64,000 nt of DNA from Candidatus Fermentibacterota bacterium (GTDB taxonomy: Bacteria > Fermentibacterota > Fermentibacteria > Fermentibacterales > JCC-6), in NCBI GenBank assembly GCA_003646025.1, contig QNDR01000001.1:3837-67836 (forward strand), read 5' to 3'. Of the stretch, positions 1-64,000 are shown in pieces. Position 1 is the stretch's first letter. Each line of letters opens with the position of its first letter. Under the pieces are notes generated by a model. The model was not told where the DNA came from and made no database searches. It worked only from the letters and a program-made list of their open reading frames with translations. Made by a program: the position numbers and the translations under genes.

Positions 1-141
1 TTCTCTTCATTTCCCTCTTCGCCAATCCAGAAGACCGTTACAGATATGTCTTCATGGACGGTGAAACCGTTACCACCGGAAGGTCCCGTGGCTCCGCTGC
101 TTCCGCATGCAGATAATACCAGCATCGTAACCATCAGAATT
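1..141 (-). CDS. possible 5' end of a lipoprotein gene that runs off the window edge (MVTMLVLSACGSSGATG...)
   Basis: ATG at 141 on the minus strand opens a frame with a lipobox-like LSAC and continues to base 1. The signal peptide is very short, there is no positively charged n-region and no clear RBS. Confidence 0.2.
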
Positions 142-218
142 ATACGCAGTTTGATCAGAACACCTCCATTCCAGCTGATAGTATAACCTGCTACACTTCA
201 GTTTTACAGGTTAAGGCT

Positions 219-3200
219 TCATTTCTCCGTGTTGTTCCTGTCATCTTCAGAAAGGTACTTACGAAGTGTTTTGGGATCGCACTTCAGTGCTTTTGCCGCT
301 TTTGACCTGCTTCCTCCAAATGATTCAACGGTGTGTCTGATGTGTCTTTTGATAGCTTCGTGAAGAGTAAGGGTTTCGGAATCGTCTGGATGTATATCGC
401 CCAGCACGATATTACTTCTCCTGACAGTGTCTCCCCGAGCTGCTATTGACGCTCTTTTCATAACATTGGAAAGTTCCCGGATGTTTCCAGGCCATCTGTA
501 AGATGAAAGCAGCTGAAGAGCTCCACCGCTTATTTTTTTTGAAGTAAACAGGGGGATTAGAAGCGGGATGTCTTCCAGTCTGTCCCGGAGTGGCGGTAGA
601 GAAATACGGATTACCGAAATGCGGTAGTAGAGATCTGTTCTGAAAGAACCTTTTGCCAGTTGTTCTGCAATGTTGGCATTCGTAGCTGTAACAAGTCTGA
701 AATCAGTTTTTCTCTCTATGGTTTCTCCGAGTCGTCTGAATACACCGCTGTCAAGGACTCTAAGCAGTTTTGCCTGCATAAGAAGAGGCAGATTTCCTAT
801 CTCATCGAGAAACAGAGTCCCCCCGTCGGCTTCTTCCAGAAGGCCTTTTCTCGAGTAGTTAACCCCGGTGTAAGCACCTCTGGCCGCTCCGAAGAATTCA
901 GATTCCATAAGTGCTTCCGGTATGGCTCCGCAGTCAACAGGCACAAAACTGCCGTGCTTTCTTCCGCTTCTGGAATGGATTGCTCTTGCACAAAGCTCTT
1001 TTCCTGTTCCTGTTTCTCCGGTGATGAAAACTGCGGCATCTTCAGGTGCTGCTCTTTTTATCTCCGTTCTGATGCTTTTTATTCTGTCGGATTCGCCTGC
1101 TATTTCCAGAGAAAGTCTGTCTTTCTCTGGAGCCGGTTTCCCGGAAAACGGCACTGCGGTAATTACTGCAGCTACAGGTTCCAGAAAAGGAGCAATATCA
1201 GCGGCGAGACTACCGGAACAGTACAGAGGTACAGCGCCTGGAACCTTTGAGGCAGCCGGTCCGGGTACGGAACTGATTTCCTCAAGGTTCAGTGCTGTTG
1301 TGAGATCGGGGAGGTCTGATTCTCCTTCAAGATAGTTCTGTATCCATCTGGAAACTGTTCTCAGAGTTTCTTCGGTAAAATTCTGAGGCTTGAATGATTC
1401 ATGTAAAGCAGAGGGCCACACTGATGAAAATAGATTGCTGTAATCCTGTTTTTCTTCTGGTGTAAGCTGACTTAGAATGTCTTCTCTGTATTTCAGCAGG
1501 CTTTTTCTATACACCGGGCTGTCGGGTTGTCCGCATTTGTCTGCCAGTCTGCATGCCAGCAGTGGAGAAGGCATGCCCAGAAGTACTTCGAATCCTTTTT
1601 CCCTCTCTTTACCTGAAATTATCTGCAGAACCGCCAGCTCTTCCGGGAGCCCAACGGTAATTTCACTGATCCTGCTCTCCGACAGGTCCGGGCAGTTCTG
1701 CTGCAGGAGTAATTCAATCTCCGCCAGACACACCAGGTGTCTGTCTCCAAGGACATGTCCTCTGGATCTTGCTTCGTTCAGGAGATCTGTTCCCCTTGAA
1801 ATATCACCTGACTGGATATAGAGCTGACCTGCATACAGGGTACTTAGCCCGTAGTAGAGTTCCAGCCCGTAAAGGTGAGCTTCCGAGGCTGCTTTCAACG
1901 CACTGGGGAGTGACTTTTCTCCGCTTCCAAGTAGAACCCCGCGGTATGCTTCCAGCATATTCAGCATCTGGCTGGAAAGTTTTCCCCCTGTTTTCAGCAG
2001 TTTTGCAAGCCTGGTATGTGTTTCTCCGGCTTCCCGTATTCGTCCCATTTTAAGCTGCATTACATACAGGTCTATGTGGGGTGGTCTCGAAAAGGAGAGC
2101 ATATTCTCGTCGTAAAACCGAACAGCTGTTTTGTAGTCTTCCAGAGCCTCCTGCCAGTAACCTGTGTTCTGGAGTGTTCTCCCTCTTTCCTGAAGGCTCT
2201 TTACCAGCAGGGAAATACTTGTGAGTCCCCTTGCGAGAAGAACAGCCGCCTCAGCGTGTTCAAGCGCGTCCTCGTACAGTCCAAGACGCATTTCAAGATT
2301 TCTCAGGGCGCAGTAAATATTTACCCTTTCTGCCCCGGTGGCATCCTTCAGTTTCTGCTTCAGAGGAAGAAAAGCAGATGCCGGTGAACCGGTGAGGTCA
2401 AGCAGTTTTGCCAGCATAGGCAGTATTTCCGGGTCGGAACTGTTTTGCAGAACTTCCAGTGCCCTGTGTACGTCGCCCTTACCAAGGCAGGCTTCAGCCA
2501 TGAGAGATGGTTTATCTTCACCTTCAAGCAGACGGGCAGCTTCTTCAAATCTGCCCAGTGCAATCAGGATTTTCCCCTTGAGAGTATGGTTTGAGCTGGA
2601 CACACACTTGAGAGACTCGGAATATCGGCCAAGCATAAACAGGCTTTCCGCTTTGCTGTCATTTTCTTTAATACCTGGCAGTGCCGCCGTGTGCCGCCAG
2701 GCTCCTTCCGCAAACAGAGTTTTTTCCGAAAAGAAAGGCCTGTTCATATCTGCGGACTGCTCTGCCGTAACTCGGCCTCTCGGTCCGTACCACGAGGGAC
2801 CTGTTCCGCTTACGGTAATTCCGGCGGGTATATCAGCCAGAGGAACATCCACAGCTGAATCTGTATCTCCGGGAAGCAAAAGCTTTTCTGCCTGGAACAC
2901 ATCAGGAACGGATGCGCCGCAGATAACCATACGAAGGCCGGAAGGGATCAACCGGGCCATCTGCTTGAGAATGGCAACAAAGTCCGCCTGGTCTGCAGTG
3001 AGATCCTGCACTATCAGGAGTTTTTCTATCCCTTTCTTTCCGGCAAAAGTGTTCTCAAGAAGATCTCCTGGAGAGCCGGTAAAAGTTCCAGCCGGAACAT
3101 CGGGCAGCGGCCTGTTCCGTTCTCCTGCGGCGCAGCGTATTACCCTGCACAGCCAGCCCTTCCTCTCCGCAATACCTGTGAGTTGATTAACATAGATATC

Positions 3201-3875
3201 CCGGCTCTGCCAGCTTCCACCCTGTACTGTGCTTACTCCAGGGGCAGGCTCTATAGCTTCTGGAAGTTTTGGTGTGCTGAATTTGTATCCGTATTTCACC
3301 GCCGTCTTCAATCTGGTCTGGAGATTGTTGCTGAACAGAGCGTTTGCGTCTCTCGCATCGTCAGGTTCTCTGATCCAGTTCATCTTCAGAGCTACAGACG
3401 CCAGCATAAACAGATCTGAAAACACTCCTGGAACACCTCCGGCTTTAACTTCGCTGGGTGCATCCCGATGAACAGACAGGAGTCCATCTCCCCAGAATAT
3501 CAGTGAAACCGTAGTATTGTCAGCGACAAAACAGTGTTCATCAATAGAGAGATGGTTCATTCCGGTATCGTGAAGAGCCTTGAGCGGTTTGATAAGCTTT
3601 GAAAGAGTCAGTGTTTCTTTCGGAGGTGAAAATCCGGTGCTTCTAACAGAAAGACACCAGCTGCCGTCTTTCAATTCTGTTATCCCGTCAGGGATGATAA
3701 TGCCCTTTGTACCACGGATTCTATCATAGACAGCGTCCAGATAGCGTACTTGTGTGTTTTCTGGAAGAATGTATCCAAGTCTGCTGTTACCATGCCCGTC
3801 AACAAACTCTATGTGAGATCTTCCATAGGAATCGTGTGTTCTAAGGGAAATATTTACTATTTTAACTGCATTCAT
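219..3875 (-). CDS. sigma-54-dependent transcriptional activator with an N-terminal Ser/Thr-kinase-like domain and a central TPR region
   Basis: The C-terminal AAA+ enhancer-binding-protein core is present (GETGTGKE Walker A; ESEFFGAARGAYTGV at the GAFTGA position, i.e. GAYTGV). A C-terminal Fis-type HTH is present (SRSKAAKALKCDPKTLRKYL). The N-terminus has a degenerate kinase catalytic-loop-like HDTGMNHLSIDEH. The middle is rich in TPR-like repeats. Start ATG at 3875 is preceded by GGGGGGGGGTAAT. Confidence 0.85.
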   Translation of the reverse strand: MNAVKIVNISLRTHDSYGRSHIEFVDGHGNSRLGYILPENTQVRYLDAVYDRIRGTKGIIIPDGITELKDGSWCLSVRSTGFSPPKETLTLSKLIKPLKALHDTGMNHLSIDEHCFVADNTTVSLIFWGDGLLSVHRDAPSEVKAGGVPGVFSDLFMLASVALKMNWIREPDDARDANALFSNNLQTRLKTAVKYGYKFSTPKLPEAIEPAPGVSTVQGGSWQSRDIYVNQLTGIAERKGWLCRVIRCAAGERNRPLPDVPAGTFTGSPGDLLENTFAGKKGIEKLLIVQDLTADQADFVAILKQMARLIPSGLRMVICGASVPDVFQAEKLLLPGDTDSAVDVPLADIPAGITVSGTGPSWYGPRGRVTAEQSADMNRPFFSEKTLFAEGAWRHTAALPGIKENDSKAESLFMLGRYSESLKCVSSSNHTLKGKILIALGRFEEAARLLEGEDKPSLMAEACLGKGDVHRALEVLQNSSDPEILPMLAKLLDLTGSPASAFLPLKQKLKDATGAERVNIYCALRNLEMRLGLYEDALEHAEAAVLLARGLTSISLLVKSLQERGRTLQNTGYWQEALEDYKTAVRFYDENMLSFSRPPHIDLYVMQLKMGRIREAGETHTRLAKLLKTGGKLSSQMLNMLEAYRGVLLGSGEKSLPSALKAASEAHLYGLELYYGLSTLYAGQLYIQSGDISRGTDLLNEARSRGHVLGDRHLVCLAEIELLLQQNCPDLSESRISEITVGLPEELAVLQIISGKEREKGFEVLLGMPSPLLACRLADKCGQPDSPVYRKSLLKYREDILSQLTPEEKQDYSNLFSSVWPSALHESFKPQNFTEETLRTVSRWIQNYLEGESDLPDLTTALNLEEISSVPGPAASKVPGAVPLYCSGSLAADIAPFLEPVAAVITAVPFSGKPAPEKDRLSLEIAGESDRIKSIRTEIKRAAPEDAAVFITGETGTGKELCARAIHSRSGRKHGSFVPVDCGAIPEALMESEFFGAARGAYTGVNYSRKGLLEEADGGTLFLDEIGNLPLLMQAKLLRVLDSGVFRRLGETIERKTDFRLVTATNANIAEQLAKGSFRTDLYYRISVIRISLPPLRDRLEDIPLLIPLFTSKKISGGALQLLSSYRWPGNIRELSNVMKRASIAARGDTVRRSNIVLGDIHPDDSETLTLHEAIKRHIRHTVESFGGSRSKAAKALKCDPKTLRKYLSEDDRNNTEK

Positions 3876-4173
3876 ATTACCCCCCCCCAGGCAGGCGCAA
3901 CATACTGCAATGCAAGATGTACAACAATAGTATCATTTTTGTATTGGTAAAAAATCCCTTTTACGGGGAAAATATCCTGAACAAATGCATCAATTCTACA
4001 TAAGCATTGTATCATGCTTTACAGCAACAATATAGATTCTGATGCGATGATTGTTTTTAGCGAAGTACAGGGAGGTTAGAAGGACTACGGGAAAGATGTC
4101 GCGTTTAAACCGGCATCGACAAAAGTGCATTGCGTATCTAAACAATTCACTATCTGTATTCCGACAGCTGGAT

Positions 4174-5805
4174 CTACAGAGTTACACTGAAACAATCGAT
4201 GGTTGAGCAGGCATTTCCGCTGAGAAACCCCCACAAAAAATCTCCGTCCCTGGAAGGATACAGGAATACACCCCAGCCAATCAAGCTGGGCACTCCCCCG
4301 ACCGTGCCCATAAATTCCCCGTTTTGCATGTCATAAATGTCCAGTGAGTAATCTTCTGCAACATCTGTTCGATGATACAGATAGACCAGATATTCTCTTC
4401 CAGGCAGAACGGCGGCGCCCCTGGTGTTTGCTGGAAAAGCATAATTGCCCTGAAAACTGAGGTCTTCCGCATTATACCATTCAACCCCGGTTTCGCTAAA
4501 GCAGTAAAGGTTCCCGTCCAGACCAGCCTGAATATTTGTGTATGAGCCATTGATAGTCCCCAGATATTCAAGGCTGGAGCTTGTGAGAGCTTTTACTCCC
4601 GAACCCGTCAAAACAAACGACCTGTTAAGGTTATCGAATGAGACCGCGGAGGTAAATTCATAAGGTATGGAATCGATTACCTCAAAGGAAGAGGGATCGA
4701 GCACCAGTGCCTTGTTTTCTGACGAGCAGAGAATTCCGGCAGGAGTTTCGAACACACAACTCAAAGCCCGGTCAAAGTCAGCTGTCTGGAGTACACAGGA
4801 AATATCTTCTGAAATATTACACATATGGTAACTCTGGTCGCTGTTCATATAAGTAACAAGTACAGAGCCATCTGGTCTTTCAGCCAGACAGAAAATACGA
4901 TGGTAGTTCATGGACCCGAAGTAATTGCCGGAAACGGCGTCAATGCCTCTTACGGTGCCGGAATTATAGTAATCATTCCAGTAGTGAAAATACACTCTGC
5001 GGGAATCCCTGGATACCAGTCCAAAATCAGTGTAGTCGATGACATTAGCTTCATATATTCCAAAATTCCTGTCCAGGAACCACGGAATATCAGCTCCTGG
5101 AGTAAAACAGACTTCGTTGCTGTAGGAGACGATATCTTCTCCGGCGCTCACTGCCAGCACATAGTACCTTGGAAATCTGTCTGTGATGGTGGAATCAGAG
5201 AACTGGCCCGCACTGTGATCTGTTGTAATCAGCAGTGTATCCCTTGGATAGTTGGAGTGCTCAATATCTTCCTGCCAGGATCTCAGCAGACAGGCTGACT
5301 GGAATGTGCTGTCGGAACAGGCCTCCCACGAAAGAAGGCAGTTCTTAAAAAGAAACTTCTGGTAAGAGAGTTCTCCAGGAGCAGGAAAAGGAGAAGCGGG
5401 AGTCTGAACAACAACCTCATTGCTCCATTTGTCACCGCCCCGGGAAGGTATCGCCTTAACGACGTAGTAGTAATCAGTGTTCCATTCGAGTTCATCTGAG
5501 TCAACCCACAAAGTACTCAGAAGTACAGTGAGTTCCTCCGCACTTTCAGGGTTATTCTCAATCCCCGGTTCCAGACTTCTGTACACCCTGTACTCAAATC
5601 TGGTATCGGGCAGGGGCGCGTTCCATTCAATTGTAAATGCGCAATAGGGAACAGATGCTGCACCCCTGGACAGAGAATCGAGTCCTGTGGAGTCTCCCGT
5701 AAATTCAATTGATGTGATAAAGAAATCAGGAGATGAAGGACCTGCATTGTAGCATGCAGCGAAACACAACACAGACAGAATAATAAAAAGAGCTGGAAAT
5801 CTCAT
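4174..5805 (-). CDS. secreted lipoprotein of unknown function, possibly with FN3/beta-propeller-like repeats
   Basis: The track ORF starts at 5961, but the internal ATG at 5805 has a strong RBS (GGAGGTGCA-ATG) and gives a classic lipoprotein signal MRFPALFIILSVLCFAAC. I recognise no catalytic motifs. Confidence 0.6.
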   Translation of the reverse strand: MRFPALFIILSVLCFAACYNAGPSSPDFFITSIEFTGDSTGLDSLSRGAASVPYCAFTIEWNAPLPDTRFEYRVYRSLEPGIENNPESAEELTVLLSTLWVDSDELEWNTDYYYVVKAIPSRGGDKWSNEVVVQTPASPFPAPGELSYQKFLFKNCLLSWEACSDSTFQSACLLRSWQEDIEHSNYPRDTLLITTDHSAGQFSDSTITDRFPRYYVLAVSAGEDIVSYSNEVCFTPGADIPWFLDRNFGIYEANVIDYTDFGLVSRDSRRVYFHYWNDYYNSGTVRGIDAVSGNYFGSMNYHRIFCLAERPDGSVLVTYMNSDQSYHMCNISEDISCVLQTADFDRALSCVFETPAGILCSSENKALVLDPSSFEVIDSIPYEFTSAVSFDNLNRSFVLTGSGVKALTSSSLEYLGTINGSYTNIQAGLDGNLYCFSETGVEWYNAEDLSFQGNYAFPANTRGAAVLPGREYLVYLYHRTDVAEDYSLDIYDMQNGEFMGTVGGVPSLIGWGVFLYPSRDGDFLWGFLSGNACSTIDCFSVTL

Positions 5806-5899
5806 TGCACCTCCTGTACAGACTGTATCTACCTTTACCCGGGGGCCTGGTTCATTGTTCCTTCGACTGAATCCTGTTTCCATCTGTGCTCCGGGAAAC

Positions 5900-5928
5900 T
5901 TGACATTTTTCGTTTTGCCGTAATAATG
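5900..5928 (+). promoter_or_regulatory. sigma-70-like promoter (TTGACA-N16/17-AATAAT/ATAATG) that would give a leaderless or near-leaderless mRNA for the 5934 gene
   Basis: TTGACA at 5900-5905, an AATAAT/ATAATG -10 around 5922-5928, and ATG at 5934 only about 6 nt downstream. Confidence 0.3.
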
Positions 5929-5933
5929 CCACC

Positions 5934-8081
5934 ATGAATTTACTGCTTCTTTTTGTGGCATTGTGTGGTGTTTCTGTAGAAAAAACTGAGCACGCTCCGG
6001 TGATCGATGGAGTGCTGAACGACCAGTGCTGGCAGGAGTCAGCCTTCTTCGGGGGAGAGTTTACCGCTTTTCAGCCAAGAACAGATGTTCCTCTCTCTCA
6101 GCTGACGGACATTAAACTAGCCTACGATGAACACAATCTGTACGTCTGTGCTTTTATGCATGACAACGATCCATCCAGAATAATACACCAGGTCGGTGCA
6201 AGGGATGATGACCAGCCGGTGGACAAATTCTATATCTACCTCGACACCTTTGATGACAATGCCAACTGTTTTGTGTTTGTGGTTACAGTGGACGGTGTTC
6301 AGCTGGATTACAGAGTAACCGAAGTCGCAGGTTACGACATGAACTGGGATGCCGTGTGGAGTTCCGCCGCTACGGTGTGTGATTCCGGGTGGACGGCTGA
6401 GGTGGCTATCCCATTTTCGGTTCTCAGGTATTCGTCTGCGGAGGAGCAGATCTGGGGTGTTAACTTCGGAAGAAGGGTTTCCTATTCCAACGAAACAGGG
6501 TACCTTTTCAGGATGAAAGAACGAGGAGACGTAGATATTTCCTGTTTTGCCGATCTTACCGGTCTGTGTAATCTTCCTGAAAAGCATCGGGTGGAAATAC
6601 GCCCGTTTGTTGCAGGGAGGCTGCAGTTTACCGGTGATGAAAGCCTGTTCAGCAACCCGTGGGGAAGTGCCGGAGTGGATATTAAGGTGCCCCTTTCCAT
6701 GCAGTCAGTGCTCGACCTTACAGTTCTGCCGGATTTTGGTCAGGTAGAGTCTGATGCGGATCAGGGAAATATCTCGCACTGGGCACCGTGGCTGAGAGAA
6801 AAGAGACCGTTTTTTATGGAGGGCACGGAGATATTTGAGATGCCTTTCAATATGTTTTACTCCAGAAACATTGGATCGGTAGCCATGAATGGAGAGTTGA
6901 TCCCCATCCTTGGTGGGGCGAAGGTTACAGGTACTTCCGGTAAGCTTCGTTACGGTTTTCTTGAGGTGATTACCGACAGGGTCTGGGAAGCTGATACAAT
7001 GCTTGTGGAATCTTCAACTTCATACGGAATTGGTTCTCTGCTTGAGGAATTCAGTCCGGGCAACTGGATGAAAATTTCTGCTACCAGTGTGGATGTTCCC
7101 GGTCAGGGCGGAGGCGAGTACGTGTTTGGAAGATCCGCCTCTTTCAGTGGAATGGCTACCGTGAAGGAATATTTTGAGTTTGAGGGAGAACTCGGTCTTA
7201 CCTGGAACAGATTTCAGGAAGAATCAGAGAATGCTGCTTTCCGTGTTGAAGCCGGATACAATCGGGAATATTTCGATATGAGTATTTCAGCAAGCAAGTC
7301 CGGTGACAATTTTAACCCTTCGTTCATGGGTTACATGCAGGGTAACGGGGTAACCTCGTATTCGTTTGATACAGATATCTCCCGCGATTTTGATTCAGGT
7401 TTCATGAGCGGTGTGTGGCTGGGGCTGGGTTCCAGTTACAGTCTGGATTCTTCAGACCGGAATACCGGAAGCGGAGTTAACATGTGGCTTGGGGGATCAA
7501 CGGTAAGCAGGTATCACATGAACTGCTGGGCCAACTACATTGACCGTTCGTTCGACAGATACGAGGGGCCCGAAGGAAGATGGTACAATGGCGGATTCTC
7601 TGGAGGAGTTTCCGTGTCTACCGACTTCAGAAAGCCAGTTGCCGGCTGGGCAAGTGCCAGTCGCAGTGTCTATCTCGATTCATGGACAAGAAGGTTTTCA
7701 ACAGGGATCATGATAAAACCAACGCCGGTTCTGTCTTTTGATATAGAGCCATCAATGCGTATACAGAAACCGGCTACAAGCTACAACTGGTCGGAAGAGA
7801 GCTGGGAGAACACCTCTTCTGACTGGAAGTCTCTCAGTATTACCGCTTCGTACATGGTAACACCACTGATGAGAATCAGATTCAACGGACAGATGTCCAG
7901 GTTTGAAAGAGTATGGGACACTGAATCCTCTTCGAGCACAAATGACAACATCTGGGTTAATCTTCTGTACAGCTGGGAGTATCTTCCCGGCAGCTGGTTC
8001 CACTTCCTTGTTGGAGAGGTCAGCGAAGGTGAAGAAGACCCGGAGTTCACAGTTTACGCAAAGGTTTCCAGGTTTTTCTAA
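5934..8081 (+). CDS. DUF5916-type outer-membrane protein with an N-terminal CBM9-like carbohydrate-binding domain
   Basis: The N-terminal region matches the pattern of DUF5916/CBM9-like proteins (HAPVIDGVLNDQCWQESAFFGGEFTAFQP...YVCAFMHD..KFYIYLDTFDD). It has a long beta-rich body and a C-terminal aromatic residue (..VSRFF) typical of OM beta-barrels. Confidence 0.5.
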   Translation: MNLLLLFVALCGVSVEKTEHAPVIDGVLNDQCWQESAFFGGEFTAFQPRTDVPLSQLTDIKLAYDEHNLYVCAFMHDNDPSRIIHQVGARDDDQPVDKFYIYLDTFDDNANCFVFVVTVDGVQLDYRVTEVAGYDMNWDAVWSSAATVCDSGWTAEVAIPFSVLRYSSAEEQIWGVNFGRRVSYSNETGYLFRMKERGDVDISCFADLTGLCNLPEKHRVEIRPFVAGRLQFTGDESLFSNPWGSAGVDIKVPLSMQSVLDLTVLPDFGQVESDADQGNISHWAPWLREKRPFFMEGTEIFEMPFNMFYSRNIGSVAMNGELIPILGGAKVTGTSGKLRYGFLEVITDRVWEADTMLVESSTSYGIGSLLEEFSPGNWMKISATSVDVPGQGGGEYVFGRSASFSGMATVKEYFEFEGELGLTWNRFQEESENAAFRVEAGYNREYFDMSISASKSGDNFNPSFMGYMQGNGVTSYSFDTDISRDFDSGFMSGVWLGLGSSYSLDSSDRNTGSGVNMWLGGSTVSRYHMNCWANYIDRSFDRYEGPEGRWYNGGFSGGVSVSTDFRKPVAGWASASRSVYLDSWTRRFSTGIMIKPTPVLSFDIEPSMRIQKPATSYNWSEESWENTSSDWKSLSITASYMVTPLMRIRFNGQMSRFERVWDTESSSSTNDNIWVNLLYSWEYLPGSWFHFLVGEVSEGEEDPEFTVYAKVSRFF

Positions 8082-8088
8082 AACTGAT

Positions 8089-11061
8089 TCAGCAGATCAG
8101 CATTACACCCTTTCCCGTTCTTCCATCCACCATAACCTTTAAGGGTTTATCCGAAGACACATGCCTGGTGTAGTGTGTATCAGAAACTGTTTTCATGGAA
8201 TTCAACAGGTTCCAGTTAACGAAAGACCCTTTTCTGTTGTATGGCACAGTGAAGTAGACCACACCAAGGGAAGTCATATTCTGGAAAAAGTGAGAGCCCT
8301 GAGAGGGATCAATGTTCATGTTTTTCTGGCTTGCTTCAACAATTACTTTTGCATCGCTTATCTGACTCCACGTGACAGGGATACCCAGCCAGGAGTCAGA
8401 TGACCCCCATCTTCCAGGTCCGATGAGAACAAAAGGCCTGCCAGAATCACGCAGTGTATTGTTAAGTGTCTCAACCTCTTTTACTATTTCTTTTGTCTTT
8501 GACGCTGTGAAACTGTCCGGCTTGATGTAAACCACATCGGTAATGTTTCGGATGGTACCGTTACCAAGAGCGGTATCTGTTGCGCACAGCAGGTTGTCAC
8601 TGTCAAGAGTCTCCAGATCAATACTGACAAGGTCGTTGTTTACAACCATTGGTCTTATCTGTAGAAGACTGAAATGGGCCGGCAGCGCACGATTCCTGCC
8701 GAGAGTTACGGCAAATTCTATCTCAACAGAACAGCCCATGGCCTTTTCACCCATCTTCAGAAGAAAGTTGCTTATATCGGCAAGGGGGAAAACTTTGTTT
8801 TTCAGTATGTGTGCAAAGCTCACAACTCTTGGTCCCGGTGTTGTGATCCCGTCCATCACGCGGTCGTTGGGAGCATCATAAGTTGAGCCCAGAAACTCGA
8901 GGGTTCCATCTTTTTCAGCCGTTGCAAGATTGCGGGAAGTTACATACTGATCTTCTTCCAGATTTGAACCCCATGAATTACTGTCCAGCTGAACGGCAAA
9001 AAACTGTTTCTGAGAATTATTCATCATGTCTTTTATTGTACCAAACTGTGGGAATACCCTTGGAAAATCAGGGGTAAACCTTAGAGATACTCCTCCGTCT
9101 ACGATGGTTTTTCCCAGGCCAAGCGCAACATTCACAACACCATCTTCAGGTTTTGCCGAACCTACAGGATAGAAATTATAGGATCGCCCAACGCCGGAAA
9201 AATGCGGGTAGAACAGGTTTCCGTGTTGTCTGCCTGCCACTCTTTGAAGAAGCACTGCCATTTTTTCTTCTTCAACCCGGTGGCCGGTTGCCTTGATGTA
9301 AGATTTAGCGGATTGCATGAATGTTGAAGCGTAAACAAATTTTATCGCACTGGAAAGCTGCTTGAACCTCAATGCCAGACTTCTGGAGTTGTTTGGAAGC
9401 ATCTTTGTGGCGTAAATACCTGCGAAGGGCTGGTATATAGCATCCTCCAACAGGCTTGATGAACGAACCGCCAGCGGTGTGGTAACAGTTTTAACATAAT
9501 CTCTCAAGTCTCCCAGAATAGTGGGGGGAAGTGAGGCTTTCTGGAATGTTCTCTGGATCCGGCTGTCATTTTCACACTCGATTGCAAACTGATGCAGTTT
9601 GTTCATCTTCATGAATTCGTCAAAGAACTCGGTGGTTATTATCAAAGTACTGGGAATTGAAACGGTTACCTTCTTAAACGCGTTTTCTCCCAGGTTGGCT
9701 GCCAGAACTCTGTCAACAAATGCAAGTCCTCTGCCTTTGCCTCCCATTGAACCGCTGCCCAGACGGCTGAAGACAAGATCTTCTTCGTGAAAGGATCTGC
9801 TGTAGGGAACCACATAGCCTCTCCGCTGGTTTGAATTCCATGATCTCACAGCGGCAACAAGAGACTGTTTGATCTCTTCATCTGTGTAATCCTCTTTGAC
9901 GCATTCTGCCATGGTTTCTACAAGTTCCAGTTCTGTCTGAATCTTTATCCATCTGGATAGCTGGCCTGACCGCCAGATTTTTGCGATCGACTCATCTGGA
10001 AGTTTGTCCAGGACCATGCTTAACTCTCTGATACCTGATATTCTCCTCAGAGTTTTACCATTTTTGCCTTTAATACGAAGGTCACCAAAGTCCAGGAAAT
10101 CCACCAGAGCTTTGCTGAAGTCAGCCATAAGAGTTGGTGATTGTTTGTTGAGGAAGCCTACTCCAAGCTCTTTCGCAATAATCTCTCCTTCTGATTCACT
10201 GGTTTGCAGAACAATTGGAACAAGGGGATTCTTTGCCCGTATCTTTTCTATCAGATGTAACCCGGCGTTTTTTTCATGAATGCTCTTCTGATTAAATCTC
10301 ATATCGGTAATTACCCCGACAAGCGAGTTGCTGAAGTGGTTCAGAATTTCTTCAGCCTGTTCCATATTTACAGCAAGAAGAACTTTTGTTCTTGCTCTGC
10401 TCTTCAGTTTACGCATGGTCTGTGATTCCATCTGTTCCAGAATCCGGCGGGATTTCATGTGTATTTCCCGCATTCCCTGGTGCAGGTATTTGGAGTAGAA
10501 AAGAACATCATCTTCCACAAGCAATACGCATGGCACACCTGTTTCGCCGCAGTCGTGGTCGGCGTTTTCAGTGTCTTCAGCCAGCTGGATAATTCCAGGA
10601 ATAATTTCGCCAGAACCCATCCAGTTGAAAAGTCTGTAGGGCTTTTCCCCGGGATGATTGCCGCTGATTCTTCCAAGTTCTTCTGTGTTGTGTGTGAGTA
10701 CCGATACAGCAAGGTCTGGTCGTATTTCATGTACCCTGTCTGCAAATTCACTGAATGTGATATTCTCACCTGTGGACATGCATATAACAAGCTCAAAATG
10801 TGTTCCGGATTTGTTTCCCAGCATCGTCAGTGCTTCAGTTGCATTTGAAACCTGAATGATAACAGGTGCTTTCCCCGAAAAACCTGCCAGACAGGATGCA
10901 TCCAGAATATCCTCCAGCATCCCGTCTTCTTCAACAGTATAAAAATCGTAGAGGCTGCACAGCAGCATTACATTCTGTATCCGGAATCTCCCCAGATCTT
11001 TAAGGAGAAACTCTGTACGGCGCAATTGAAGCTGTCCATCCAACTTGTCTGGAGAGAACAT
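8089..11061 (-). CDS. two receiver (REC-like) domains fused to a PEP-synthase/PPDK N-terminal ATP-grasp (PPDK_N) domain protein; no phospho-His swivel domain
   Basis: REC motifs are present (VLLVEDDVL..., GVITDMRF acceptor Asp, IVLQTSE, GFLNK). The PPDK_N signatures GGKGRGLAFV and VRSSSLLED are present. The C-terminal block reads GPGRWGSSDSW...GSHFFQN. I found no TSHAAI-type His motif. The protein is a paralog of the 12708..15044 product. Confidence 0.6.
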   Translation of the reverse strand: MFSPDKLDGQLQLRRTEFLLKDLGRFRIQNVMLLCSLYDFYTVEEDGMLEDILDASCLAGFSGKAPVIIQVSNATEALTMLGNKSGTHFELVICMSTGENITFSEFADRVHEIRPDLAVSVLTHNTEELGRISGNHPGEKPYRLFNWMGSGEIIPGIIQLAEDTENADHDCGETGVPCVLLVEDDVLFYSKYLHQGMREIHMKSRRILEQMESQTMRKLKSRARTKVLLAVNMEQAEEILNHFSNSLVGVITDMRFNQKSIHEKNAGLHLIEKIRAKNPLVPIVLQTSESEGEIIAKELGVGFLNKQSPTLMADFSKALVDFLDFGDLRIKGKNGKTLRRISGIRELSMVLDKLPDESIAKIWRSGQLSRWIKIQTELELVETMAECVKEDYTDEEIKQSLVAAVRSWNSNQRRGYVVPYSRSFHEEDLVFSRLGSGSMGGKGRGLAFVDRVLAANLGENAFKKVTVSIPSTLIITTEFFDEFMKMNKLHQFAIECENDSRIQRTFQKASLPPTILGDLRDYVKTVTTPLAVRSSSLLEDAIYQPFAGIYATKMLPNNSRSLALRFKQLSSAIKFVYASTFMQSAKSYIKATGHRVEEEKMAVLLQRVAGRQHGNLFYPHFSGVGRSYNFYPVGSAKPEDGVVNVALGLGKTIVDGGVSLRFTPDFPRVFPQFGTIKDMMNNSQKQFFAVQLDSNSWGSNLEEDQYVTSRNLATAEKDGTLEFLGSTYDAPNDRVMDGITTPGPRVVSFAHILKNKVFPLADISNFLLKMGEKAMGCSVEIEFAVTLGRNRALPAHFSLLQIRPMVVNNDLVSIDLETLDSDNLLCATDTALGNGTIRNITDVVYIKPDSFTASKTKEIVKEVETLNNTLRDSGRPFVLIGPGRWGSSDSWLGIPVTWSQISDAKVIVEASQKNMNIDPSQGSHFFQNMTSLGVVYFTVPYNRKGSFVNWNLLNSMKTVSDTHYTRHVSSDKPLKVMVDGRTGKGVMLIC

Positions 11062-11288
11062 AATTGTTGCTACCTCCGGCTGTTTCTGCGTTTCCTGCGG
11101 AAACTGACTGGTGTGAAAGTTGAGAGACTATGAATGCTATATATGCCCCGGGTCAAGTATATACAGCCACCTGTATACCCTATTGACAGAAGCAAGGTTC
11201 TGGCAGTAGTCTACCCTAATCCGTGTGAGAAATCATACGGGATTCGGTTTTCCATTGTTCACCAAAGCTCTTGAGAAGGAGAGTGAGA

Positions 11289-12641
11289 ATGCTTGAGGAA
11301 CTTTACCAGAGTGTAAAAGAGAAGAACCCTGCTCAGCCGGAATTTCACCAGGCTGTTGAAGAGGTTCTTGAATCTCTCGAACCGGTAATTGAGAAACATC
11401 CTGAGTACAGAAGCGCAAAGATACTTGAAAGACTTGTTGAGCCAGAGCGTCTTATCATGTTCCGTGTTCCATGGCTTGATGACAAGGGTGAAATTCAGGT
11501 AAACCGCGGGTACCGCATTGAAATGAACAGTGCGATAGGACCCTACAAGGGCGGTCTTCGTTTCCATCCCTCTGTAAATCTTGGTATCCTTAAGTTTCTC
11601 GCTTTCGAGCAGGTGTTCAAGAATGCCCTCACCACTATCCCCATGGGTGGCGGCAAGGGTGGATCCGATTTCGATCCCAAAGGAAAGTCCGACATGGAAG
11701 TAATGAAATTCTGTCAGTCTTTCATGAGTGAACTTTTCCGTCACATCGGTCCTAACACAGATGTACCTGCAGGAGATATCGGTGTTGGTGGAAGAGAGAT
11801 CGGTTTCATGTTCGGTCAGTACAAAAAGCTTCGCAACGAATGGACCGGTGTTCTCACAGGAAAAGCACTTCAGTACGGTGGAAGCCTTATCAGACCTGAA
11901 GCTACAGGTTACGGTTCCGTGTATTTTGGTGAAGAAATGCTTAAGACCAGAGGTGACAGCTATGCCGGCAAGATCTGTCTTGTTTCAGGATCCGGTAACG
12001 TTGCCCAGTACACCACAGAGAAAATCAACCTTCTCGGCGGAAAAGTTGTTACTCTTTCCGATTCAAGCGGCTACATCTACGATGAAGCCGGTATTGATGC
12101 CGACAAGCTTGCTTATGTTATGGAGCTTAAGAATGTTCGCAGAGGCCGCATAAGCGAATATGCCGAGAAGTATCCCAGTGCTGTTTACACACCAAGAGAC
12201 AACTCTCTTGATTACAATCCACTGTGGGCACACAAGGCAGACTGTGCCTTCCCAAGTGCCACGCAGAATGAAATCAGTGCAAAAGACGCTCAGACAATGG
12301 TTAACAATGGTATAATTCTCGTTTCTGAAGGTGCGAATATGCCCACAGTTCCCGAGGGTGTTAACATTTTCATTGAGAATAAGGTCCTCTACGGGCCAGG
12401 CAAAGCCGCCAACGCAGGTGGTGTATCTACTTCTGGTCTTGAAATGGCACAGAATGCAGTCTTCTCAAGCTGGTCCCGCGAGGAAGTGGATAACAGGCTT
12501 CACAACATAATGATCAGTATTCACAAGCAGGCTTACGATGCTGCAGAGTTCTATGGCCAGCCTGGTAACTATGTTCTTGGTGCCAACGCAGCCGGTTTCC
12601 GCAAGGTTGCCGACGCAATGATGGCCCAGGGCGTGGTGTAG
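11289..12641 (+). CDS. gdhA: glutamate dehydrogenase (NAD(P)+), hexameric GdhA-type
   Basis: Carries the GDH signature GGGKGGSDFDPKGKS and full-length similarity to GdhA. The RBS AAGGAGAG precedes ATG at 11289, so the track ORF start at 11271 is a short upstream extension. Confidence 0.9.
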   Translation: MLEELYQSVKEKNPAQPEFHQAVEEVLESLEPVIEKHPEYRSAKILERLVEPERLIMFRVPWLDDKGEIQVNRGYRIEMNSAIGPYKGGLRFHPSVNLGILKFLAFEQVFKNALTTIPMGGGKGGSDFDPKGKSDMEVMKFCQSFMSELFRHIGPNTDVPAGDIGVGGREIGFMFGQYKKLRNEWTGVLTGKALQYGGSLIRPEATGYGSVYFGEEMLKTRGDSYAGKICLVSGSGNVAQYTTEKINLLGGKVVTLSDSSGYIYDEAGIDADKLAYVMELKNVRRGRISEYAEKYPSAVYTPRDNSLDYNPLWAHKADCAFPSATQNEISAKDAQTMVNNGIILVSEGANMPTVPEGVNIFIENKVLYGPGKAANAGGVSTSGLEMAQNAVFSSWSREEVDNRLHNIMISIHKQAYDAAEFYGQPGNYVLGANAAGFRKVADAMMAQGVV

Positions 12642-12707
12642 TCTTAAAAACAGGTTAATACAGAAGAATCCCCTGCCGAATAGCGGGGGATTCTTTTAGA
12701 TGGTTCA

Positions 12708-15044
12708 TCAGTTCATATAGGCGACTGCCTGATCTGTTTCTCCATTCAGTATCACAGACAAAGATGTATCCGCCGCTATATCGGAAACTCTTATCACCTT
12801 GATTATCCTCGCGAATTCTTCTGTCCCGTGAACAAAGCTTGTGAGAAGGTTTTTTTGCTTTGTTAACAGGTCTTCTCTGAAAATAACATCTTTATCATCC
12901 GGGTACAGAGGCAGGTACTTGATGTCTGCCTCCACAAGATCCTGGAAGAAGTGTGTGCCGAAGGAAAGATCAGGAAGCTGGCCCTTTTTCATTTTTGCAA
13001 CCTCAATAAGCATGGCAGTGTTGTTGATATCGCTGTATCCCACATGCACACCCAGCTTGATGTCTCCCTTGCTGCCCCATCTTCCCGGACCGATAAGGAT
13101 GAATTTCTTCTGGGGAAGGGTGTTGTTGAGTTTACCCACAATTTGTCCTACCTCCAGAAGCTTTTCTCTGCTTTCGATTGTGTCATACTCGGTACCGCTG
13201 ACATACACCATGTACTCAATATTGTGACATGCCCCGGACATGATGTACTTGTTTGCCGTAAACACGATCCTGTCTGTGTCTATACCCGACGGGATCGTAA
13301 TGTCAGCTCTGTCTCTTCCCACGCTCTGGGGCCTGCACTGAAGCAGATACGGAGTATGTATGTCCCGTCCGTAGGCGAATTCAATGTCTACAGGCAGCCC
13401 CATTTCGTCTTCCAGAATACTCAGAACCGTTTTGAAGAAAAGAGGAACCGGGCTTCTTTCCAGAAGGTTGTGGAATGTCAGGATAGTATCTTTCTGCTGA
13501 ATGTTAAGCATTGAACCTGGCGAGAGCTGTATGTGTCCTTCATCGTACAGTGAAACCATGTAGGGAAGGCATGGAATGCCTGCACCGTATTCCCTGATAA
13601 TCTTTTCAGTGCTTACAGTTTCAAGACACCCTTTCTCCAGGTTGACAACATCCATCTCTTTTTGTGAATAGCGTATAAGTTCTTCTGTTGTCACATTGAT
13701 GCGCAGCTTGGGCTGTCCGGGACTCATAAGAACCGGGAAATCCTGCCCTGTTCTGTCTACTGCCCTGGTGCCCAGCCCGGCGACGATCCGCACAATACCG
13801 TCTTCCGCTTTTATTCTTGGCGACCACCGGTAGTCATTTCTGCTGAAGGCCACCCCCGCAAACGGTGGAAAATAGTATTTACCTATTTTGCTTCCAACAA
13901 CCTCCTGAATAAGAATGCCCATCTCTTCATTGAAATCGAGGAGTCCCCTCTCCCGTCGGTATTCTATGGGATCCGGGCCGAAGATACTTGCGTATATCTC
14001 CAGAACAGCGTCTACAAGTGCATCCAGCCGCTGCTGTCTTGTCCCCTGGTTGGCAACGAAAAGGCTCTTGTATTTGCCGGCAAAAGCAGCCCCTGTACTG
14101 TCTTCAAGAAGGCTGGAAGAACGGACGATGATTGGAGTTGTTTCAAAGTAATCAAGTGCATGTTCAAGGCCAGCCAGAACACTGTAGGGCATAATAGAGT
14201 GTTTGAACACCTGTTCAAGAAGGTGGTACTCCTGTCTTATCTCATCCTGTCTTGCATACTTTATTGCCATCATCTCTTCAAGGGCATTGTGACTGATAAA
14301 TTCAAGGACGGCATCAGACGCGATGAACCATGTTTTGGGAACTTTGAGATTTCTGAGAACAGTGTGCGATTTCTTGTAGGTGTTGAGTATCATCTCAGCT
14401 CTGAACAGACCTGCAGCTTTTCCTCCGACCTTTCCGTTCCCGTTGTAGGGTCCGATTGTGTGGTTGATAATATTGGCGAAGTCACTGATACTTACATGCT
14501 TCCGGATGGTGTTTATGTAGTTCAGGTCATCGGTCAACACTCTTCTGGTTAAACCAACAGTTATGTTCTCCCTGTCTCTGGCCTCCATCTTCTTGCTCTG
14601 TTTTGGAAGCATTTCGTACTTATCCAGTGCTTCTCTGAGCTGGCCGAGAGGTACATCCCTTCGGCCTGCAGTGGTAGACAGAAACCGTATTTTTTCATGG
14701 CGAATCCATCTGTGGAGAGCAAGAGTTATCTCTTCAGGAGAAAGAACTTCCTCTGCTACCCTGAATACCTGTGTTGTTATTTCCTCAAGTATTTTGTAGT
14801 CCATCCTCGGGGCGGGCTGGTTCTCACCGTAATTGCTATTGGGACCAGAGGCATCCACCTGTTTCGGGAGCAGTTTTTCCATTATTTCAGAAATCTTTAC
14901 AACTTTCTTCCTGAACAGGTAGTTCAGCATTTTTCTGCTGAGACGGCTCAACAGTTCCGGATCAGTTTCATTGAGAAGTCTCAGAATTATCTTCCACTCC
15001 GGTTTGTTTTCCGGAACCGTATTGTCGCTGTTGTGTGGTGTCAT
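12708..15044 (-). CDS. PEP-synthase/PPDK_N ATP-grasp domain protein without a phospho-His or PEP-binding domain (paralog of 8089..11061)
   Basis: Shares GGKAAGLFRAEM and VRSSSLLEDSTGAAFAGKY motifs and the same C-terminal block (GPGRWGSKGD...GTHFFQD) with the 990-aa paralog. Confidence 0.6.
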   Translation of the reverse strand: MTPHNSDNTVPENKPEWKIILRLLNETDPELLSRLSRKMLNYLFRKKVVKISEIMEKLLPKQVDASGPNSNYGENQPAPRMDYKILEEITTQVFRVAEEVLSPEEITLALHRWIRHEKIRFLSTTAGRRDVPLGQLREALDKYEMLPKQSKKMEARDRENITVGLTRRVLTDDLNYINTIRKHVSISDFANIINHTIGPYNGNGKVGGKAAGLFRAEMILNTYKKSHTVLRNLKVPKTWFIASDAVLEFISHNALEEMMAIKYARQDEIRQEYHLLEQVFKHSIMPYSVLAGLEHALDYFETTPIIVRSSSLLEDSTGAAFAGKYKSLFVANQGTRQQRLDALVDAVLEIYASIFGPDPIEYRRERGLLDFNEEMGILIQEVVGSKIGKYYFPPFAGVAFSRNDYRWSPRIKAEDGIVRIVAGLGTRAVDRTGQDFPVLMSPGQPKLRINVTTEELIRYSQKEMDVVNLEKGCLETVSTEKIIREYGAGIPCLPYMVSLYDEGHIQLSPGSMLNIQQKDTILTFHNLLERSPVPLFFKTVLSILEDEMGLPVDIEFAYGRDIHTPYLLQCRPQSVGRDRADITIPSGIDTDRIVFTANKYIMSGACHNIEYMVYVSGTEYDTIESREKLLEVGQIVGKLNNTLPQKKFILIGPGRWGSKGDIKLGVHVGYSDINNTAMLIEVAKMKKGQLPDLSFGTHFFQDLVEADIKYLPLYPDDKDVIFREDLLTKQKNLLTSFVHGTEEFARIIKVIRVSDIAADTSLSVILNGETDQAVAYMN

Positions 15045-15155
15045 TCAGTTCACCTTTCTCAATTCAGGGATGCTTGTCTGGCTTAATCCTAATTACCGGA
15101 AAGATATAAAAAAAGGACCGGGGTTTTCACCCCGATCCTTGTTGTGGTTCCGGAA

Positions 15156-16439
15156 CTACACCAGACCGCGGAGTCTCGCTGCATTTGCCACCCGGTCGAT
15201 GGCAATCATGTAGGCCGCGTCACGCATGTAGAGGGACTGGCTTTCCGCAAGATCGGCAACGGCATGGAATGCAGTTGTCATCTTTGTATCGAGTTTTGAA
15301 AGAACTTCCTCTTTTTCCCAGTAGTAGTTCATGTTGTTCTGTACCTGCTCGAAATAAGAGCATGTTACTCCGCCGGCATTGCACAGGAAGTCGGGAATGT
15401 TGAAGATTCCTCTTTCTTTCAGCACAACATCAGCCTCAGGTGTTGTAGGGCCGTTGGCACCTTCGGCAACAACCTTTACCCGTGGATGAATTTTGCCCAC
15501 GGTATCGGCGTTGATCTGGTTTTCAAGAGCACCCGGGAGAAGGACATCAGCTTCAGTCTCAATCCATGCATCACCTGGAAGCTGCTCGTAACCTGCTTCA
15601 ATGGCTTTTCCTGCATCAAGTGTACCGAAACGATCCGTTATGCTCATTACAAAATCAAGGTCAATTCCATCCATTTTGCGGTATGTGTAAGCCTTCATGT
15701 CCTTCTGATCCCAGCAGGAAACACAAAGAACCTTTCCGCCGTACTGAATGAAAAGATCTGCAGCATACTGCGTTACATTGCCAAAGCCCTGGCAGGCCAT
15801 TGTGGCACCTTTGATATCTATACCAAGACGCTTAAGTGCTTCTCTGACAGCGTAGATTGCGCCATAACCGGTAGCTTCTGTTCTTCCGAGTGAACCTCCG
15901 CTGCCGACAGGTTTACCAGTGATAACACCAGGGTACTTGCCGCCTTTGAGAGTTTCGTATTCATCCATCATCCACAGCATATGCTGAGGTGTGGTCAGAA
16001 CCACCGGGGCAGGAATGTCATGTACCGGGCCTATGTTTCTCCAGACATTAGGAATCCATCCGCGGCATATCTGTTCCTGCTCGCGCATTGAAAGCTCGTG
16101 AGGATTGCATATAACAACGCCTCGGCCACCACCGAGAGGAATGTCTACAACAGCGCACTTCCATGTCATCCATGTGGCAAGGGCTTTAACTGTGCTGATG
16201 GTTTCATCGGGGTGAAAGCGAATGCCGCCTTTGCACGGGCCGCGAACATCGCTGTGCTGTACTCTGAAGCCGCGGAAAACCTGAACTGATCCGTCATCCA
16301 TGTGTACGGGAATGGTGAAGTGGTACTCTCTCATTGGTTCACGGAGAAAGGCTCTTACACCAGCTTCAAGATCAAGTGTTTCAGCAATCTGATCAAACTG
16401 ATCCTGAGCCATTTTGAAAGCATCGAAACCTTTGGACAT
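15156..16439 (-). CDS. Glu/Leu/Phe/Val dehydrogenase family; glutamate dehydrogenase, short archaeal/Thermotoga type
   Basis: Contains the KGGIRFHP...GGGRGVVICNP...GFGNV Rossmann motif. RBS GGAGG precedes ATG at 16439, and a stem-loop (CCGGCGGGATGCCGG) sits in the leader. Confidence 0.85.
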   Translation of the reverse strand: MSKGFDAFKMAQDQFDQIAETLDLEAGVRAFLREPMREYHFTIPVHMDDGSVQVFRGFRVQHSDVRGPCKGGIRFHPDETISTVKALATWMTWKCAVVDIPLGGGRGVVICNPHELSMREQEQICRGWIPNVWRNIGPVHDIPAPVVLTTPQHMLWMMDEYETLKGGKYPGVITGKPVGSGGSLGRTEATGYGAIYAVREALKRLGIDIKGATMACQGFGNVTQYAADLFIQYGGKVLCVSCWDQKDMKAYTYRKMDGIDLDFVMSITDRFGTLDAGKAIEAGYEQLPGDAWIETEADVLLPGALENQINADTVGKIHPRVKVVAEGANGPTTPEADVVLKERGIFNIPDFLCNAGGVTCSYFEQVQNNMNYYWEKEEVLSKLDTKMTTAFHAVADLAESQSLYMRDAAYMIAIDRVANAARLRGLV

Positions 16440-16743
16440 CTCTGACCTCCTACCGGCGGGATGCCGGTAAAAAAAAAGAAGACCTGCTTCTTTTGGTGTT
16501 AAAATGGTCGGTACAGTACAGCCGACTCGGCGGTAATATATGGTACTTGCGTCTGTGAGAACAAATGCCTGTTCCGCACCGGCTTATTTTGTATCAGCCG
16601 TTCAGAAGGTGCTGCTCTAAAAGATGTAGCAGCAATATGATCCGTGTTAAACCCAGTTTTGTGTTGAAAATGCTGTCAGTTTGGTATTACGGAGAAAATT
16701 GTTCCCTGAATACCCTTGACTGTATCTGTGTATTGTTGTACAC

Positions 16744-16767
16744 TTGTGATAGTACAAACTATCACAA
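16744..16767. promoter_or_regulatory. 24-bp perfect palindrome TTGTGATAG-TACAAA-CTATCACAA immediately upstream of rex; candidate operator (Rex-like half-sites with non-canonical spacing)
   Basis: Read directly: 9-bp arms are exact reverse complements. The half-sites TTGTGA/TCACAA match Rex half-sites but are separated by 12 bp instead of 6. Confidence 0.4.
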
Positions 16768-16775
16768 TATTATGA

Positions 16776-17426
16776 ATGGAGATTACAGTGATTGCCGTTA
16801 AAGTTTCGGAAAAATCCATACGGAGGCTGAGCCACTATGCCCGATGTCTGCGCCTTGCAAAAAAGAGAGGAGAGTCGGTAATAACCTCCCGGCAGATGGC
16901 CGCGAACTGTGGAATTTCGTCTGCCGCCGTTCGCAGAGACCTGTCAATTTACGGAGAGTTCGGCAAACAGGGTTCCGGTTACAATGTAGACGACCTGCTG
17001 ATAAACATAGAGAATATTCTGGGAACAACTGATCCGCCATCTGTGATTATCGTCGGTGCCGGCAGTATCGGTTGTGCTCTGATGACATCCGGTCTTGCCG
17101 GCACAGGTGGTTACAACTACAGCGCTATTTTCGACAACGATTCTGCAAAAATAGGAAAAGAATGCAATGGCAGGGTTATCAGACCTGTTGAAAAAATTCA
17201 TGAGATTCTGCAGAAGGAGAAGGAAGTTATTGCGGTTATTGCTGTAACCGGTGGATCTGGACAGGCAGCTCTTGACATGCTGGTTGCGGCAGGTTGTAAG
17301 GCAATTCTAAGTTTTACTCTTGAGCCACTCAAGGCTCCAGAAGATGTTGAAATAAAATACGTTGAAGTGTCTACTGAACTCGATGTTCTGACCCATTCCA
17401 TGAGAAAGAAGGAGCGTGTTTACTGA
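16776..17426 (+). CDS. rex: redox-sensing transcriptional repressor Rex
   Basis: N-terminal winged helix (SIRRLSHYARCL) followed by a Rossmann motif (IIVGAGSIGCAL). The stop overlaps the next start (ATGA at 17423-17426), so this is the first gene of the operon. Confidence 0.85.
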   Translation: MEITVIAVKVSEKSIRRLSHYARCLRLAKKRGESVITSRQMAANCGISSAAVRRDLSIYGEFGKQGSGYNVDDLLINIENILGTTDPPSVIIVGAGSIGCALMTSGLAGTGGYNYSAIFDNDSAKIGKECNGRVIRPVEKIHEILQKEKEVIAVIAVTGGSGQAALDMLVAAGCKAILSFTLEPLKAPEDVEIKYVEVSTELDVLTHSMRKKERVY

Positions 17427-17923
17427 TGAAAAGAGCACCAGCCGTTGTTTCCACTTCGGTGATCCTGATGGGTATCTGGCTGAGTCTGACACTCAGCACC
17501 GATATCCAGGAGATTGTGCTGGGTGTGGTGGTTAGTGTTATTGCAGCCATAGCCACAAACGGAGCACTTACCGGAAACCTCTTCCGCCTTCTCAAGCCCC
17601 GAAAGTTCATAGCGGCAATTAGCTACATATTTTATTTTCTTGGCCAGATGATAAAAGCTAATATTGACGTACTGTTCAGAGTGTTCAGGCCCGTTATTCC
17701 TCTTAATCCCGGCATAGTAAAGGTAAACCTGAACTTGAAGAGCGAAAGGGCCAAGGTGATTGTCGCGAACTCAATTACCCTGACACCGGGAACCATAACC
17801 ATAGACATCGCTGGTGACCACATCTTTGTTCACTGGATCTTCCTTCCGGATGGAGATGTTCACGCGGAAACACAGTCGATGGTAGACGGTTTTGCAGGAA
17901 GATTGGAGAAGATCTTTGAGTAA
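17426..17923 (+). CDS. Mrp antiporter subunit E-like (MbxA/MbhA equivalent)
   Basis: MnhE pattern including SITLTPGTITIDIAGDHIFVHW. Confidence 0.8.
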   Translation: MKRAPAVVSTSVILMGIWLSLTLSTDIQEIVLGVVVSVIAAIATNGALTGNLFRLLKPRKFIAAISYIFYFLGQMIKANIDVLFRVFRPVIPLNPGIVKVNLNLKSERAKVIVANSITLTPGTITIDIAGDHIFVHWIFLPDGDVHAETQSMVDGFAGRLEKIFE

Positions 17924-18179
17924 CACATTCATGGTTATTCTTTTTGTGCTTATCGGTGGAGGGCTGTTCCTGGCTTTTCTTCGCCTGATTCTTGGCACAA
18001 AGGCAACAGACAGAGCTGTCGCTCTTGATACAACAACACTGATTACAACAGGATTTCTTGTGCTTGTCGCCTTTCTTCAGGGAAGGTCTATGCTTCTTGA
18101 TGTTGCCCTGGTTTATTCCGTCCTTTCTTTTCTTGGTGTTCTGGCCGTCGCCAGGTATCTCGACGGGGGGCTGAGATGA
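17892..18179 (+). CDS. Mrp subunit F-like (MbxB equivalent)
   Basis: MnhF motif LRLILGTKATDRAVALDTTTLI. The start is either TTG at 17892 or ATG at 17931. Confidence 0.75.
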   Translation: MQEDWRRSLSNTFMVILFVLIGGGLFLAFLRLILGTKATDRAVALDTTTLITTGFLVLVAFLQGRSMLLDVALVYSVLSFLGVLAVARYLDGGLR

Positions 18180-18511
18180 GTTTCACATTTATACTGGCTC
18201 ATGTGCTCACCGGACTGGGGGCATTGTTCCTTTTCGCCAGTGGTGTCGGGGTATTCAGAATGCCGGATGTTTTCAACAAGATGCATGCCGGTACGAAGGC
18301 TACTACTCTGGGCTCTATTCTGTTTCTTTCCGGACTGGGTCTTTTTGAGCCGTCATGGCTGCCGAAACTTCTTCTGGTTGCTGTTTTTATCGTTCTTACA
18401 AATCCGGTGTCCAGCCATGCTCTTGCAAGGGCCGCCCACAACGATGCATCTGAAAAGCCGGACAATCTGGTTATTGATGACCTTGAAGAGAGCAAGGGGG
18501 AAGAACAGTGA
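18176..18511 (+). CDS. Mrp subunit G-like (MbxC equivalent)
   Basis: MnhG motif FRMPDVFNKMHAGTKATTLG; overlaps its neighbours by 4 nt. Confidence 0.8.
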   Translation: MSFTFILAHVLTGLGALFLFASGVGVFRMPDVFNKMHAGTKATTLGSILFLSGLGLFEPSWLPKLLLVAVFIVLTNPVSSHALARAAHNDASEKPDNLVIDDLEESKGEEQ

Positions 18512-18759
18512 ATATGTCTTTGTTTGCTGCAGCTTCCATCGGTACAGGTGTAATGATGATAGTTGCTGCGGTTGCCGCTCTGATAGTGAAAAAACTGATT
18601 TCAGCCATTATCATCGTGGGCTTTGTAAGCCTTTCTGCATCGCTGCTTTTTCTTCTGATGGATGCGCCTGATGTGGCTATTACTGAAGCCAGCATCGGCG
18701 CTGCCATATCCACGGTTATTTTCCTCTGGGGAAGAGGAAAGATAGGAGGGGAACAATGA
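18508..18759 (+). CDS. small DUF4040/MnhB-N-terminal-like membrane subunit (MbxD equivalent)
   Basis: 83-aa two-TM protein in the operon position of MbxD/MbhD. Confidence 0.55.
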   Translation: MNMSLFAAASIGTGVMMIVAAVAALIVKKLISAIIIVGFVSLSASLLFLLMDAPDVAITEASIGAAISTVIFLWGRGKIGGEQ

Positions 18760-19445
18760 TACGCACCATCGTCGGGCTCGCAATTGTTCTTATCCTGATG
18801 GCTATTCTGATAACGGTTGTTGATGATTACACAGTTCCGTCCGCACTTTCAGGAGTGGGAGAATCGTACACAGAAACCGGAGTGGAGGATACTGGGTCTG
18901 TGAACCTTGTCACCGCTGTTGTGGTGGCTTACAGAGGGCTTGATACCCTGGGTGAAGTAGTGGTGCTTTTCAGCGCGTCCACCGCCGTTGTTCTTATCCT
19001 CACACTTATACCCATTGGTTCCGGGCCAACCCCTCCAAGCTCTATTGTTTCGTTCACTGCCGGTATTCTGCCGTCGGCGATCATTCTGTTCGGCATTTAC
19101 ATCATAACCCACGGGCATCTCAGTCCAGGTGGAGGATTTCCCGGCGGTGCGGTGGTCGCTTCGGCATTTCTGCTTGTAATGCTGGGCAGCAACACTGTTC
19201 CCGGGAAATCAAAATTTCTTTCCTCTATTGAGTCTCTTGCAGGTCTTACCTTCGGTCTGCTCGGGTTCTGGGGCATGTTTGCTGCAGGGCAGTTTCTGAA
19301 CAACCTTGTTCTTCCTGCAGGCTCTCCGGGGAGAATAATATCAGCAGGTATTATTCCCCTTATTTCACTGGCCATAGGGGCTAAAGTCGCAAGCGAGTTG
19401 TCTGGGATATTTTCTTCCTACAGAAAAGCGGGAGGTGAGAAATGA
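18756..19445 (+). CDS. Mrp subunit B-like (MbxF equivalent)
   Basis: MnhB motif NLVTAVVVAYRGLDTLGEVVVL. Confidence 0.8.
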   Translation: MIRTIVGLAIVLILMAILITVVDDYTVPSALSGVGESYTETGVEDTGSVNLVTAVVVAYRGLDTLGEVVVLFSASTAVVLILTLIPIGSGPTPPSSIVSFTAGILPSAIILFGIYIITHGHLSPGGGFPGGAVVASAFLLVMLGSNTVPGKSKFLSSIESLAGLTFGLLGFWGMFAAGQFLNNLVLPAGSPGRIISAGIIPLISLAIGAKVASELSGIFSSYRKAGGEK

Positions 19446-19798
19446 GTGCAGAGTATCTGTTTTACTGGTCCATGGCTGCCACAGGTCTGGGATTGATTCT
19501 GATAGGCTTGTGGGGTGTTCTCACAAGAAAACACATACTGAGGATCGCTCTCGCATTTACACTCGCGGACACAGGGGTAAACCTGATCCTGGTTTGGAGT
19601 GGTTTTCTTCCCGGCCGTTCTGCTCCCATAGTTGATTCATCTGTGACCCAGATGGTTGATCCCCTTCCGCAGGCACTTGTTCTTACTTCCATAGTCATAG
19701 GTGTGGCTGTTGCTGCCCTGTTCGTTGTGGTTGGTGTGCTGGCCTCGCGTAAATCCGGCTCTGCCGATATTCGACACATGAAGGAGCTGAAATGGTAA
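19442..19798 (+). CDS. Mrp subunit C / NuoK-like (MbxG equivalent)
   Basis: MnhC/NuoK-like sequence ILRIALAFTLADTGVNLILVW. Confidence 0.8.
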   Translation: MSAEYLFYWSMAATGLGLILIGLWGVLTRKHILRIALAFTLADTGVNLILVWSGFLPGRSAPIVDSSVTQMVDPLPQALVLTSIVIGVAVAALFVVVGVLASRKSGSADIRHMKELKW

Positions 19799-22713
19799 AA
19801 GCACTGGCTGTATTTCTGCCTCTTCTGGGAGCCTTTGTTAACGCCTGGCTTCCTGGAAAACACCCGAAAGCGTCCCGGTTCGTAAGTTACATAATCCTCA
19901 CAGCCGGTCTGGGCTTTGTTGTAATGCTCTCTTTGCAGCTTGGAGCCTGGAACCTTGAAGACCTGTCAGATTCCGTGATATTTCATTCCGGTGTCGGGGT
20001 TCCTCCTCTCAGTATCAATCTGGAGATTACTGCCGGTGGAACGCTGGTTGCTATTGCAATGTACCTGGCGGTTATTTTCTCCATTCATCGTTTCGCTCTG
20101 CATACCCCGAAGAGTCAGCCGTTGATTCTCGCCATGCTCACTGCTTCGCTGGGATTGCTGTTTGCCACCGACATCTTTAATTCGTTTGTGTTCCTTGAAA
20201 TAGGATCAATTGCCACCATCGGTCTTACTGCTGCCTCAAAATGCGGCAGCCGCTGGGAAGCAGCAATAAAAGTTGCACTGGTCTCAGGTCTGGTTACAAT
20301 TCTGTACCTGCTGGCAGTGGCTGTTCTTTACCGATCCACAGGTATGCTTACGCTGCAGGCTCTGGGTACGCTTACAGGCGGATCGGCGGTTCTTGTATCA
20401 ATACTGCTGCTGACCGTGATAGTTACAGAGCTCAAGGCCTTTCCGCTTACAGGGTGGGGGCTTGATTTCTATCAGGGAGCAAGCTCTAATGTTGCCGGGC
20501 TGTACAGTGCAACATGGAGTCTTGCCGTTCTTATGTGGGCAGCCAGAGTTCTACCTCTTCTTCCAATTGGAAACCCGATTATCTATGCCTGGATTGGGGC
20601 TGGAGGACTTGTTTTAAGCCAGCTTGCAGGCCTCCGGGCAGGCAGTGCCGGCAGAATACTGGGTTATTCCACTTCCGCCTATGCATCGCTTCTTCTTGTT
20701 GCAGCCGGTACACTCACCGGCGCCTTTTACACGCAGACTGTACTGATCCTCATGGTTTTTTCTTCACTGGCGAAGTTCAGTCTGTTCATGCTTGGAAACC
20801 CATGGAAAAATCGGAGATGGAGCGGCTACGGAACTATCCTTATGCTTGCACCGGTACTGCTTCTGGCAGGGATTCCGCCGCTTCCGGTTTTCTGGGCGAA
20901 ATTTGCCTTCCTTGGATACCTTGCATCCAACTTTACTGTGATTTTTTATGCTGTGCTGGCAGGGTTGTTCCTGGAAGCTGTATACCTGTTCCGATTCTGG
21001 GCAGACAGATCAGAAAAAATCCAACTGAAACCCTTTTCAAAGCCGTCGGCCACAGCAGGAGTTTTTGTGATACTGATCGCGGCGGTCTGGATAACACGGC
21101 TGCTGTGGACTCAGCTTGATTTCTCTGGATCAATTGTAACTTCATCGACCCTGCGTGTTATTTTCCACGTTCTGTTCGGTGCTGGAACTCTGCTGTGTCT
21201 TCCCGGTGTATTCAACCGAATCGGCAGCGAGAGAAACTACTGGTTCTGGCTGCTTATATCCGGTGCTTCGCTTACGCTGCTTCCTGCTGCTGGTAACGGA
21301 ATTACGTTCTACATCCTGTGGGAGATCTCCGCTTTTGCAGCGGTTGTTGGTGTGAGTCGAGGTTCTGGAGCCAGGAACGGTGCTTTCTGGTACGCCGTTT
21401 TCGCTTCATTCTCCGGATATCTGCTTCTTGCCGGAATTCTTCTTTCAAGGGGAAGTTTTGTAATGGCAGGGTTGCCTGCACTGCTGATGACACTGGCAGC
21501 GCTGGTTAAACTCGGACAGTTTGGAACACACCTCTGGAATGTAAGAACATATCCAGCGGCTCCAGGAACCATGCCTGCCTACCTTTCCGGAACTGCATCC
21601 AAAGCAGCAGTTCTTCTTTTAGTGGCAGTAGCTCTAAACGCCACAGGCGGCGCTCTTCCGTGGGGAAGGGTTATGGCCTGGGCAGGTGCTCTTACGGCAC
21701 TGGCCGGCGCTGTACTTGCCGCACTTGCTCCCGATTACAAGAAGCTGCTTGCCTATGCCAGTGTTTCCCAGATCGGATACATCCTGGTCGGGCTTGGGCT
21801 TGCAAGCATTTTGGGCTGGACTGCAGCTATTTATCACACAATACACCACATGATATTCAAGATGGCTCTCTTTCTGGGGGCTGCCAGCGTACTTTACAGA
21901 ACAGGCACAACCAGGTTTAACAATCTGGGAGGTCTTGTGAAAAAGATGCCCTTGACATTCGCATTTACGCTTATTGCCGTGATTTCCTTTGCCGGAGTAC
22001 CACCTCTTGCCGGTTTTGGTGGCAAGTGGCTTCTTTACAACGGACTGATCGAAGCAGGCTGGCTGCCGATTCTGATAGTGGCAATGTTTGCTTCAGTTGT
22101 AGCATTCCTCTACTCATACCGGTTGCTTCACGGGGTATTTCTCGGTCAGCTTTCACCTAAAAATGCCCACGCAAAGGAAGCTCCCCTCACCCTTTTGCTT
22201 CCTCAGGGTCTTCTTGCCGCATCCATAATGGTTCTTGGCTTCAAGCCAACACTGCTTCTTAACATCCTTGTCCCGGTGTTGAAGGCTATCCCGGGTCTTT
22301 CCGGGCTGGCACCGGTCATACAGGGAGACATGGTTCTCACCACAATGGGAACCTGGAATGCCTGGATGGTTGGTATTATGGTGATGGTTGTGTTTGGAAT
22401 TGCTTTCGTGTTCTACTGGATATCCGGCCACAAGCCGAAGTATGTAGGGCAGCTGGATATTGGTTTTGCAGGTGAGATGCCTCCCTCCGCTGATGAGGTT
22501 CACTATTCAAACAACTTTTACAGGCCTTATGAAAGGGCACTTGCCTTCCTTCCCAGAATACATGCGGAAAAACTATTCCACGGGGTAAGTAAGACCTTCA
22601 GTATGCTGGGTGACGGGGTGAGGATGCTGTTCACCGGCGACGGCAGAACGTATCTGGCTCATTCCCTGCTTTTCCTGGTGCTTCTGTTCGTGTTTCTGAA
22701 TGGAGGGATGTAA
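19792..22713 (+). CDS. fused tandem antiporter-like subunits (MrpD/NuoN-like x2; MbxH+H' equivalent), 973 aa
   Basis: Two successive NuoL/M/N-type modules. The second carries YASVSQIGYILVGLGL and HHMIFKMALFLGA. RBS AAGGAG sits 5 nt before ATG at 19792. Confidence 0.8.
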   Translation: MVKALAVFLPLLGAFVNAWLPGKHPKASRFVSYIILTAGLGFVVMLSLQLGAWNLEDLSDSVIFHSGVGVPPLSINLEITAGGTLVAIAMYLAVIFSIHRFALHTPKSQPLILAMLTASLGLLFATDIFNSFVFLEIGSIATIGLTAASKCGSRWEAAIKVALVSGLVTILYLLAVAVLYRSTGMLTLQALGTLTGGSAVLVSILLLTVIVTELKAFPLTGWGLDFYQGASSNVAGLYSATWSLAVLMWAARVLPLLPIGNPIIYAWIGAGGLVLSQLAGLRAGSAGRILGYSTSAYASLLLVAAGTLTGAFYTQTVLILMVFSSLAKFSLFMLGNPWKNRRWSGYGTILMLAPVLLLAGIPPLPVFWAKFAFLGYLASNFTVIFYAVLAGLFLEAVYLFRFWADRSEKIQLKPFSKPSATAGVFVILIAAVWITRLLWTQLDFSGSIVTSSTLRVIFHVLFGAGTLLCLPGVFNRIGSERNYWFWLLISGASLTLLPAAGNGITFYILWEISAFAAVVGVSRGSGARNGAFWYAVFASFSGYLLLAGILLSRGSFVMAGLPALLMTLAALVKLGQFGTHLWNVRTYPAAPGTMPAYLSGTASKAAVLLLVAVALNATGGALPWGRVMAWAGALTALAGAVLAALAPDYKKLLAYASVSQIGYILVGLGLASILGWTAAIYHTIHHMIFKMALFLGAASVLYRTGTTRFNNLGGLVKKMPLTFAFTLIAVISFAGVPPLAGFGGKWLLYNGLIEAGWLPILIVAMFASVVAFLYSYRLLHGVFLGQLSPKNAHAKEAPLTLLLPQGLLAASIMVLGFKPTLLLNILVPVLKAIPGLSGLAPVIQGDMVLTTMGTWNAWMVGIMVMVVFGIAFVFYWISGHKPKYVGQLDIGFAGEMPPSADEVHYSNNFYRPYERALAFLPRIHAEKLFHGVSKTFSMLGDGVRMLFTGDGRTYLAHSLLFLVLLFVFLNGGM

Positions 22714-23617
22714 AATGTTGTCCAACATAATGTCTATTCTCCTGACAGTTGTTACCGCCCTGGTGTGGGGTCTGCTTCTTGGAGGAATTTCCAGGAATGT
22801 AACCGCGAAGATTCACGGCAGGGTTGGTCCGCGAGTTACCCAGAACTTCATTGATCTTTGGAAGCTCTTCAGAAAAACTTCGTCTATTCATCATGGAGGA
22901 ATGTTCTGGATGGCTCCCCTGTTCAGAATAACAGGAGCGATTGCAGTGCTGCTCATGGTTCCTGTGGTCGTGGGTCACAACATTAACTACAACATGTCTT
23001 TTGCCGGAGACATCTTCCTTCTTCTTTACATCATGTTCTTCGGTTGTCTGGGAATGGCTCTTGGAGCCGGAAATTCCGGTCATCCATACTCTGTGGTAGC
23101 AATAAGCCGCGGACTTGCTCAGATGTCATCCTACGAGCTTTCATTCTCCATTGCTGTAGTGGCAGTTGCCGTAGGTCTGCATACTCTGAGAATAGAGGGA
23201 ATTGTTGCTGCCCAGCAGGCGGGTGTTTCAAGCTGGAACATATTCAGGTTTCCTTTCGCGTCCGCCGGCGCGCTGATTGCTTTTCTTCCCATGCAGATGG
23301 CGTATCCTTTCAGTATTGTACTGGCCCCGCAGGAGATACCTATTGGTCCTCCAACAGAGTACAGCAGCAGATTTCTGTCTTTCATGTTCAGTGGGAGGGC
23401 ACTGTTCAGCGTGGCCAAACTGCTGTTGTTTGTAAATCTTTTCTTTGGCGGTGCTTCCAGCTGGATGGCGCTGTTCGTTAAGACTTTCCTTCTTTACATG
23501 TATGCGATCGTAGTGAGTTCGGTATTTCCAAGATTCAGAACAGAGCAGAGCATTAAATTCCTCTGGCTTGTTCCCACTACTCTGGCTCTCGTGGACCTTG
23601 TCCGCGTGATGCTTTAG
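22700..23617 (+). CDS. NuoH-like membrane subunit (MbxM/MbhM equivalent)
   Basis: N-terminal AKIHGRVGPRVTQNFIDLWKLFRK resembles the NuoH/HyfC/MbhM loop; about 8 TM segments. Confidence 0.7.
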   Translation: MEGCKMLSNIMSILLTVVTALVWGLLLGGISRNVTAKIHGRVGPRVTQNFIDLWKLFRKTSSIHHGGMFWMAPLFRITGAIAVLLMVPVVVGHNINYNMSFAGDIFLLLYIMFFGCLGMALGAGNSGHPYSVVAISRGLAQMSSYELSFSIAVVAVAVGLHTLRIEGIVAAQQAGVSSWNIFRFPFASAGALIAFLPMQMAYPFSIVLAPQEIPIGPPTEYSSRFLSFMFSGRALFSVAKLLLFVNLFFGGASSWMALFVKTFLLYMYAIVVSSVFPRFRTEQSIKFLWLVPTTLALVDLVRVML

Positions 23618-23626
23618 GAGGCTGTG

Positions 23627-24190
23627 ATGTACTGTAATCAACCACCGAAGAAGCCGGGAGACAAAAAAGAGGTTCTTCAGAAGATCACCAACATGGCCCG
23701 GGCAAACAGCCTGTGGGTCACCGCCTACGGTACAGGCTGCGGCTCCATCGAGCTCCGGCCTCTGGGCACTTCAAGGTTTGACATGGAGCGGTTCGGGATA
23801 GCCATGCGGCCAACTCCAAGGCAGGCGGATGTGCTGATCATCTCCGGGTATCTGGCAACAAAAACCCTGAAGAGAGTGATCAGAGTTTACGAGCAGATCC
23901 AGGATCCCAAGTACATCATGGCCCTCGGCTCATGCACCATCAACGGCGGAATGTATTTTGATTCCTACAACACACTGAATGTTCTGGACAAGTACCTTCC
24001 GGTGGATGTGTATGTCATGGGATGTATGCCAAGACCGGAGGCTATAATTGATGGTTTCAGTCTGCTGATGAAGAAGATAAAGGAAGGCAGAGCTGTGGGC
24101 TGGAAGCACTACAGGGAAAATTTGGATTACTACCGGGAAAACCAGAAACAGATCATCAAAAACTGGGACCTTCCCGATTACAACTGGTAA
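23627..24190 (+). CDS. NuoB / [NiFe]-hydrogenase small-subunit-like protein (MbxJ equivalent)
   Basis: Candidate proximal-cluster Cys ligands: GTGCGSIELRP, LGSCTINGG and VMGCMPRPE. RBS AGGAGG precedes the GTG-ATG at 23624-23629. Confidence 0.8.
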   Translation: MYCNQPPKKPGDKKEVLQKITNMARANSLWVTAYGTGCGSIELRPLGTSRFDMERFGIAMRPTPRQADVLIISGYLATKTLKRVIRVYEQIQDPKYIMALGSCTINGGMYFDSYNTLNVLDKYLPVDVYVMGCMPRPEAIIDGFSLLMKKIKEGRAVGWKHYRENLDYYRENQKQIIKNWDLPDYNW

Positions 24191-24201
24191 GGGGTGAGAA
24201 T

Positions 24202-24765
24202 ATGATTGACAAAGTAAAAAAAGAGCTGGAAATCCGTTTCCCCTTACTGAAGCTGGTAAGAGAGCAGCATAACTACCTGCATATAAAGGTAGACAAAGCT
24301 GCTGCCGCAGACGCGGTGCTTACGGCTAAAACCAGTCTGGGTTTTACTACTCTTCAGCTGATAAGCGCGGTAGACAGAATAGAAAACGGAGCGTTTCAGT
24401 TGACCTGGATACTGGAAAACTACGATGAGCAGGAAATCCTTCTTATCAGTGCCTACTTTCCAAGGAAAAACTGCGTTGTTCCTTCTTTGAGTCAAATCTG
24501 GCCGGCTGCCAGTGCTTTCGAGCGTGAACTTTTCGAAATGTTTGGAATCAGTTTTCCCGGTAATCCCAGGGAGGGCGAAGACTTCCTGCTGGAAGGCTGG
24601 AAAGACATGCCGCCTATGCGGAGAGATTTTGAAACAGAAGAATACGCTAGAAGAACATTTGGCGAGCGGCAGCCCAGGGAGCACACAGACCCGAGACAGT
24701 ACATCGGAGATGTGGTTGGTGAATGGAATACTCCCATGGGACGCAACAGAGAGGAGGAAAAATAA
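24202..24765 (+). CDS. NuoC (30 kDa)-like subunit (MbxK equivalent)
   Basis: ERELFEMFGISFPGNP matches the NuoC signature. Confidence 0.8.
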   Translation: MIDKVKKELEIRFPLLKLVREQHNYLHIKVDKAAAADAVLTAKTSLGFTTLQLISAVDRIENGAFQLTWILENYDEQEILLISAYFPRKNCVVPSLSQIWPAASAFERELFEMFGISFPGNPREGEDFLLEGWKDMPPMRRDFETEEYARRTFGERQPREHTDPRQYIGDVVGEWNTPMGRNREEEK

Positions 24766-25889
24766 TGGGTGTTAACCCGGCAACAGATCCGAAAAAAACC
24801 ACCCATCTCTTCTTTGGTCCGCAGCATCCCGGCGTAACCGGTAACATGAGTGTTGAAATGTGGTTTGACGGAGATCAGGTAACAAAGGCAATAACCCATG
24901 TTGGATATCTCCACAGAGGTTTTGAAAAGCTCATGGAGAAAAGGCTCTGGATACAGAACTTTCCTCTTGTGTGCAGAATCTGTGTTCCGGAACCGGACAT
25001 AAATGAGGAGTGCTACGCCCTGGCAATTGAAGAGCTTGCAGGAATAAAAGTACCGGAAAGGGCAAAGTGGATAAGAACTCTTGTTCTTGAAATGGCGAGA
25101 CTTGCAATGAATCTTATGGCGTTCGGGGGCCAGGCTGGTACTTTGGGACTCGGAACAGGAGCCATGTGGGGTATTACATTCAGAGACTTTATTCTCGATC
25201 TGTTTGAAGAACTCACTGGCGCCAGAGTTTATCACATCTATATCCAGCCTGGAGGCGTCAGACGCGATCTGCCCCGGGGATTCAGGAAGCGTGTTCACCT
25301 TGTTCTGAACAAGATTGAAGAGAGACTTCCCGAGTTTGATCGATTGATACTGAACAACGCAGTTTTCAAATTAAGAACGAAAGGCATAGGCGCTGTAAAA
25401 CCGGAGTGGATAGAGGAGTACGGTCTTGTTGGACCTGTTGCCAGAGGCAGCGGTTCAGTACGGGATGTAAGAAAAGACGCTCCCTACGAAATCTACGACA
25501 AGCTTGATTTCGATGTGGTTACTGAAACAGGCAGCGACATATACGCCAGAGCAATGGTCAGAAGAAGGGAAATCGAGCTCAGTATCTCGCTTATCAGACA
25601 GATCGTGGGAGGAATACCGCCAGGACCTGTTGCGACGAAATTACCCAATCTTACCGAGTGGAGAGTACCTGCAGGTGAGTACTATTCCCGCGTGGAATCT
25701 TCCCGTGGTGAGTATGGCTACTACGTGGTTAGTGACGGGTCTCTCAAACCGAGAAGGGTGCATGTGCGTGGGCCTTCATACGTGCACGCAGTTCCCCTCC
25801 TTGAGAGGATGCTGATTGGGGCCAACATAGCCGATGTTTCGAACATCATGGTAAGTCTCACCACCTGTCCGCCGGAAATAGAGAGGTAG
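24765..25889 (+). CDS. NuoD / [NiFe]-hydrogenase large-subunit homologue with degenerate metal-site motifs (MbxL/MbsL-like)
   Basis: Carries HRGFEKLME and YIQPGGV. The N-terminal motif reads LVCRICVPEPD where hydrogenases have RxCGxCxxxH. The C-terminus reads LTTCPPEIER where hydrogenases have DPCxxCxxH. Strong RBS GAGGAGG precedes ATG at 24765, which overlaps the nuoC-like stop. Confidence 0.8.
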   Translation: MGVNPATDPKKTTHLFFGPQHPGVTGNMSVEMWFDGDQVTKAITHVGYLHRGFEKLMEKRLWIQNFPLVCRICVPEPDINEECYALAIEELAGIKVPERAKWIRTLVLEMARLAMNLMAFGGQAGTLGLGTGAMWGITFRDFILDLFEELTGARVYHIYIQPGGVRRDLPRGFRKRVHLVLNKIEERLPEFDRLILNNAVFKLRTKGIGAVKPEWIEEYGLVGPVARGSGSVRDVRKDAPYEIYDKLDFDVVTETGSDIYARAMVRRREIELSISLIRQIVGGIPPGPVATKLPNLTEWRVPAGEYYSRVESSRGEYGYYVVSDGSLKPRRVHVRGPSYVHAVPLLERMLIGANIADVSNIMVSLTTCPPEIER

Positions 25890-25896
25890 GAAACTT

Positions 25897-27666
25897 ATGA
25901 AATTTACAGATGTAATCTCTCCATTCCTGGCCTGGTCCAGAGCGGCGAAGAAAGCCGATACTATTCCATATCCCACTCAGCAGAACCCGGGAGCAGACAG
26001 GTATCGCGGTTTCCACATTAACGATACAAGCAAGTGTATCGGCTGTGGCAGGTGTGAGACTATCTGCGAGAACAAAGCCATCGACATGGTGAAGGTTGAG
26101 GGTATTGAACCCACAAAGGGAGATTCCGGTCTCAGACCGGTTGTAGACTACGGCAGATGCTGCTGGTGTGCGCTGTGCATCGATGTATGCTCCACTGGCT
26201 CCCTTGCCTTTACCAATGAATACAGATGGGTAACTGAAAAACCCGACACTTGCAGGTACACTCCAGGTGTTGACAAAAAGGCATGGGACAACGAGGAAAA
26301 GGGTTACAGACAGGAAAATGACGTTCTCGGGTGGGCCGGCTCACCCAGGGAAGAAATGACGATCGAAGTTCCAGAAGAGCGAATCAAGACCTTCGATGAA
26401 GTTGTGAAGGGCTACACAGTACAGCAGGCAATGGATGAAGCTTCAAGATGCATCCAGTGCGGTCTCTGCATCAGTGCCTGCCCCGCGCACATGCATATAC
26501 CCGACTACCTGAAGGCCATTGCTGAAGGAAGATTTGTTGATGCGGTTAAACTGTTCTACGACAACAACCCCCTTCCAGAGATGTGCGGAAAGGTCTGCAC
26601 CAGGCAGTGTGAAACAGTCTGTGCCATGGGCTATCAGGGTGAGTCTATCGCAATCAGGTGGCTCAAGCGATTTGCCTGCGAGCAGTTCGAATCCCTTGCC
26701 GATGTGCTTGCACTTGAGGCACAGCCGGGAGAGCCGAACGGGAAGAAGGTTGCAGTTGTTGGCGCAGGTCCTTCAGGTCTCAGTGCTGCATACTACCTTT
26801 CCCGTAAGGGATACGAGGTGCATGTGTTCGACCGCTATGAAAAAGGTGGCGGCGTAGCATGGTACGCCATTCCCGAGTACAGGCTTCCTGCTGAAGGCAT
26901 CAGCAAGCAGATGAAGGTCTTTGAACAGGCCGGCGTAATAATGAATTACGGGAAAGAAATCAATGCCGGAATGCTGAAGAAGCTGGAATCTGAATTCGAT
27001 GCCGTTTACCTTGCCGTTGGACTTCAGAAACCTTCCAGTGCAAGGATTGAGGGTGAGGACCTTCCAGGGGTCAGACCTGCGTTTGATTTCCTTATGAATT
27101 CTCCGGAAAAAACAGAAGATCTCAAAGGCAAAACTGTCATCGTCATAGGCGGGGGAAATGTTGCTATGGACACAGCCAGAACCTGTGTAAGACTCGGGGC
27201 TGAAGTTATCCTGTCCTACAGAAGGCGTGTTGTGGACATGCCGGCAGATGATGAAGAGATCCATGAGGCCATGGAGGAAACCATCGATTTCAGGCCGAAA
27301 ACAATTCCCATCAGAATCGAAAAGACGAAGAACGGTATCAGGTATCTCTACCACGAAGCCAAGATGGTTCCGAACCCCAAAGGAGGCAGGCCTTCACCCA
27401 AGCCGAAGGATGATGTTGAGCATGCAATAGATGCAGACATCCTGTTCTCTGCCATAGGTCAAACCTCCGACATTGAGTTTATTCCCGAATCAATGCAGAA
27501 GGAAATGGAACTCAAATGGGGCCGTATTATCGTAGACGACAAGCAGTACACGGGCTACAAAAACTTCTTCGCCGGTGGCGATATCACACCTGGCGAGGGT
27601 GATGCGATAACAGCAATAGCAGATGGCCTGAGAGCTGTTCAGGGAATAGTAGACCGGCTGGAATAA
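25897..27666 (+). CDS. fusion of a NuoI/MbxN-type 2x[4Fe-4S] ferredoxin subunit with a GltD/SudA-like FAD/NAD(P)H oxidoreductase
   Basis: N-terminus: CIGCGRCETIC plus CCWCALCIDVC (two ferredoxin motifs). Then the GltD N-terminal FeS region (CIQCGLCISACP...NPLPEMCGKVCTRQCETVC). Then two Rossmann motifs (VAVVGAGPSGLSAAYYL and VIVIGGGNVAMDTA). Confidence 0.8.
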   Translation: MKFTDVISPFLAWSRAAKKADTIPYPTQQNPGADRYRGFHINDTSKCIGCGRCETICENKAIDMVKVEGIEPTKGDSGLRPVVDYGRCCWCALCIDVCSTGSLAFTNEYRWVTEKPDTCRYTPGVDKKAWDNEEKGYRQENDVLGWAGSPREEMTIEVPEERIKTFDEVVKGYTVQQAMDEASRCIQCGLCISACPAHMHIPDYLKAIAEGRFVDAVKLFYDNNPLPEMCGKVCTRQCETVCAMGYQGESIAIRWLKRFACEQFESLADVLALEAQPGEPNGKKVAVVGAGPSGLSAAYYLSRKGYEVHVFDRYEKGGGVAWYAIPEYRLPAEGISKQMKVFEQAGVIMNYGKEINAGMLKKLESEFDAVYLAVGLQKPSSARIEGEDLPGVRPAFDFLMNSPEKTEDLKGKTVIVIGGGNVAMDTARTCVRLGAEVILSYRRRVVDMPADDEEIHEAMEETIDFRPKTIPIRIEKTKNGIRYLYHEAKMVPNPKGGRPSPKPKDDVEHAIDADILFSAIGQTSDIEFIPESMQKEMELKWGRIIVDDKQYTGYKNFFAGGDITPGEGDAITAIADGLRAVQGIVDRLE

Positions 27667-27681
27667 CCAGCCCATCACACA

Positions 27682-27711
27682 GGCAGGCGGAGGTTGATGC
27701 CTCCACCTGCC
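27682..27711 (+). terminator. rho-independent-like terminator after the operon
   Basis: GGCAGGCGGAGG-ttgatg-CCTCCACCTGCC hairpin (one mismatch) followed by a T-containing tail. Confidence 0.45.
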
Positions 27712-27951
27712 TTGTATATCGGGAACAAGCACCCCCAGTAACCAATCTTGAAACATTCATTTTCACAGTAGTAATTGCAGCGCCTGTGTTGAGCGCTTAA
27801 CAAAAAGCGATGAGCAGATTCAGGCTGAAATTGAAGAGTATGAAGCATTCGCTGTGTATGATGCTTCCTCTACAGAGGGGTATCAGCCAACGATGTATCA
27901 ACAGTTATAGTGAATACTTCAGACAAATGATATTACGAAAAAAGGGATATT

Positions 27952-28368
27952 TCAGGAATCAAATTTCCTTGTTTCATGCAGAACGATTGGTAGATACTTT
28001 ACAAACTGCTGGAAATCCCTATCTGTAGTGTAAATAGCCATTTTTCTCCGCACCGCAACTGCACATATCAAAAAATCAGTGTTTGATCCCTGAATTCCCT
28101 TTGCCCGGCACTTATTGAAGTATTTAGCTGCAGTAACATGATCAGTGGCTTCCAGAGTGATGTCCGGAAATGCTTTCAGGTGTTCTTCAAGCCTGTCGAA
28201 CTGAGCATCCACACGCAACCCGGACAATAGCTCCTGGCGTATAGGGCCAATTATTTCAACACGATGCTCACGGATCAAACCCTGGAGCTCTCTTGAAACA
28301 TCTGATTCCTCACTGGTTTTCCGGCGAAGAGCCTCAGACCAGACACATGTGTCCACCAGAATTCTCAT
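27952..28368 (-). CDS. vapC: PIN-domain toxin VapC
   Basis: N-terminal MRILVDTCVW, about 138 aa, overlaps the upstream antitoxin by 4 nt. Confidence 0.75.
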   Translation of the reverse strand: MRILVDTCVWSEALRRKTSEESDVSRELQGLIREHRVEIIGPIRQELLSGLRVDAQFDRLEEHLKAFPDITLEATDHVTAAKYFNKCRAKGIQGSNTDFLICAVAVRRKMAIYTTDRDFQQFVKYLPIVLHETRKFDS

Positions 28369-28565
28369 GCTCGGGATCTCTGTTTTTTGTAGTTGTAATC
28401 CTCAGCATAGTCAATGGAGCCAAAAAGGGCTAGTATGTTCTCCTGCTCAAGATGAAGTATGTAGTTAATAAGAGCCTGTGTTACTGCGGCTTTTTTTGTT
28501 TTGTGGTGTCCAAGATCCACTGCCCTGGTTATAAGCTTGTCATCAATCTGCAGATTTGTTGCCAT
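28365..28565 (-). CDS. vapB: type II antitoxin, VapB-like
   Basis: 66-aa protein upstream of and overlapping vapC. RBS GGAGGTGA sits 5 nt before ATG at 28565. Confidence 0.55.
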   Translation of the reverse strand: MATNLQIDDKLITRAVDLGHHKTKKAAVTQALINYILHLEQENILALFGSIDYAEDYNYKKQRSRA

Positions 28566-28734
28566 GAATATCACCTCCACACAAAACTTAACACATTATT
28601 ATGTGTGGGTCAATGTGTGAATTGTTGTTCTGCCATCTATCCGTTCAGCATAGAGCTCTTGGGCTTCTCAGTAACAGGGGGCGGGTATAGCTATGAATAT
28701 CACTTCTGATAAATACTATTCATCCCTGGATAGT

Positions 28735-29511
28735 TTATCTTGTTTCTTTAACTCTTCCCACCGGTGCCAGGTAAACCACGAACTCGTCAACTCCGTCCAG
28801 ATGCAGAAGATCGTCAACCTTGCTCTGCGAGTATGCGGCAATGGCAACTGTCCCCAGCTGAAGAGACTCTGCGGCAAGGTAGAGGTTCTGGCACACATGA
28901 CCTGCGTCCAGAAGCATGGCCTTGTGGGATTCCCCTTTGTAACGCCATTCTCCCATGTAGGGTCTGCAGGCCCAGAAGAAAACAACCGGGGCCTCGCCTG
29001 TAAAGCTCTGTCCCGCTGCTGCCGTAGTAAGTTTTTCCCCGATATTGTTTTCCTGAAACAGGAAGATCAGGCTGTGCCTCAGCGCTGAGTAACGGTATAT
29101 GCCGGGTTTTACTCCGGTAACTCTGTTGATTGCCAGATAGGTTTCAAAAGGGTGACGGGCGCCTGCAGATGGAACCGTTCTGAAAGTTACAGTTCCCCTG
29201 TTTTTGTATGCGTTGATAGTTTTTTTCACACCCTGAGTTGCCCACAGCAAGAAAGACAGCTCTTCCAGCGTAATGCTTCCTGTGGTGTATTTTCTTCTGC
29301 TTACCCTGTCAAGAATACAGTTCGCAAGGCCAGGTTTAATTGCTTTTACAGAATCGTGTTCAGGAAGTGCAATTTCAACAGCATCCGGAAGAATCCGGGA
29401 TTCCACCGGAGGAGGGTTTACTCCCCGATCCTGATCTGATTTTTCTTCAAGAAATTTGGGAGCGTCAAAATGTGACTTCATCAGTTCTCTGTTGGTTATC
29501 CAGTTTTTCAT
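28735..29511 (-). CDS. SagB-type dehydrogenase (nitroreductase superfamily)
   Basis: The pattern ELSFLLWATQG...VPSAGARHPFETYL...LLDAGHVCQNLYLAA is typical of SagB/ThcOx-like proteins. Start chosen at ATG 29511 (TGGAGGAAC-ATG). Confidence 0.6.
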   Translation of the reverse strand: MKNWITNRELMKSHFDAPKFLEEKSDQDRGVNPPPVESRILPDAVEIALPEHDSVKAIKPGLANCILDRVSRRKYTTGSITLEELSFLLWATQGVKKTINAYKNRGTVTFRTVPSAGARHPFETYLAINRVTGVKPGIYRYSALRHSLIFLFQENNIGEKLTTAAAGQSFTGEAPVVFFWACRPYMGEWRYKGESHKAMLLDAGHVCQNLYLAAESLQLGTVAIAAYSQSKVDDLLHLDGVDEFVVYLAPVGRVKETR

Positions 29512-29632
29512 GTTCCTCCAATGTTCTGGGCAATATGGGAACGGGTTGAGATTTGTGCAATCGGTGCGTTTGGAATAATGGTCCGAATTGTTTAGTATTA
29601 ATTCAAGGAGCATTACAAAGAAGGAGATTAGA

Positions 29633-30076
29633 GTGAGCGCATCTAACAGGGACACACTGCATCTTCTGGCAGTATTTCACTATGTAGTCGCAGGGCTGAT
29701 TGCTCTTGCTGCATGTTTTCCACTGATTCACTTGACCGCAGGCATGTTTCTGGCTGTTGGAGGCGTCAGTAATGATGAGCCTGCAGCGGGAGTTGTAGGT
29801 GCAACCTTTGTGGTGATTGCAGCCATTCTGATTATCATTGGATGGGGTCTTGCGATATTCGTATTTATTTCAGGGAAAAACCTGGACAGGCAGACGAAGT
29901 ATCAGTTCTGCATGGTCGGGGCAGGTGTGTTGTGCATATTTATGCCTCTTGGTACAATACTGGGAGTCTTTACCCTGGTGACCCTGCAGGATGATGCAGT
30001 GAAACAGCTCTTCAAGAACAATGAACAGTCTGTTCCTGGTGACCAGTCAGAATCTTTGAAACAGCGGAAAGACTGA
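29633..30076 (+). CDS. small membrane protein, paralog A (DTLHLL family), 3-4 TM
   Basis: GTG start at 29633 after AAGGAG. About 60% identical to the 30776 ORF, including at the nucleotide level. Confidence 0.55.
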   Translation: MSASNRDTLHLLAVFHYVVAGLIALAACFPLIHLTAGMFLAVGGVSNDEPAAGVVGATFVVIAAILIIIGWGLAIFVFISGKNLDRQTKYQFCMVGAGVLCIFMPLGTILGVFTLVTLQDDAVKQLFKNNEQSVPGDQSESLKQRKD

Positions 30077-30080
30077 TTTC

Positions 30081-30632
30081 ATGAACGAACTGTACAACAG
30101 ACACACAGAGTACAGGCATTGTCACCTTGGAGGCTCAGTATATCTGGCGGTTGAAGGGGTACTCTGGTTGCTTTCTGCCGCTTTCGGGGCAGCAGGGCAG
30201 GTACCGGCCGCCATGCTGATTCTTCTGATTGGCGGTATGCTGATTCACCCGGTTGCCTCCGGCTTCTCCAGATTGTTGGGTATGTCTTCACCGGCAGAGT
30301 CAAGCACGCTGCCGGTTCTTAATACCTGGCTTGCTCTGACAATACCACTGGGGCTTCCGCTGATAATTATGACTACTGCAGATGGTCATGCCAGCATGTT
30401 TTACCCTGCCTTTGCCGTACTGGTTGGGGCACACTGGTTACCGTTTGCGTGGATTTATTCTATGAAGTCATTTCTTGTGATTGCAGGTAGTATGGTAACT
30501 GCCGGTATCTTCTTTGGCTTTGTCCACACCGCTTCCTTTTCTGCGTGCGGTTTTATTTCCGGAGGTATTCTGCTTGTGTTTTCAGCTGTGCATTACTTCA
30601 TGGTTCGCCGGGAGTTGCACACACATTCCTGA
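30081..30632 (+). CDS. polytopic membrane protein of unknown function
   Basis: 183 aa, hydrophobic, lies between the two paralogs. Confidence 0.5.
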   Translation: MNELYNRHTEYRHCHLGGSVYLAVEGVLWLLSAAFGAAGQVPAAMLILLIGGMLIHPVASGFSRLLGMSSPAESSTLPVLNTWLALTIPLGLPLIIMTTADGHASMFYPAFAVLVGAHWLPFAWIYSMKSFLVIAGSMVTAGIFFGFVHTASFSACGFISGGILLVFSAVHYFMVRRELHTHS

Positions 30633-30775
30633 GCGATCACAATGTATTCTTGAGTGGTTTGCGGGTCTCAATAAATGCTAACTGATCCGCAGGTTTGATT
30701 CAGTTTGTTATACGGCGCTGTAGTTACTATTTTTGCTGAAGAAGATCGTGTCGATGCACTGAAACTGGGGGAATT

Positions 30776-31216
30776 ATGAGTACTACAGACAAAGATACGC
30801 TGCATCTGCTTTCTATTTTTCATTACATTATGGCTGGCATCATCGCACTTCTCTTCTGTCTGCCACTGCTGCATTTCGCAATGGGGGTCACATTGACCGT
30901 GGGAGGTCTTACCCAGGAAGAACCCGCTCTTGGAATACTTGGTGCAGCAATCTCTGTTGTCGTGGGGGTGATCATTCTTATCGGCTGGGGATTGGCTTTG
31001 CTGGTGTTTCTCGCGGGAAAGAACCTCGACCGGCAGACGAAGTATCAGGTTTGCCTGTACGGAGCGGGAGTACTGTGTATATTTATTCCCATGGGAACAA
31101 TCCTGGGCGTTTTTACCCTGGTTACCCTTCAGGACGATTCGGTAAAAGAGTTATTCAACAGAAACAGTGCATCCCCGGTGCTGTCTGAAGAAACAACGCC
31201 ATCTGAAGAACTTTAA
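30776..31216 (+). CDS. small membrane protein, paralog B (DTLHLL family)
   Basis: Paralog of 29633..30076. Confidence 0.55.
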   Translation: MSTTDKDTLHLLSIFHYIMAGIIALLFCLPLLHFAMGVTLTVGGLTQEEPALGILGAAISVVVGVIILIGWGLALLVFLAGKNLDRQTKYQVCLYGAGVLCIFIPMGTILGVFTLVTLQDDSVKELFNRNSASPVLSEETTPSEEL

Positions 31217-31261
31217 CAGTAATTGAACTGACGTCCCCGCGCCGGAAAAGAGTGGAGTATA

Positions 31262-33295
31262 ATGCGAAGTCTTTTTGCTGTTCTGCTTGTGGGTTGTGTT
31301 TCGTCTTTTGCCGCACAGCTTACATACCATGTGGATTTTCAGAATCGCACCCTTGTAGAATCCAGTTACATGGGGTACACAAGGGTACAAATTTCCGGTT
31401 GTGAATCTGCCGGTTCGCCAGGGGAACCGCTTCTTCCAGCTCAGGTTGTTGCTCTGGTTGTTCCCTCCGGTGCTTTTAACGTAACTGTTTCTGCTGATGC
31501 GGAAGAGACAGTGTTAACCAGTGTGTCCGGCGTTGTTCAGCCAGTGGCTGTACCCCGTCCATTCAGCGCGGTTTTTTCCACACCGCAGACGATTCATGAG
31601 AATCCGTCTATCTACAGTTCAGATGCTTTCTGGCCGGCCGGAAGGGTACAGAATCTCAGAACAGGAAACAAATCCGGTTTTACGATTGTAAGTTTTCTTG
31701 TGTATCCGTACACCTGCAATCCTGTTTCCAGAGAGCTTGAGTTTGCTCCCGCTGTGGATGTAACTGTAACCTGGGATCAGGGAGCTGCAGTTGCAGTTTC
31801 TCCTTCCCAGGCGGAAACAGCAGGTGAACAGATCCGGAGCTGGGTTAACAATCCTGAAGACATTCAGCAGTGCAGCCCCATGACCATTGGTTTCGACGGA
31901 GTAGATTACCTTGTGGTAACTTCAGGCGACTATTCAGACTCGTTCACTTCTTTTGTGACTTTCAAAAATTCCCAGGGAATTTCAACTGAGCTGGTGGACA
32001 TTGCGGACATTGTTTCAGGCACATCAGGTTACGATGACGCCGAGAAGCTGCGTAACTACATAATTCAACGATACAACGCCGACGGGGTCAAGTATGTTCT
32101 GCTTGCAGGAGACCAGTCTGTTGTTCCTGTGCGGTCGGTGAACCTGTCCTGCGAAGGCTATACAGACACAGCTCCTGTGGATCTGTACTTCAGCGATCTT
32201 GACGGTACCTGGGACGCAAATGGTGATCACAACTACGGTCAGCCCGGTGACAGTCTCGATCTTTACGCTGATATTGCGGTGGGCAGAGCCCTGTTTGATT
32301 CCGCAGACGAGGCTGCAATTTTTGTTGAAAGATCCATAAGTTACGAGGGCACACCACCGGCAGGTGACTGGCAGACCACGGCCATGCTCTGCGGAGCAGG
32401 GCTGTTTACCGGTTACACAGGCGCGAAAGTGTGCGATTCAATTGCAGTCAACCTTCCATCGGGCTGGATTGTAAACAAGGCTTATGAATCCGCTCGCTCG
32501 AGTGATGGTTTTACCACACCCACTGATATTATCAACACTGGTGCAAACTGGGTACACTATGCCGGCCATGGGAACACAGGTGGTATCTACTGGCAGGGTT
32601 CTCCTTCATCCATGATGACCAATTCCATAGCGCAGGGGCTTACCAACGGAGACAAGGCCGGTATCCATCACAGTATTGCGTGTATGCCGGGAGCTTTTCA
32701 AAGCGGTGAGTGTTGTGCGGAGGCTTTGTGGCACAACAGTGGCGGCGGAGCCGCTTCTGTGATGTTCAATACCAGTTACGGGTGGGAGGGAAACCTTCCA
32801 GAAATGGGTGTTAGTGAGTGGATGTGTGTTTACCTTACGGAAGAGGTATACCAGAACGGGAATTCTCTTATCGGTGAAGCCTTTGCAACATCGAAAGACC
32901 GCAGAGTTCCTCTGTGGACAGGCGGGTACGACAGAGAACTTTACTGTATACTTGACTGGCACGGCTTTCACGATCCCACTCTGATTCCTTTGAACGGAAG
33001 TTCCGGTGTGGAAGATAGTTCACAGGGTATGGTATCGCCGCAGACTTCTCTTGCCGGGCCATTCCCCAATCCTGTCGTTTCCGGGGAATCTGTTTCCTTT
33101 GCCGCAGGTTTCGCTGGTTCATCAGCCAGACTTTCTGTTTATGATGTTTCAGGCAGGCTTGTGTGGACTCAGCTTCTGGAGGGTTCCGGTTCAGTTTTAT
33201 GGAACACTGGATACGGTGTTCATCCCGGAATCTATCTGGTAAGGCTTGAAGCCGGTTCATCTTCGGCAGTAAGCAAACTGATCGTTACCAACTGA
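31262..33295 (+). CDS. secreted C25 (gingipain-like) family peptidase with a T9SS C-terminal sorting domain
   Basis: Signal peptide present. Candidate catalytic His/Cys in VHYAGHGNTGG and HSIACMPGAF. The C-terminal ~80 aa (LSVYDVSGRLVW...GIYLVRLEAG...KLIVTN) looks like a T9SS CTD. Confidence 0.55.
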   Translation: MRSLFAVLLVGCVSSFAAQLTYHVDFQNRTLVESSYMGYTRVQISGCESAGSPGEPLLPAQVVALVVPSGAFNVTVSADAEETVLTSVSGVVQPVAVPRPFSAVFSTPQTIHENPSIYSSDAFWPAGRVQNLRTGNKSGFTIVSFLVYPYTCNPVSRELEFAPAVDVTVTWDQGAAVAVSPSQAETAGEQIRSWVNNPEDIQQCSPMTIGFDGVDYLVVTSGDYSDSFTSFVTFKNSQGISTELVDIADIVSGTSGYDDAEKLRNYIIQRYNADGVKYVLLAGDQSVVPVRSVNLSCEGYTDTAPVDLYFSDLDGTWDANGDHNYGQPGDSLDLYADIAVGRALFDSADEAAIFVERSISYEGTPPAGDWQTTAMLCGAGLFTGYTGAKVCDSIAVNLPSGWIVNKAYESARSSDGFTTPTDIINTGANWVHYAGHGNTGGIYWQGSPSSMMTNSIAQGLTNGDKAGIHHSIACMPGAFQSGECCAEALWHNSGGGAASVMFNTSYGWEGNLPEMGVSEWMCVYLTEEVYQNGNSLIGEAFATSKDRRVPLWTGGYDRELYCILDWHGFHDPTLIPLNGSSGVEDSSQGMVSPQTSLAGPFPNPVVSGESVSFAAGFAGSSARLSVYDVSGRLVWTQLLEGSGSVLWNTGYGVHPGIYLVRLEAGSSSAVSKLIVTN

Positions 33296-33397
33296 CAGTG
33301 TTGTCCGGGTGACGGAGAATTCTTGAATGCGGTAAAAACACAGATACCGCAATGAGGCTGCAGTTGAGACTTGCTATTTAGCTGATCTGAAATGAAA

Positions 33398-33421
33398 GTG
33401 GGGAGCCGCCTGGCTCCCCAC
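33398..33421. terminator. bidirectional hairpin terminator between the peptidase gene and nox
   Basis: Perfect 10-bp stem GTGGGGAGCC/GGCTCCCCAC with a T-rich tail on the minus strand. Confidence 0.55.
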
Positions 33422-33435
33422 TGAATACCCGCGTG

Positions 33436-34800
33436 TTAGCCGTGGCTGCAGTTGATCTTTGAGATGGCGTCTTCGCACGCTTTGATTAGCGAGTACTTTG
33501 TAGGGGCGGTTGTAAGAAGAGGATGGGTTCCAACCTGGAAAGAAACCAGCTCATACACGGTTATGTACTTCTGTATAGCAAGAGCTATGATGTTTATCAT
33601 TTCTCCTATTGACTTCCCGCCGTAGATCTCTCCTCCGATGATCTCACCGTTTTTAGGTGAGACTATAATTCGTATGCGGATTTCTTTTGCTCCGGGCAGT
33701 GTACCCGGGTGTCTGTCCATATCCGAGAAACTTCCCGTTACATAGTCAACTCTGGATTCTTCAGCAGACTGTTCAATGGCACCTGCAGAGGCAAAGGCAT
33801 AGCCGTTGAGCTCTGTGGAGAATACGGAAAGAGTGCCGGAAAAAGTTCTGAGGATACCTATTTTACACAGGTTGTACCCCAGAATGCGGGCTTCAGCTGT
33901 TGCAGTGGATGCCAGCATGATGTTGTCTGTTCTGCCGGTGATAAACCCGAAGGTCTCGGAACAGTCTCCCACGGCAAAAACATCTTCAAAGTCTGTACGC
34001 ATAAACTTGTCAACTCTGATTGTTCCGCTGCTGGTGATCTGCAATCCTGCCCTTTTTGCAAGATCGGTATTGGGCCTGTAACCTATGGCGGAAATAACCA
34101 TGTCTGCCTCTATGATTTTTCCGCTTTTCAGCTTGACAGAATGAACTTTGCCATCTTCCCCAACAAGCTCTTCCACTGTACTTCCAGTAAGAACGTTCAC
34201 ACCGGCTTTTTTGAGGTTTTCATCGGCAAGAGCTGCAAAGTCGGGAGAAAATGCCCGGCCCAGACAGTGATCCATCATTTCAACAATGGTAACTTTCTTA
34301 TCGGGGTGTTTGGCTATCTGCTCGGCAACTTCAGCGCCAATAAATCCACCACCGATAATGACAACATTCTTTGCAGATGCTACCCTTTCCTTGAGGGCTG
34401 TTATGTAGTTAAAACTCTTTGGAATAGTCTCTACATTTTCAAGGTCGTAGCCTTTGATGAAGGTTGGTATTGTAGGCGTGGATCCGGTTGCGAAAACAAG
34501 CTTCCTGTACGACAGTTCGAGACCAGACTCGGTTGTAATCGTGGTATTTTTCAGATCAATTTCCGTTACTTTGTCTACAAGAACTTCTCCTCCTGCTTTT
34601 ATGAATGGGGCAGGCCCCATCTTGTTCTGAGAAACGCTGTCCAGGTCGTGGAATACATAGGGAATACCACAGGGGACAAGACCGTTTTCTTCTTCTTTGA
34701 TCATAAGGAACGATGCCTGGGGATTCTGTTTCTGAGCAGTTACCCCGGTGATCAATCCTGACGGCCCTCCGCCGATAATGATTACATCGTAGGCTTTCAT
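33436..34800 (-). CDS. FAD-dependent pyridine nucleotide-disulfide oxidoreductase (NADH oxidase / CoA-disulfide reductase family)
   Basis: VIIIGGGPSGL motif, redox-Cys motif LVPCGIPY, and a second Rossmann motif VVIIGGGFIGAE. RBS GGAG precedes ATG at 34800; the track ORF start is an upstream extension. Confidence 0.75.
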   Translation of the reverse strand: MKAYDVIIIGGGPSGLITGVTAQKQNPQASFLMIKEEENGLVPCGIPYVFHDLDSVSQNKMGPAPFIKAGGEVLVDKVTEIDLKNTTITTESGLELSYRKLVFATGSTPTIPTFIKGYDLENVETIPKSFNYITALKERVASAKNVVIIGGGFIGAEVAEQIAKHPDKKVTIVEMMDHCLGRAFSPDFAALADENLKKAGVNVLTGSTVEELVGEDGKVHSVKLKSGKIIEADMVISAIGYRPNTDLAKRAGLQITSSGTIRVDKFMRTDFEDVFAVGDCSETFGFITGRTDNIMLASTATAEARILGYNLCKIGILRTFSGTLSVFSTELNGYAFASAGAIEQSAEESRVDYVTGSFSDMDRHPGTLPGAKEIRIRIIVSPKNGEIIGGEIYGGKSIGEMINIIALAIQKYITVYELVSFQVGTHPLLTTAPTKYSLIKACEDAISKINCSHG

Positions 34801-35010
34801 AGTAAACTCCAACTGTTTAGTGTTGCGCATACTGGAACTGTGTGGAAGAGAGAAACTCTCTAAACACCATTGTGAATATATGAATAAGGGTAATAGAAAT
34901 ACAACTATTCTATATCAATTATATATGAATATATTAATACATACTGAAGTGATAGGAAATTAAAAACCAGCAACGGAGATACTTCAAAAGGATCTCCGCT
35001 GCTGTGACTG

Positions 35011-35877
35011 CTATTCTGTTCTGTAGGGAAGCTCTGCTATAATAAATCTGTTGACAGTTATCTCTGTGTGTATGTCCGGCACTACTTCCATAGCTGCTAT
35101 TCGTTCGACTGTTTCTTCCGGCAGTCTGTAGAGAATCATCACATCTGTTGATGAGTCAGCCAGGAATCTGCTTTCCCATGTGCTCCAGAAGGCATCGAAT
35201 TCATCTTCGTTCAGAACACCGTCTGCCCATCGCCAGAGTTCTCTTCTGAGCTGTGCCGGCTCATCGAGAAACCGCAGACCTTTCGGTATGTCAGTCAGTA
35301 TGTCTGCAAGGGTGAAAACGCCGAACATCGGTTTGTCTCCTGACGAGGTAAGAACGATGCATGGAATTTCACCGTACGGCATCCTGAATGAAAGGTTGCC
35401 ACTCTGGCGTGCAAACGGCAGATCTCCCATGTTGCCTGGACGGCATTCGTAGTAGATAAAACGGTCGGTCTCGCCATTCGATGAAACATTCAGCGCATCG
35501 ACCTGACGCCAGACGGACACAGGGAAGTTGTGTTCTCCGGAGTTTACCCAGCCTTCAGTAAGAATTGTGTCTGAAGCTTCAGTGAGCCTGAGGTTGTTCC
35601 ACACTGCATAGGTTGAATTGATACCGCCTTCATCCGGCTCTGGAAGTACTGCTGTTGTGTAACCCATTTCAGGGAAACTGATACGCAGGGTAACAGAGCA
35701 GGGGTCTCCGTGGAAGTAGACCACAGGAGCTCTGTCATCAAGCGGATCCAGCAATGGTTCAGCGGTTATAATCTCAGAATCGGCTGGAACCGCCCCGGAA
35801 ACAATATCTGGAGCTGTAGTTACAACACCCCACTCGTGAACTTGAAGCCCGGCTATAAGAACAAGCAGTGTAATCAT
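35011..35877 (-). CDS. secreted hypothetical protein, HEWGV-motif family paralog 3
   Basis: Signal peptide, LQVHEWGVV, PVVYFHGDP, RFIYYECR. Paralog of the next two genes. Confidence 0.6.
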   Translation of the reverse strand: MITLLVLIAGLQVHEWGVVTTAPDIVSGAVPADSEIITAEPLLDPLDDRAPVVYFHGDPCSVTLRISFPEMGYTTAVLPEPDEGGINSTYAVWNNLRLTEASDTILTEGWVNSGEHNFPVSVWRQVDALNVSSNGETDRFIYYECRPGNMGDLPFARQSGNLSFRMPYGEIPCIVLTSSGDKPMFGVFTLADILTDIPKGLRFLDEPAQLRRELWRWADGVLNEDEFDAFWSTWESRFLADSSTDVMILYRLPEETVERIAAMEVVPDIHTEITVNRFIIAELPYRTE

Positions 35878-35878
35878 A

Positions 35879-36832
35879 TCAGTTCACCCTTACAAGACCG
35901 AGAAACAGCCTGTTGTAGGTAATTTCCCTGTCAATTTCATCGTGCACATCCAGATACAGTGTGCTATACTCTTCCACAGCGTCCCAGGGAAGCGGGAACA
36001 GAATCCACTGTTCATTGAGAAATATACCGTCGGTTGCGGATTCATCATCAATGCTGTTGTTTTCAAAGAATGGTTTCCAGGTCTGCCACAGAGCTGTGAT
36101 CTCCTCCGACTTCAGGCTGTTTCCTCCCCAGTCGCAGATGATTGTACAGATGTCATCATCGTTCAGATTACCTGTCTGGTCCGGCGGTGTTCCAGATCCG
36201 TCCGGGAGGGGAATCAGCTGAATCCTCTCTATTTCAGGGGTATCTCCAACTGTAATCAGAAGACCGTCGGGGGCGTAATATCCTGCGAGAGTTCTTGCCT
36301 GGTAAATACCCTCAGGGGGGTTCCAGTATGGAATGCCAATTTCATAGTACAGGAAGTTCGATCTGTACTCTCCTGAGTCTGGCGAGTACAGTTCCATTGA
36401 CGGTACTTTTCGCCAGTACTCCATTGCCCATTCAAACGGAGTTCCAGCGGGAACATCAGGAGCAGGCCTCTCGCTCATGGGTACAGGGGGACGGGCCGAG
36501 ATATTCCACGAGGCGGCTACAGTCATCTCTGTACCGGAAGTCAGATCCGGTTCAGGGAAAAGGGCAGTCAGTGAACCCTGTGGTATTTTTACGGTAAGAG
36601 TTGCATCTTCGAAGAACCCGCCGTGTATCCAGATTACAGGTGCATCCACTGCAAGGTCACCGTAGATCTGTCTGCCACCGTGGATGTTACCGTATTCATC
36701 AGGAGCACCGGCAACTGTTGTTCCTTCGGTGCTGAATACCACAACCCCCCACTCGTTTACGAACAGGTCATTAAGATCGGGAGGGGGAATTTCAACTGTG
36801 TCAACCATGAAAGGGAACAGCAGCGGCAGCAT
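35879..36832 (-). CDS. secreted hypothetical protein, HEWGV-motif family paralog 2
   Basis: FVNEWGVVVF, PVIWIHGG, NFLYYEIG. Confidence 0.6.
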   Translation of the reverse strand: MLPLLFPFMVDTVEIPPPDLNDLFVNEWGVVVFSTEGTTVAGAPDEYGNIHGGRQIYGDLAVDAPVIWIHGGFFEDATLTVKIPQGSLTALFPEPDLTSGTEMTVAASWNISARPPVPMSERPAPDVPAGTPFEWAMEYWRKVPSMELYSPDSGEYRSNFLYYEIGIPYWNPPEGIYQARTLAGYYAPDGLLITVGDTPEIERIQLIPLPDGSGTPPDQTGNLNDDDICTIICDWGGNSLKSEEITALWQTWKPFFENNSIDDESATDGIFLNEQWILFPLPWDAVEEYSTLYLDVHDEIDREITYNRLFLGLVRVN

Positions 36833-37761
36833 CAGTATTCTCCCCGGAAGGGCATTGCAACCAGCAGGTAGCGCGAGATGTCTACAGGATAGTCGACTTC
36901 CTCGGGAGAAACGGAGATCACACTGAGTTTCTCGGTAAGTTCATCGGGAATCCTGTACATGAGAAGACCGCTGCCGTAACCCTCTTCATAGATGTAGTCA
37001 CGGAACATCCAGGCAGACCATGTGTTCCAGAGCGCTTCCACTTCGTCGGCTTCAAGGATGTCTGTTGACCAGTCGAAAAGTACATCCAGAACGGCATCAT
37101 CTGTGTCCAGCTCTGTGTATTCGATGTCGCCTCCATAGACAACATTTCCCAGTGTACACCGGGCAAGGAATATTCCCTCATTTCGTCTCTGTATTATCAT
37201 GGCTTCAACGCCCATGTATTCTTCGCTCAAGCTTTCCTTTGCAGGAGAGTAAGGCAGAAAGTCTATTGATTGAGGAGCTGTTTCATAGTATAAAAATTTG
37301 TCATTCCAGTCGTTGGCACCACTGATACTCAGGGCGTAAACTTCTCTCCACAGGTCGTAGTTCCATTCACCTGGTGCCATGCCATGGAAGTCGGGGTACT
37401 CCTGTATGTCGTTGTAGCTGAAATCAGCTGTCCAGGTGCAGTGGCTGTGGTCTCTGTCCGTATCAGGTACAGAGGGGTAGATATCGAAAATGGAACCGTT
37501 GTCTGTCCTTACCGTGACTGTTCCTGAAAATGCCGGTCCGTGAAAGTAAAGAACCGGAGCCCGGAGAAGGCCCGCTCCGCCCCCGGAACCCATGCTGTCA
37601 GATGTGATAACCGGCGATGGCGTTCCAGGTACAGATGACAACACAGGGTTTGTGCTGCCGAGGGTAAGAACTCCCCACTCGTGAACCTGAATGTGTGCAA
37701 GTTCAAGTTCACAGTAGCCGTATGAAGCAAGTATGAACAATATGATTAGTGTGATCTTCAT
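36832..37761 (-). CDS. secreted hypothetical protein, HEWGV-motif family paralog 1
   Basis: IQVHEWGVLT, PVLYFHGPA, KFLYYETA. Its stop overlaps the next start. Confidence 0.6.
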   Translation of the reverse strand: MKITLIILFILASYGYCELELAHIQVHEWGVLTLGSTNPVLSSVPGTPSPVITSDSMGSGGGAGLLRAPVLYFHGPAFSGTVTVRTDNGSIFDIYPSVPDTDRDHSHCTWTADFSYNDIQEYPDFHGMAPGEWNYDLWREVYALSISGANDWNDKFLYYETAPQSIDFLPYSPAKESLSEEYMGVEAMIIQRRNEGIFLARCTLGNVVYGGDIEYTELDTDDAVLDVLFDWSTDILEADEVEALWNTWSAWMFRDYIYEEGYGSGLLMYRIPDELTEKLSVISVSPEEVDYPVDISRYLLVAMPFRGEY

Positions 37762-37814
37762 TGCTGTCCCTTCGTAGACGATATTTCAATTGTGATACTT
37801 CCATCGGTAGTATT

Positions 37815-38585
37815 CTATTCCGAAACTTCTATTTTGAAAAGCACCGGTGTGTGGTCTGACGGTTTCTCCCATTTTCTGGGTTCTTTGTCTATAAAACAAT
37901 CAGTAATTCTTTCCATCGCAGTTTCGTCGGCAAGTACAAGATCCAGCCTCATTCCCCGGTTTCTTCTGAAGGAAGCAGCTCTGTAATCCCACCAGCTGTA
38001 GGCTTTTCCCTGTGGATGATACTTTCTGAAAACATCTCTGAATCCGTGCTTTTCGAACAATTGAATCTGTTTCCGCTCCAAAGGATGGTAGCAGACAGTA
38101 CCGTCCTGCTGTTCCGGGGAGTGCGTGTCATCCGGTCCCGGGGCAACATTGAAATCTCCCACTATTACAGTAGGTCTGTCGAAGCCTTCGGCATAGTTTC
38201 TGAGAACCTCGTAGTACCGGAGCTTGTCTTTAAACCGCGGGTCATCTACATCGCTTCCATTGGGCACATACACATTTATCAGCCTGATTCCGTGAATTCC
38301 GGTGGAGATCATCCTGCTCTGCTCTGGAAGAAAACCGTTGAGATCAGTTTCTATGGCTGCAGGTTCAGAGAGTGAAACAACAGCAACACCGTTCCACCTG
38401 ACCTGACCGTTTACAGCACAGTGATAACCAAGGTTTTCGAATTCTTCAAATGGGAACTGCTCCGAAGTGGCTTTCAACTCCTGCATGCACAAAACATCCG
38501 GTTTTTCCTTTTCAAGCCATTTTACAACAACAGGCACTCGCGCCCTGACGGAGTTTACATTCCATGTGGCAATTTTCAGTTCCAC
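37815..38585 (-). CDS. xth: exodeoxyribonuclease III (AP endonuclease, Xth family)
   Basis: LKIATWNVNS...DVLCMQELK...WDYR. Start is GTG at 38585 after AGGAGGTG; the track ORF start is an upstream extension. Confidence 0.85.
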   Translation of the reverse strand: MELKIATWNVNSVRARVPVVVKWLEKEKPDVLCMQELKATSEQFPFEEFENLGYHCAVNGQVRWNGVAVVSLSEPAAIETDLNGFLPEQSRMISTGIHGIRLINVYVPNGSDVDDPRFKDKLRYYEVLRNYAEGFDRPTVIVGDFNVAPGPDDTHSPEQQDGTVCYHPLERKQIQLFEKHGFRDVFRKYHPQGKAYSWWDYRAASFRRNRGMRLDLVLADETAMERITDCFIDKEPRKWEKPSDHTPVLFKIEVSE

Positions 38586-38688
38586 TTCACACCTCCTGTG
38601 GTTTTCTACCGGGAAACGCCTTGCAAAGTCAAGTACAACGCAGGTTTGATCTTTGCTCACAGAGGGTGTTTTCAGTAAATTAGCTGGC

Positions 38689-40314
38689 ATGGGCAAAAAA
38701 ACATATTTTCTCGGTGTGATTTCCATACTGCTTGCGGCTGCCTTTATCAGGGTGTGGGTTGTTCACCGCAACCCGATTCCTGCAGGTGACGGAATTGCCT
38801 CACACATTCTTCTCGCAGACAATCTGAGGAGAGGGCTGGGATTCAGAACCTTCGTAAAGTGGACTCTTTACGACCCGTCCGAGGAATTTCTTAGGCCAGA
38901 GGCCAACAGACAGCCGGCAATGGCATTTACCCTGGTTCCAGTGTTTTACCTGCTTGGAACCGGTATGGTGCAGGCCCAGATTGTGGTTCTGCTGCAGGGT
39001 TTACTGGCCATGTTTCTGTGTGCGTTCTGGGCAAAGAGACTGTTTGGCCGGAAGGTTGCCCTTGCCGTTCTCGCCTACATGGCAGTTGATCCGCCGTTTG
39101 TGTGGTTTGGCACACAGCCAGACAGTCTGATGCTTTACATCTCCCTGTTTTACCTGATTCTGATCGTGGCGGACAAACCTCAAATTTCATGGAAGCGCGC
39201 GCTTGTTCTCGGTGCGATGTCCGGTTCTCTTTACCTTACTCGTACACAGGGGATGCTTATGGTTCCTTCAATTGCGCTCTGGGTTTTGCTGCGTGGCGGT
39301 GAAAAAAAATGGCTGAAGGTGGGTTTGATCGTTCTTGCCGCTCTTGTTGTGATTTCTCCATGGTTTATCAGGAACATGAATGCATTTGGAAGCCCGCTGC
39401 ACAGCCAGAACGGACAGTTCCTGCTGAACGAGAATCACTGGTCTGCATGGAGTGTGCGGGAAACAGCCCCTTCGCCGCTGGATATGTGGAACAACCAGGG
39501 ACCAGTTGCAGTAGTCGGATACCTGGCAGCTGGAGTTCTAAGAGTGATTGAACCGTTTACTCTTGGCAGCACACACAGAGGAGAGGTGTTCGGCCAGCCG
39601 ACTCTTGTGATCTTTGTAATACCTGCTGTTATCGCACTTCTTTTCAGGAAGAACAGAGACAAGATGCTGCTTCCCCTTGTTGCAATAGCACCTGTGCTTG
39701 CAGCTCTGGTTCTGCATCAGCATTCAGGCAGATACCTGACCGTAGCCGTTCCGGCAGTAGTGGCTGCAGGTTCTGCCGGTTTCAGAGAGATCCTGCGAAG
39801 GCCTCAGAAAAAGATCCTGATGTTTTCCATTCTGATTGTGTTGTTTTTTGTTATGATCGTGCCGTTTATCAGAGTAATGCAGACAGACAGCAGGGGGAGA
39901 GCTGCGGAAGCAATGGAAGCAGCACTGTGGGTTAAACAGAACGCTTCAGACTCGGCGTGGGTTTGTACCTATCCAAATGTGGAGCTGTTTCACTGGGTAT
40001 ACCGTAAACCCACTCTTGCATGGCCCAACGACTACGAGATGCTGTTGTGGCCGTATCTTGAGCAGCACAATGTGCAGTACATGGTTGTAGACACAGACCT
40101 TCCCGTGCTTCGTCCCTGGCTTTCCAGACGGTGGAGAAGGTCTCCCGACGGTACAGTATGGGATGCAGCCGACCCTCCACCTTTTATTACAGAGGTATGG
40201 AGAAGCCAGTCAGAAAATACCATCATCTACCAGTTCACAGGTTCTGTTCCAGAGGGCTATATGGCTGTAGATTCGCTTCCTCCGGATAACTACAGGGCAA
40301 TAGGCCCGGACTGA
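38689..40314 (+). CDS. polytopic membrane glycosyltransferase (GT39/GT83, ArnT/PMT-like)
   Basis: More than ten TM segments and an N-terminal loop architecture like ArnT/PMT. I recognise the family only weakly. Confidence 0.45.
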   Translation: MGKKTYFLGVISILLAAAFIRVWVVHRNPIPAGDGIASHILLADNLRRGLGFRTFVKWTLYDPSEEFLRPEANRQPAMAFTLVPVFYLLGTGMVQAQIVVLLQGLLAMFLCAFWAKRLFGRKVALAVLAYMAVDPPFVWFGTQPDSLMLYISLFYLILIVADKPQISWKRALVLGAMSGSLYLTRTQGMLMVPSIALWVLLRGGEKKWLKVGLIVLAALVVISPWFIRNMNAFGSPLHSQNGQFLLNENHWSAWSVRETAPSPLDMWNNQGPVAVVGYLAAGVLRVIEPFTLGSTHRGEVFGQPTLVIFVIPAVIALLFRKNRDKMLLPLVAIAPVLAALVLHQHSGRYLTVAVPAVVAAGSAGFREILRRPQKKILMFSILIVLFFVMIVPFIRVMQTDSRGRAAEAMEAALWVKQNASDSAWVCTYPNVELFHWVYRKPTLAWPNDYEMLLWPYLEQHNVQYMVVDTDLPVLRPWLSRRWRRSPDGTVWDAADPPPFITEVWRSQSENTIIYQFTGSVPEGYMAVDSLPPDNYRAIGPD

Positions 40315-40325
40315 GCAGGAAAAAC

Positions 40326-40805
40326 TTGAGTGCAGCAGTTCTTTACACGACAAAGTATGGTACAGCCGCAAAGTGCGCTGCTATACTACAGGAGAAAGCT
40401 AAAAAGCCACTCATTGTTGTGAATATCAAAGACAATCCCCATTTTGATATACAACCGTACAGCAAGGTAATTCTTGGTGCGTCTGTGTATGTAGAGAGAA
40501 TACAGCGGGAAATGACCGCATTCTGCCGGAGAAATGAAAAGCAGCTCTTGTTAAAACAGATCGGTCTTTACATCTGCTCCGGGGACAAAGGCAGAGCAGG
40601 AAGGGGATACCTGAAACTCTTCGGTAAAGAGATACACAGCCACGCTGTCGCCAGAAAGCTGTTCGGCAGCGAGATTTACTGGCACAAAATGAACATGGTT
40701 GAGAAGCTCGCAATGCGGGTCATAAAGAAATCAACAGCCAGCTCTTCCGACCTTGACATGAAAGCAATACAGGAACTGGCTGTTGAAATGGGTCTGTTGA
40801 ACTAA
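40326..40805 (+). CDS. flavodoxin-domain protein
   Basis: Small alpha/beta protein starting LYTTKYGTAAKCA, flavodoxin_5-like. Confidence 0.45.
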   Translation: MSAAVLYTTKYGTAAKCAAILQEKAKKPLIVVNIKDNPHFDIQPYSKVILGASVYVERIQREMTAFCRRNEKQLLLKQIGLYICSGDKGRAGRGYLKLFGKEIHSHAVARKLFGSEIYWHKMNMVEKLAMRVIKKSTASSSDLDMKAIQELAVEMGLLN

Positions 40806-40831
40806 CCGTAGAGTTTTGTAAACCAGTCCGA

Positions 40832-41560
40832 TTACACAGTAAAAACCTCAGCCCATATTACTACATACGCAACTGCAGGCAGAGCCAGTCGTTTAAGCAT
40901 TTTCTCACTTCTCACCTGCTTTGAAGAGCAGTCCCACGATCTGAAAACTGGAAACAGCAGCAGATACGGCAGAGTTGCAGGTACAACGAGCAGAAGCCCG
41001 TCCAGAATTTTATAAAGAACCCAGTGATTCCAGACAAGAGAGATCAGTGGCGCCCCCGTTTGAAGGAAAACAAGGTACGAAACAAACACACTCAGTACCG
41101 GGTAGGTTGTGATAGCAAAGAATACGGCAACAAGAACCGGGTTGCGTCTGTTGGATATTCCCAGCAGAAAACCGGACAGCATGACACCTGCAGAGAACAC
41201 CACTGAAACCAGCAGTGAATCGTATACCGGGACTGAGGTAAGGTTGAGGACGGCGCCAATCGCCCAGACCATAGCAAGCCTTGGCAGCGTTTTTACAGCA
41301 AGAAGTTTCCATCTTGTGACCGGGAGTGTTTTCAGGTAATCCTCAGAATCGTCTGTGTCTTCTCCTGCAAACATTTCGTAGGCCAGCCACATCACTAACA
41401 GGTAAAAATCAAGATACAACCCCAGAACAACGTACTCTTCAAAAGACTGTTCTCCTGAAAGTCTGGCACTGTTTACCAGGAAAACAACGGGAATTACTGC
41501 AAGAAAACAGGCAACCAGTGCTGTCTGTTTCAGTGTGTCAATTATTTCCTTCTTAAGCAT
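40832..41560 (-). CDS. membrane permease-like protein (ABC-2-like), paralog of the next gene
   Basis: 6-TM protein in an operon with the ABC ATPase. Confidence 0.5.
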   Translation of the reverse strand: MLKKEIIDTLKQTALVACFLAVIPVVFLVNSARLSGEQSFEEYVVLGLYLDFYLLVMWLAYEMFAGEDTDDSEDYLKTLPVTRWKLLAVKTLPRLAMVWAIGAVLNLTSVPVYDSLLVSVVFSAGVMLSGFLLGISNRRNPVLVAVFFAITTYPVLSVFVSYLVFLQTGAPLISLVWNHWVLYKILDGLLLVVPATLPYLLLFPVFRSWDCSSKQVRSEKMLKRLALPAVAYVVIWAEVFTV

Positions 41561-41571
41561 TGCTCTCCCTT

Positions 41572-42369
41572 CTAAAGTAGATTCAGTTTGTAAATGGTGA
41601 ACAGGGCAATGATCAAAGTCAGTGGCATTGCCATCCGTTTCAGTATCCTCTGGCTTCTGATTTTACCTGAAGAGGCATCCCATGATTTGAAAACGGGAAT
41701 CAGCACAAGCAGCGGCAGCACTGCCGGAATCACTACCGCTATGATGAATGAAACCACACGAAGAAGGTTGAAAAACCACAGGTGCATCAGTTCCAGTGGT
41801 TTCATCACATGGGAGTAGAGGAAGTACAGAATCTTGCGTGTAACCAGTGTGTCGGAAGAGAGAAGTATGAAAAGAACCGGAATCAAGAATGCAATTGCAA
41901 GAAAGGGGTTTCTTCTGTCGGAGATTCCCAGCAGAAAACCGTAGAGCATGGCGACAGCAACCATGAAAATACTTTCAAGATAGCCTTCAATATCCACGCT
42001 AAGCCAGAAGGCGCTCATTCCGTGTGTCCACCAGTATTTGTGTACCAGCCAGTTGGCGGCCAGTATAAACAGCAATGCAGACACAAACCGTGGAAGCACT
42101 TTCATCCAGAAGATATTTCGGTACGGCAGCGGCAATGATTTCAGGTATTCCTGTGCGCCGTCTTTGTCGTCAGAGGCAAACATTGTATAAGCCAGATAGA
42201 ACACCAGAAGGGGGGCAACAGCAAGTATCCCCCAGACTGCGTAGCTGAAGAACGTAAGATTGTTTTCCAGGCGCAGCTGATTTATACCAAACACTAACGG
42301 GACAACAAGCAGGAAACTCAGTACAGAAGCAGTCTGCCTGAGTGTGTCAGTTATCTCTTTTTTCCACAT
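41572..42369 (-). CDS. membrane permease-like protein (ABC-2-like)
   Basis: Paralog of 40832..41560. Confidence 0.5.
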   Translation of the reverse strand: MWKKEITDTLRQTASVLSFLLVVPLVFGINQLRLENNLTFFSYAVWGILAVAPLLVFYLAYTMFASDDKDGAQEYLKSLPLPYRNIFWMKVLPRFVSALLFILAANWLVHKYWWTHGMSAFWLSVDIEGYLESIFMVAVAMLYGFLLGISDRRNPFLAIAFLIPVLFILLSSDTLVTRKILYFLYSHVMKPLELMHLWFFNLLRVVSFIIAVVIPAVLPLLVLIPVFKSWDASSGKIRSQRILKRMAMPLTLIIALFTIYKLNLL

Positions 42370-42371
42370 AC

Positions 42372-43178
42372 CTATACCTCTTCGTTGTTCCGGTTGTAGC
42401 TGCCGGTCATAAGCATGGTAAGTATGTCTGAAAGCTTGAGCTGTTCGCCGGTGCCCGGAATTACCAGATGTTCAGTTTTGCCAGAGCCGGTTCTGGTAGC
42501 AAATGTGTTCTCCGGTGCCGTGTCAGAGCGTTCAAGCTTTGCGTTATCAAGAAGGTATTGCGTTGATTCGTTGAGAAGAATTCCGTTTTTTGTTAGAAAG
42601 ATTACCCGGTTTACAAGGTGTTCAACTTCGTTGTAGTTCAGGTTTACCATTACAATAGTTGGCTTTCTGTCGGCCATGGTTTTTACAAGTGTCTCCAGAG
42701 CAAGGCTTCTTAGATACGGGTCTATGGAGTGCAGTATCTCATCAATGAGAATCAGTTTTGGACCGGTAGACAGAATCAGAGAAAGATGAAAGATAACCCT
42801 TTGCCCCACCGAGAGTTCCTTTATTTTTGAGTTCCAGTTGATTGACGCTTTTTTAAGCAGTGGAAGAGGGTCCGGCTGTACACCGAAGGCATTCCAGTGG
42901 AGTTCGGCAAGGTCTTTTACCTTCATGGATTTGTAGATGCTGAGACTGTCCGGCAGGTAACCGATGAATTGCCGGGGGTCCTTTACTCCCGGCCAGCCGT
43001 AGTCTACGGTTCCTTCTGTGGGGTAAAGAATATTGGCAAGAACTTTCAGCAGAGTTGACTTTCCAGCTCCATTGGGTCCGGTGATCATAACAACATCGCC
43101 GTCGTTTATTTCAAAGGTAATGTCTGACTGAACCGGTGTTTTCCCGTAGCCGCAGGTAATACTATTCAGTTTGATCAT
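42372..43178 (-). CDS. ABC transporter ATP-binding protein
   Basis: Walker A GPNGAGKST, signature LSVGQ, Walker B ILIDE. Confidence 0.85.
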   Translation of the reverse strand: MIKLNSITCGYGKTPVQSDITFEINDGDVVMITGPNGAGKSTLLKVLANILYPTEGTVDYGWPGVKDPRQFIGYLPDSLSIYKSMKVKDLAELHWNAFGVQPDPLPLLKKASINWNSKIKELSVGQRVIFHLSLILSTGPKLILIDEILHSIDPYLRSLALETLVKTMADRKPTIVMVNLNYNEVEHLVNRVIFLTKNGILLNESTQYLLDNAKLERSDTAPENTFATRTGSGKTEHLVIPGTGEQLKLSDILTMLMTGSYNRNNEEV

Positions 43179-43551
43179 TGGCCTGTTTCCTCTCCAGCTT
43201 TGTTAACATTGTGTTCATGAGTTCTTCAGGAGAAAATCCCAGTTCAATCACCATGTTGACGAATTCATCTGTGATTTCAGCCAGTAGTTTCTTCCTTGTG
43301 ATCCCAAGGTGTTCCTTTTCGAACTGCACAAAAAATCCCGAACCGGTTCTTGAGTGAAGGAAACCTTCACTTTCAAGCTGCCGGTAAACTTTTGCTATGG
43401 TGTTGGGATTTATTGTGAGCTGCGCCGCAAGCTGCCTGATCGAAGGCATTCTGTGGTTTTGCGGGTATTCCCCTGAAACAATACCAAGCTTTATCTGCCT
43501 TTTCAGCTGTTCGTACACAGGTACTGCGGACCCGGCATCGATTTTAAGCAT
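43162..43551 (-). CDS. GntR-family (YtrA subfamily) transcriptional regulator
   Basis: 129-aa HTH (MPSIRQLAAQLTINPNTIAKVYRQLE) upstream of the ABC genes, which is the classic YtrA operon layout. Confidence 0.85.
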   Translation of the reverse strand: MLKIDAGSAVPVYEQLKRQIKLGIVSGEYPQNHRMPSIRQLAAQLTINPNTIAKVYRQLESEGFLHSRTGSGFFVQFEKEHLGITRKKLLAEITDEFVNMVIELGFSPEELMNTMLTKLERKQANDQTE

Positions 43552-43579
43552 TTGTTCCTCCCTGAGTTATTGTACCACA

Positions 43580-43608
43580 GTAATAGTACAGTAGTACAGT
43601 TATGTCAA
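43580..43608 (-). promoter_or_regulatory. sigma-70-like promoter (TTGACA-N17-TATTAC) with GTAC-containing direct/inverted repeats in the spacer; candidate YtrA autoregulatory operator
   Basis: On the minus strand: GTTGACA-taactgtactactgtac-TATTAC, about 20 nt before GGGAGG-ATG. The repeat element ACTGTAC is duplicated. Confidence 0.4.
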
Positions 43609-43857
43609 CCCATGGTCAGGAGGTGTTTTCTGCGTCGAAACGACTCCCTGCTTTGTTTCGTTGTCTTGAGGGTTATTCAGAATTGTTATCCGGGATGTTA
43701 ACTTCATTTTTTCCTGAAGGCTGTTGAAAGGTACAATGAGGCTGAAGCATCTATGCAATGCTCGCATTTCAAGAAGAGATGAGTTAAGGCGGTTTGTGTA
43801 TGGTTTTACTCTTCAGAGCACAAGATGGAATTCAGATGTTGAGAAAGGTCTGTTATT

Positions 43858-44037
43858 TTACGCTCTTGTCATAACAGCATTACACTTCGGGCAACGGGTT
43901 TTGTAGCAGGGAACTCCTCTTGCGTGAGAAACTTCGTGTCCGCATGACGGGCATACACAGCGTCCGCCCTGTCCCCGGGCAGTGCCGTTGTTCCGTCCTC
44001 TACCGCTGCCTCCGCCTGTACCGTCCCCTGATCTCAT
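43858..44037 (-). CDS. small Gly/Arg-rich zinc-ribbon protein (59 aa): MRSGDGTGGGSGRGRNNGTARGQGGRCVCPSCGHEVSHARGVPCYKTRCPKCNAVMTRA
   Basis: Not in the ORF track because it is under 60 aa. Strong RBS AAGGAG sits 7 nt upstream of the ATG. Contains a CxCPxCGH...CxxxxCPKC four-Cys zinc ribbon. Confidence 0.55.
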   Translation of the reverse strand: MRSGDGTGGGSGRGRNNGTARGQGGRCVCPSCGHEVSHARGVPCYKTRCPKCNAVMTRA

Positions 44038-44220
44038 TTTCGCACTCCTTACTGTATAGATCCATGCAAATACTGAACCGGATGTTTAAGATAAAATTCC
44101 AGTCCATTTCTTCCCCGCGCACAAATCAACCGCAGAAAACTGTCTTTCCTGTGCACCAGCCAGCCGAAAATCAATATACAGCGGATTGTTCCAATCGTGT
44201 TAGTTCGGGCATATAAAAAC

Positions 44221-44242
44221 AGGAGCCGGTTTCCCGACTCCT
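44221..44242 (-). terminator. hairpin terminator downstream of the 44260 gene
   Basis: AGGAGCCGG/CCGACTCCT stem, then a T-run on the minus strand. Confidence 0.4.
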
Positions 44243-44259
44243 GTATTAACCGATAAGAT

Positions 44260-44919
44260 CTAGAGAGCAGCCTTGATTGATGCCCAGGTGGCAGGGGCAA
44301 GAGCTGAACCTGATGCCACGAGGTTGAAGTCATCCCAATAGATTGAACTTCCACCGTCGCTGAAAATGTCTACAGCGTCGAACTGGTAGATCTGGCTTGT
44401 GGGGCTCCATGGAATGGTTTCAAGGAGAGTGCCGTTGTAGTAGATGCTCTGGGTGTCTGCAGCGAGGTCGATCTCAACCTTAACTTCCACCCACTGATCG
44501 TAAACGATACCTGTTGTGGCTGTACCCTCAACAGTGCTTACAACACCGGCATCGGAGTCAAACTTCATGTCCAGAGCCCAGTCGCTGTCTGAACCCATGT
44601 ACACTGTAAGAAGAATGAAGTACTGTGCACCTGTTGAGCCGGTTGGAATGTAGTTCCAGGCCGTGATAGTAGCTGTACCGGACATGATGTTGAACTCCTG
44701 AACCATGTCTGAAGTAGGTGTAATATCTACGGAATTAGGTGCGCTCTTTGCCTGTGTGGTGGTAATGTAGGCTTCAGCTGCAGGATTGTTGTCCCAGCAG
44801 AACCAGCCGCCCTGGCCATTGAGACCGCTGCCGGCGGTGTAGGAGTCGAAGTTGTCACTCCAGTCTGCTGATGCAAGTGATGCAAGCAGCAGTACAAGTG
44901 TTACTGCAAGATATCTCAT
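44260..44919 (-). CDS. secreted hypothetical protein (beta-rich, possibly lectin/LamG-like)
   Basis: Signal peptide MRYLAVTLVLLLASLASA. I recognise no catalytic motifs. Confidence 0.5.
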   Translation of the reverse strand: MRYLAVTLVLLLASLASADWSDNFDSYTAGSGLNGQGGWFCWDNNPAAEAYITTTQAKSAPNSVDITPTSDMVQEFNIMSGTATITAWNYIPTGSTGAQYFILLTVYMGSDSDWALDMKFDSDAGVVSTVEGTATTGIVYDQWVEVKVEIDLAADTQSIYYNGTLLETIPWSPTSQIYQFDAVDIFSDGGSSIYWDDFNLVASGSALAPATWASIKAAL

Positions 44920-45047
44920 ATTTCCCCTTCCTCATTAACGTTGGTTACTAATCGCAAGGGTGTTAATAACCTAAATATTCGCTGCAGTCAAGTGCATACC
45001 GAGGTCTCAAGTGTTATAAATATGAGGAACCTGCATGGGGAGGTGAT

Positions 45048-46022
45048 ATGCAGAACAGCAAAGACTGGTCAGAGAATCATCTGAAAAAGCTGATTGTTGA
45101 GCAGAGAAAACATCTGTGGCGTGATGACACCATCGAAATGTACTCGAAGTGGTTAAATCTCATGCAGGGTATGACAGTTGTCGATGTCGGATGTGGTCTC
45201 GGTTACCTGGGCTGGACATACTGGAAGTATTTTGGACAGGGAGGCAGATACTTTGGTCTTGATCAGTCTTCAAAGCTTCTTGAAGAAGCCTCGAAACTCA
45301 GCGAAGACTGGTCACGCGGGGGTATCGCTTCTTTTCAGGAGGGTGATGCCTACCAGCTGCCGTACCCGGATAACTTTTCCGACTGGACGATGTGCCAGAC
45401 ATTGCTGATGCATCTTGAGTTTCCGGAGAAGGCTCTGGCCGAAATGGTGAGAGTCACCAGACCTGGTGGACTGATAATGTGCAACGAACCGGATAATGTT
45501 TCTGCTTCTCTGAAAACTTTTTTCGCAAACGGGATTTCCTACAGTGATGACTATGCTGTGCAGCACCACCGCATTCTGCTCACCTGGGCCAGAGGAAGAA
45601 AGAAACTGGGCTTCGGAGACTATTCCATTGCAGTGAAAATACCGTGGATGATGCACAATCTGGGTCTTGTTGAAATAGATTCCAGATGCAATGACAGCTG
45701 TAACTTCATTCAGCCTCCCTACGAAACCCCTTTTCAGAAGTATCAACTGGAGCTGGCAACACGGAATATGAGAAAAAAGCAGGATACGGGAGGCACAGAA
45801 GACCGTAAGAGGGGTAAGAAAGAATTCAAAGAATTCTACCTGGCAGGCGGTGGCTCACTTTCATCGTACTACAGATTCATGAAAAAGGCTGACAGAGTCA
45901 GCGAAGAGTACGAACAGGCGTTGAAAGGCAGTATAGAATCAGGAGAGATGCGTAGAAGCTGGGGGGGGAGTTCTTTTTTCTGTATAAAAGGTCGTAAAGC
46001 TGAACTGAAGGTGGAAGAATGA
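45048..46022 (+). CDS. class I SAM-dependent methyltransferase
   Basis: Motif I VVDVGCGLGYLG. Confidence 0.7.
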   Translation: MQNSKDWSENHLKKLIVEQRKHLWRDDTIEMYSKWLNLMQGMTVVDVGCGLGYLGWTYWKYFGQGGRYFGLDQSSKLLEEASKLSEDWSRGGIASFQEGDAYQLPYPDNFSDWTMCQTLLMHLEFPEKALAEMVRVTRPGGLIMCNEPDNVSASLKTFFANGISYSDDYAVQHHRILLTWARGRKKLGFGDYSIAVKIPWMMHNLGLVEIDSRCNDSCNFIQPPYETPFQKYQLELATRNMRKKQDTGGTEDRKRGKKEFKEFYLAGGGSLSSYYRFMKKADRVSEEYEQALKGSIESGEMRRSWGGSSFFCIKGRKAELKVEE

Positions 46023-46501
46023 TTTTTTACGGTGTTGTTCTGGTTCTCCTGCTGCTGTCTTTCTTCTCGGACAGGAAGAAGACTTTCAAAGCATTGAAGA
46101 TAGCCTGGAATAGATTCTCCGGTATACTGCCGGCATTTGTACTGATGCTTGTCCTTGTTTCCATATCTCTCTACCTTCTTCCACATGAGCTGGTTATGAA
46201 ATACCTGGGAGAGGAAAACATTTCCCGGGGAATGGGAATTGCAATGCTGGCCGGATCGTTCGCTCTTATGCCTGGGTTTATTGTGTTTCCGCTGTGCGGG
46301 ATCCTTCGGGAACAGGGTGTGCCGTACATGGTTCTTTCAGCGTTTACAACTACTTTGATGATGGTGGGTGTTCTTACCCTTCCTGTTGAGAAGCAGTATT
46401 TCGGGATAAAAACGGCCCTTGTTAGAAACGGAACAGGCCTGATAATCGCAGTAATCGTAGCAGTTGTTACCGGGCTGGTATTTTCTGAGGTGGTGCTATG
46501 A
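46019..46501 (+). CDS. membrane protein, putative permease half (split two-component permease, DUF318-like)
   Basis: 4-TM protein that overlaps the next gene by 4 nt. Confidence 0.4.
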   Translation: MIFYGVVLVLLLLSFFSDRKKTFKALKIAWNRFSGILPAFVLMLVLVSISLYLLPHELVMKYLGEENISRGMGIAMLAGSFALMPGFIVFPLCGILREQGVPYMVLSAFTTTLMMVGVLTLPVEKQYFGIKTALVRNGTGLIIAVIVAVVTGLVFSEVVL

Positions 46502-47016
46502 AAGCCAGATTTTCCACCGTTCTCTTCGCCGTCTACATCGCGTTTGTTTTTGCTTCACTGGTGTTCGGGTTTCAGCCGGGGAAAGACATAGGCAGTAACT
46601 TCCTTACCTTCACACTGTCCATGCTGAAGATACTTCCAGGTGCTTTCATTCTTATAGGACTGTTTCAGGTCTGGGTGAGTCGTGAGAGGGTTGAAAAGCA
46701 CCTTGGTGAAGAATCATCTATTCTGAGTTTTCTGTGGGTACTGCTGCTTGCCGGAACCACCGTCGGCGGGCTTTACGTTGCATTTCCGGTGGCTTATGCG
46801 CTGTACGAAAAAGGGGCGAGAATTCAGGTGGTGCTGGCTTATATCGGATTTGCTGCAGTGAGTAGAATACCCATGATGATTTTCGAGGCTTCGTTCATGG
46901 GTATTAGGTTCACCGTTGTAAGGCTGGCTGTATCCATTCCTCTTGTGGTGGTTTCCGCAGTGGTCCTTGGAAGGTACCTGAAAGCCTCGAACTGGAAGAT
47001 GACATCTCCTCAGTAA
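46498..47016 (+). CDS. membrane protein, putative permease half
   Basis: 4-5 TM segments; partner of 46019..46501. Confidence 0.4.
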   Translation: MKARFSTVLFAVYIAFVFASLVFGFQPGKDIGSNFLTFTLSMLKILPGAFILIGLFQVWVSRERVEKHLGEESSILSFLWVLLLAGTTVGGLYVAFPVAYALYEKGARIQVVLAYIGFAAVSRIPMMIFEASFMGIRFTVVRLAVSIPLVVVSAVVLGRYLKASNWKMTSPQ

Positions 47017-47032
47017 AGTTTTTCCGGCAGAT

Positions 47033-47554
47033 TCAGATCACAGGCCTGGGGCAGATGTCTCTTCTGCCACAGGTTTCACAGAACTGCCCCATCCAGATGT
47101 TGTCGAAGTAGTTTTCCAGCAGAAGCATTTCTTCGGGATCTTCAGTAACAGTTCCGCACTCAAAATTCCTTCTGCGGTCAGACTTCATACCAAGCCCGGC
47201 TCCGGTAAGATTGGCGCTTCCAGTGTACGCAAAACGGCTGTCCACGATCACAATTTTAGTGTGGATTCGCGGGCACAGCTGCATCTCAAACCCATCTCCC
47301 CTGTGAAGCTCTGACAGTTCAGACAGGGTGTTGAGAAATGGGGCAGAAGGTTTTGCTCCATGCAGGATCCGTATGCCTACCCCTTTTCTTTGTAGCTTTT
47401 CAAAGTGATAGAGCAGGGGAAGGCTTTTGCGCCTTCCCCCGGCAACATGCAGATCCTTTACGTTAGCTGTAGCTATCCACACCCTGCTGTGCGCTTTCAG
47501 TATACCATTCTCCACAACCGCTTTGTAGTGTTCCGAGTCAAAAATCAGCTTCAC
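47033..47554 (-). CDS. phospholipase D-like (single HKD motif) protein, Nuc-type endonuclease-like
   Basis: HKD motif HTKIVIVDSRFAYTGSANLT. Confidence 0.65.
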   Translation of the reverse strand: MKLIFDSEHYKAVVENGILKAHSRVWIATANVKDLHVAGGRRKSLPLLYHFEKLQRKGVGIRILHGAKPSAPFLNTLSELSELHRGDGFEMQLCPRIHTKIVIVDSRFAYTGSANLTGAGLGMKSDRRRNFECGTVTEDPEEMLLLENYFDNIWMGQFCETCGRRDICPRPVI

Positions 47555-49440
47555 TTCACCGCTTTCCTGGCTTCTTTGTAAAGAGATTTTCTCTGCTTGG
47601 CTATGGTTGACGATACTTCGTATTTTGACAACCCGGCACTGGTTGCGTAGTTGTCAAGAAGGGCCTTTTCAGTGTCGTCAATCCTGCCGTCCGCCAGCGA
47701 CATTCGAACCATAGCTTTCAGTACTTCCATGGCCTCCGCAGTGTTGGCAGGTCTTGGAAGCTGCGCATCAGGCTGTTTAACGGTGTTGATGATGGCAGAC
47801 AGGCTGTCCTGCGATATACCCCGCTGGCCGGCAAAGGAGGCCAGCATGTCCATTTCCTTCGCATCCAGCTCTCCATCTGCATACATGGTGCTGGCCATGG
47901 CCATAAGAAGAATGTCAGCGGAAACACCTGATGTTCCTGTTACTGGAGATACAGACGCAGAGTTTATTCTGGCAGTGGTGAAGGCACCTATGGATTCAAG
48001 AACCCATGCGCCGCTTCCATCATTCAATGGTCTGCCGCAGTATTCGCATGAGCCTGAGTCGTCTCCGCTGTATGGAGCTCCGCAGCCCGGGCAGTGGGCA
48101 CTGTTAAGCTGGGTGGCAGCAAGGGTGGTGACTCCGTGTTTTCTTACCAGAGTAAATATCTGTGGTCTTATGGTTTTGGGTCCTCCGCCTTTTACATTTC
48201 CGGTGTGGTCGATCCAGCTGTTGGCAGCTGACCATTTTACGAGCACCTGTACCCGGTCAAAGTCGGTTCCCTGAACAATGCTCTGCACCTCGACCGCGCC
48301 TACTGCGGCATCGGCAAAAAACAGGTGTGAGTTCCCGTCCCTCGTACTCTCCAGACTGTTTTCGAGGGAATCAGAATACTCTGCAGTGGCCATTTTCCTT
48401 ACCGGGGCTGCACTGGATTCAAAGTAGCTCTTGATGTATCTCCAGAAAATAACTGAAGTGGTGTCTTCTATGGTTTGAAGGTTGAAAGCCGGATCGGCTT
48501 CCACCATTGCCGTGTACCCTGGAACTGCAGATGGACTGGTTGCAGTGCTCCATTCTATGGATTGCGTTATCTCACTGAGTACCCAGTCGTATTCTCCGCT
48601 GGTAACAACAGCATCACAGTACTGGCATTTACCGGAATCAGACAGCTCAAGGTGTGCTCCGCAGTTCGGGCACACACCCTCAACCAGCCCCTTCCCGGCA
48701 AGAGTCTGCGCTCCGGGCTTTCTGAGGAAACTCCAGTATTCGACAAATGTGCCGGAGTAGTTGTCTCTGATTTTCTTACCGGTAACAATGTCAACATCGG
48801 TATCTTTTGCCTTTGCAGTTATCCTGAGATGTATTGAATCGAAATGTGAATCGCTTTCAATGGAGGTAATCTCAGTTTTAAGAACCTGAACATTCTCCAT
48901 TCTGTTCCGGATACCCTGGGTTTTCTGCATATCGATCTGCAGTGAGAATCTTTCGTTCACTCCGTCACTGATGAACCGTCTGACCTTCGAAAGATCCTGG
49001 TCTGACCATGCCTGCTGAATTTCAAGGAAAGCTGCTTCAGCTTTTTTCATCAGCGCAGCTGCGGTGAACTGCGGGTCCCTCGCCTTTAATTTTGCCAGAG
49101 CGGTCTGAGTTGCCACAGAATCCTGAGACTGGTTCAGGTTCCGGTTTCCCGCCTTTTGAATAGTGCTGTACTGCATGTTCAGACGCTTTTTCTTCACGAT
49201 GATAGATATCACAATGATTATTATTACAAGAGGAATACCAATAACAGGTTGCTCTATGCATAATCTTATGAGGAAGTAGATCAGAATACCCAGTCCGTCA
49301 CCGCCTCCGCCGGAGCCCCCGGAACTGCTTCCGCCGTAGCTGTGCCCGCCTCCGGCTCTTGCAAAGGCTATGCCTGCGGTGGAAACTATCAGGACTACCA
49401 GAAACAAGGTGAAAAACGGGAATTTCTTCCTCGATATCAT
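47551..49440 (-). CDS. membrane-anchored protein with two Tim44-like domains, two zinc ribbons and a C-terminal TerB-like domain
   Basis: N-terminal TM plus a Gly-rich stretch. Tim44-like regions are present. Zinc ribbons CPNCGAHL..CQYCDA and CPGCGAPY..CEYCGRP are present. A TerB-like C-terminus is present (MVRMSLADGRIDDTEKALL). Confidence 0.5.
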   Translation of the reverse strand: MISRKKFPFFTLFLVVLIVSTAGIAFARAGGGHSYGGSSSGGSGGGGDGLGILIYFLIRLCIEQPVIGIPLVIIIIVISIIVKKKRLNMQYSTIQKAGNRNLNQSQDSVATQTALAKLKARDPQFTAAALMKKAEAAFLEIQQAWSDQDLSKVRRFISDGVNERFSLQIDMQKTQGIRNRMENVQVLKTEITSIESDSHFDSIHLRITAKAKDTDVDIVTGKKIRDNYSGTFVEYWSFLRKPGAQTLAGKGLVEGVCPNCGAHLELSDSGKCQYCDAVVTSGEYDWVLSEITQSIEWSTATSPSAVPGYTAMVEADPAFNLQTIEDTTSVIFWRYIKSYFESSAAPVRKMATAEYSDSLENSLESTRDGNSHLFFADAAVGAVEVQSIVQGTDFDRVQVLVKWSAANSWIDHTGNVKGGGPKTIRPQIFTLVRKHGVTTLAATQLNSAHCPGCGAPYSGDDSGSCEYCGRPLNDGSGAWVLESIGAFTTARINSASVSPVTGTSGVSADILLMAMASTMYADGELDAKEMDMLASFAGQRGISQDSLSAIINTVKQPDAQLPRPANTAEAMEVLKAMVRMSLADGRIDDTEKALLDNYATSAGLSKYEVSSTIAKQRKSLYKEARKAVK

Positions 49441-49511
49441 GTTGTACCTCCCGGTGGTGCATATATTCTACAGTCAGGATTGTACAAGTAGTCTATCCAT
49501 TGAGAGGCGTA

Positions 49512-50552
49512 ATGTCCATATTGGAAATCCGGAAGAGAATCGCGGAGATCAAAGGAACAGTCACCGTGGTTGTTAACGATGGAACCAGGCCATCCTCCGC
49601 CGTATATCTCAACGAGTTAAGACCTCTGCTTGAAGGAAGGGTGAGGTTTGTGTTCGCAACAGGAACCCACAGGCCTTTGACACAGCAGGAAGAGCTGTTT
49701 GTTCTTGGGTCGTCCTTTGCCGGGAAAACGCCTGCGGTAAACAATATGTGTGATGACGGAACTCATGTTTCAGTGGGTACGACATCCAGAGGAACGGAAG
49801 TTGAAATGCACCCGTGGATGCTTGAGGGTCCGGTTGTGGCGCTTGCTACAGTTGAGCCCCACTATTTTGCAGGATTTACCGGCGGGCGCAAGTCATTTCT
49901 GCCAGGGGTGTCTTCGCGGAACACAGTTGTACAGAATCATTTTCTGGCCTGCCGGTCCGGTGCGCTGCCCGGCGTGCTCCAGGGAAATCCTGTGCATGAA
50001 GACATGATGGAGGGCGCAGCACTTCTTGCTGAAAGAACGGAAATCATTATGGTCAACAGGGTGGCAGGCACAGACAAGGTATTTTGCGGTGCCTTTGATA
50101 CCTCTTTTTATCAGGCCTGCAAAGCTGCCGAGCTGCACTGCGGTGTTCCAGTGAAGAAAAGATACACTTCGCTTGAAGTCCGCCCTGGCGGCATCCTGGA
50201 AGTCAACCTTTATCAGGCAATGAAGGCTGTATTTCTGTGGGAGCAGGCAGTTGAAGACGGTGGCGAACTCGTTCTTGCGGCTGATTGTCCGGAGGGTCTG
50301 GGAGCAGAGCAGATGGAACGGCTTCTTCTCTATTCCGGTTCTGATGTTGCAGTTCCGGGTTCTGCTGAAGAATATTTACTGGGTGACCATGCCGCTCTCC
50401 GCCTCGCCAGGATAAGAAAAAGGGTTAATCTATCGTTTAGAACAGGTATTGACATGCATAGATTTGGTTTCAGCACACCTCCGGAAGAGTGCCTGGTCAC
50501 CAGGGAAGATGCCGGATTCACCTTCCCGGTAATGGAAGTTTCCAATGCGTAA
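49512..50552 (+). CDS. LarA-family (nickel-pincer-cofactor-dependent 2-hydroxyacid racemase/epimerase-like) protein
   Basis: DUF2088/LarA motifs ATGTHRP and EPHYFAGFTGGRKSFLPG. GAGAGG precedes ATG at 49512. Confidence 0.55.
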   Translation: MSILEIRKRIAEIKGTVTVVVNDGTRPSSAVYLNELRPLLEGRVRFVFATGTHRPLTQQEELFVLGSSFAGKTPAVNNMCDDGTHVSVGTTSRGTEVEMHPWMLEGPVVALATVEPHYFAGFTGGRKSFLPGVSSRNTVVQNHFLACRSGALPGVLQGNPVHEDMMEGAALLAERTEIIMVNRVAGTDKVFCGAFDTSFYQACKAAELHCGVPVKKRYTSLEVRPGGILEVNLYQAMKAVFLWEQAVEDGGELVLAADCPEGLGAEQMERLLLYSGSDVAVPGSAEEYLLGDHAALRLARIRKRVNLSFRTGIDMHRFGFSTPPEECLVTREDAGFTFPVMEVSNA

Positions 50553-51915
50553 CGCATTCAGAAGAAGAATCGTTTTTATTTTGTTTGCCAGCATGGCTAT
50601 ATGGGTGTTTCTGTGGTATACCCATGATCTGGTGAAAAAATTGAACGAATCCAACAGAAAAGACTGCGAAACAATCGCATGGCTCTGGGCAGGAGTTCAG
50701 TATCCACTCAGTGTCGCCGGGGATGAACTCGGTATCATGTCCTGTACCCAGTGCGGATATCCGGGAAAAAGGTATGAACCTGGTGTGGAAAGCGAGTCTC
50801 TGTACTGTCCGGTATGCGGAGATACAACTCTTTTTATCCATACACAACGGCTTCTGCGCGAAGAGAGGGCAGAGGTAATCGATTTTACAAGAAGACTGTT
50901 CGGGGATCTCGTCACACGGTTGGAATTCCCAACAATATTTGCCGATGCAAACAACAATCCTCAGATTGTAAACGGTCAGATCATTGATGATTTTCCTGCA
51001 GACCGGGTGATGGAGTTCAGGAAGAAAATGGAAATTCTGGAGGCACAGAATGACCCTATTCCCGTGATTGCCAGGGGAGACACAATAGGGCACCTGTTTT
51101 ACGGATCCTCACCCCTTTACACCGAGATGAAGCTGATACCATTTCTCGAACTCGCGCTGCTTCTTCTGATTGCTGCCGTTGTTTTTCTTTTCCTGCGAGC
51201 AGAGATATCCAGAGACAAGGACCTGTCCTGGGTGGGTTTTGCCAGAGAAACCGCCCACCAGATAAGTACACCGCTGTCTTCTCTTATGGGCTGGATAGAA
51301 CTGTTGAAGGACGATTCAGAGCTTTCCAGAAACTCTGATCTCAAAGATGCACTGGTTCACATGAATGCGGATGTAAAAAGACTTAACAGCATAGCTCAGA
51401 GGTACGGTCAGATGGGAAGAAAGCCAAATCTGAAGCCTATGAGCGTTGAAGCAGCAGTCTCAGGTATCGTAGACTATTTCAACGCAAGAAAAGGTCTTCT
51501 GGGAAGCGGAGTTGTTCTTGAACTTGTGCAGAGTACGGATGAGCACATCATTAACGGTAATTCAGTGTTGATCGGATGGGTAGTGGAAAATCTGGTAAAG
51601 AATGCCGTTGCGTCCTGTGCCGGTATTCCAGGTGGCGGTAAAGTTACCGTAAGCTGCGAAACTGGTGATTCACCGGCGGGTGAGATAGAAATCAGGGTTT
51701 CCGACAACGGGAAGGGCATCCCGTTCGGTGATCAGGGCAGAGTGTTTCAGGCGGGATTTACAACCAGAAAAGGCGGCTGGGGGCTTGGTCTTTCGCTGGC
51801 GAGGAGAATAGTGGAGGAGTACCACAACGGGTCAATAAGGCTTCTCTCAAGCACTCCCGGTGTGGGAACAGTTTTCAGTATTCTTCTTCCACTAAAAGGA
51901 AGAGGTAAGGATTGA
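50545..51915 (+). CDS. sensor histidine kinase (PorY-like partner) with an N-terminal TM and a Cys4 zinc ribbon
   Basis: H-box ARETAHQISTPLSSLMGW. HATPase_c G-boxes DNGKGIP and GGWGLGLSLARRIV. Zinc ribbon CTQCG...CPVCG. Confidence 0.8.
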   Translation: MRNAFRRRIVFILFASMAIWVFLWYTHDLVKKLNESNRKDCETIAWLWAGVQYPLSVAGDELGIMSCTQCGYPGKRYEPGVESESLYCPVCGDTTLFIHTQRLLREERAEVIDFTRRLFGDLVTRLEFPTIFADANNNPQIVNGQIIDDFPADRVMEFRKKMEILEAQNDPIPVIARGDTIGHLFYGSSPLYTEMKLIPFLELALLLLIAAVVFLFLRAEISRDKDLSWVGFARETAHQISTPLSSLMGWIELLKDDSELSRNSDLKDALVHMNADVKRLNSIAQRYGQMGRKPNLKPMSVEAAVSGIVDYFNARKGLLGSGVVLELVQSTDEHIINGNSVLIGWVVENLVKNAVASCAGIPGGGKVTVSCETGDSPAGEIEIRVSDNGKGIPFGDQGRVFQAGFTTRKGGWGLGLSLARRIVEEYHNGSIRLLSSTPGVGTVFSILLPLKGRGKD

Positions 51916-53468
51916 TAACGATACTCTGGGTTGATGACGAGATTGATCATCTTCAGGCACATATCAGATTTTTAAGAAAGAGAAACTACGAAGTTGTGCC
52001 TGCCAGCTCAGGGCGGGAAGCCCTTGAGATACTGAAAAGTGTACGGGTTGATCTTGTTCTGATGGATCAGATGATGGTGGGCATGGACGGGCTTGAGACT
52101 GTCTACGAGATACGCAAAAGCTACAAAGATATGCCGGTTGTAATGGTTACTCAGAGTGAGGAAGAAGAGCTGATGGACAAGGCTCTTTCAGGGACTATAG
52201 CGGATTTTCTAACGAAGCCGGTAAATCCCAGTCAGATTCTTCTTGTACTGAAGAGGCTGCTTGAATCCGGAATGCTCAAGGTCAAAAAGGCTGCGGTTGA
52301 GGTTATTTCCGAGACGGAAAGGATCCGAGCCAGCAGAAACAACGATCTGTCAGACTGGACTCATCTGTACCATTCATGGATGGAAAAAGATATCAGCCTT
52401 GGCGGTGTACTTGATCAGAAACTGCACGGTATACAGGGAGGTGGTCTTGACCAGGTTCAACTTGGTTTTTCCAGATTCATAGAAGAGAACTACCCTCGAT
52501 GGATAGCCTCCCCTTCCTCTGCACCTCTTATGGCACACAATGTTCTGGAAAGAAAAGTGGTGCCTGAACTTCTCAGAGGGAAAGGAGAGGTGGTTTTCCT
52601 CGTTGTTGACTGCATGAGGTACGATCAATGGCTGCTTATGGCAAAGTCCATAGAGCACTGGTATCACCGGGAACCTGGTTTCATGGTGGCTGGTCTTCCT
52701 TCCGCGACTCCATACAGCCGGAATTCTATTTTCAGCGGGCTGGTTCCAAGAGACATCTGGAGATTTTACAGAACCCGCTGGGTGGAAGAATACGGAGTTC
52801 CCGGGCTTAACTCCTATGAGCAGACGCTGCTGGACAACGCCCTGGGCCGGATGGGCTGGCGTACAGGGAAAGATGCTGTTTACACAAAAGTGTCTACACG
52901 TCAGGAAGGCGAAAACCTGAAGCGCGGTCTCTCGTACTTTCTCAAAAACGGATTCATGGCCGTAGTTGTAAACTTTATAGATCACCTTACCCATGGCAGG
53001 TCGGAACTTGATCTGATCAGAGATATTGCACCTGATGTGCCTGCTTTCAGAAGACTCGCAGAGGGCTGGTTTGAACACTCGTTTCTCTTTGACATGATAA
53101 AGACTCTCAGCGCAAGAGGTGCGACTATCGTTGTAACGAGTGATCACGGTTCCACCCAGGCCAACAGAATAACAACAGTACAGGGCGCCCGCGGAATATC
53201 TCACAGTGTAAGGTACAGGTTCGGTCATTCTCTTGTCGCGGATCCCAAGCATGCTATTGTTGTTAACGATCCTGCCAGGTGGGGTCTTCCCGATGACAAT
53301 CCAAGGAAGTCTTACCTGTTTGCCAGGGAAGATTATCTGCTGATGCAGAATGGTTTCAAAAAGGAAGATATGCACAAGTTCAAGGGATCTTTTCAACACG
53401 GTGGTGTTTCCCTTGAGGAAATGCTCGTACCCTGTGAAGTGCTCAGGCCCAAGAAGTACAGAGGATGA
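51912..53468 (+). CDS. response regulator with a REC domain fused to a PglZ (alkaline-phosphatase-like) domain; PorX-like
   Basis: REC motifs ILWVDDE and VDLVLMDQMM. The long C-terminal PglZ-like domain contains VVDCMRYDQW. Confidence 0.65.
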   Translation: MITILWVDDEIDHLQAHIRFLRKRNYEVVPASSGREALEILKSVRVDLVLMDQMMVGMDGLETVYEIRKSYKDMPVVMVTQSEEEELMDKALSGTIADFLTKPVNPSQILLVLKRLLESGMLKVKKAAVEVISETERIRASRNNDLSDWTHLYHSWMEKDISLGGVLDQKLHGIQGGGLDQVQLGFSRFIEENYPRWIASPSSAPLMAHNVLERKVVPELLRGKGEVVFLVVDCMRYDQWLLMAKSIEHWYHREPGFMVAGLPSATPYSRNSIFSGLVPRDIWRFYRTRWVEEYGVPGLNSYEQTLLDNALGRMGWRTGKDAVYTKVSTRQEGENLKRGLSYFLKNGFMAVVVNFIDHLTHGRSELDLIRDIAPDVPAFRRLAEGWFEHSFLFDMIKTLSARGATIVVTSDHGSTQANRITTVQGARGISHSVRYRFGHSLVADPKHAIVVNDPARWGLPDDNPRKSYLFAREDYLLMQNGFKKEDMHKFKGSFQHGGVSLEEMLVPCEVLRPKKYRG

Positions 53469-53902
53469 CAAAAGAACTCGATGTCTCCGGTCTTGAGGAG
53501 CTTGCCTGTGAGCTTGCGGCAGCTGTAAAGCCGGGAGACAGGTATTTTCTTTCCGGACCGCTCGGAGCGGGTAAGTCAACATTTGCCAGAGCATTTATCC
53601 GTTGTTTAGGAGTAGAAGGAGCCATACCAAGCCCCACATTCATTATGGATTCTGTGTATAGTATCAGGGGATCCGGTCTGGTAGTTCACCATATTGATCT
53701 TTACCGTCTGGAAGGGCGCAGGGAAGAAATGCAGATGCTCGGGTTTGAAGAGATACTTGATTCCGAAGCGGTGGTGCTGATTGAGTGGCCTGAGCGCATG
53801 GAAGATTACAGGGAAAGAAGAGGATGTACCGTATCAATTTCCAACGGTGTTACACCGAACAGCAGGAGAGTAAAGGTTGAGTGGAATCTGGCTGGGTATT
53901 GA
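53465..53902 (+). CDS. tsaE: tRNA threonylcarbamoyladenosine biosynthesis protein TsaE
   Basis: P-loop GPLGAGKSTFARAF; YjeE size. Confidence 0.8.
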   Translation: MTKELDVSGLEELACELAAAVKPGDRYFLSGPLGAGKSTFARAFIRCLGVEGAIPSPTFIMDSVYSIRGSGLVVHHIDLYRLEGRREEMQMLGFEEILDSEAVVLIEWPERMEDYRERRGCTVSISNGVTPNSRRVKVEWNLAGY

Positions 53903-54533
53903 TACCACTTCGTCCACAGGCGGAGTGGCACTGCTTGATGACGGAAGGTTGTTGTCCGAGTTTGTTCTTCCGGTAAACGGTTTTCACTCGGAGAAGATAC
54001 TTCCCGCGGTTGAAAGAATTCTGGAACAACCCGGAATTGACGGCAGAGATTTATCCGGTATCGGTGTTTCTCTGGGACCGGGATCGTACACCGGCCTTCG
54101 AATTGGCCTTTCAACAGTGCTTGGTCTTTCCGCCGGCTGGGAAGTTCCCGTAAAGGGAGTATCCACTCTTCGCGTTATCGCCGCCTCCCTTCCAGGTGGC
54201 CATGTTTTCGCGTGTATCAGAGCGAGGAATGGAGAGGTATTTGCAGGTGCTTTCAGCTCGCCGGATCCTCTTTCTGATGAAATTATTCCACAGTCTCTGT
54301 ACTCGGCGGAAGTACTTGAAAAAAGCATATCAGACGGGGTCTTCGCTGCCGCAGGTTCCGGAAGAAGCGAAGTGTCATGTCCGGGGCTTGTGTGGGCAAA
54401 TCCTCTTATGGATAACCCCAGATCTTCGTTTGTCGCTTTTTGTGCATCTTCCCTTGCCGACAGATACGGTTTCGACAGTGAAATTGAACCTCTGTATCTC
54501 AGGGAATTCAACCAGAGGGTTGTTTCCCCGTGA
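53877..54533 (+). CDS. tsaB: tRNA t6A biosynthesis protein TsaB
   Basis: LGIDTTSSTGGVALL...GPGSYTGLRIG. Confidence 0.8.
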   Translation: MSGIWLGIDTTSSTGGVALLDDGRLLSEFVLPVNGFHSEKILPAVERILEQPGIDGRDLSGIGVSLGPGSYTGLRIGLSTVLGLSAGWEVPVKGVSTLRVIAASLPGGHVFACIRARNGEVFAGAFSSPDPLSDEIIPQSLYSAEVLEKSISDGVFAAAGSGRSEVSCPGLVWANPLMDNPRSSFVAFCASSLADRYGFDSEIEPLYLREFNQRVVSP

Positions 54534-55747
54534 GCGTTATCGAGTACTATCGTCCTTCTGCCGGTGATGTTGAATCACTGTTCAAACTTGAAAAACTGTG
54601 TTTTCCCAGCCCGTGGGATAAAGAGGAGATCAAGGCCCTCGTTCAGTCTGAACCGCTGCTCTATACTCTTGGAGCTTTTGACAAAGGTAAAGCAGTCGGA
54701 TACATCTCAGGAACAATTTCCAAAAAGGGAACACTTCACATAATCAGCCTGTGCGTTCATCCCGATTACAGACGCAGAGGAATTGCTGTCAGTCTCTGCA
54801 GTCATACTGTTCACTGGGGCAGACACATGGATGCCTGCAAAGTCGTTCTTGAGGTCAGAGAAGAAAACTCCGCGGCCAGACAGCTTTACAGAGGTCTCAG
54901 CTTTTCCGAAAAGGGGATTCTACAGAATTTCTATGGAGAAAACTCACACGGAGTGCTGCTGGAGAAAACCGTTGAACCTTTCGGGCATTCTCTGAATACA
55001 TCACTTTTTCTGTACAACCGTCTTAAAACCACTCCACGAATTGGAGTTATTCTGGGGTCGGGTCTTGGATGGGTGACCCAACCTTTCGGCAGCGGTCAGT
55101 CCATTCCTTTTTCTGAAATTCCTGGAATGGCCGGTGAAGCGGTGGAAGGGCATTCTCTTACTCTGCAGACCAGCGAAAACGGCGAGATTGTATTTGTTAT
55201 GGGGAGAAGGCACCTTTATCAGGGCTATTCCGGTCGGGAGATTGCACTTCTTCCGTCAGCTCTTGCTGCACTGGGCGTTGGAACCTGGGTTCTCACCAGC
55301 TCAGCGGGAGCTGTGGATACCTCTTACAAAGTTGGCGACGCAATGGTATTCACCGACCACATCAATTTTTCCGGGTGTATACCTGATCTGCCCGGGCATT
55401 GTATTGCCGGTGATGTGTATTCAGATTCGCTGCAGGATGTAGCAAAGCGGTGTATGACAGGTTCGCACACGGGAGTGTTTGCCTGTGTTTCCGGCCCGGC
55501 GTACGAAACCGCGGCAGAGGTTGAACTTATCAGAAACTGCGGTGCTTCCGCGGTTTCCATGTCTACAGTTCAGGAGGCCCTGGCACTTAGGTCCCTTGGG
55601 TGCAGAGTTCTTGCCATGGCATTGATTACAAACGCCACAGACAGCGGTGATTCCGTGTGTCATGATGAGGTTCTGTCAGCGCAGGAAACAGTAAGGGCAA
55701 AACAGGAAGGTTCTCTTGTCCGGTTACTTGAGGGGCTGCTGAAATGA
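54530..55747 (+). CDS. fusion of RimI-like GNAT acetyltransferase (N-terminal) and purine nucleoside phosphorylase (PNP/MTAP family, C-terminal)
   Basis: GNAT region: HPDYRRRGIAVSL. PNP region: IGVILGSGLG...GRRHLYQGY...SGPAYETAAE...MSTVQEA. Confidence 0.65.
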   Translation: MSVIEYYRPSAGDVESLFKLEKLCFPSPWDKEEIKALVQSEPLLYTLGAFDKGKAVGYISGTISKKGTLHIISLCVHPDYRRRGIAVSLCSHTVHWGRHMDACKVVLEVREENSAARQLYRGLSFSEKGILQNFYGENSHGVLLEKTVEPFGHSLNTSLFLYNRLKTTPRIGVILGSGLGWVTQPFGSGQSIPFSEIPGMAGEAVEGHSLTLQTSENGEIVFVMGRRHLYQGYSGREIALLPSALAALGVGTWVLTSSAGAVDTSYKVGDAMVFTDHINFSGCIPDLPGHCIAGDVYSDSLQDVAKRCMTGSHTGVFACVSGPAYETAAEVELIRNCGASAVSMSTVQEALALRSLGCRVLAMALITNATDSGDSVCHDEVLSAQETVRAKQEGSLVRLLEGLLK

Positions 55748-56976
55748 ACTACAGTGAAGCGGAGAAGTGGCTTTTCAGCAGAAGACGTATGGGGATGAAG
55801 TACGGTCTCGAGAGGATGCTTTCCCTGATGCAAGACCTGGGTAACCCGGAAAGAGAATTTGAGACGGTTCATATTGTCGGCACCAACGGTAAAGGCAGTA
55901 CAGCTGCAATTCTGTCAGGAATAGCAGGAGAACTTGGAATATCCTGGGGAAGGGGAACTTCCCCGCATCTGCTTGATTACAGAGAAAGAATTACAGTAGA
56001 TGATCTGTGGATTCCGAAAAGCGCTGTTGCAGAATTTGTAACCGACCACAAACACACCATACGAAAGCATTCTGCAACATTTTTTGAGATAACCACTGCA
56101 ATGGCTGCGTGGTATTTCGCGAACAGGGGTGTGAAATGGGTGGCAGCCGAAGCCGGTCTCGGCGGAAGGCTTGACGCAACAAGAACATACAACGGTGCTG
56201 GAACTGTGTTTACAGGTGTAAGGGTGGAACACAGCAGAATTCTTGGCAACACGAGAGAAAAGATAGCAGTGGAAAAAATAGCCATTGCTTCACCTGGAAC
56301 AGTACTGGTTGCCGCACCACAGACTTATGGTGTTGAAAAAGTGATAGACAGTGCGGTTGAACGGGAAAACCTCAGGCGTGTTTTTCCTGTGCCGGTAAGC
56401 AGAAGCCCTCTTCCCGGGAAACATCAGCTACAGAACAGTGCCCTTGCCTGCACCGCTGCTCTGGAGCTATTCGGCAGATCGGAAAGCGAAATAGAAGCAG
56501 CCTATCAGAGGGTCTGCACTTCTCTCAGATGGCCGGGAAGACTTGATTACAGGAAAGGCAACCCCTCCATTCTGTTTGATGTAGCACACAATCCCCAGTC
56601 CATGGAAGCTCTCGTAAACTTCACAAAATCCTGGGGGAATTCTGTGCCGGTGGTTGTAGGCTTTCTCAGTGACAAGCCCTGGAAACGGATGGTTGAGCTG
56701 CTTAAACGTATTACTGGAACTGTGGTTGTTACAACACCAGAAAGTGAAAGAAAGCTTGAAGCTGCTGAACTGGGCAGTTACATGAGCAGCCGGGGATTCA
56801 AAGTGAAAGTCCGGGAGGATATTGTTGAAGCGGTTGCTGTTTGCAGGGAGATGGCTGGCAGCGATTCCATGGTGGTTACCGGTTCGTTTCATGTGGTTGG
56901 TAAAGCAATAAATGAATCGGTACACAGAAGCTGGGTAACCGGGGTTCCCAATTCCGCTGGAGATGTTTTAGGTTAG
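55744..56976 (+). CDS. folC: folylpolyglutamate synthase / dihydrofolate synthase
   Basis: Mur-ligase P-loop HIVGTNGKGST. Confidence 0.85.
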   Translation: MNYSEAEKWLFSRRRMGMKYGLERMLSLMQDLGNPEREFETVHIVGTNGKGSTAAILSGIAGELGISWGRGTSPHLLDYRERITVDDLWIPKSAVAEFVTDHKHTIRKHSATFFEITTAMAAWYFANRGVKWVAAEAGLGGRLDATRTYNGAGTVFTGVRVEHSRILGNTREKIAVEKIAIASPGTVLVAAPQTYGVEKVIDSAVERENLRRVFPVPVSRSPLPGKHQLQNSALACTAALELFGRSESEIEAAYQRVCTSLRWPGRLDYRKGNPSILFDVAHNPQSMEALVNFTKSWGNSVPVVVGFLSDKPWKRMVELLKRITGTVVVTTPESERKLEAAELGSYMSSRGFKVKVREDIVEAVAVCREMAGSDSMVVTGSFHVVGKAINESVHRSWVTGVPNSAGDVLG

Positions 56977-57014
56977 AACGCTGGAAAATTTACTTTTACT
57001 GTGAAAGGAAGAAA

Positions 57015-57245
57015 ATGGCAAAAGATAAAAAGCCTGCTTCTTCAGATGAGAAGCAGAATGTTGTACCCTTCGGCAGAGTAAACTACATACTGTTTGCTAC
57101 AGGTCTGATTGTGATAACTGCAGGTTGGTTTCTTCTCCGGGCAGGGCACATTTCATTGTCTCCTGTGATGCTGATTCTGGGATACTGCGTTGTGATCCCG
57201 GCTGCAATAGTTCTTAAACCTGGAAACAGGAAGGAAAAGCAGTAA
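57015..57245 (+). CDS. small two-TM membrane protein (DUF3098-like)
   Basis: 76 aa; RBS AAGGAAG. Confidence 0.5.
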   Translation: MAKDKKPASSDEKQNVVPFGRVNYILFATGLIVITAGWFLLRAGHISLSPVMLILGYCVVIPAAIVLKPGNRKEKQ

Positions 57246-57989
57246 ATGCAGGGATACCTGAAGGTAGTTCCTTTTGTGATTCTTGTTCTTGCCGGCTGCG
57301 GGCAGCAGCCGGAACTGATTCCCGCAGCGGTTCCCGTACAGCAGGAAGATACAGTGTTTGTTACAATTCCCGGTGGCACTTTCGTAAACTCTGCCGGCGA
57401 AACTGTGGAAGTTCAGTCTTTTCAGCTTCAGAAGAACGAAGTCAGCAACCGCCTGTTCCGATATCTTGCTGACAGAGCAGGGCTTTCCCACCCGGCAGAT
57501 CCCGGTTTCCCGGGGATGGACGGGTATTTTTATGAATTCCCTGACTATCCGGTTGTGAACGTCAGCCCGGGAACAGCCGAAACAGCGGCATCTGTTCTGG
57601 GTGCCAGACTGCCCACAAGGAATGAATGGGAGTATGCTGCTTCCATCGGTCTGTCCGGACCTGTTGCCGGTCAGTATCCGTGGGGAAACCTGTCTCCGGC
57701 AGAGGTGCCTGGTGTTCCTGCCAACTGCATGGCTCTGGATGACTGGCAGCAGCGGGATCTTGACGGCTTTCTGTATACCGCGCCCAGCGGCTCCTACCCT
57801 CTGTCAAGCGCCGGTCTTGCCGATATGGCAGGGAATGTGGCCGAAATCGTGTACTGTTCTTCAGACAGTGTTATGTACATTGCAGGTGGAAGCTGGGCCC
57901 AGGTCGAGGAAGCCATGACACTGGGATTCTACAGAAACATAGGCTACGGAGATATAGACTGGTACACCGGCTTCAGAATGGCAAAATAA
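57246..57989 (+). CDS. lipoprotein with an FGE-sulfatase (formylglycine-generating-enzyme family) domain
   Basis: Lipobox LVLAGC. FGE motifs RLPTRNEWEYAAS and YPWGN. Confidence 0.7.
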   Translation: MQGYLKVVPFVILVLAGCGQQPELIPAAVPVQQEDTVFVTIPGGTFVNSAGETVEVQSFQLQKNEVSNRLFRYLADRAGLSHPADPGFPGMDGYFYEFPDYPVVNVSPGTAETAASVLGARLPTRNEWEYAASIGLSGPVAGQYPWGNLSPAEVPGVPANCMALDDWQQRDLDGFLYTAPSGSYPLSSAGLADMAGNVAEIVYCSSDSVMYIAGGSWAQVEEAMTLGFYRNIGYGDIDWYTGFRMAK

Positions 57990-57994
57990 AAAAA

Positions 57995-58020
57995 CCGGGA
58001 GAGATTATCCCCCGGTTTTT
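57995..58020. terminator. bidirectional rho-independent terminator
   Basis: aaaaaaa-CCGGG-agagattatc-CCCGG-ttttt. Confidence 0.6.
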
Positions 58021-58096
58021 GGTGGGCGAAGAGGGACTTGAACCCCCGACGTCCTGCTTGTAAGGCAGGCACTCTAGCCAACTGAGTTATTCGCCC
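58020..58096 (-). tRNA. tRNA-Val (anticodon TAC)
   Basis: Reverse-complement cloverleaf GGGCGAATAACTCAGTTGGCTAGAGTGCCTGCCTTACAAGCAGGACGTCGGGGGTTCAAGTCCCTCTTCGCCCACCA. The anticodon loop is CTTACAA and the CCA end is encoded. Confidence 0.85.
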
Positions 58097-58112
58097 TCAG
58101 CAGCGCTGAAGA

Positions 58113-58138
58113 ATACTAACTATCTGAATATCTGTCAA
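58113..58138 (-). promoter_or_regulatory. sigma-70-like promoter for tRNA-Val (TTGACA-N17-TATTCT)
   Basis: Minus-strand TTGACA at 58133-58138 and TATTCT at 58113-58118, about 13 nt before the tRNA 5' end. Confidence 0.45.
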
Positions 58139-58176
58139 TACTGGTCAATGCAGCGTTTGTGTTTCATAATTGCCCA

Positions 58177-59976
58177 ATGGATAGAGAAGAACACATCAAA
58201 AAAGAGCAGCCTAATCATTTTGGTGAGGCTTGCCCTGTTGTAATTATTCCGGGAGATCGCCGGCAGGAGATCTATTCCCGGCTTTTCAGCTCCGACAAAG
58301 ATGTTTCGATTACCGTTGATGTCCGCGACGGCCTTGCCCTGCTTGGTGTAAGCGCTGTGGACTGGGCGGGTCTCGCCTCTGTTGTGGTGGGAGAGCTACA
58401 CCATGAGGGGTGGAATCTAGATCTTCTCGAGGGCTTCGCCGTGGAGAAAGACGGTGTTAGAAGGGGAACCATCATCACCGGTATTGTGATAAAAGATTCC
58501 GAAGAAGAGCGGGGAAACAAGTTCAAAGAGGATACATACAAGCTGAAGGAACTGCTGCAGAGACTTGCCGTTGGAAGGGAGGGTGTGATTTCTCTTCTCG
58601 ACAGGTCGGCAGACAGGGTAGAGTGTTATCAGGGAATACTTGAAGAGCTTCACCGCATTTACAAGGGACATATCCCTGAAGGTATACTGGGTAAGAAAGG
58701 GCAGCTTGTTCTTTTTATTAGTTCGAGATCCGACCAGTACCTGCTTGCCAGAAAGGATTCCGATCTGGCCTGGATTGTTAAAACAAATCATGATCTCGTG
58801 GATAGTGTCAGAAAAAAAGGTGGTGTTCCCTCTTACAAAATCAGAAATATCAGAGCGAAAGGTGAACATCTTACCGGTATAAACATAGTGGGTTATGAGC
58901 GTGATATTTCCTTCCAGGACCTGACTGCGGCTCTTTCTGTCGCGTGGCCCGGTTCAACTGTAAGTCACCAGAGAAAATACACAACAGGTGATGGAATAGT
59001 GTCTATAAGGGTCGAAATGACAGGGCCCAACGGTATGAGCGCGAACCGCAAAGAGCTGAAGGTAATAAGGGAGTACCTCAAAAAACTTCTGGTTTCCAGG
59101 GGTATTGAAAGACTTCACAGGGTTCATCACTACGGCGGGACAGAGCACATAGGAAGGGCTCTGCTGCCGTTGCTTATAAAAGAGTGCCGGTCCACCGGTG
59201 TTAACCAGGCATACATAGCACTGGAGAATGTTACCACATTCAACGCGGAGCTCAAACTTCTACTGGTCACTGCTGCCGGGGAGGCCAACGATACACAGAA
59301 CCACGACAACCGGATACTCAAGCTTGTGAAGAATCTCAGCCTTCAGAGAGGTATCGGAGTCAACTCTTTTAAATCGCCGTCCAGAAGAGAAGATGTATGG
59401 ATCGATGTGTTTGACTTTGTGGCAGAACGGGAGCACTTCGACCAGCTGGAAGATGCTTACTCCATAGTGAAACAGGCCATACAGGACAGCTTTGGCAACT
59501 TCAGAGATTTTGATCAGGGCATGCGCCAGAATGATGTAAACCAGCTTGATGAGATAAGAAAGGAACTGTCAGACATTCCCTACACTGTTGTTACCGACTT
59601 CTACTACAGCCTGGAAGATTTTATGAGAGCTTCAGTTCCTGTTGATGAGCTTTCCAGGCATATCAGACTGCTCTTCAAAACAATCAACTCTCTTCTTTCA
59701 GACGATGAAGTAACAGAGAAGGTTGTTTATGAAGATGTTCCAGGAAGAAACAAATCTGTAGCCACTCTGTTCTGCTGTGCCAGAAAAAGCGAGTGCCATG
59801 ATATGGAAGGTCTTCTCGCAGTGGTCAGAGATTATACTGTTACAGCAAGTATTGTACGGTGGTCAGGTGCTGTTTCTGTTCTTCTTCGTGTTCAGAAGAG
59901 CGGCGGTGCTCTGGATCCTGTAGAACGGGATACTATTTTCAGGACCATCAGTGAAAGGATGGAAACACATGACTGA
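58177..59976 (+). CDS. hypothetical protein, about 600 aa, with ACT-like N-terminal repeats
   Basis: Long ORF with coding-like composition. I recognise no definitive motifs. Start is either ATG at 58177 or GTG at 58159. Confidence 0.45.
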   Translation: MDREEHIKKEQPNHFGEACPVVIIPGDRRQEIYSRLFSSDKDVSITVDVRDGLALLGVSAVDWAGLASVVVGELHHEGWNLDLLEGFAVEKDGVRRGTIITGIVIKDSEEERGNKFKEDTYKLKELLQRLAVGREGVISLLDRSADRVECYQGILEELHRIYKGHIPEGILGKKGQLVLFISSRSDQYLLARKDSDLAWIVKTNHDLVDSVRKKGGVPSYKIRNIRAKGEHLTGINIVGYERDISFQDLTAALSVAWPGSTVSHQRKYTTGDGIVSIRVEMTGPNGMSANRKELKVIREYLKKLLVSRGIERLHRVHHYGGTEHIGRALLPLLIKECRSTGVNQAYIALENVTTFNAELKLLLVTAAGEANDTQNHDNRILKLVKNLSLQRGIGVNSFKSPSRREDVWIDVFDFVAEREHFDQLEDAYSIVKQAIQDSFGNFRDFDQGMRQNDVNQLDEIRKELSDIPYTVVTDFYYSLEDFMRASVPVDELSRHIRLLFKTINSLLSDDEVTEKVVYEDVPGRNKSVATLFCCARKSECHDMEGLLAVVRDYTVTASIVRWSGAVSVLLRVQKSGGALDPVERDTIFRTISERMETHD

Positions 59977-60304
59977 TTCTGCTGACTCCTCTTCTTTTGA
60001 TTTTTCAGACAAAGAAAAGCTTCAGATGCTTGAAAACTGGTTCCAGAAGAGGGCGGAAATGAGTTCAAGGGCCTTAAAACTGATACTTATTCCTGTGATT
60101 GCGGTTCTGGTTTTTGCTCTTGTTTTCTGGTTTCAGTACTACATTCCCGTTCCTGCGGTAGCTCTTCTGGGCATTCTCGGAAGTTCTGTACTTGCCTGGA
60201 TAGTCTGTCTGTTTATTGGCGGCGGGGTACTCAAGAAGGTTAGAACCGGTGATGCTATAATGCTTCGCAAGATAAAGTCTTCCGACGACTCGGTAAAATC
60301 TTGA
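59969..60304 (+). CDS. small two-TM membrane protein
   Basis: AAGGA precedes ATG at 59969, with an ATGA overlap on the previous stop. Confidence 0.45.
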   Translation: MTDSADSSSFDFSDKEKLQMLENWFQKRAEMSSRALKLILIPVIAVLVFALVFWFQYYIPVPAVALLGILGSSVLAWIVCLFIGGGVLKKVRTGDAIMLRKIKSSDDSVKS

Positions 60305-60329
60305 CAAAACTTGTGTTCTACAGTATGGT
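60301..60329 (+). promoter_or_regulatory. consensus sigma-70 promoter TTGACA-N17-TATGGT for the tRNA
   Basis: TTGACA at 60301-60306, a 17-nt spacer, TATGGT at 60324-60329; the tRNA starts at 60345. Confidence 0.6.
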
Positions 60330-60344
60330 CAGCACCTCTGCCGT

Positions 60345-60420
60345 GGCGGTGTAGCTCAGTTGGTAGAGCAGCGGAATCATAATCCGCTGGTCGGGGGTTC
60401 AAGTCCCTCCGCCGCTACCA
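60345..60420 (+). tRNA. tRNA with anticodon CAT (elongator tRNA-Met or lysidine-modified tRNA-Ile2)
   Basis: GGCGGTGTAGCTCAGTTGGTAGAGCAGCGGAATCATAATCCGCTGGTCGGGGGTTCAAGTCCCTCCGCCGCTACCA. The anticodon loop is ATCATAA. The anticodon stem lacks the initiator GGG/CCC feature. Confidence 0.85.
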
Positions 60421-60448
60421 GGCGCCGGTTTTTCCGGCGCCTTTTCTT
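60421..60448. terminator. rho-independent terminator (GGCGCCGG-ttttt-CCGGCGCC-TTTTCTT)
   Basis: Perfect 8-bp GC stem plus a T-run; it also lies downstream of the convergent permease gene. Confidence 0.75.
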
Positions 60449-60457
60449 AAGCACTGG

Positions 60458-62335
60458 TTAAACTTCTCTCCGTCTTCTGGACAGCAGAACAAGATCTCTT
60501 AAACCCTGGGTTGTGCGGCACTTTCTCCACGCCTCGTCAAATCCGGGGGCTGTAGTAATTTCCGCGATTGCCATAAGGGCTTTCAGGTGGAAGTTCCGCT
60601 GATCCATGGTTCCGGCAAGGATAAACACAGTGTGTACAGGTTCCGATGGGTTCCCAAAATTGATTCCTCCGGTACATCTTGCAAGATTTACAGTGAACTT
60701 TCCATTTCCAGGAACAACTATGTGAGGAATTGCAAGCCCCGGACGCAGTGCTGTAGGTGATGCCTTTTCTCTTTCAAGCAGTAGTTGATAGAGTTCAGCT
60801 GGCTGCATTTCCAGAGATGGTGCGATTGTTTCTGCTGCTATTTTTAGAAATTCCTTCAGCTCCATGGATTCTGGGATATCAAGAATTTCTGATCTGAGGA
60901 CAAGTCTGTCAAAACGGTCTTCCGTTATTATGTCTCTTTCCATGAGAACTTTCTTCAGTTCCCGGGTTATGGATTCATTTCTGAATTTAAGTTCTCCGGG
61001 AAAGATTCTTGCTGCGAGATGAAGAAGAGCCGAATCCCTCTGCACACGCTTTCTGGAGTAAACAAAGTACCAGATTGATCCTCCGAAGATTACAGCGGAA
61101 GAGGCAATCAGAGCATCGGTACCGATCATCACCAGAAAGAACAGCATGGATGCCGTACCGAGTATCTGCATCCAGGGGTACAACGGGCTTTTGAAAGAGG
61201 GTTTGTAGGTGTGAATTCGGCTTTCCCGCATTACGATAACAACCACATTGGTCAGCATGAACAGAAATATCTGCATGGCACTGGCCATTTTTACAAGTCT
61301 CACAAAGTTGACAAACAGCATGGAGGCAATGAAGACACTGGTGAGAGCGATGGAGAACCACGGAGTTCCGCTCCTGGATCCGATTCTGCCTATTACAGCC
61401 GGTACAAGCCGGTCTCTGCTCATTGCCAGGGGAAACCTTGCCGAAGCCAGAATTCCCGCATTGGCCGTTGATAGAAATGCGAAGATCGCCGCAACCGCCA
61501 TAACTATGAACCCTGTTCTGCCGGCGAATGTTGCGGCTGCATCTGAAAGCGGAGTCATGGAAGCGGCAAGAACACCTCCTTCAAGCGTTCCTACACACAC
61601 TGTAACTGAAGTGAAGTACAGGAAGGTTACCACTGCAAGTGATGCCATCATGCTGAGGGGAATGTCCCGGCGGGGATTTGCTGCCTCTTCAGCTACGCTT
61701 GCAGCTTTTGTAAGCCCTCCAAAAGCAACAAAGATCAGAGCTGTGGCTTCAACGATTCCCCGAATTCCATTGGGAGCAAACGGAAGCATTCTGGCCGCTG
61801 AGGTGTGGAGGTTGCCAAGAACGGAAAACACCAGCAGTATCGTGAGAAGCCCGGTAACCATGAAAACCTGCGCCCTGCCTGCGTGGGAGGCGCTTCGCAG
61901 GTTCAGGAAGGTAAAAACAGCCAGCGCGGCAAGGGTTATCTCCATGCTGTATGTCCCGGGAACAAGAACCTCAAGGAACACCTTTATTCCCACGAACGCA
62001 AAGGCAGTTTTGATACTCAGGCTTACCCATGCGGCAATTCCGGCAACGGTGCCTGCCAGGTGTCCCAGGGATCTATCAATAAAATAGTAATCGCCACCTG
62101 CTTTGGGCATGGCGGTGGCAAGTTCAGCCTTGGCGAACAGAGCGGGAAGTATAAGAATACCGGCAATTACATAAGCTGCTATAGCAGAAGGGCCTGCGTA
62201 GTAATAAGCCAGCCCCGGCAGAACAAACAGCCCGGAACTTATCATGGCACCTGTGGCTATGGAAAACAGGTCGGGAAAACGAAGAGACTTGTGGAGCCTG
62301 GAATTCTTTCTCCCTGTGGAACTATCGGATACCAT
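60458..62335 (-). CDS. APC-family amino acid permease fused to a C-terminal PTS EIIA (type 2) regulatory domain
   Basis: About 12 TM segments beginning IATGAMISSGLFVLPG. The C-terminal ~150 aa has an EIIA-2-like His motif (PGLAIPHIVVPG). Confidence 0.65.
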   Translation of the reverse strand: MVSDSSTGRKNSRLHKSLRFPDLFSIATGAMISSGLFVLPGLAYYYAGPSAIAAYVIAGILILPALFAKAELATAMPKAGGDYYFIDRSLGHLAGTVAGIAAWVSLSIKTAFAFVGIKVFLEVLVPGTYSMEITLAALAVFTFLNLRSASHAGRAQVFMVTGLLTILLVFSVLGNLHTSAARMLPFAPNGIRGIVEATALIFVAFGGLTKAASVAEEAANPRRDIPLSMMASLAVVTFLYFTSVTVCVGTLEGGVLAASMTPLSDAAATFAGRTGFIVMAVAAIFAFLSTANAGILASARFPLAMSRDRLVPAVIGRIGSRSGTPWFSIALTSVFIASMLFVNFVRLVKMASAMQIFLFMLTNVVVIVMRESRIHTYKPSFKSPLYPWMQILGTASMLFFLVMIGTDALIASSAVIFGGSIWYFVYSRKRVQRDSALLHLAARIFPGELKFRNESITRELKKVLMERDIITEDRFDRLVLRSEILDIPESMELKEFLKIAAETIAPSLEMQPAELYQLLLEREKASPTALRPGLAIPHIVVPGNGKFTVNLARCTGGINFGNPSEPVHTVFILAGTMDQRNFHLKALMAIAEITTAPGFDEAWRKCRTTQGLRDLVLLSRRRREV

Positions 62336-62423
62336 CTCTGCCCCTTCCGGGTATACCCATCACGGATGCGGATTCACCATTTCAATTTCACGGACAGTCA
62401 GTACAAGAGATTATATTAGAATT

Positions 62424-63347
62424 ATGAGGACATTGGAAAAGACATTTCTGCACACTGTTTCCAGGGAGTCTCTGTTCCCTGCCGGCAGTCACATAACTGC
62501 GGCTGTTTCAGGCGGTGCCGATTCAGTCGCGATGCTTCATCTTCTTAACAGGTTTGCAGGTGCAAAGCGCTGGACTGTCCATGTTCTGCACATCAACCAC
62601 GGTATCAGGGAAGAAGCGGACAACGATGAATCGTTTGTTAAAAAACTTTCAAAGAGTTTCGGATTATCCTGCCGGTGTGAACACCCGGAACAGGCTGAAA
62701 ACGGTTCAATGGAAAGCCGGTGGAGTACTGTAAGGCAGGGGATCTATCAGAAACAGCAGGGTCTGGTTGCTGTTGCCCACACAGCCAGCGACAGAGCGGA
62801 GACCATTCTGCTCCGTCTGTTTGAAGGGGCCGGTCTCCGGGGGTTGGGAGGTATGGATTACCGTGGAGTGGGGCCTGTCAGACGGCCGATGCTTGATATG
62901 CAGAGCACAGAAATAAGAGACTGGCTGACGAAAAACAGACACAGCTGGGTTGAGGATGTCAGCAACACAGATACCGGGATAAACAGGAACCGTCTGCGGC
63001 TTGAAGTAATGCCGGCTGTTGAGAAGAATTTTCCAGAGGCTGTGTCAGGAATATGCCGCTCAGGAGTTCTTTTGAGCGGATGGAGAGACCTCCAGAATCA
63101 GATTGAGGTTTTTGCCGGGACAGACAGTATTGCAACAGGGGAACTTCTTGAAATGCCCGGTGTTTTAGGTGCTCTGGTGCTGTGGCAGATGGCGGGTAAA
63201 CCGAGAAGCGGTTTTCAGGAGTTTCAGAAAACACTGAGCTGGCTCAACCGGGGTGGAAAGGGAGAGCACATTCTGCCCGGAGGAAAAAGGCTTGTTGCAG
63301 AGGGTGAACTGGTTCGCGTTGAAATCAGAGGTCCCGGGAGGTTTTGA
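62424..63347 (+). CDS. tilS: tRNA(Ile)-lysidine synthetase
   Basis: PP-loop AAVSGGADSVAML. Start chosen at ATG 62424 to avoid overlapping the permease gene. Confidence 0.8.
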   Translation: MRTLEKTFLHTVSRESLFPAGSHITAAVSGGADSVAMLHLLNRFAGAKRWTVHVLHINHGIREEADNDESFVKKLSKSFGLSCRCEHPEQAENGSMESRWSTVRQGIYQKQQGLVAVAHTASDRAETILLRLFEGAGLRGLGGMDYRGVGPVRRPMLDMQSTEIRDWLTKNRHSWVEDVSNTDTGINRNRLRLEVMPAVEKNFPEAVSGICRSGVLLSGWRDLQNQIEVFAGTDSIATGELLEMPGVLGALVLWQMAGKPRSGFQEFQKTLSWLNRGGKGEHILPGGKRLVAEGELVRVEIRGPGRF

Positions 63348-63895
63348 TGGGTATCAAATACGACATTCTGGTCAGCGCATCAGAGATAACTGAAAAGGTT
63401 AACAAACTTGGAGCAGAACTTACAGAGCTGTATGCAGGAGAAGAAGTAGTGGTGATCCCGCTGCTCCGCGGAGCGTTTATGTTTGCGGCGGATCTTGTAA
63501 GGGCTATGACCCTGCCTGTCCGTGTGGAGTTTCTCGGTGCCGCCAGTTACGGAGAGGAAACTGTTTCGTCCGGGGAGGTTCGTCTTACCCTTGATACTTC
63601 CTTCCCTCTGCATGGCAGGAATGTTCTTGTTGTGGAAGATATTGTAGACACCGGCCTTACACTGGCATATATTCAGAAATTATTGAAATCAAGAAACCCT
63701 AAATCAATCCGCAGCGTCGTTCTTCTTGATAAGCCGTCCAGAAGAACTGTGAAAGTGGATTTGCATAGAACCCTCTTTACTATCCCCGACAGATTTGTTG
63801 TGGGATACGGGCTTGACGGGCCAGGCGGTTTCTGGAGAAATCTGCCTGATATCGTTGCGTTGAGGGAAGAAACGGAGAACACGCACAGTGAGTGA
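63344..63895 (+). CDS. hpt: hypoxanthine(-guanine) phosphoribosyltransferase
   Basis: PRPP-binding motif VLVVEDIVDTGLTL; tilS-hpt synteny. Confidence 0.85.
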   Translation: MMGIKYDILVSASEITEKVNKLGAELTELYAGEEVVVIPLLRGAFMFAADLVRAMTLPVRVEFLGAASYGEETVSSGEVRLTLDTSFPLHGRNVLVVEDIVDTGLTLAYIQKLLKSRNPKSIRSVVLLDKPSRRTVKVDLHRTLFTIPDRFVVGYGLDGPGGFWRNLPDIVALREETENTHSE

Positions 63896-64000
63896 AAACA
63901 AGACGCCTCGCGACAAGAAGAAGAACCCCATGCCCACTCCTCCCCCTGGTCTGGGAGGATGCAGTTTCCGTACCGTTACAATGTGGGTTATGCTGGGGCT
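63887..64000 (+). CDS. possible 5' end of ftsH that runs off the window edge
   Basis: Only synteny (tilS-hpt-ftsH is a common arrangement) plus an open frame with a basic N-terminus followed by a hydrophobic stretch. No catalytic motif is visible in the window. Confidence 0.2.

Follow-up and report, generated by a model that had tools for sequence, protein, structure and literature searches.

Results

A fused gene at the end of a rex-mrp-mbs operon

The window, i.e. the whole stretch of 64,000 nucleotides analysed here, comes from a Candidatus Fermentibacteraceae genome and carries a rex-mrp-mbs operon of about 13-14 genes. The last of these genes encodes a protein in which a ferredoxin-type domain is fused to a flavoprotein module. 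Upstream of it lie the following features.

16744..16767, + strand: 24-bp perfect palindrome TTGTGATAG-tacaaa-CTATCACAA, candidate Rex operator, 9 nt 5' of the rex ATG
16776..17426, + strand: rex, redox-sensing (NADH/NAD+) transcriptional repressor (NCBIfam NF003995, 195 bits, cutoff 126; Pfam Put_DNA-bind_N and CoA_binding)
17426..17923, + strand: MnhE/MrpE-like membrane subunit, MbsA position (Pfam MNHE, E 2e-35)
17931..18179, + strand: MrpF/PhaF-like subunit, MbsB position (Pfam MrpF_PhaF on the identical gene of locus L001)
18176..18511, + strand: MnhG/PhaG-like subunit, MbsC position (Pfam PhaG_MnhG_YufB)
18514..18759, + strand: MbhD-like subunit, MbsD position (Pfam MbhD)
18756..19445, + strand: MnhB/MbhE-like subunit, MbsE position (Pfam MnhB, E 1e-19; MbhE weak)
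19442..19798, + strand: NuoK/MnhC-like subunit, MbsG position (Pfam Oxidored_q2, E 1.5e-20)
19792..22713, + strand: antiporter-like protein of 973 aa, fusion of MbsH (N-terminal half) and MbsH' (C-terminal half) (6u8y_H, 6u8y_X; Pfam Proton_antipo_M in two stretches)
22700..23617, + strand: NuoH/MbsM-like anchor of the peripheral arm (Pfam NADHdh, E 1.5e-49)
23624..24190, + strand: NuoB/MbsJ-like subunit (6u8y_J, E 1.6e-64, ungapped alignment)
24202..24765, + strand: NuoC/MbsK-like subunit (Pfam Complex1_30kDa, E 1e-24)
24723..25889, + strand: NuoD/MbsL-like large subunit (6u8y_L, E 7e-107, full length; motifs RICVPEPD and CPPEIER)

The rex stop codon overlaps the start of the next gene, and the true start of the NuoD/MbsL-like gene is likely at 24765. 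Domains were assigned to all 13 genes, and together these make up the MBS/MBX gene set: Mrp-type subunits with homologues of NuoH, NuoB, NuoC, NuoD and NuoI in one collinear operon. The 973-aa protein matches 6u8y_H over aa 3-256 and 6u8y_X over aa 565-965 (E 2e-56). The fused gene occupies the mbxN position, directly 3' of the NuoD/MbsL gene, and the operon holds no second NuoI-like gene. The preliminary description of this DNA had remarked on the lack of a NuoF flavoprotein, and indeed a Pfam scan of the operon genes and of further window ORFs (180 aa or longer) detected neither NuoE nor NuoF nor NuoG. The same scan returned no NfnA/SudB or GltB partner, so that an alternative electron path for flavin-based bifurcation is not evident. 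Of the neighbouring redox genes, glutamate dehydrogenases, a CoADR/NSR-like gene and a nitroreductase were considered as conserved partners and discarded, since they are not kept beyond the same or closely related genomes. Papers on Fermentibacteria do not mention the operon.

Domains and motifs of the fused protein

The gene is a single intact ORF (25897-27666, + strand) that runs uninterrupted from an ATG at 25897 to a stop codon ending at 27666 and encodes 589 aa, divided as follows.

25897..26235, + strand: MbsN/NuoI-type domain, aa 1-113 (6u8y_N, E 1.5e-21 for aa 7-113; NuoI models, E 1e-25)
26236..26376, + strand: conserved ordered linker, aa 114-160, PGVDxKxWD...R151..M154 (conserved alignment columns; AF2)
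26377..26688, + strand: NfnB/GltD-type Fer4_20 domain with two [4Fe-4S] sites, aa 161-264 (Pfam Fer4_20, E 1e-29; aligns with T. maritima NfnB 4ylf_B)
26743..27666, + strand: FAD and NAD(P)H Rossmann domains, aa 283-589 (Pfam Pyr_redox_2, E 1e-28; Foldseek TM 0.86 to NfnI-L 5jca_L)

In agreement with the architecture first proposed from the sequence, Pfam places a Fer4 dicluster (aa 43-101), Fer4_20 (aa 162-264, E 1e-29) and Pyr_redox_2 (aa 283-577, E 1e-28) in this one ORF. The N-terminal domain of about 113 aa is a homologue of MbxN/MbsN/NuoI, as had been suggested. Among proteins of known structure, P. furiosus MbsN (6u8y_N) matches it best, with E 1e-21 where NuoI reaches no better than 4e-11, and the match extends to the RYRGFH segment ahead of the clusters. 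NuoI is characterised by two CxxCxxCxxxC motifs for two [4Fe-4S] clusters and by an N-terminal segment contacting NuoH; the NCBIfam NuoI/FpoI models match aa 6-116 with E 1e-25 to 1e-22, all under the family cutoffs. Both motifs had been read with an optional terminal proline; the cysteines are in place (C47xxC50xxC53xxxC57 and C88(C89)xxC91xxC94xxxC98), but the residues that follow are E and S. By homology to MbsN, whose cluster ligands are listed in PMC8165549, C47, C50, C53 and C98 are the ligands of the distal [4Fe-4S] cluster, and C57, C88, C91 and C94 those of the medial one. All eight are invariant in 76 of 76 loci.

The remainder of the protein is, in accordance with the earlier reading, a complete GltD-type module with two [4Fe-4S] sites, FAD and NAD(P)H domains, as judged from Pfam, alignment and fold match. 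NCBIfam GltD/gltA models match aa ~150-588 (E 1e-92). For aa 154-584 a full-length alignment is obtained with NfnB, NfnI-L (SudA) and GltD (4ylf_B, E 1e-75; 5jca_L; 6s6s_G, E 2e-58), which are the NADPH:FAD:2x[4Fe-4S] subunits of Nfn transhydrogenase, sulfide dehydrogenase and glutamate synthase; the cluster cysteines, the FAD motif, the YRR motif and the fold (TM 0.86) are held in common. The cluster residues of the Fer4_20 domain are C185, C188, C191 and C195, then C230, C234, C238 and C242, plus E239; NPLPEMCGKVCTRQCETVC corresponds to aa 224-242. The eight cysteines are again invariant in 76 of 76 loci, and E239 is found in 72 of them. With the FAD motif GAGPSG (aa 289-294) and the NAD(P)H motif GGGNVA (aa 418-423), this means that all 16 FeS cysteines and both dinucleotide motifs are invariant across the 76 loci. 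The possibility that the N-terminal domain is just the usual FeS domain of SudA/NfnB-type proteins is ruled out, because the usual Fer4_20 domain is present in addition. A specificity motif SYRRR lies at aa 440-444, its YRR aligned with the YRR of NfnB and NfnI-L, and from this YRRR motif the window copy is predicted to be of the NADPH type.

The whole protein is covered by the NCBIfam model NF010590 (aa 4-586 against profile positions 9-604 of 611; E 1e-171). Its score of 572 bits is not above the equivalog cutoff of 946 bits, which places it in a different subfamily with the same architecture. The matches to the Pfam and NCBIfam models lie far above chance expectation.

The fusion across genomes

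Adjacent nuoI-like and gltD-like genes might have been joined by a sequencing or assembly error, but the chance of this is negligible, because the identical protein and operon, with the same ORF, are found on three independent assemblies, and because the fusion recurs in many clusters and loci. More than 100 clusters at 90% identity hold proteins of ~590 aa that cover 98-100% of the query, and at least 592 loci in species-representative reference genomes, from a dozen or more lineages, encode it. The linker, conserved and ordered, also argues against an artefact: its mean pLDDT in blocks of 10 residues is 65-90 in the AF2 model (lowest in aa 141-150), and the model as a whole (pLDDT 88.8, pTM 0.84) shows the two halves as one rigid body. 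Among 80 reference-genome loci that we inspected, most have one tblastn HSP spanning about aa 1-584, and the shorter matches fit loci that end inside the gene. Other NuoI-GltD fusions thus exist, and they keep their neighbours: the operon order is the same in all of these 80 loci with enough upstream DNA. A search of representatives at 50% identity with aa 1-165 gave few matches, 16 at E<=1e-30, some fused (~575-765 aa) and some short, many of the latter probably fragments; this set is a poor basis for counts. At least one of the short proteins, P0129 (172 aa), seems to be an intact MbsN-like protein standing by itself.

The fused protein therefore belongs to a large conserved bacterial family, whose carriers include Thiothrix, Rhodoferax, Prolixibacter denitrificans, Chlorobiota, Lysobacterales, Bacteroidota and Acidobacteriota. 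The family splits by specificity motif into a YRR (NADPH-type) group and an LE (NADH-type) group, the latter making up about half of it, and both types co-occur in one genome. Genes for DHO_dh-like or CBS proteins lie downstream only in the NADH-type half, and rubrerythrin-like genes follow both types. A rubrerythrin-like gene comes after the fused gene in 14 of 73 loci, and in one relative, P0132, a C-terminal rubrerythrin domain is fused to the same protein; neither the window nor the Fermentibacteria loci have such a gene behind the fusion. These downstream genes and the motif split hint at other or additional partners.

Partner subunits resemble those of P. furiosus MBS

We take the window operon to be fully collinear with the mbs operon of P. 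furiosus. The MBS of this archaeon (formerly MBX; 6U8Y; PMC7684303) has the same gene set, with mbsN last and directly after mbsL. The MbsL-like subunit scores 361 bits to MbsL, 246 to the highest-scoring 49-kDa subunit of complex I and 133 to MbhL; for the MbsJ-like subunit, the score to MbsJ is 220 bits against 142. By sequence, P. furiosus MBS thus provides the nearest relatives of the partner subunits, rather than complex I or hydrogenases.

Details of the two subunits agree with this. In MBS the proximal [4Fe-4S] cluster is held by only three cysteines (MbsJ C28/C93/C123) and the loop is shortened, which is a signature of the complex (PMC7684303). C39, C104 and C134 of the window subunit align with these ligands and are invariant in 73 of 73 loci; since the alignment to MbsJ is ungapped, the proximal-cluster loop is neither longer nor shorter than that of MBS. 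The non-ligating C25 of MbsJ is replaced by Gly36 in the window subunit, and 72 of the 73 loci have this Gly. The MbsL-like subunit is without a NiFe site. Rather than the four NiFe cysteines of group 4 [NiFe] hydrogenases, it retains one cysteine per pair (RIC87V and TC382PPE), and these, its only residual cysteines, align with MbsL C85 and C385. Across the family HPG[VI]TG is invariant, and C87 and C382 are found in 67 and 58 of 77 loci, respectively. The motifs RICVPEPD and CPPxIxR are common to both MbsL-type proteins, as are the eight cysteines and RYRGFH of MbsN to the N-terminal domain of the fusion. The window differs from P. furiosus in several respects. MbsH and MbsH', both present, are joined into one protein; the host is a mesophilic-type bacterium, and its operon includes rex; and the free-standing, ferredoxin-fed MbsN of 208 aa is replaced by an MbsN domain fused to a ~475-aa NAD(P)H/FAD/2x[4Fe-4S] module.

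A conserved palindrome in front of rex

The 24-bp palindrome is unique in the window, where 0.03 would be expected by chance. An identical copy, with the Rex-type half-sites TTGTGA/TCACAA, stands just 5' of rex in loci L004, L006, L010-L013 and L078. No match to the canonical Rex box, TGTGA-N4-8-TCACA, occurs in the window; the half-sites of the palindrome are spaced more widely. Promoter and terminator scans gave match counts at chance level; a TTGACT-17-TACACT match ends at the palindrome start, and we give it no weight. The position of rex at the head of the operon and the conserved Rex-type palindrome lead us to predict that the operon is derepressed when NADH accumulates, which fits an electron sink working in the NAD(P)H-oxidising direction. 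There is a mismatch here: Rex senses NADH, and the YRRR motif of the window copy predicts NADPH.

Discussion

The preliminary description regarded the fusion as an electron-input solution that had not been described. This was not borne out: NF010590/PRK13984 models the whole architecture, PMC4758237 describes it, and it is common in public genomes. Degli Esposti (2015, PMC4758237) noted that a gltD-related, NAD(P)(H)-interacting flavoprotein substitutes NuoI in mbx-like operons of Thermotoga and proteobacteria. The fused architecture is thus known, catalogued and widespread, and is not a new kind of system. By their published description, the mbx operon of T. maritima and the mbx-like operons of proteobacteria have the same architecture (PMC4758237; PMC2246101; PMC9431562); the window operon lacks the terminal rubrerythrin of some of the latter and has rex in front.

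AegA and YgfT of E. coli likewise combine a GltD-like body with FeS ferredoxin domains at the N-terminus, and their NCBIfam models match aa 44-588 of the fusion (E 6e-81 and 1e-71). Yet these N-terminal domains are not of the NuoI/MbsN type, their genes lie outside Mrp/Nuo operons, and the window protein scores far under their cutoffs. Unlike in Nfn, SudA and GltD, the flavoprotein module is here fused to a complex I-type ferredoxin domain and would be part of a membrane complex. Exchangeable input modules that feed the NuoI-type clusters are found in the complex I superfamily on the NuoB/C/D/H/I core: NuoEFG (complex I), FpoF (F420H2 dehydrogenase), direct docking of ferredoxin (NDH-1, MBH, MBS) and FdhF-HycB (formate hydrogenlyase). 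The module in the window differs in being an FAD protein of the GltD/NfnB type, not an FMN protein of the NuoF type, and in being fused, not docked, to the NuoI-type subunit. The name 'ion-translocating ferredoxin:NADH oxidoreductase (IFO)' reportedly goes back to Nobu et al., and we considered whether the operon might be this system. The identity was rejected, because the IFO of published papers is an Hdr-associated complex unrelated to the rex-mrp-mbs operon.

The MbsN domain and the complete GltD module, with no NuoEFG, NfnA or GltB found among the window ORFs scanned, are most naturally read as a device that would pass electrons of NAD(P)H straight into the FeS chain, as the preliminary description had inferred. 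Going further, we give an even chance to the proposal, drawn from sequence comparison, that the protein is the last subunit of the peripheral arm in a bacterial complex of the MBS/Mbx type in which NAD(P)H feeds ion-translocating reduction of sulfane sulfur under the control of Rex. NAD(P)H (NADPH, as predicted for the window copy) would reduce the FAD, from which electrons would move one at a time, first along the pair of GltD-type clusters and then along the pair of MbsN-type clusters, to the three-cysteine [4Fe-4S] cluster of the MbsJ-like subunit. A small oxidant would be reduced in the chamber formed by MbsL, MbsM and MbsH'. By analogy with P. furiosus MBS, sulfane sulfur (polysulfide) is the likeliest candidate, and its reduction would drive H+/Na+ translocation via MbsH-H' and the Mrp-type subunits. 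Electron input would come through the GltD module and not from soluble ferredoxin, much as NuoEFG or FpoF serve elsewhere in the complex I superfamily. NAD(P)H and polysulfide are separated by a small drop in standard potential, about 50-60 mV, and ion pumping would therefore require favourable ratios in vivo. Thiothrix, Rhodoferax, Prolixibacter denitrificans and Chlorobiota are presumably facultative or nitrate-respiring, quinone-containing lineages, which counts against the mechanism, as does the occurrence of the family in sulfur oxidisers. As to sulfur itself, T. maritima mbxA is induced 4.4-fold by S0 (PMC9431562), Fermentibacteria are known from sulfur-rich anoxic sites and have been predicted to reduce S0 (PMC5030696), and Endoriftia expresses a putative Mrp-Mbx complex (PMC11636981). 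The catalytic model of MBS comes from a single study.

The electrons might instead run from reduced ferredoxin to NAD(P)+, with the GltD module as the NAD(P)+-reducing exit of an ion-translocating oxidoreductase analogous to Rnf, which was the original idea behind 'Mbx'. The free energy from ferredoxin to NAD(P)+ is sufficient for ion pumping, the hosts are fermenters that make reduced ferredoxin, and the GltD half is closest to NfnB, whose clusters exchange electrons with ferredoxin; this function was also stated for mbx-like operons in PMC4758237. We nevertheless hold it to be rather unlikely. Both substrates would meet at the tip of the peripheral arm, so that no electrons would pass through the MbsJ/MbsL/MbsM coupling site, and yet the three-cysteine proximal cluster and the MbsL motifs are strictly conserved despite such a bypass. 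Derepression by Rex at high NADH would be the wrong logic for a producer of NAD(P)H, and MBX of P. furiosus has been re-assigned from this very function to sulfane reduction (PMC7684303). Running the complex in reverse is a different matter: NAD(P)+ would be reduced uphill at the expense of the ion gradient, with a sulfur compound or some other donor supplying the electrons at the MbsJ site. This would concern above all autotrophs that oxidise sulfur, and the NADH-type (LE) subfamily. The NAD(P)H/polysulfide couple is near equilibrium, and the family occurs in Thiothrix, Chlorobiota and Lysobacterales. MBX of Endoriftia is co-expressed with the rTCA cycle, and PMC11636981 lists its direction as unknown. 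For the window, however, such reverse or bidirectional operation seems to us quite improbable, given a host lineage described as fermentative (PMC5030696), an operon headed by rex and a Rex-type palindrome, and no sulfur-oxidation genes among the window ORFs scanned.

The acceptor, too, could differ from sulfane sulfur. The complex might be an alternative complex I, an NAD(P)H:quinone oxidoreductase with the GltD module in place of NuoEFG and with menaquinone or ubiquinone as the acceptor at the NuoB/NuoD interface. Such a reaction would have a large driving force, and we assume that the carriers among Bacteroidota, Acidobacteriota and Chlorobiota, and Thiothrix, make quinones. In the NuoD-like subunit, the Thr of HPG[VI]TG presumably takes the position of the quinone-ligating His of complex I, and RICV that of the Tyr motif. 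The chamber of MBS is hydrophobic (PMC7684303), which would suit a quinone; against this, the complex I His/Tyr motifs are missing from the NuoD-like subunit and HPG[VI]TG is invariant, consistent with PMC4758237, the NuoB-like subunit is without the tandem CC motif, and all three core subunits resemble MBS far more than complex I. Thermotoga, where no cytochromes or quinones were found, is also among the reported carriers of the family (PMC4758237; PMC9431562). Altogether we assign a low probability to quinone reduction. Detoxification of oxidants, in which the fusion would hand NAD(P)H electrons to O2/H2O2 or to a diiron protein of the rubrerythrin type and the membrane part would be secondary, is suggested by the rubrerythrin-like genes of the 14 loci and by the rubrerythrin domain of P0132, and a rubrerythrin at the operon end was also described in PMC4758237. 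We think it very unlikely, since such genes are absent after the fusion in the window and in the Fermentibacteria loci, and since it leaves a strictly conserved membrane machinery of 12 subunits unexplained.

In evolutionary terms, archaeal MBS is seen as intermediate between Mrp-linked hydrogenases and complex I. To our knowledge, it is known only with ferredoxin as donor. If our preferred reading, NAD(P)H-driven reduction of sulfane sulfur, is true, the fusion would represent a second, independent coupling of pyridine nucleotides to a complex I-type core, apart from NuoEFG, and fermenters (Fermentibacteria, Cloacimonadota and Thermotoga, for example) would be able to dispose of NAD(P)H while conserving energy. 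In genome papers these proteins appear as 'glutamate synthase small chain', 'NADH dehydrogenase' or ferredoxin-dependent 'MBX', and with such labels metabolic reconstructions may assign the wrong donor. The family is common in digesters, in sediments and among sulfur-cycling bacteria. One might speculate, with less than even confidence, that the fused MbsN-GltD protein defines a large family of NAD(P)H-driven, ion-translocating reductases of the MBS type in mesophilic bacteria, with sulfane sulfur as the likeliest substrate and with YRR and LE subfamilies that often coexist. Such a family would be an unrecognised respiratory or redox-balancing system of anoxic habitats, and possibly a membrane-coupled link between the NADH and NADPH pools.

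Structure of the fusion protein

The fusion protein is encoded by the final gene of an operon that begins with rex. The features concerned are:

16744-16767: candidate Rex palindrome TTGTGATAGTACAAACTATCACAA, 24 bp, perfect, 9 nt 5' of the rex ATG
16776-27666, + strand: operon of ~13-14 tightly packed or overlapping genes
19792-22713, same strand as the operon: MbsH-MbsH' fusion, 973 aa, two antiporter-like pump subunits in one protein
25897-27666, + strand: fusion gene, one unbroken ORF, 589 aa

The preliminary description had read this ORF as a NuoI-like domain joined to a GltD-like module, and the composition agrees with it: two cysteine motifs in the first ~100 residues (C47xxC50xxC53xxxC57 and C88xxC91xxC94xxxC98), NPLPEMCGKVCTRQCETVC at aa 224-242, and GAGPSG and GGGNVA as the motifs for FAD and NAD(P)H. 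Domain analysis agrees. Pfam places a Fer4 dicluster at 43-101, Fer4_20 at 162-264 and Pyr_redox_2 at 283-577; among NCBIfam models, those for NuoI/FpoI cover aa 6-116 (E 1e-25 to 1e-22) and those for GltD/gltA aa ~150-588. Since Fer4_20 occurs besides the MbsN-type domain, the objection that the N-terminal ferredoxin is merely the usual FeS domain of SudA/NfnB-type proteins fails. NF010590 (PRK13984, 'putative oxidoreductase', 611 positions) spans the protein end to end (E 1e-171), though its score of 572 bits falls short of the equivalog cutoff (946 bits). Residues 154-584 give a full-length alignment with T. maritima NfnB (4ylf_B, E 1e-75) and also align with P. furiosus NfnI-L and, more weakly, with GltD. 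By offset from the MbsN alignment, C47, C50, C53 and C98 correspond to the distal cluster and C57, C88, C91 and C94 to the medial one. All 16 cluster cysteines and both nucleotide-binding motifs are invariant in 76 fused proteins.

An AlphaFold2 model (51 homologues; pLDDT 88.8, pTM 0.84) has an ordered linker and low confidence in the first ~30 residues only; Foldseek aligns it to NfnI-L with a TM of 0.86. None of the PDB chains, all of which were compared, spans both halves. In the dimer of the P. furiosus sulfane sulfur reductase (MBS, formerly MBX), the MbsN region matching the N-terminus of the fusion contacts a membrane subunit (PMC7684303).

An MBS-like operon core

The operon order is rex, MnhE-, MrpF-, MnhG-, MbhD-, MnhB- and NuoK-like genes, the 973-aa antiporter-like gene, NuoH-, NuoB-, NuoC- and NuoD-like genes, and the fusion. 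Judged by its sequences against all PDB chains, the core is MBS-like and neither complex I-like nor hydrogenase-like. In a full-length alignment the NuoD-like subunit reaches 361 bits with MbsL (6u8y_L); the best complex I 49-kDa subunit gives 246 and MbhL 133. The NuoB-like subunit scores 220 bits with MbsJ, against 142 for the next best. For the N-terminal domain of the fusion, MbsN matches at E 1.5e-21, NuoI at 4e-11 or worse and MbhN at 3e-8.

The motifs point the same way. C39, C104 and C134 of the NuoB-like subunit correspond to MbsJ C28, C93 and C123 in an ungapped alignment, so the first-ligand loop has the MBS length, which in MbsJ is three residues shorter than in its MBH counterpart (PMC7684303). 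MbsJ C25, a non-ligand that P. furiosus can do without (PMC7684303), is replaced by Gly. Across the 73-77 loci in which core motifs were counted, the three cysteines are invariant, as is HPG[VI]TG of the NuoD-like subunit, and Gly occupies the C25 position in 72/73. The NuoD-like subunit also keeps the MbsL motifs RICVPEPD and CPP(E/D)I(E/D)R with two residual Cys. These are frequent, not universal, in the family (67/77 and 58/77 loci), which fits their dispensability in MBS (PMC7684303). When the 973-aa protein was used as a tblastn query, most related loci gave long single matches, often over most of its length.

Distribution of the family

Among 5.8 billion proteins searched, more than 100 clusters of ~590 aa cover 98-100% of the fusion at identities down to 46%. 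A scan of 185,579 species, one genome each, in which the query was an alignment of the first 265 residues (top row, the window's copy), confirmed at least 592 fusion loci. Among 80 of these, most gave a single tblastn HSP over aa ~1-584, the shorter matches being consistent with loci that end inside the gene, and gene order 5' of the fusion is identical wherever upstream DNA suffices. We also considered two genes joined by a frameshift or assembly error; this is rejected, as the identical protein and operon occur in three independent metagenome assemblies, besides the many full-length homologues. The window itself matches the Candidatus Fermentibacteraceae MAG AUK191, in which the aligned N-terminal region is 100% and the whole fusion 97% identical. 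Carriers include Bacteroidales/Marinilabiliales (Draconibacterium, Prolixibacter denitrificans, Saccharicrinis), Cloacimonadota, Acidobacteriota/Aminicenantes, Calditrichia, Chlorobiota, Fibrobacteraceae, Caldisericaceae, Spirochaetales, Thiothrix, Lysobacterales, Propionivibrio, Rhodoferax and Rhodospirillaceae.

Two cofactor subfamilies

At the site that usually sets the choice between NAD and NADP, the fused proteins fall into two clear groups: 36 loci have Y-R-R and 40 have x-L-E. Y-R-R is shared with the NADPH-dependent NfnB and NfnI-L, and the acidic residue of x-L-E is the classical NADH signature. The window's fusion reads SYRRR, as do all Fermentibacteria loci compared. AUK191 carries a second, paralogous mrp-mbs operon (L077, JAGGYZ010000238.1) whose fusion is 44% identical and reads CLETE, an NADH-type motif in contrast to the YRRR of the window's copy. 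Cloacimonadota, Bacteroidales, Aminicenantes and Lysobacterales likewise contain both types.

Only LE-type operons have, 3' of the fusion, a gene for a dihydroorotate dehydrogenase-like FMN TIM-barrel protein of ~328 aa (22/39) or a CBS-domain gene (12/39), singly or together. The former, with the GltD-like module, resembles the PreT/PreA or DPD arrangement. A rubrerythrin-like gene (~150 aa) follows the fusion in 14 loci, seven of each type. One relative, P0132 (764 aa), is a triple fusion of MbsN-type, GltD-type and C-terminal rubrerythrin (aa 611-747) domains; another, P0129 (172 aa), is an apparently complete stand-alone MbsN-like protein with the linker motif PGVxPKPWD.

Regulation and neighbouring genes

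The product of the first gene scores 195 bits as Rex, above the cutoff of 126, and is a bona fide member of that family. The window has no canonical Rex box. The palindrome, unique in the window, has Rex-like half-sites, TTGTGATAG-N6-CTATCACAA, spaced 4 nt wider than in the canonical box. It is kept at the same place in one Acidobacteria locus and six Fermentibacteria-type loci, the latter with Rex proteins only 54-81% identical. Together with rex, this conservation supports a putatively autoregulated, NADH-responsive expression, which would favour the NAD(P)H-consuming direction.

Two glutamate dehydrogenase genes, possible sources of NAD(P)H, lie at 11271-12641 (+) and 15156-16439 (-). NF006929 identifies one of them as NADP-specific (748 bits, over the cutoff), and the other is divergent from rex, 337 nt apart; outside this species their adjacency to the operon is not conserved. 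Two large PPDK_N-domain proteins (8089-11061, 12708-15044) are encoded between and beside them. Directly 3' of the operon comes a VapC (PIN)/VapB toxin-antitoxin pair in the opposite orientation (27952-28580, -), and next a nitroreductase-family gene (28735-29655). The gene at 33436-34830 (-), 6 kb 3' of the operon in an adjacency that is not conserved, encodes a pyridine nucleotide-disulfide oxidoreductase of 464 aa from the CoA-disulfide reductase/NADH oxidase family (NF007123, 230 bits, under the cutoff), a family that also includes the NAD(P)H sulfur reductases (NSR) of archaea and T. maritima. Elsewhere are a C25 peptidase of the gingipain type (31262-33295, +; 677 aa), which weakly matches Por_Secre_tail, a type IX secretion sorting domain, and a sigma-54-dependent activator of 1218 aa that carries TPR repeats (219-3875, -). 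ORFs of 240-600 aa including 4174-5961, 35011-37761, 40832-42369 and 58159-59976 had no Pfam match.

Proposed function

The identity of the domains, the residues that ligate the cofactors, the MBS-type character of the core, and the conservation of sequence and gene order were observed directly; from them we infer a route. NAD(P)H would reduce the FAD, and electrons would pass through the GltD-type pair of clusters and then the MbsN-type pair before they reach the 3-Cys cluster of MbsJ type, where sulfane sulfur, or another small oxidant, may be reduced in a step coupled to ion translocation. Some caveats apply. NAD(P)H and polysulfide differ little in standard potential, Rex senses NADH yet the window's motif predicts NADPH, the fused family is present in sulfur oxidisers too, and some carrier lineages are respiratory and contain quinones.

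Several rivals to NAD(P)H-driven sulfane sulfur reduction were weighed. The complex might be an NAD(P)H:quinone oxidoreductase, or it might operate in reverse, a direction that NADH-responsive expression would disfavour. A detoxification route linked to rubrerythrin is another candidate, and rubrerythrin is often last in mbx-like operons (PMC4758237). The older Mbx hypothesis, an Fd:NAD(P)+ oxidoreductase, is the reading given in PMC4758237. In T. maritima, mbxA is up 4.4-fold with S0, ferredoxin being assumed as the donor (PMC9431562), and for the putative Mrp-Mbx complex of Endoriftia the direction is listed as unknown (PMC11636981).

The domain interpretation of the preliminary description is supported, but not its suggestion that this electron input had gone undescribed. 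A gltD-related flavoprotein acting at the NAD(P) site was reported in 2015 to take the place of NuoI in the mbx-like operons of Thermotoga and of proteobacteria (PMC4758237), and NF010590 describes the same architecture. The twelve-gene mbx operon of T. maritima comes from Thermococcales (PMC2246101), and Ehr-type complexes with other add-on modules have been discussed (PMC6349859). The Hyd24-12/Fermentibacteria genome paper proposed S0 reduction via sulfhydrogenase (PMC5030696); a term search of its text found no mention of an mrp-mbs operon. Given these reports, the fused architecture is known and catalogued. The family is thus of a known, biochemically uncharacterised kind, and the claim of novelty is unsupported. 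The window adds a member in a new phylum, and the new points are the family-wide 3-Cys MBS signature, the YRR/LE split with paralogues of either kind in a single genome, the Rex-type palindrome kept 5' of the operon and the broad taxonomy.
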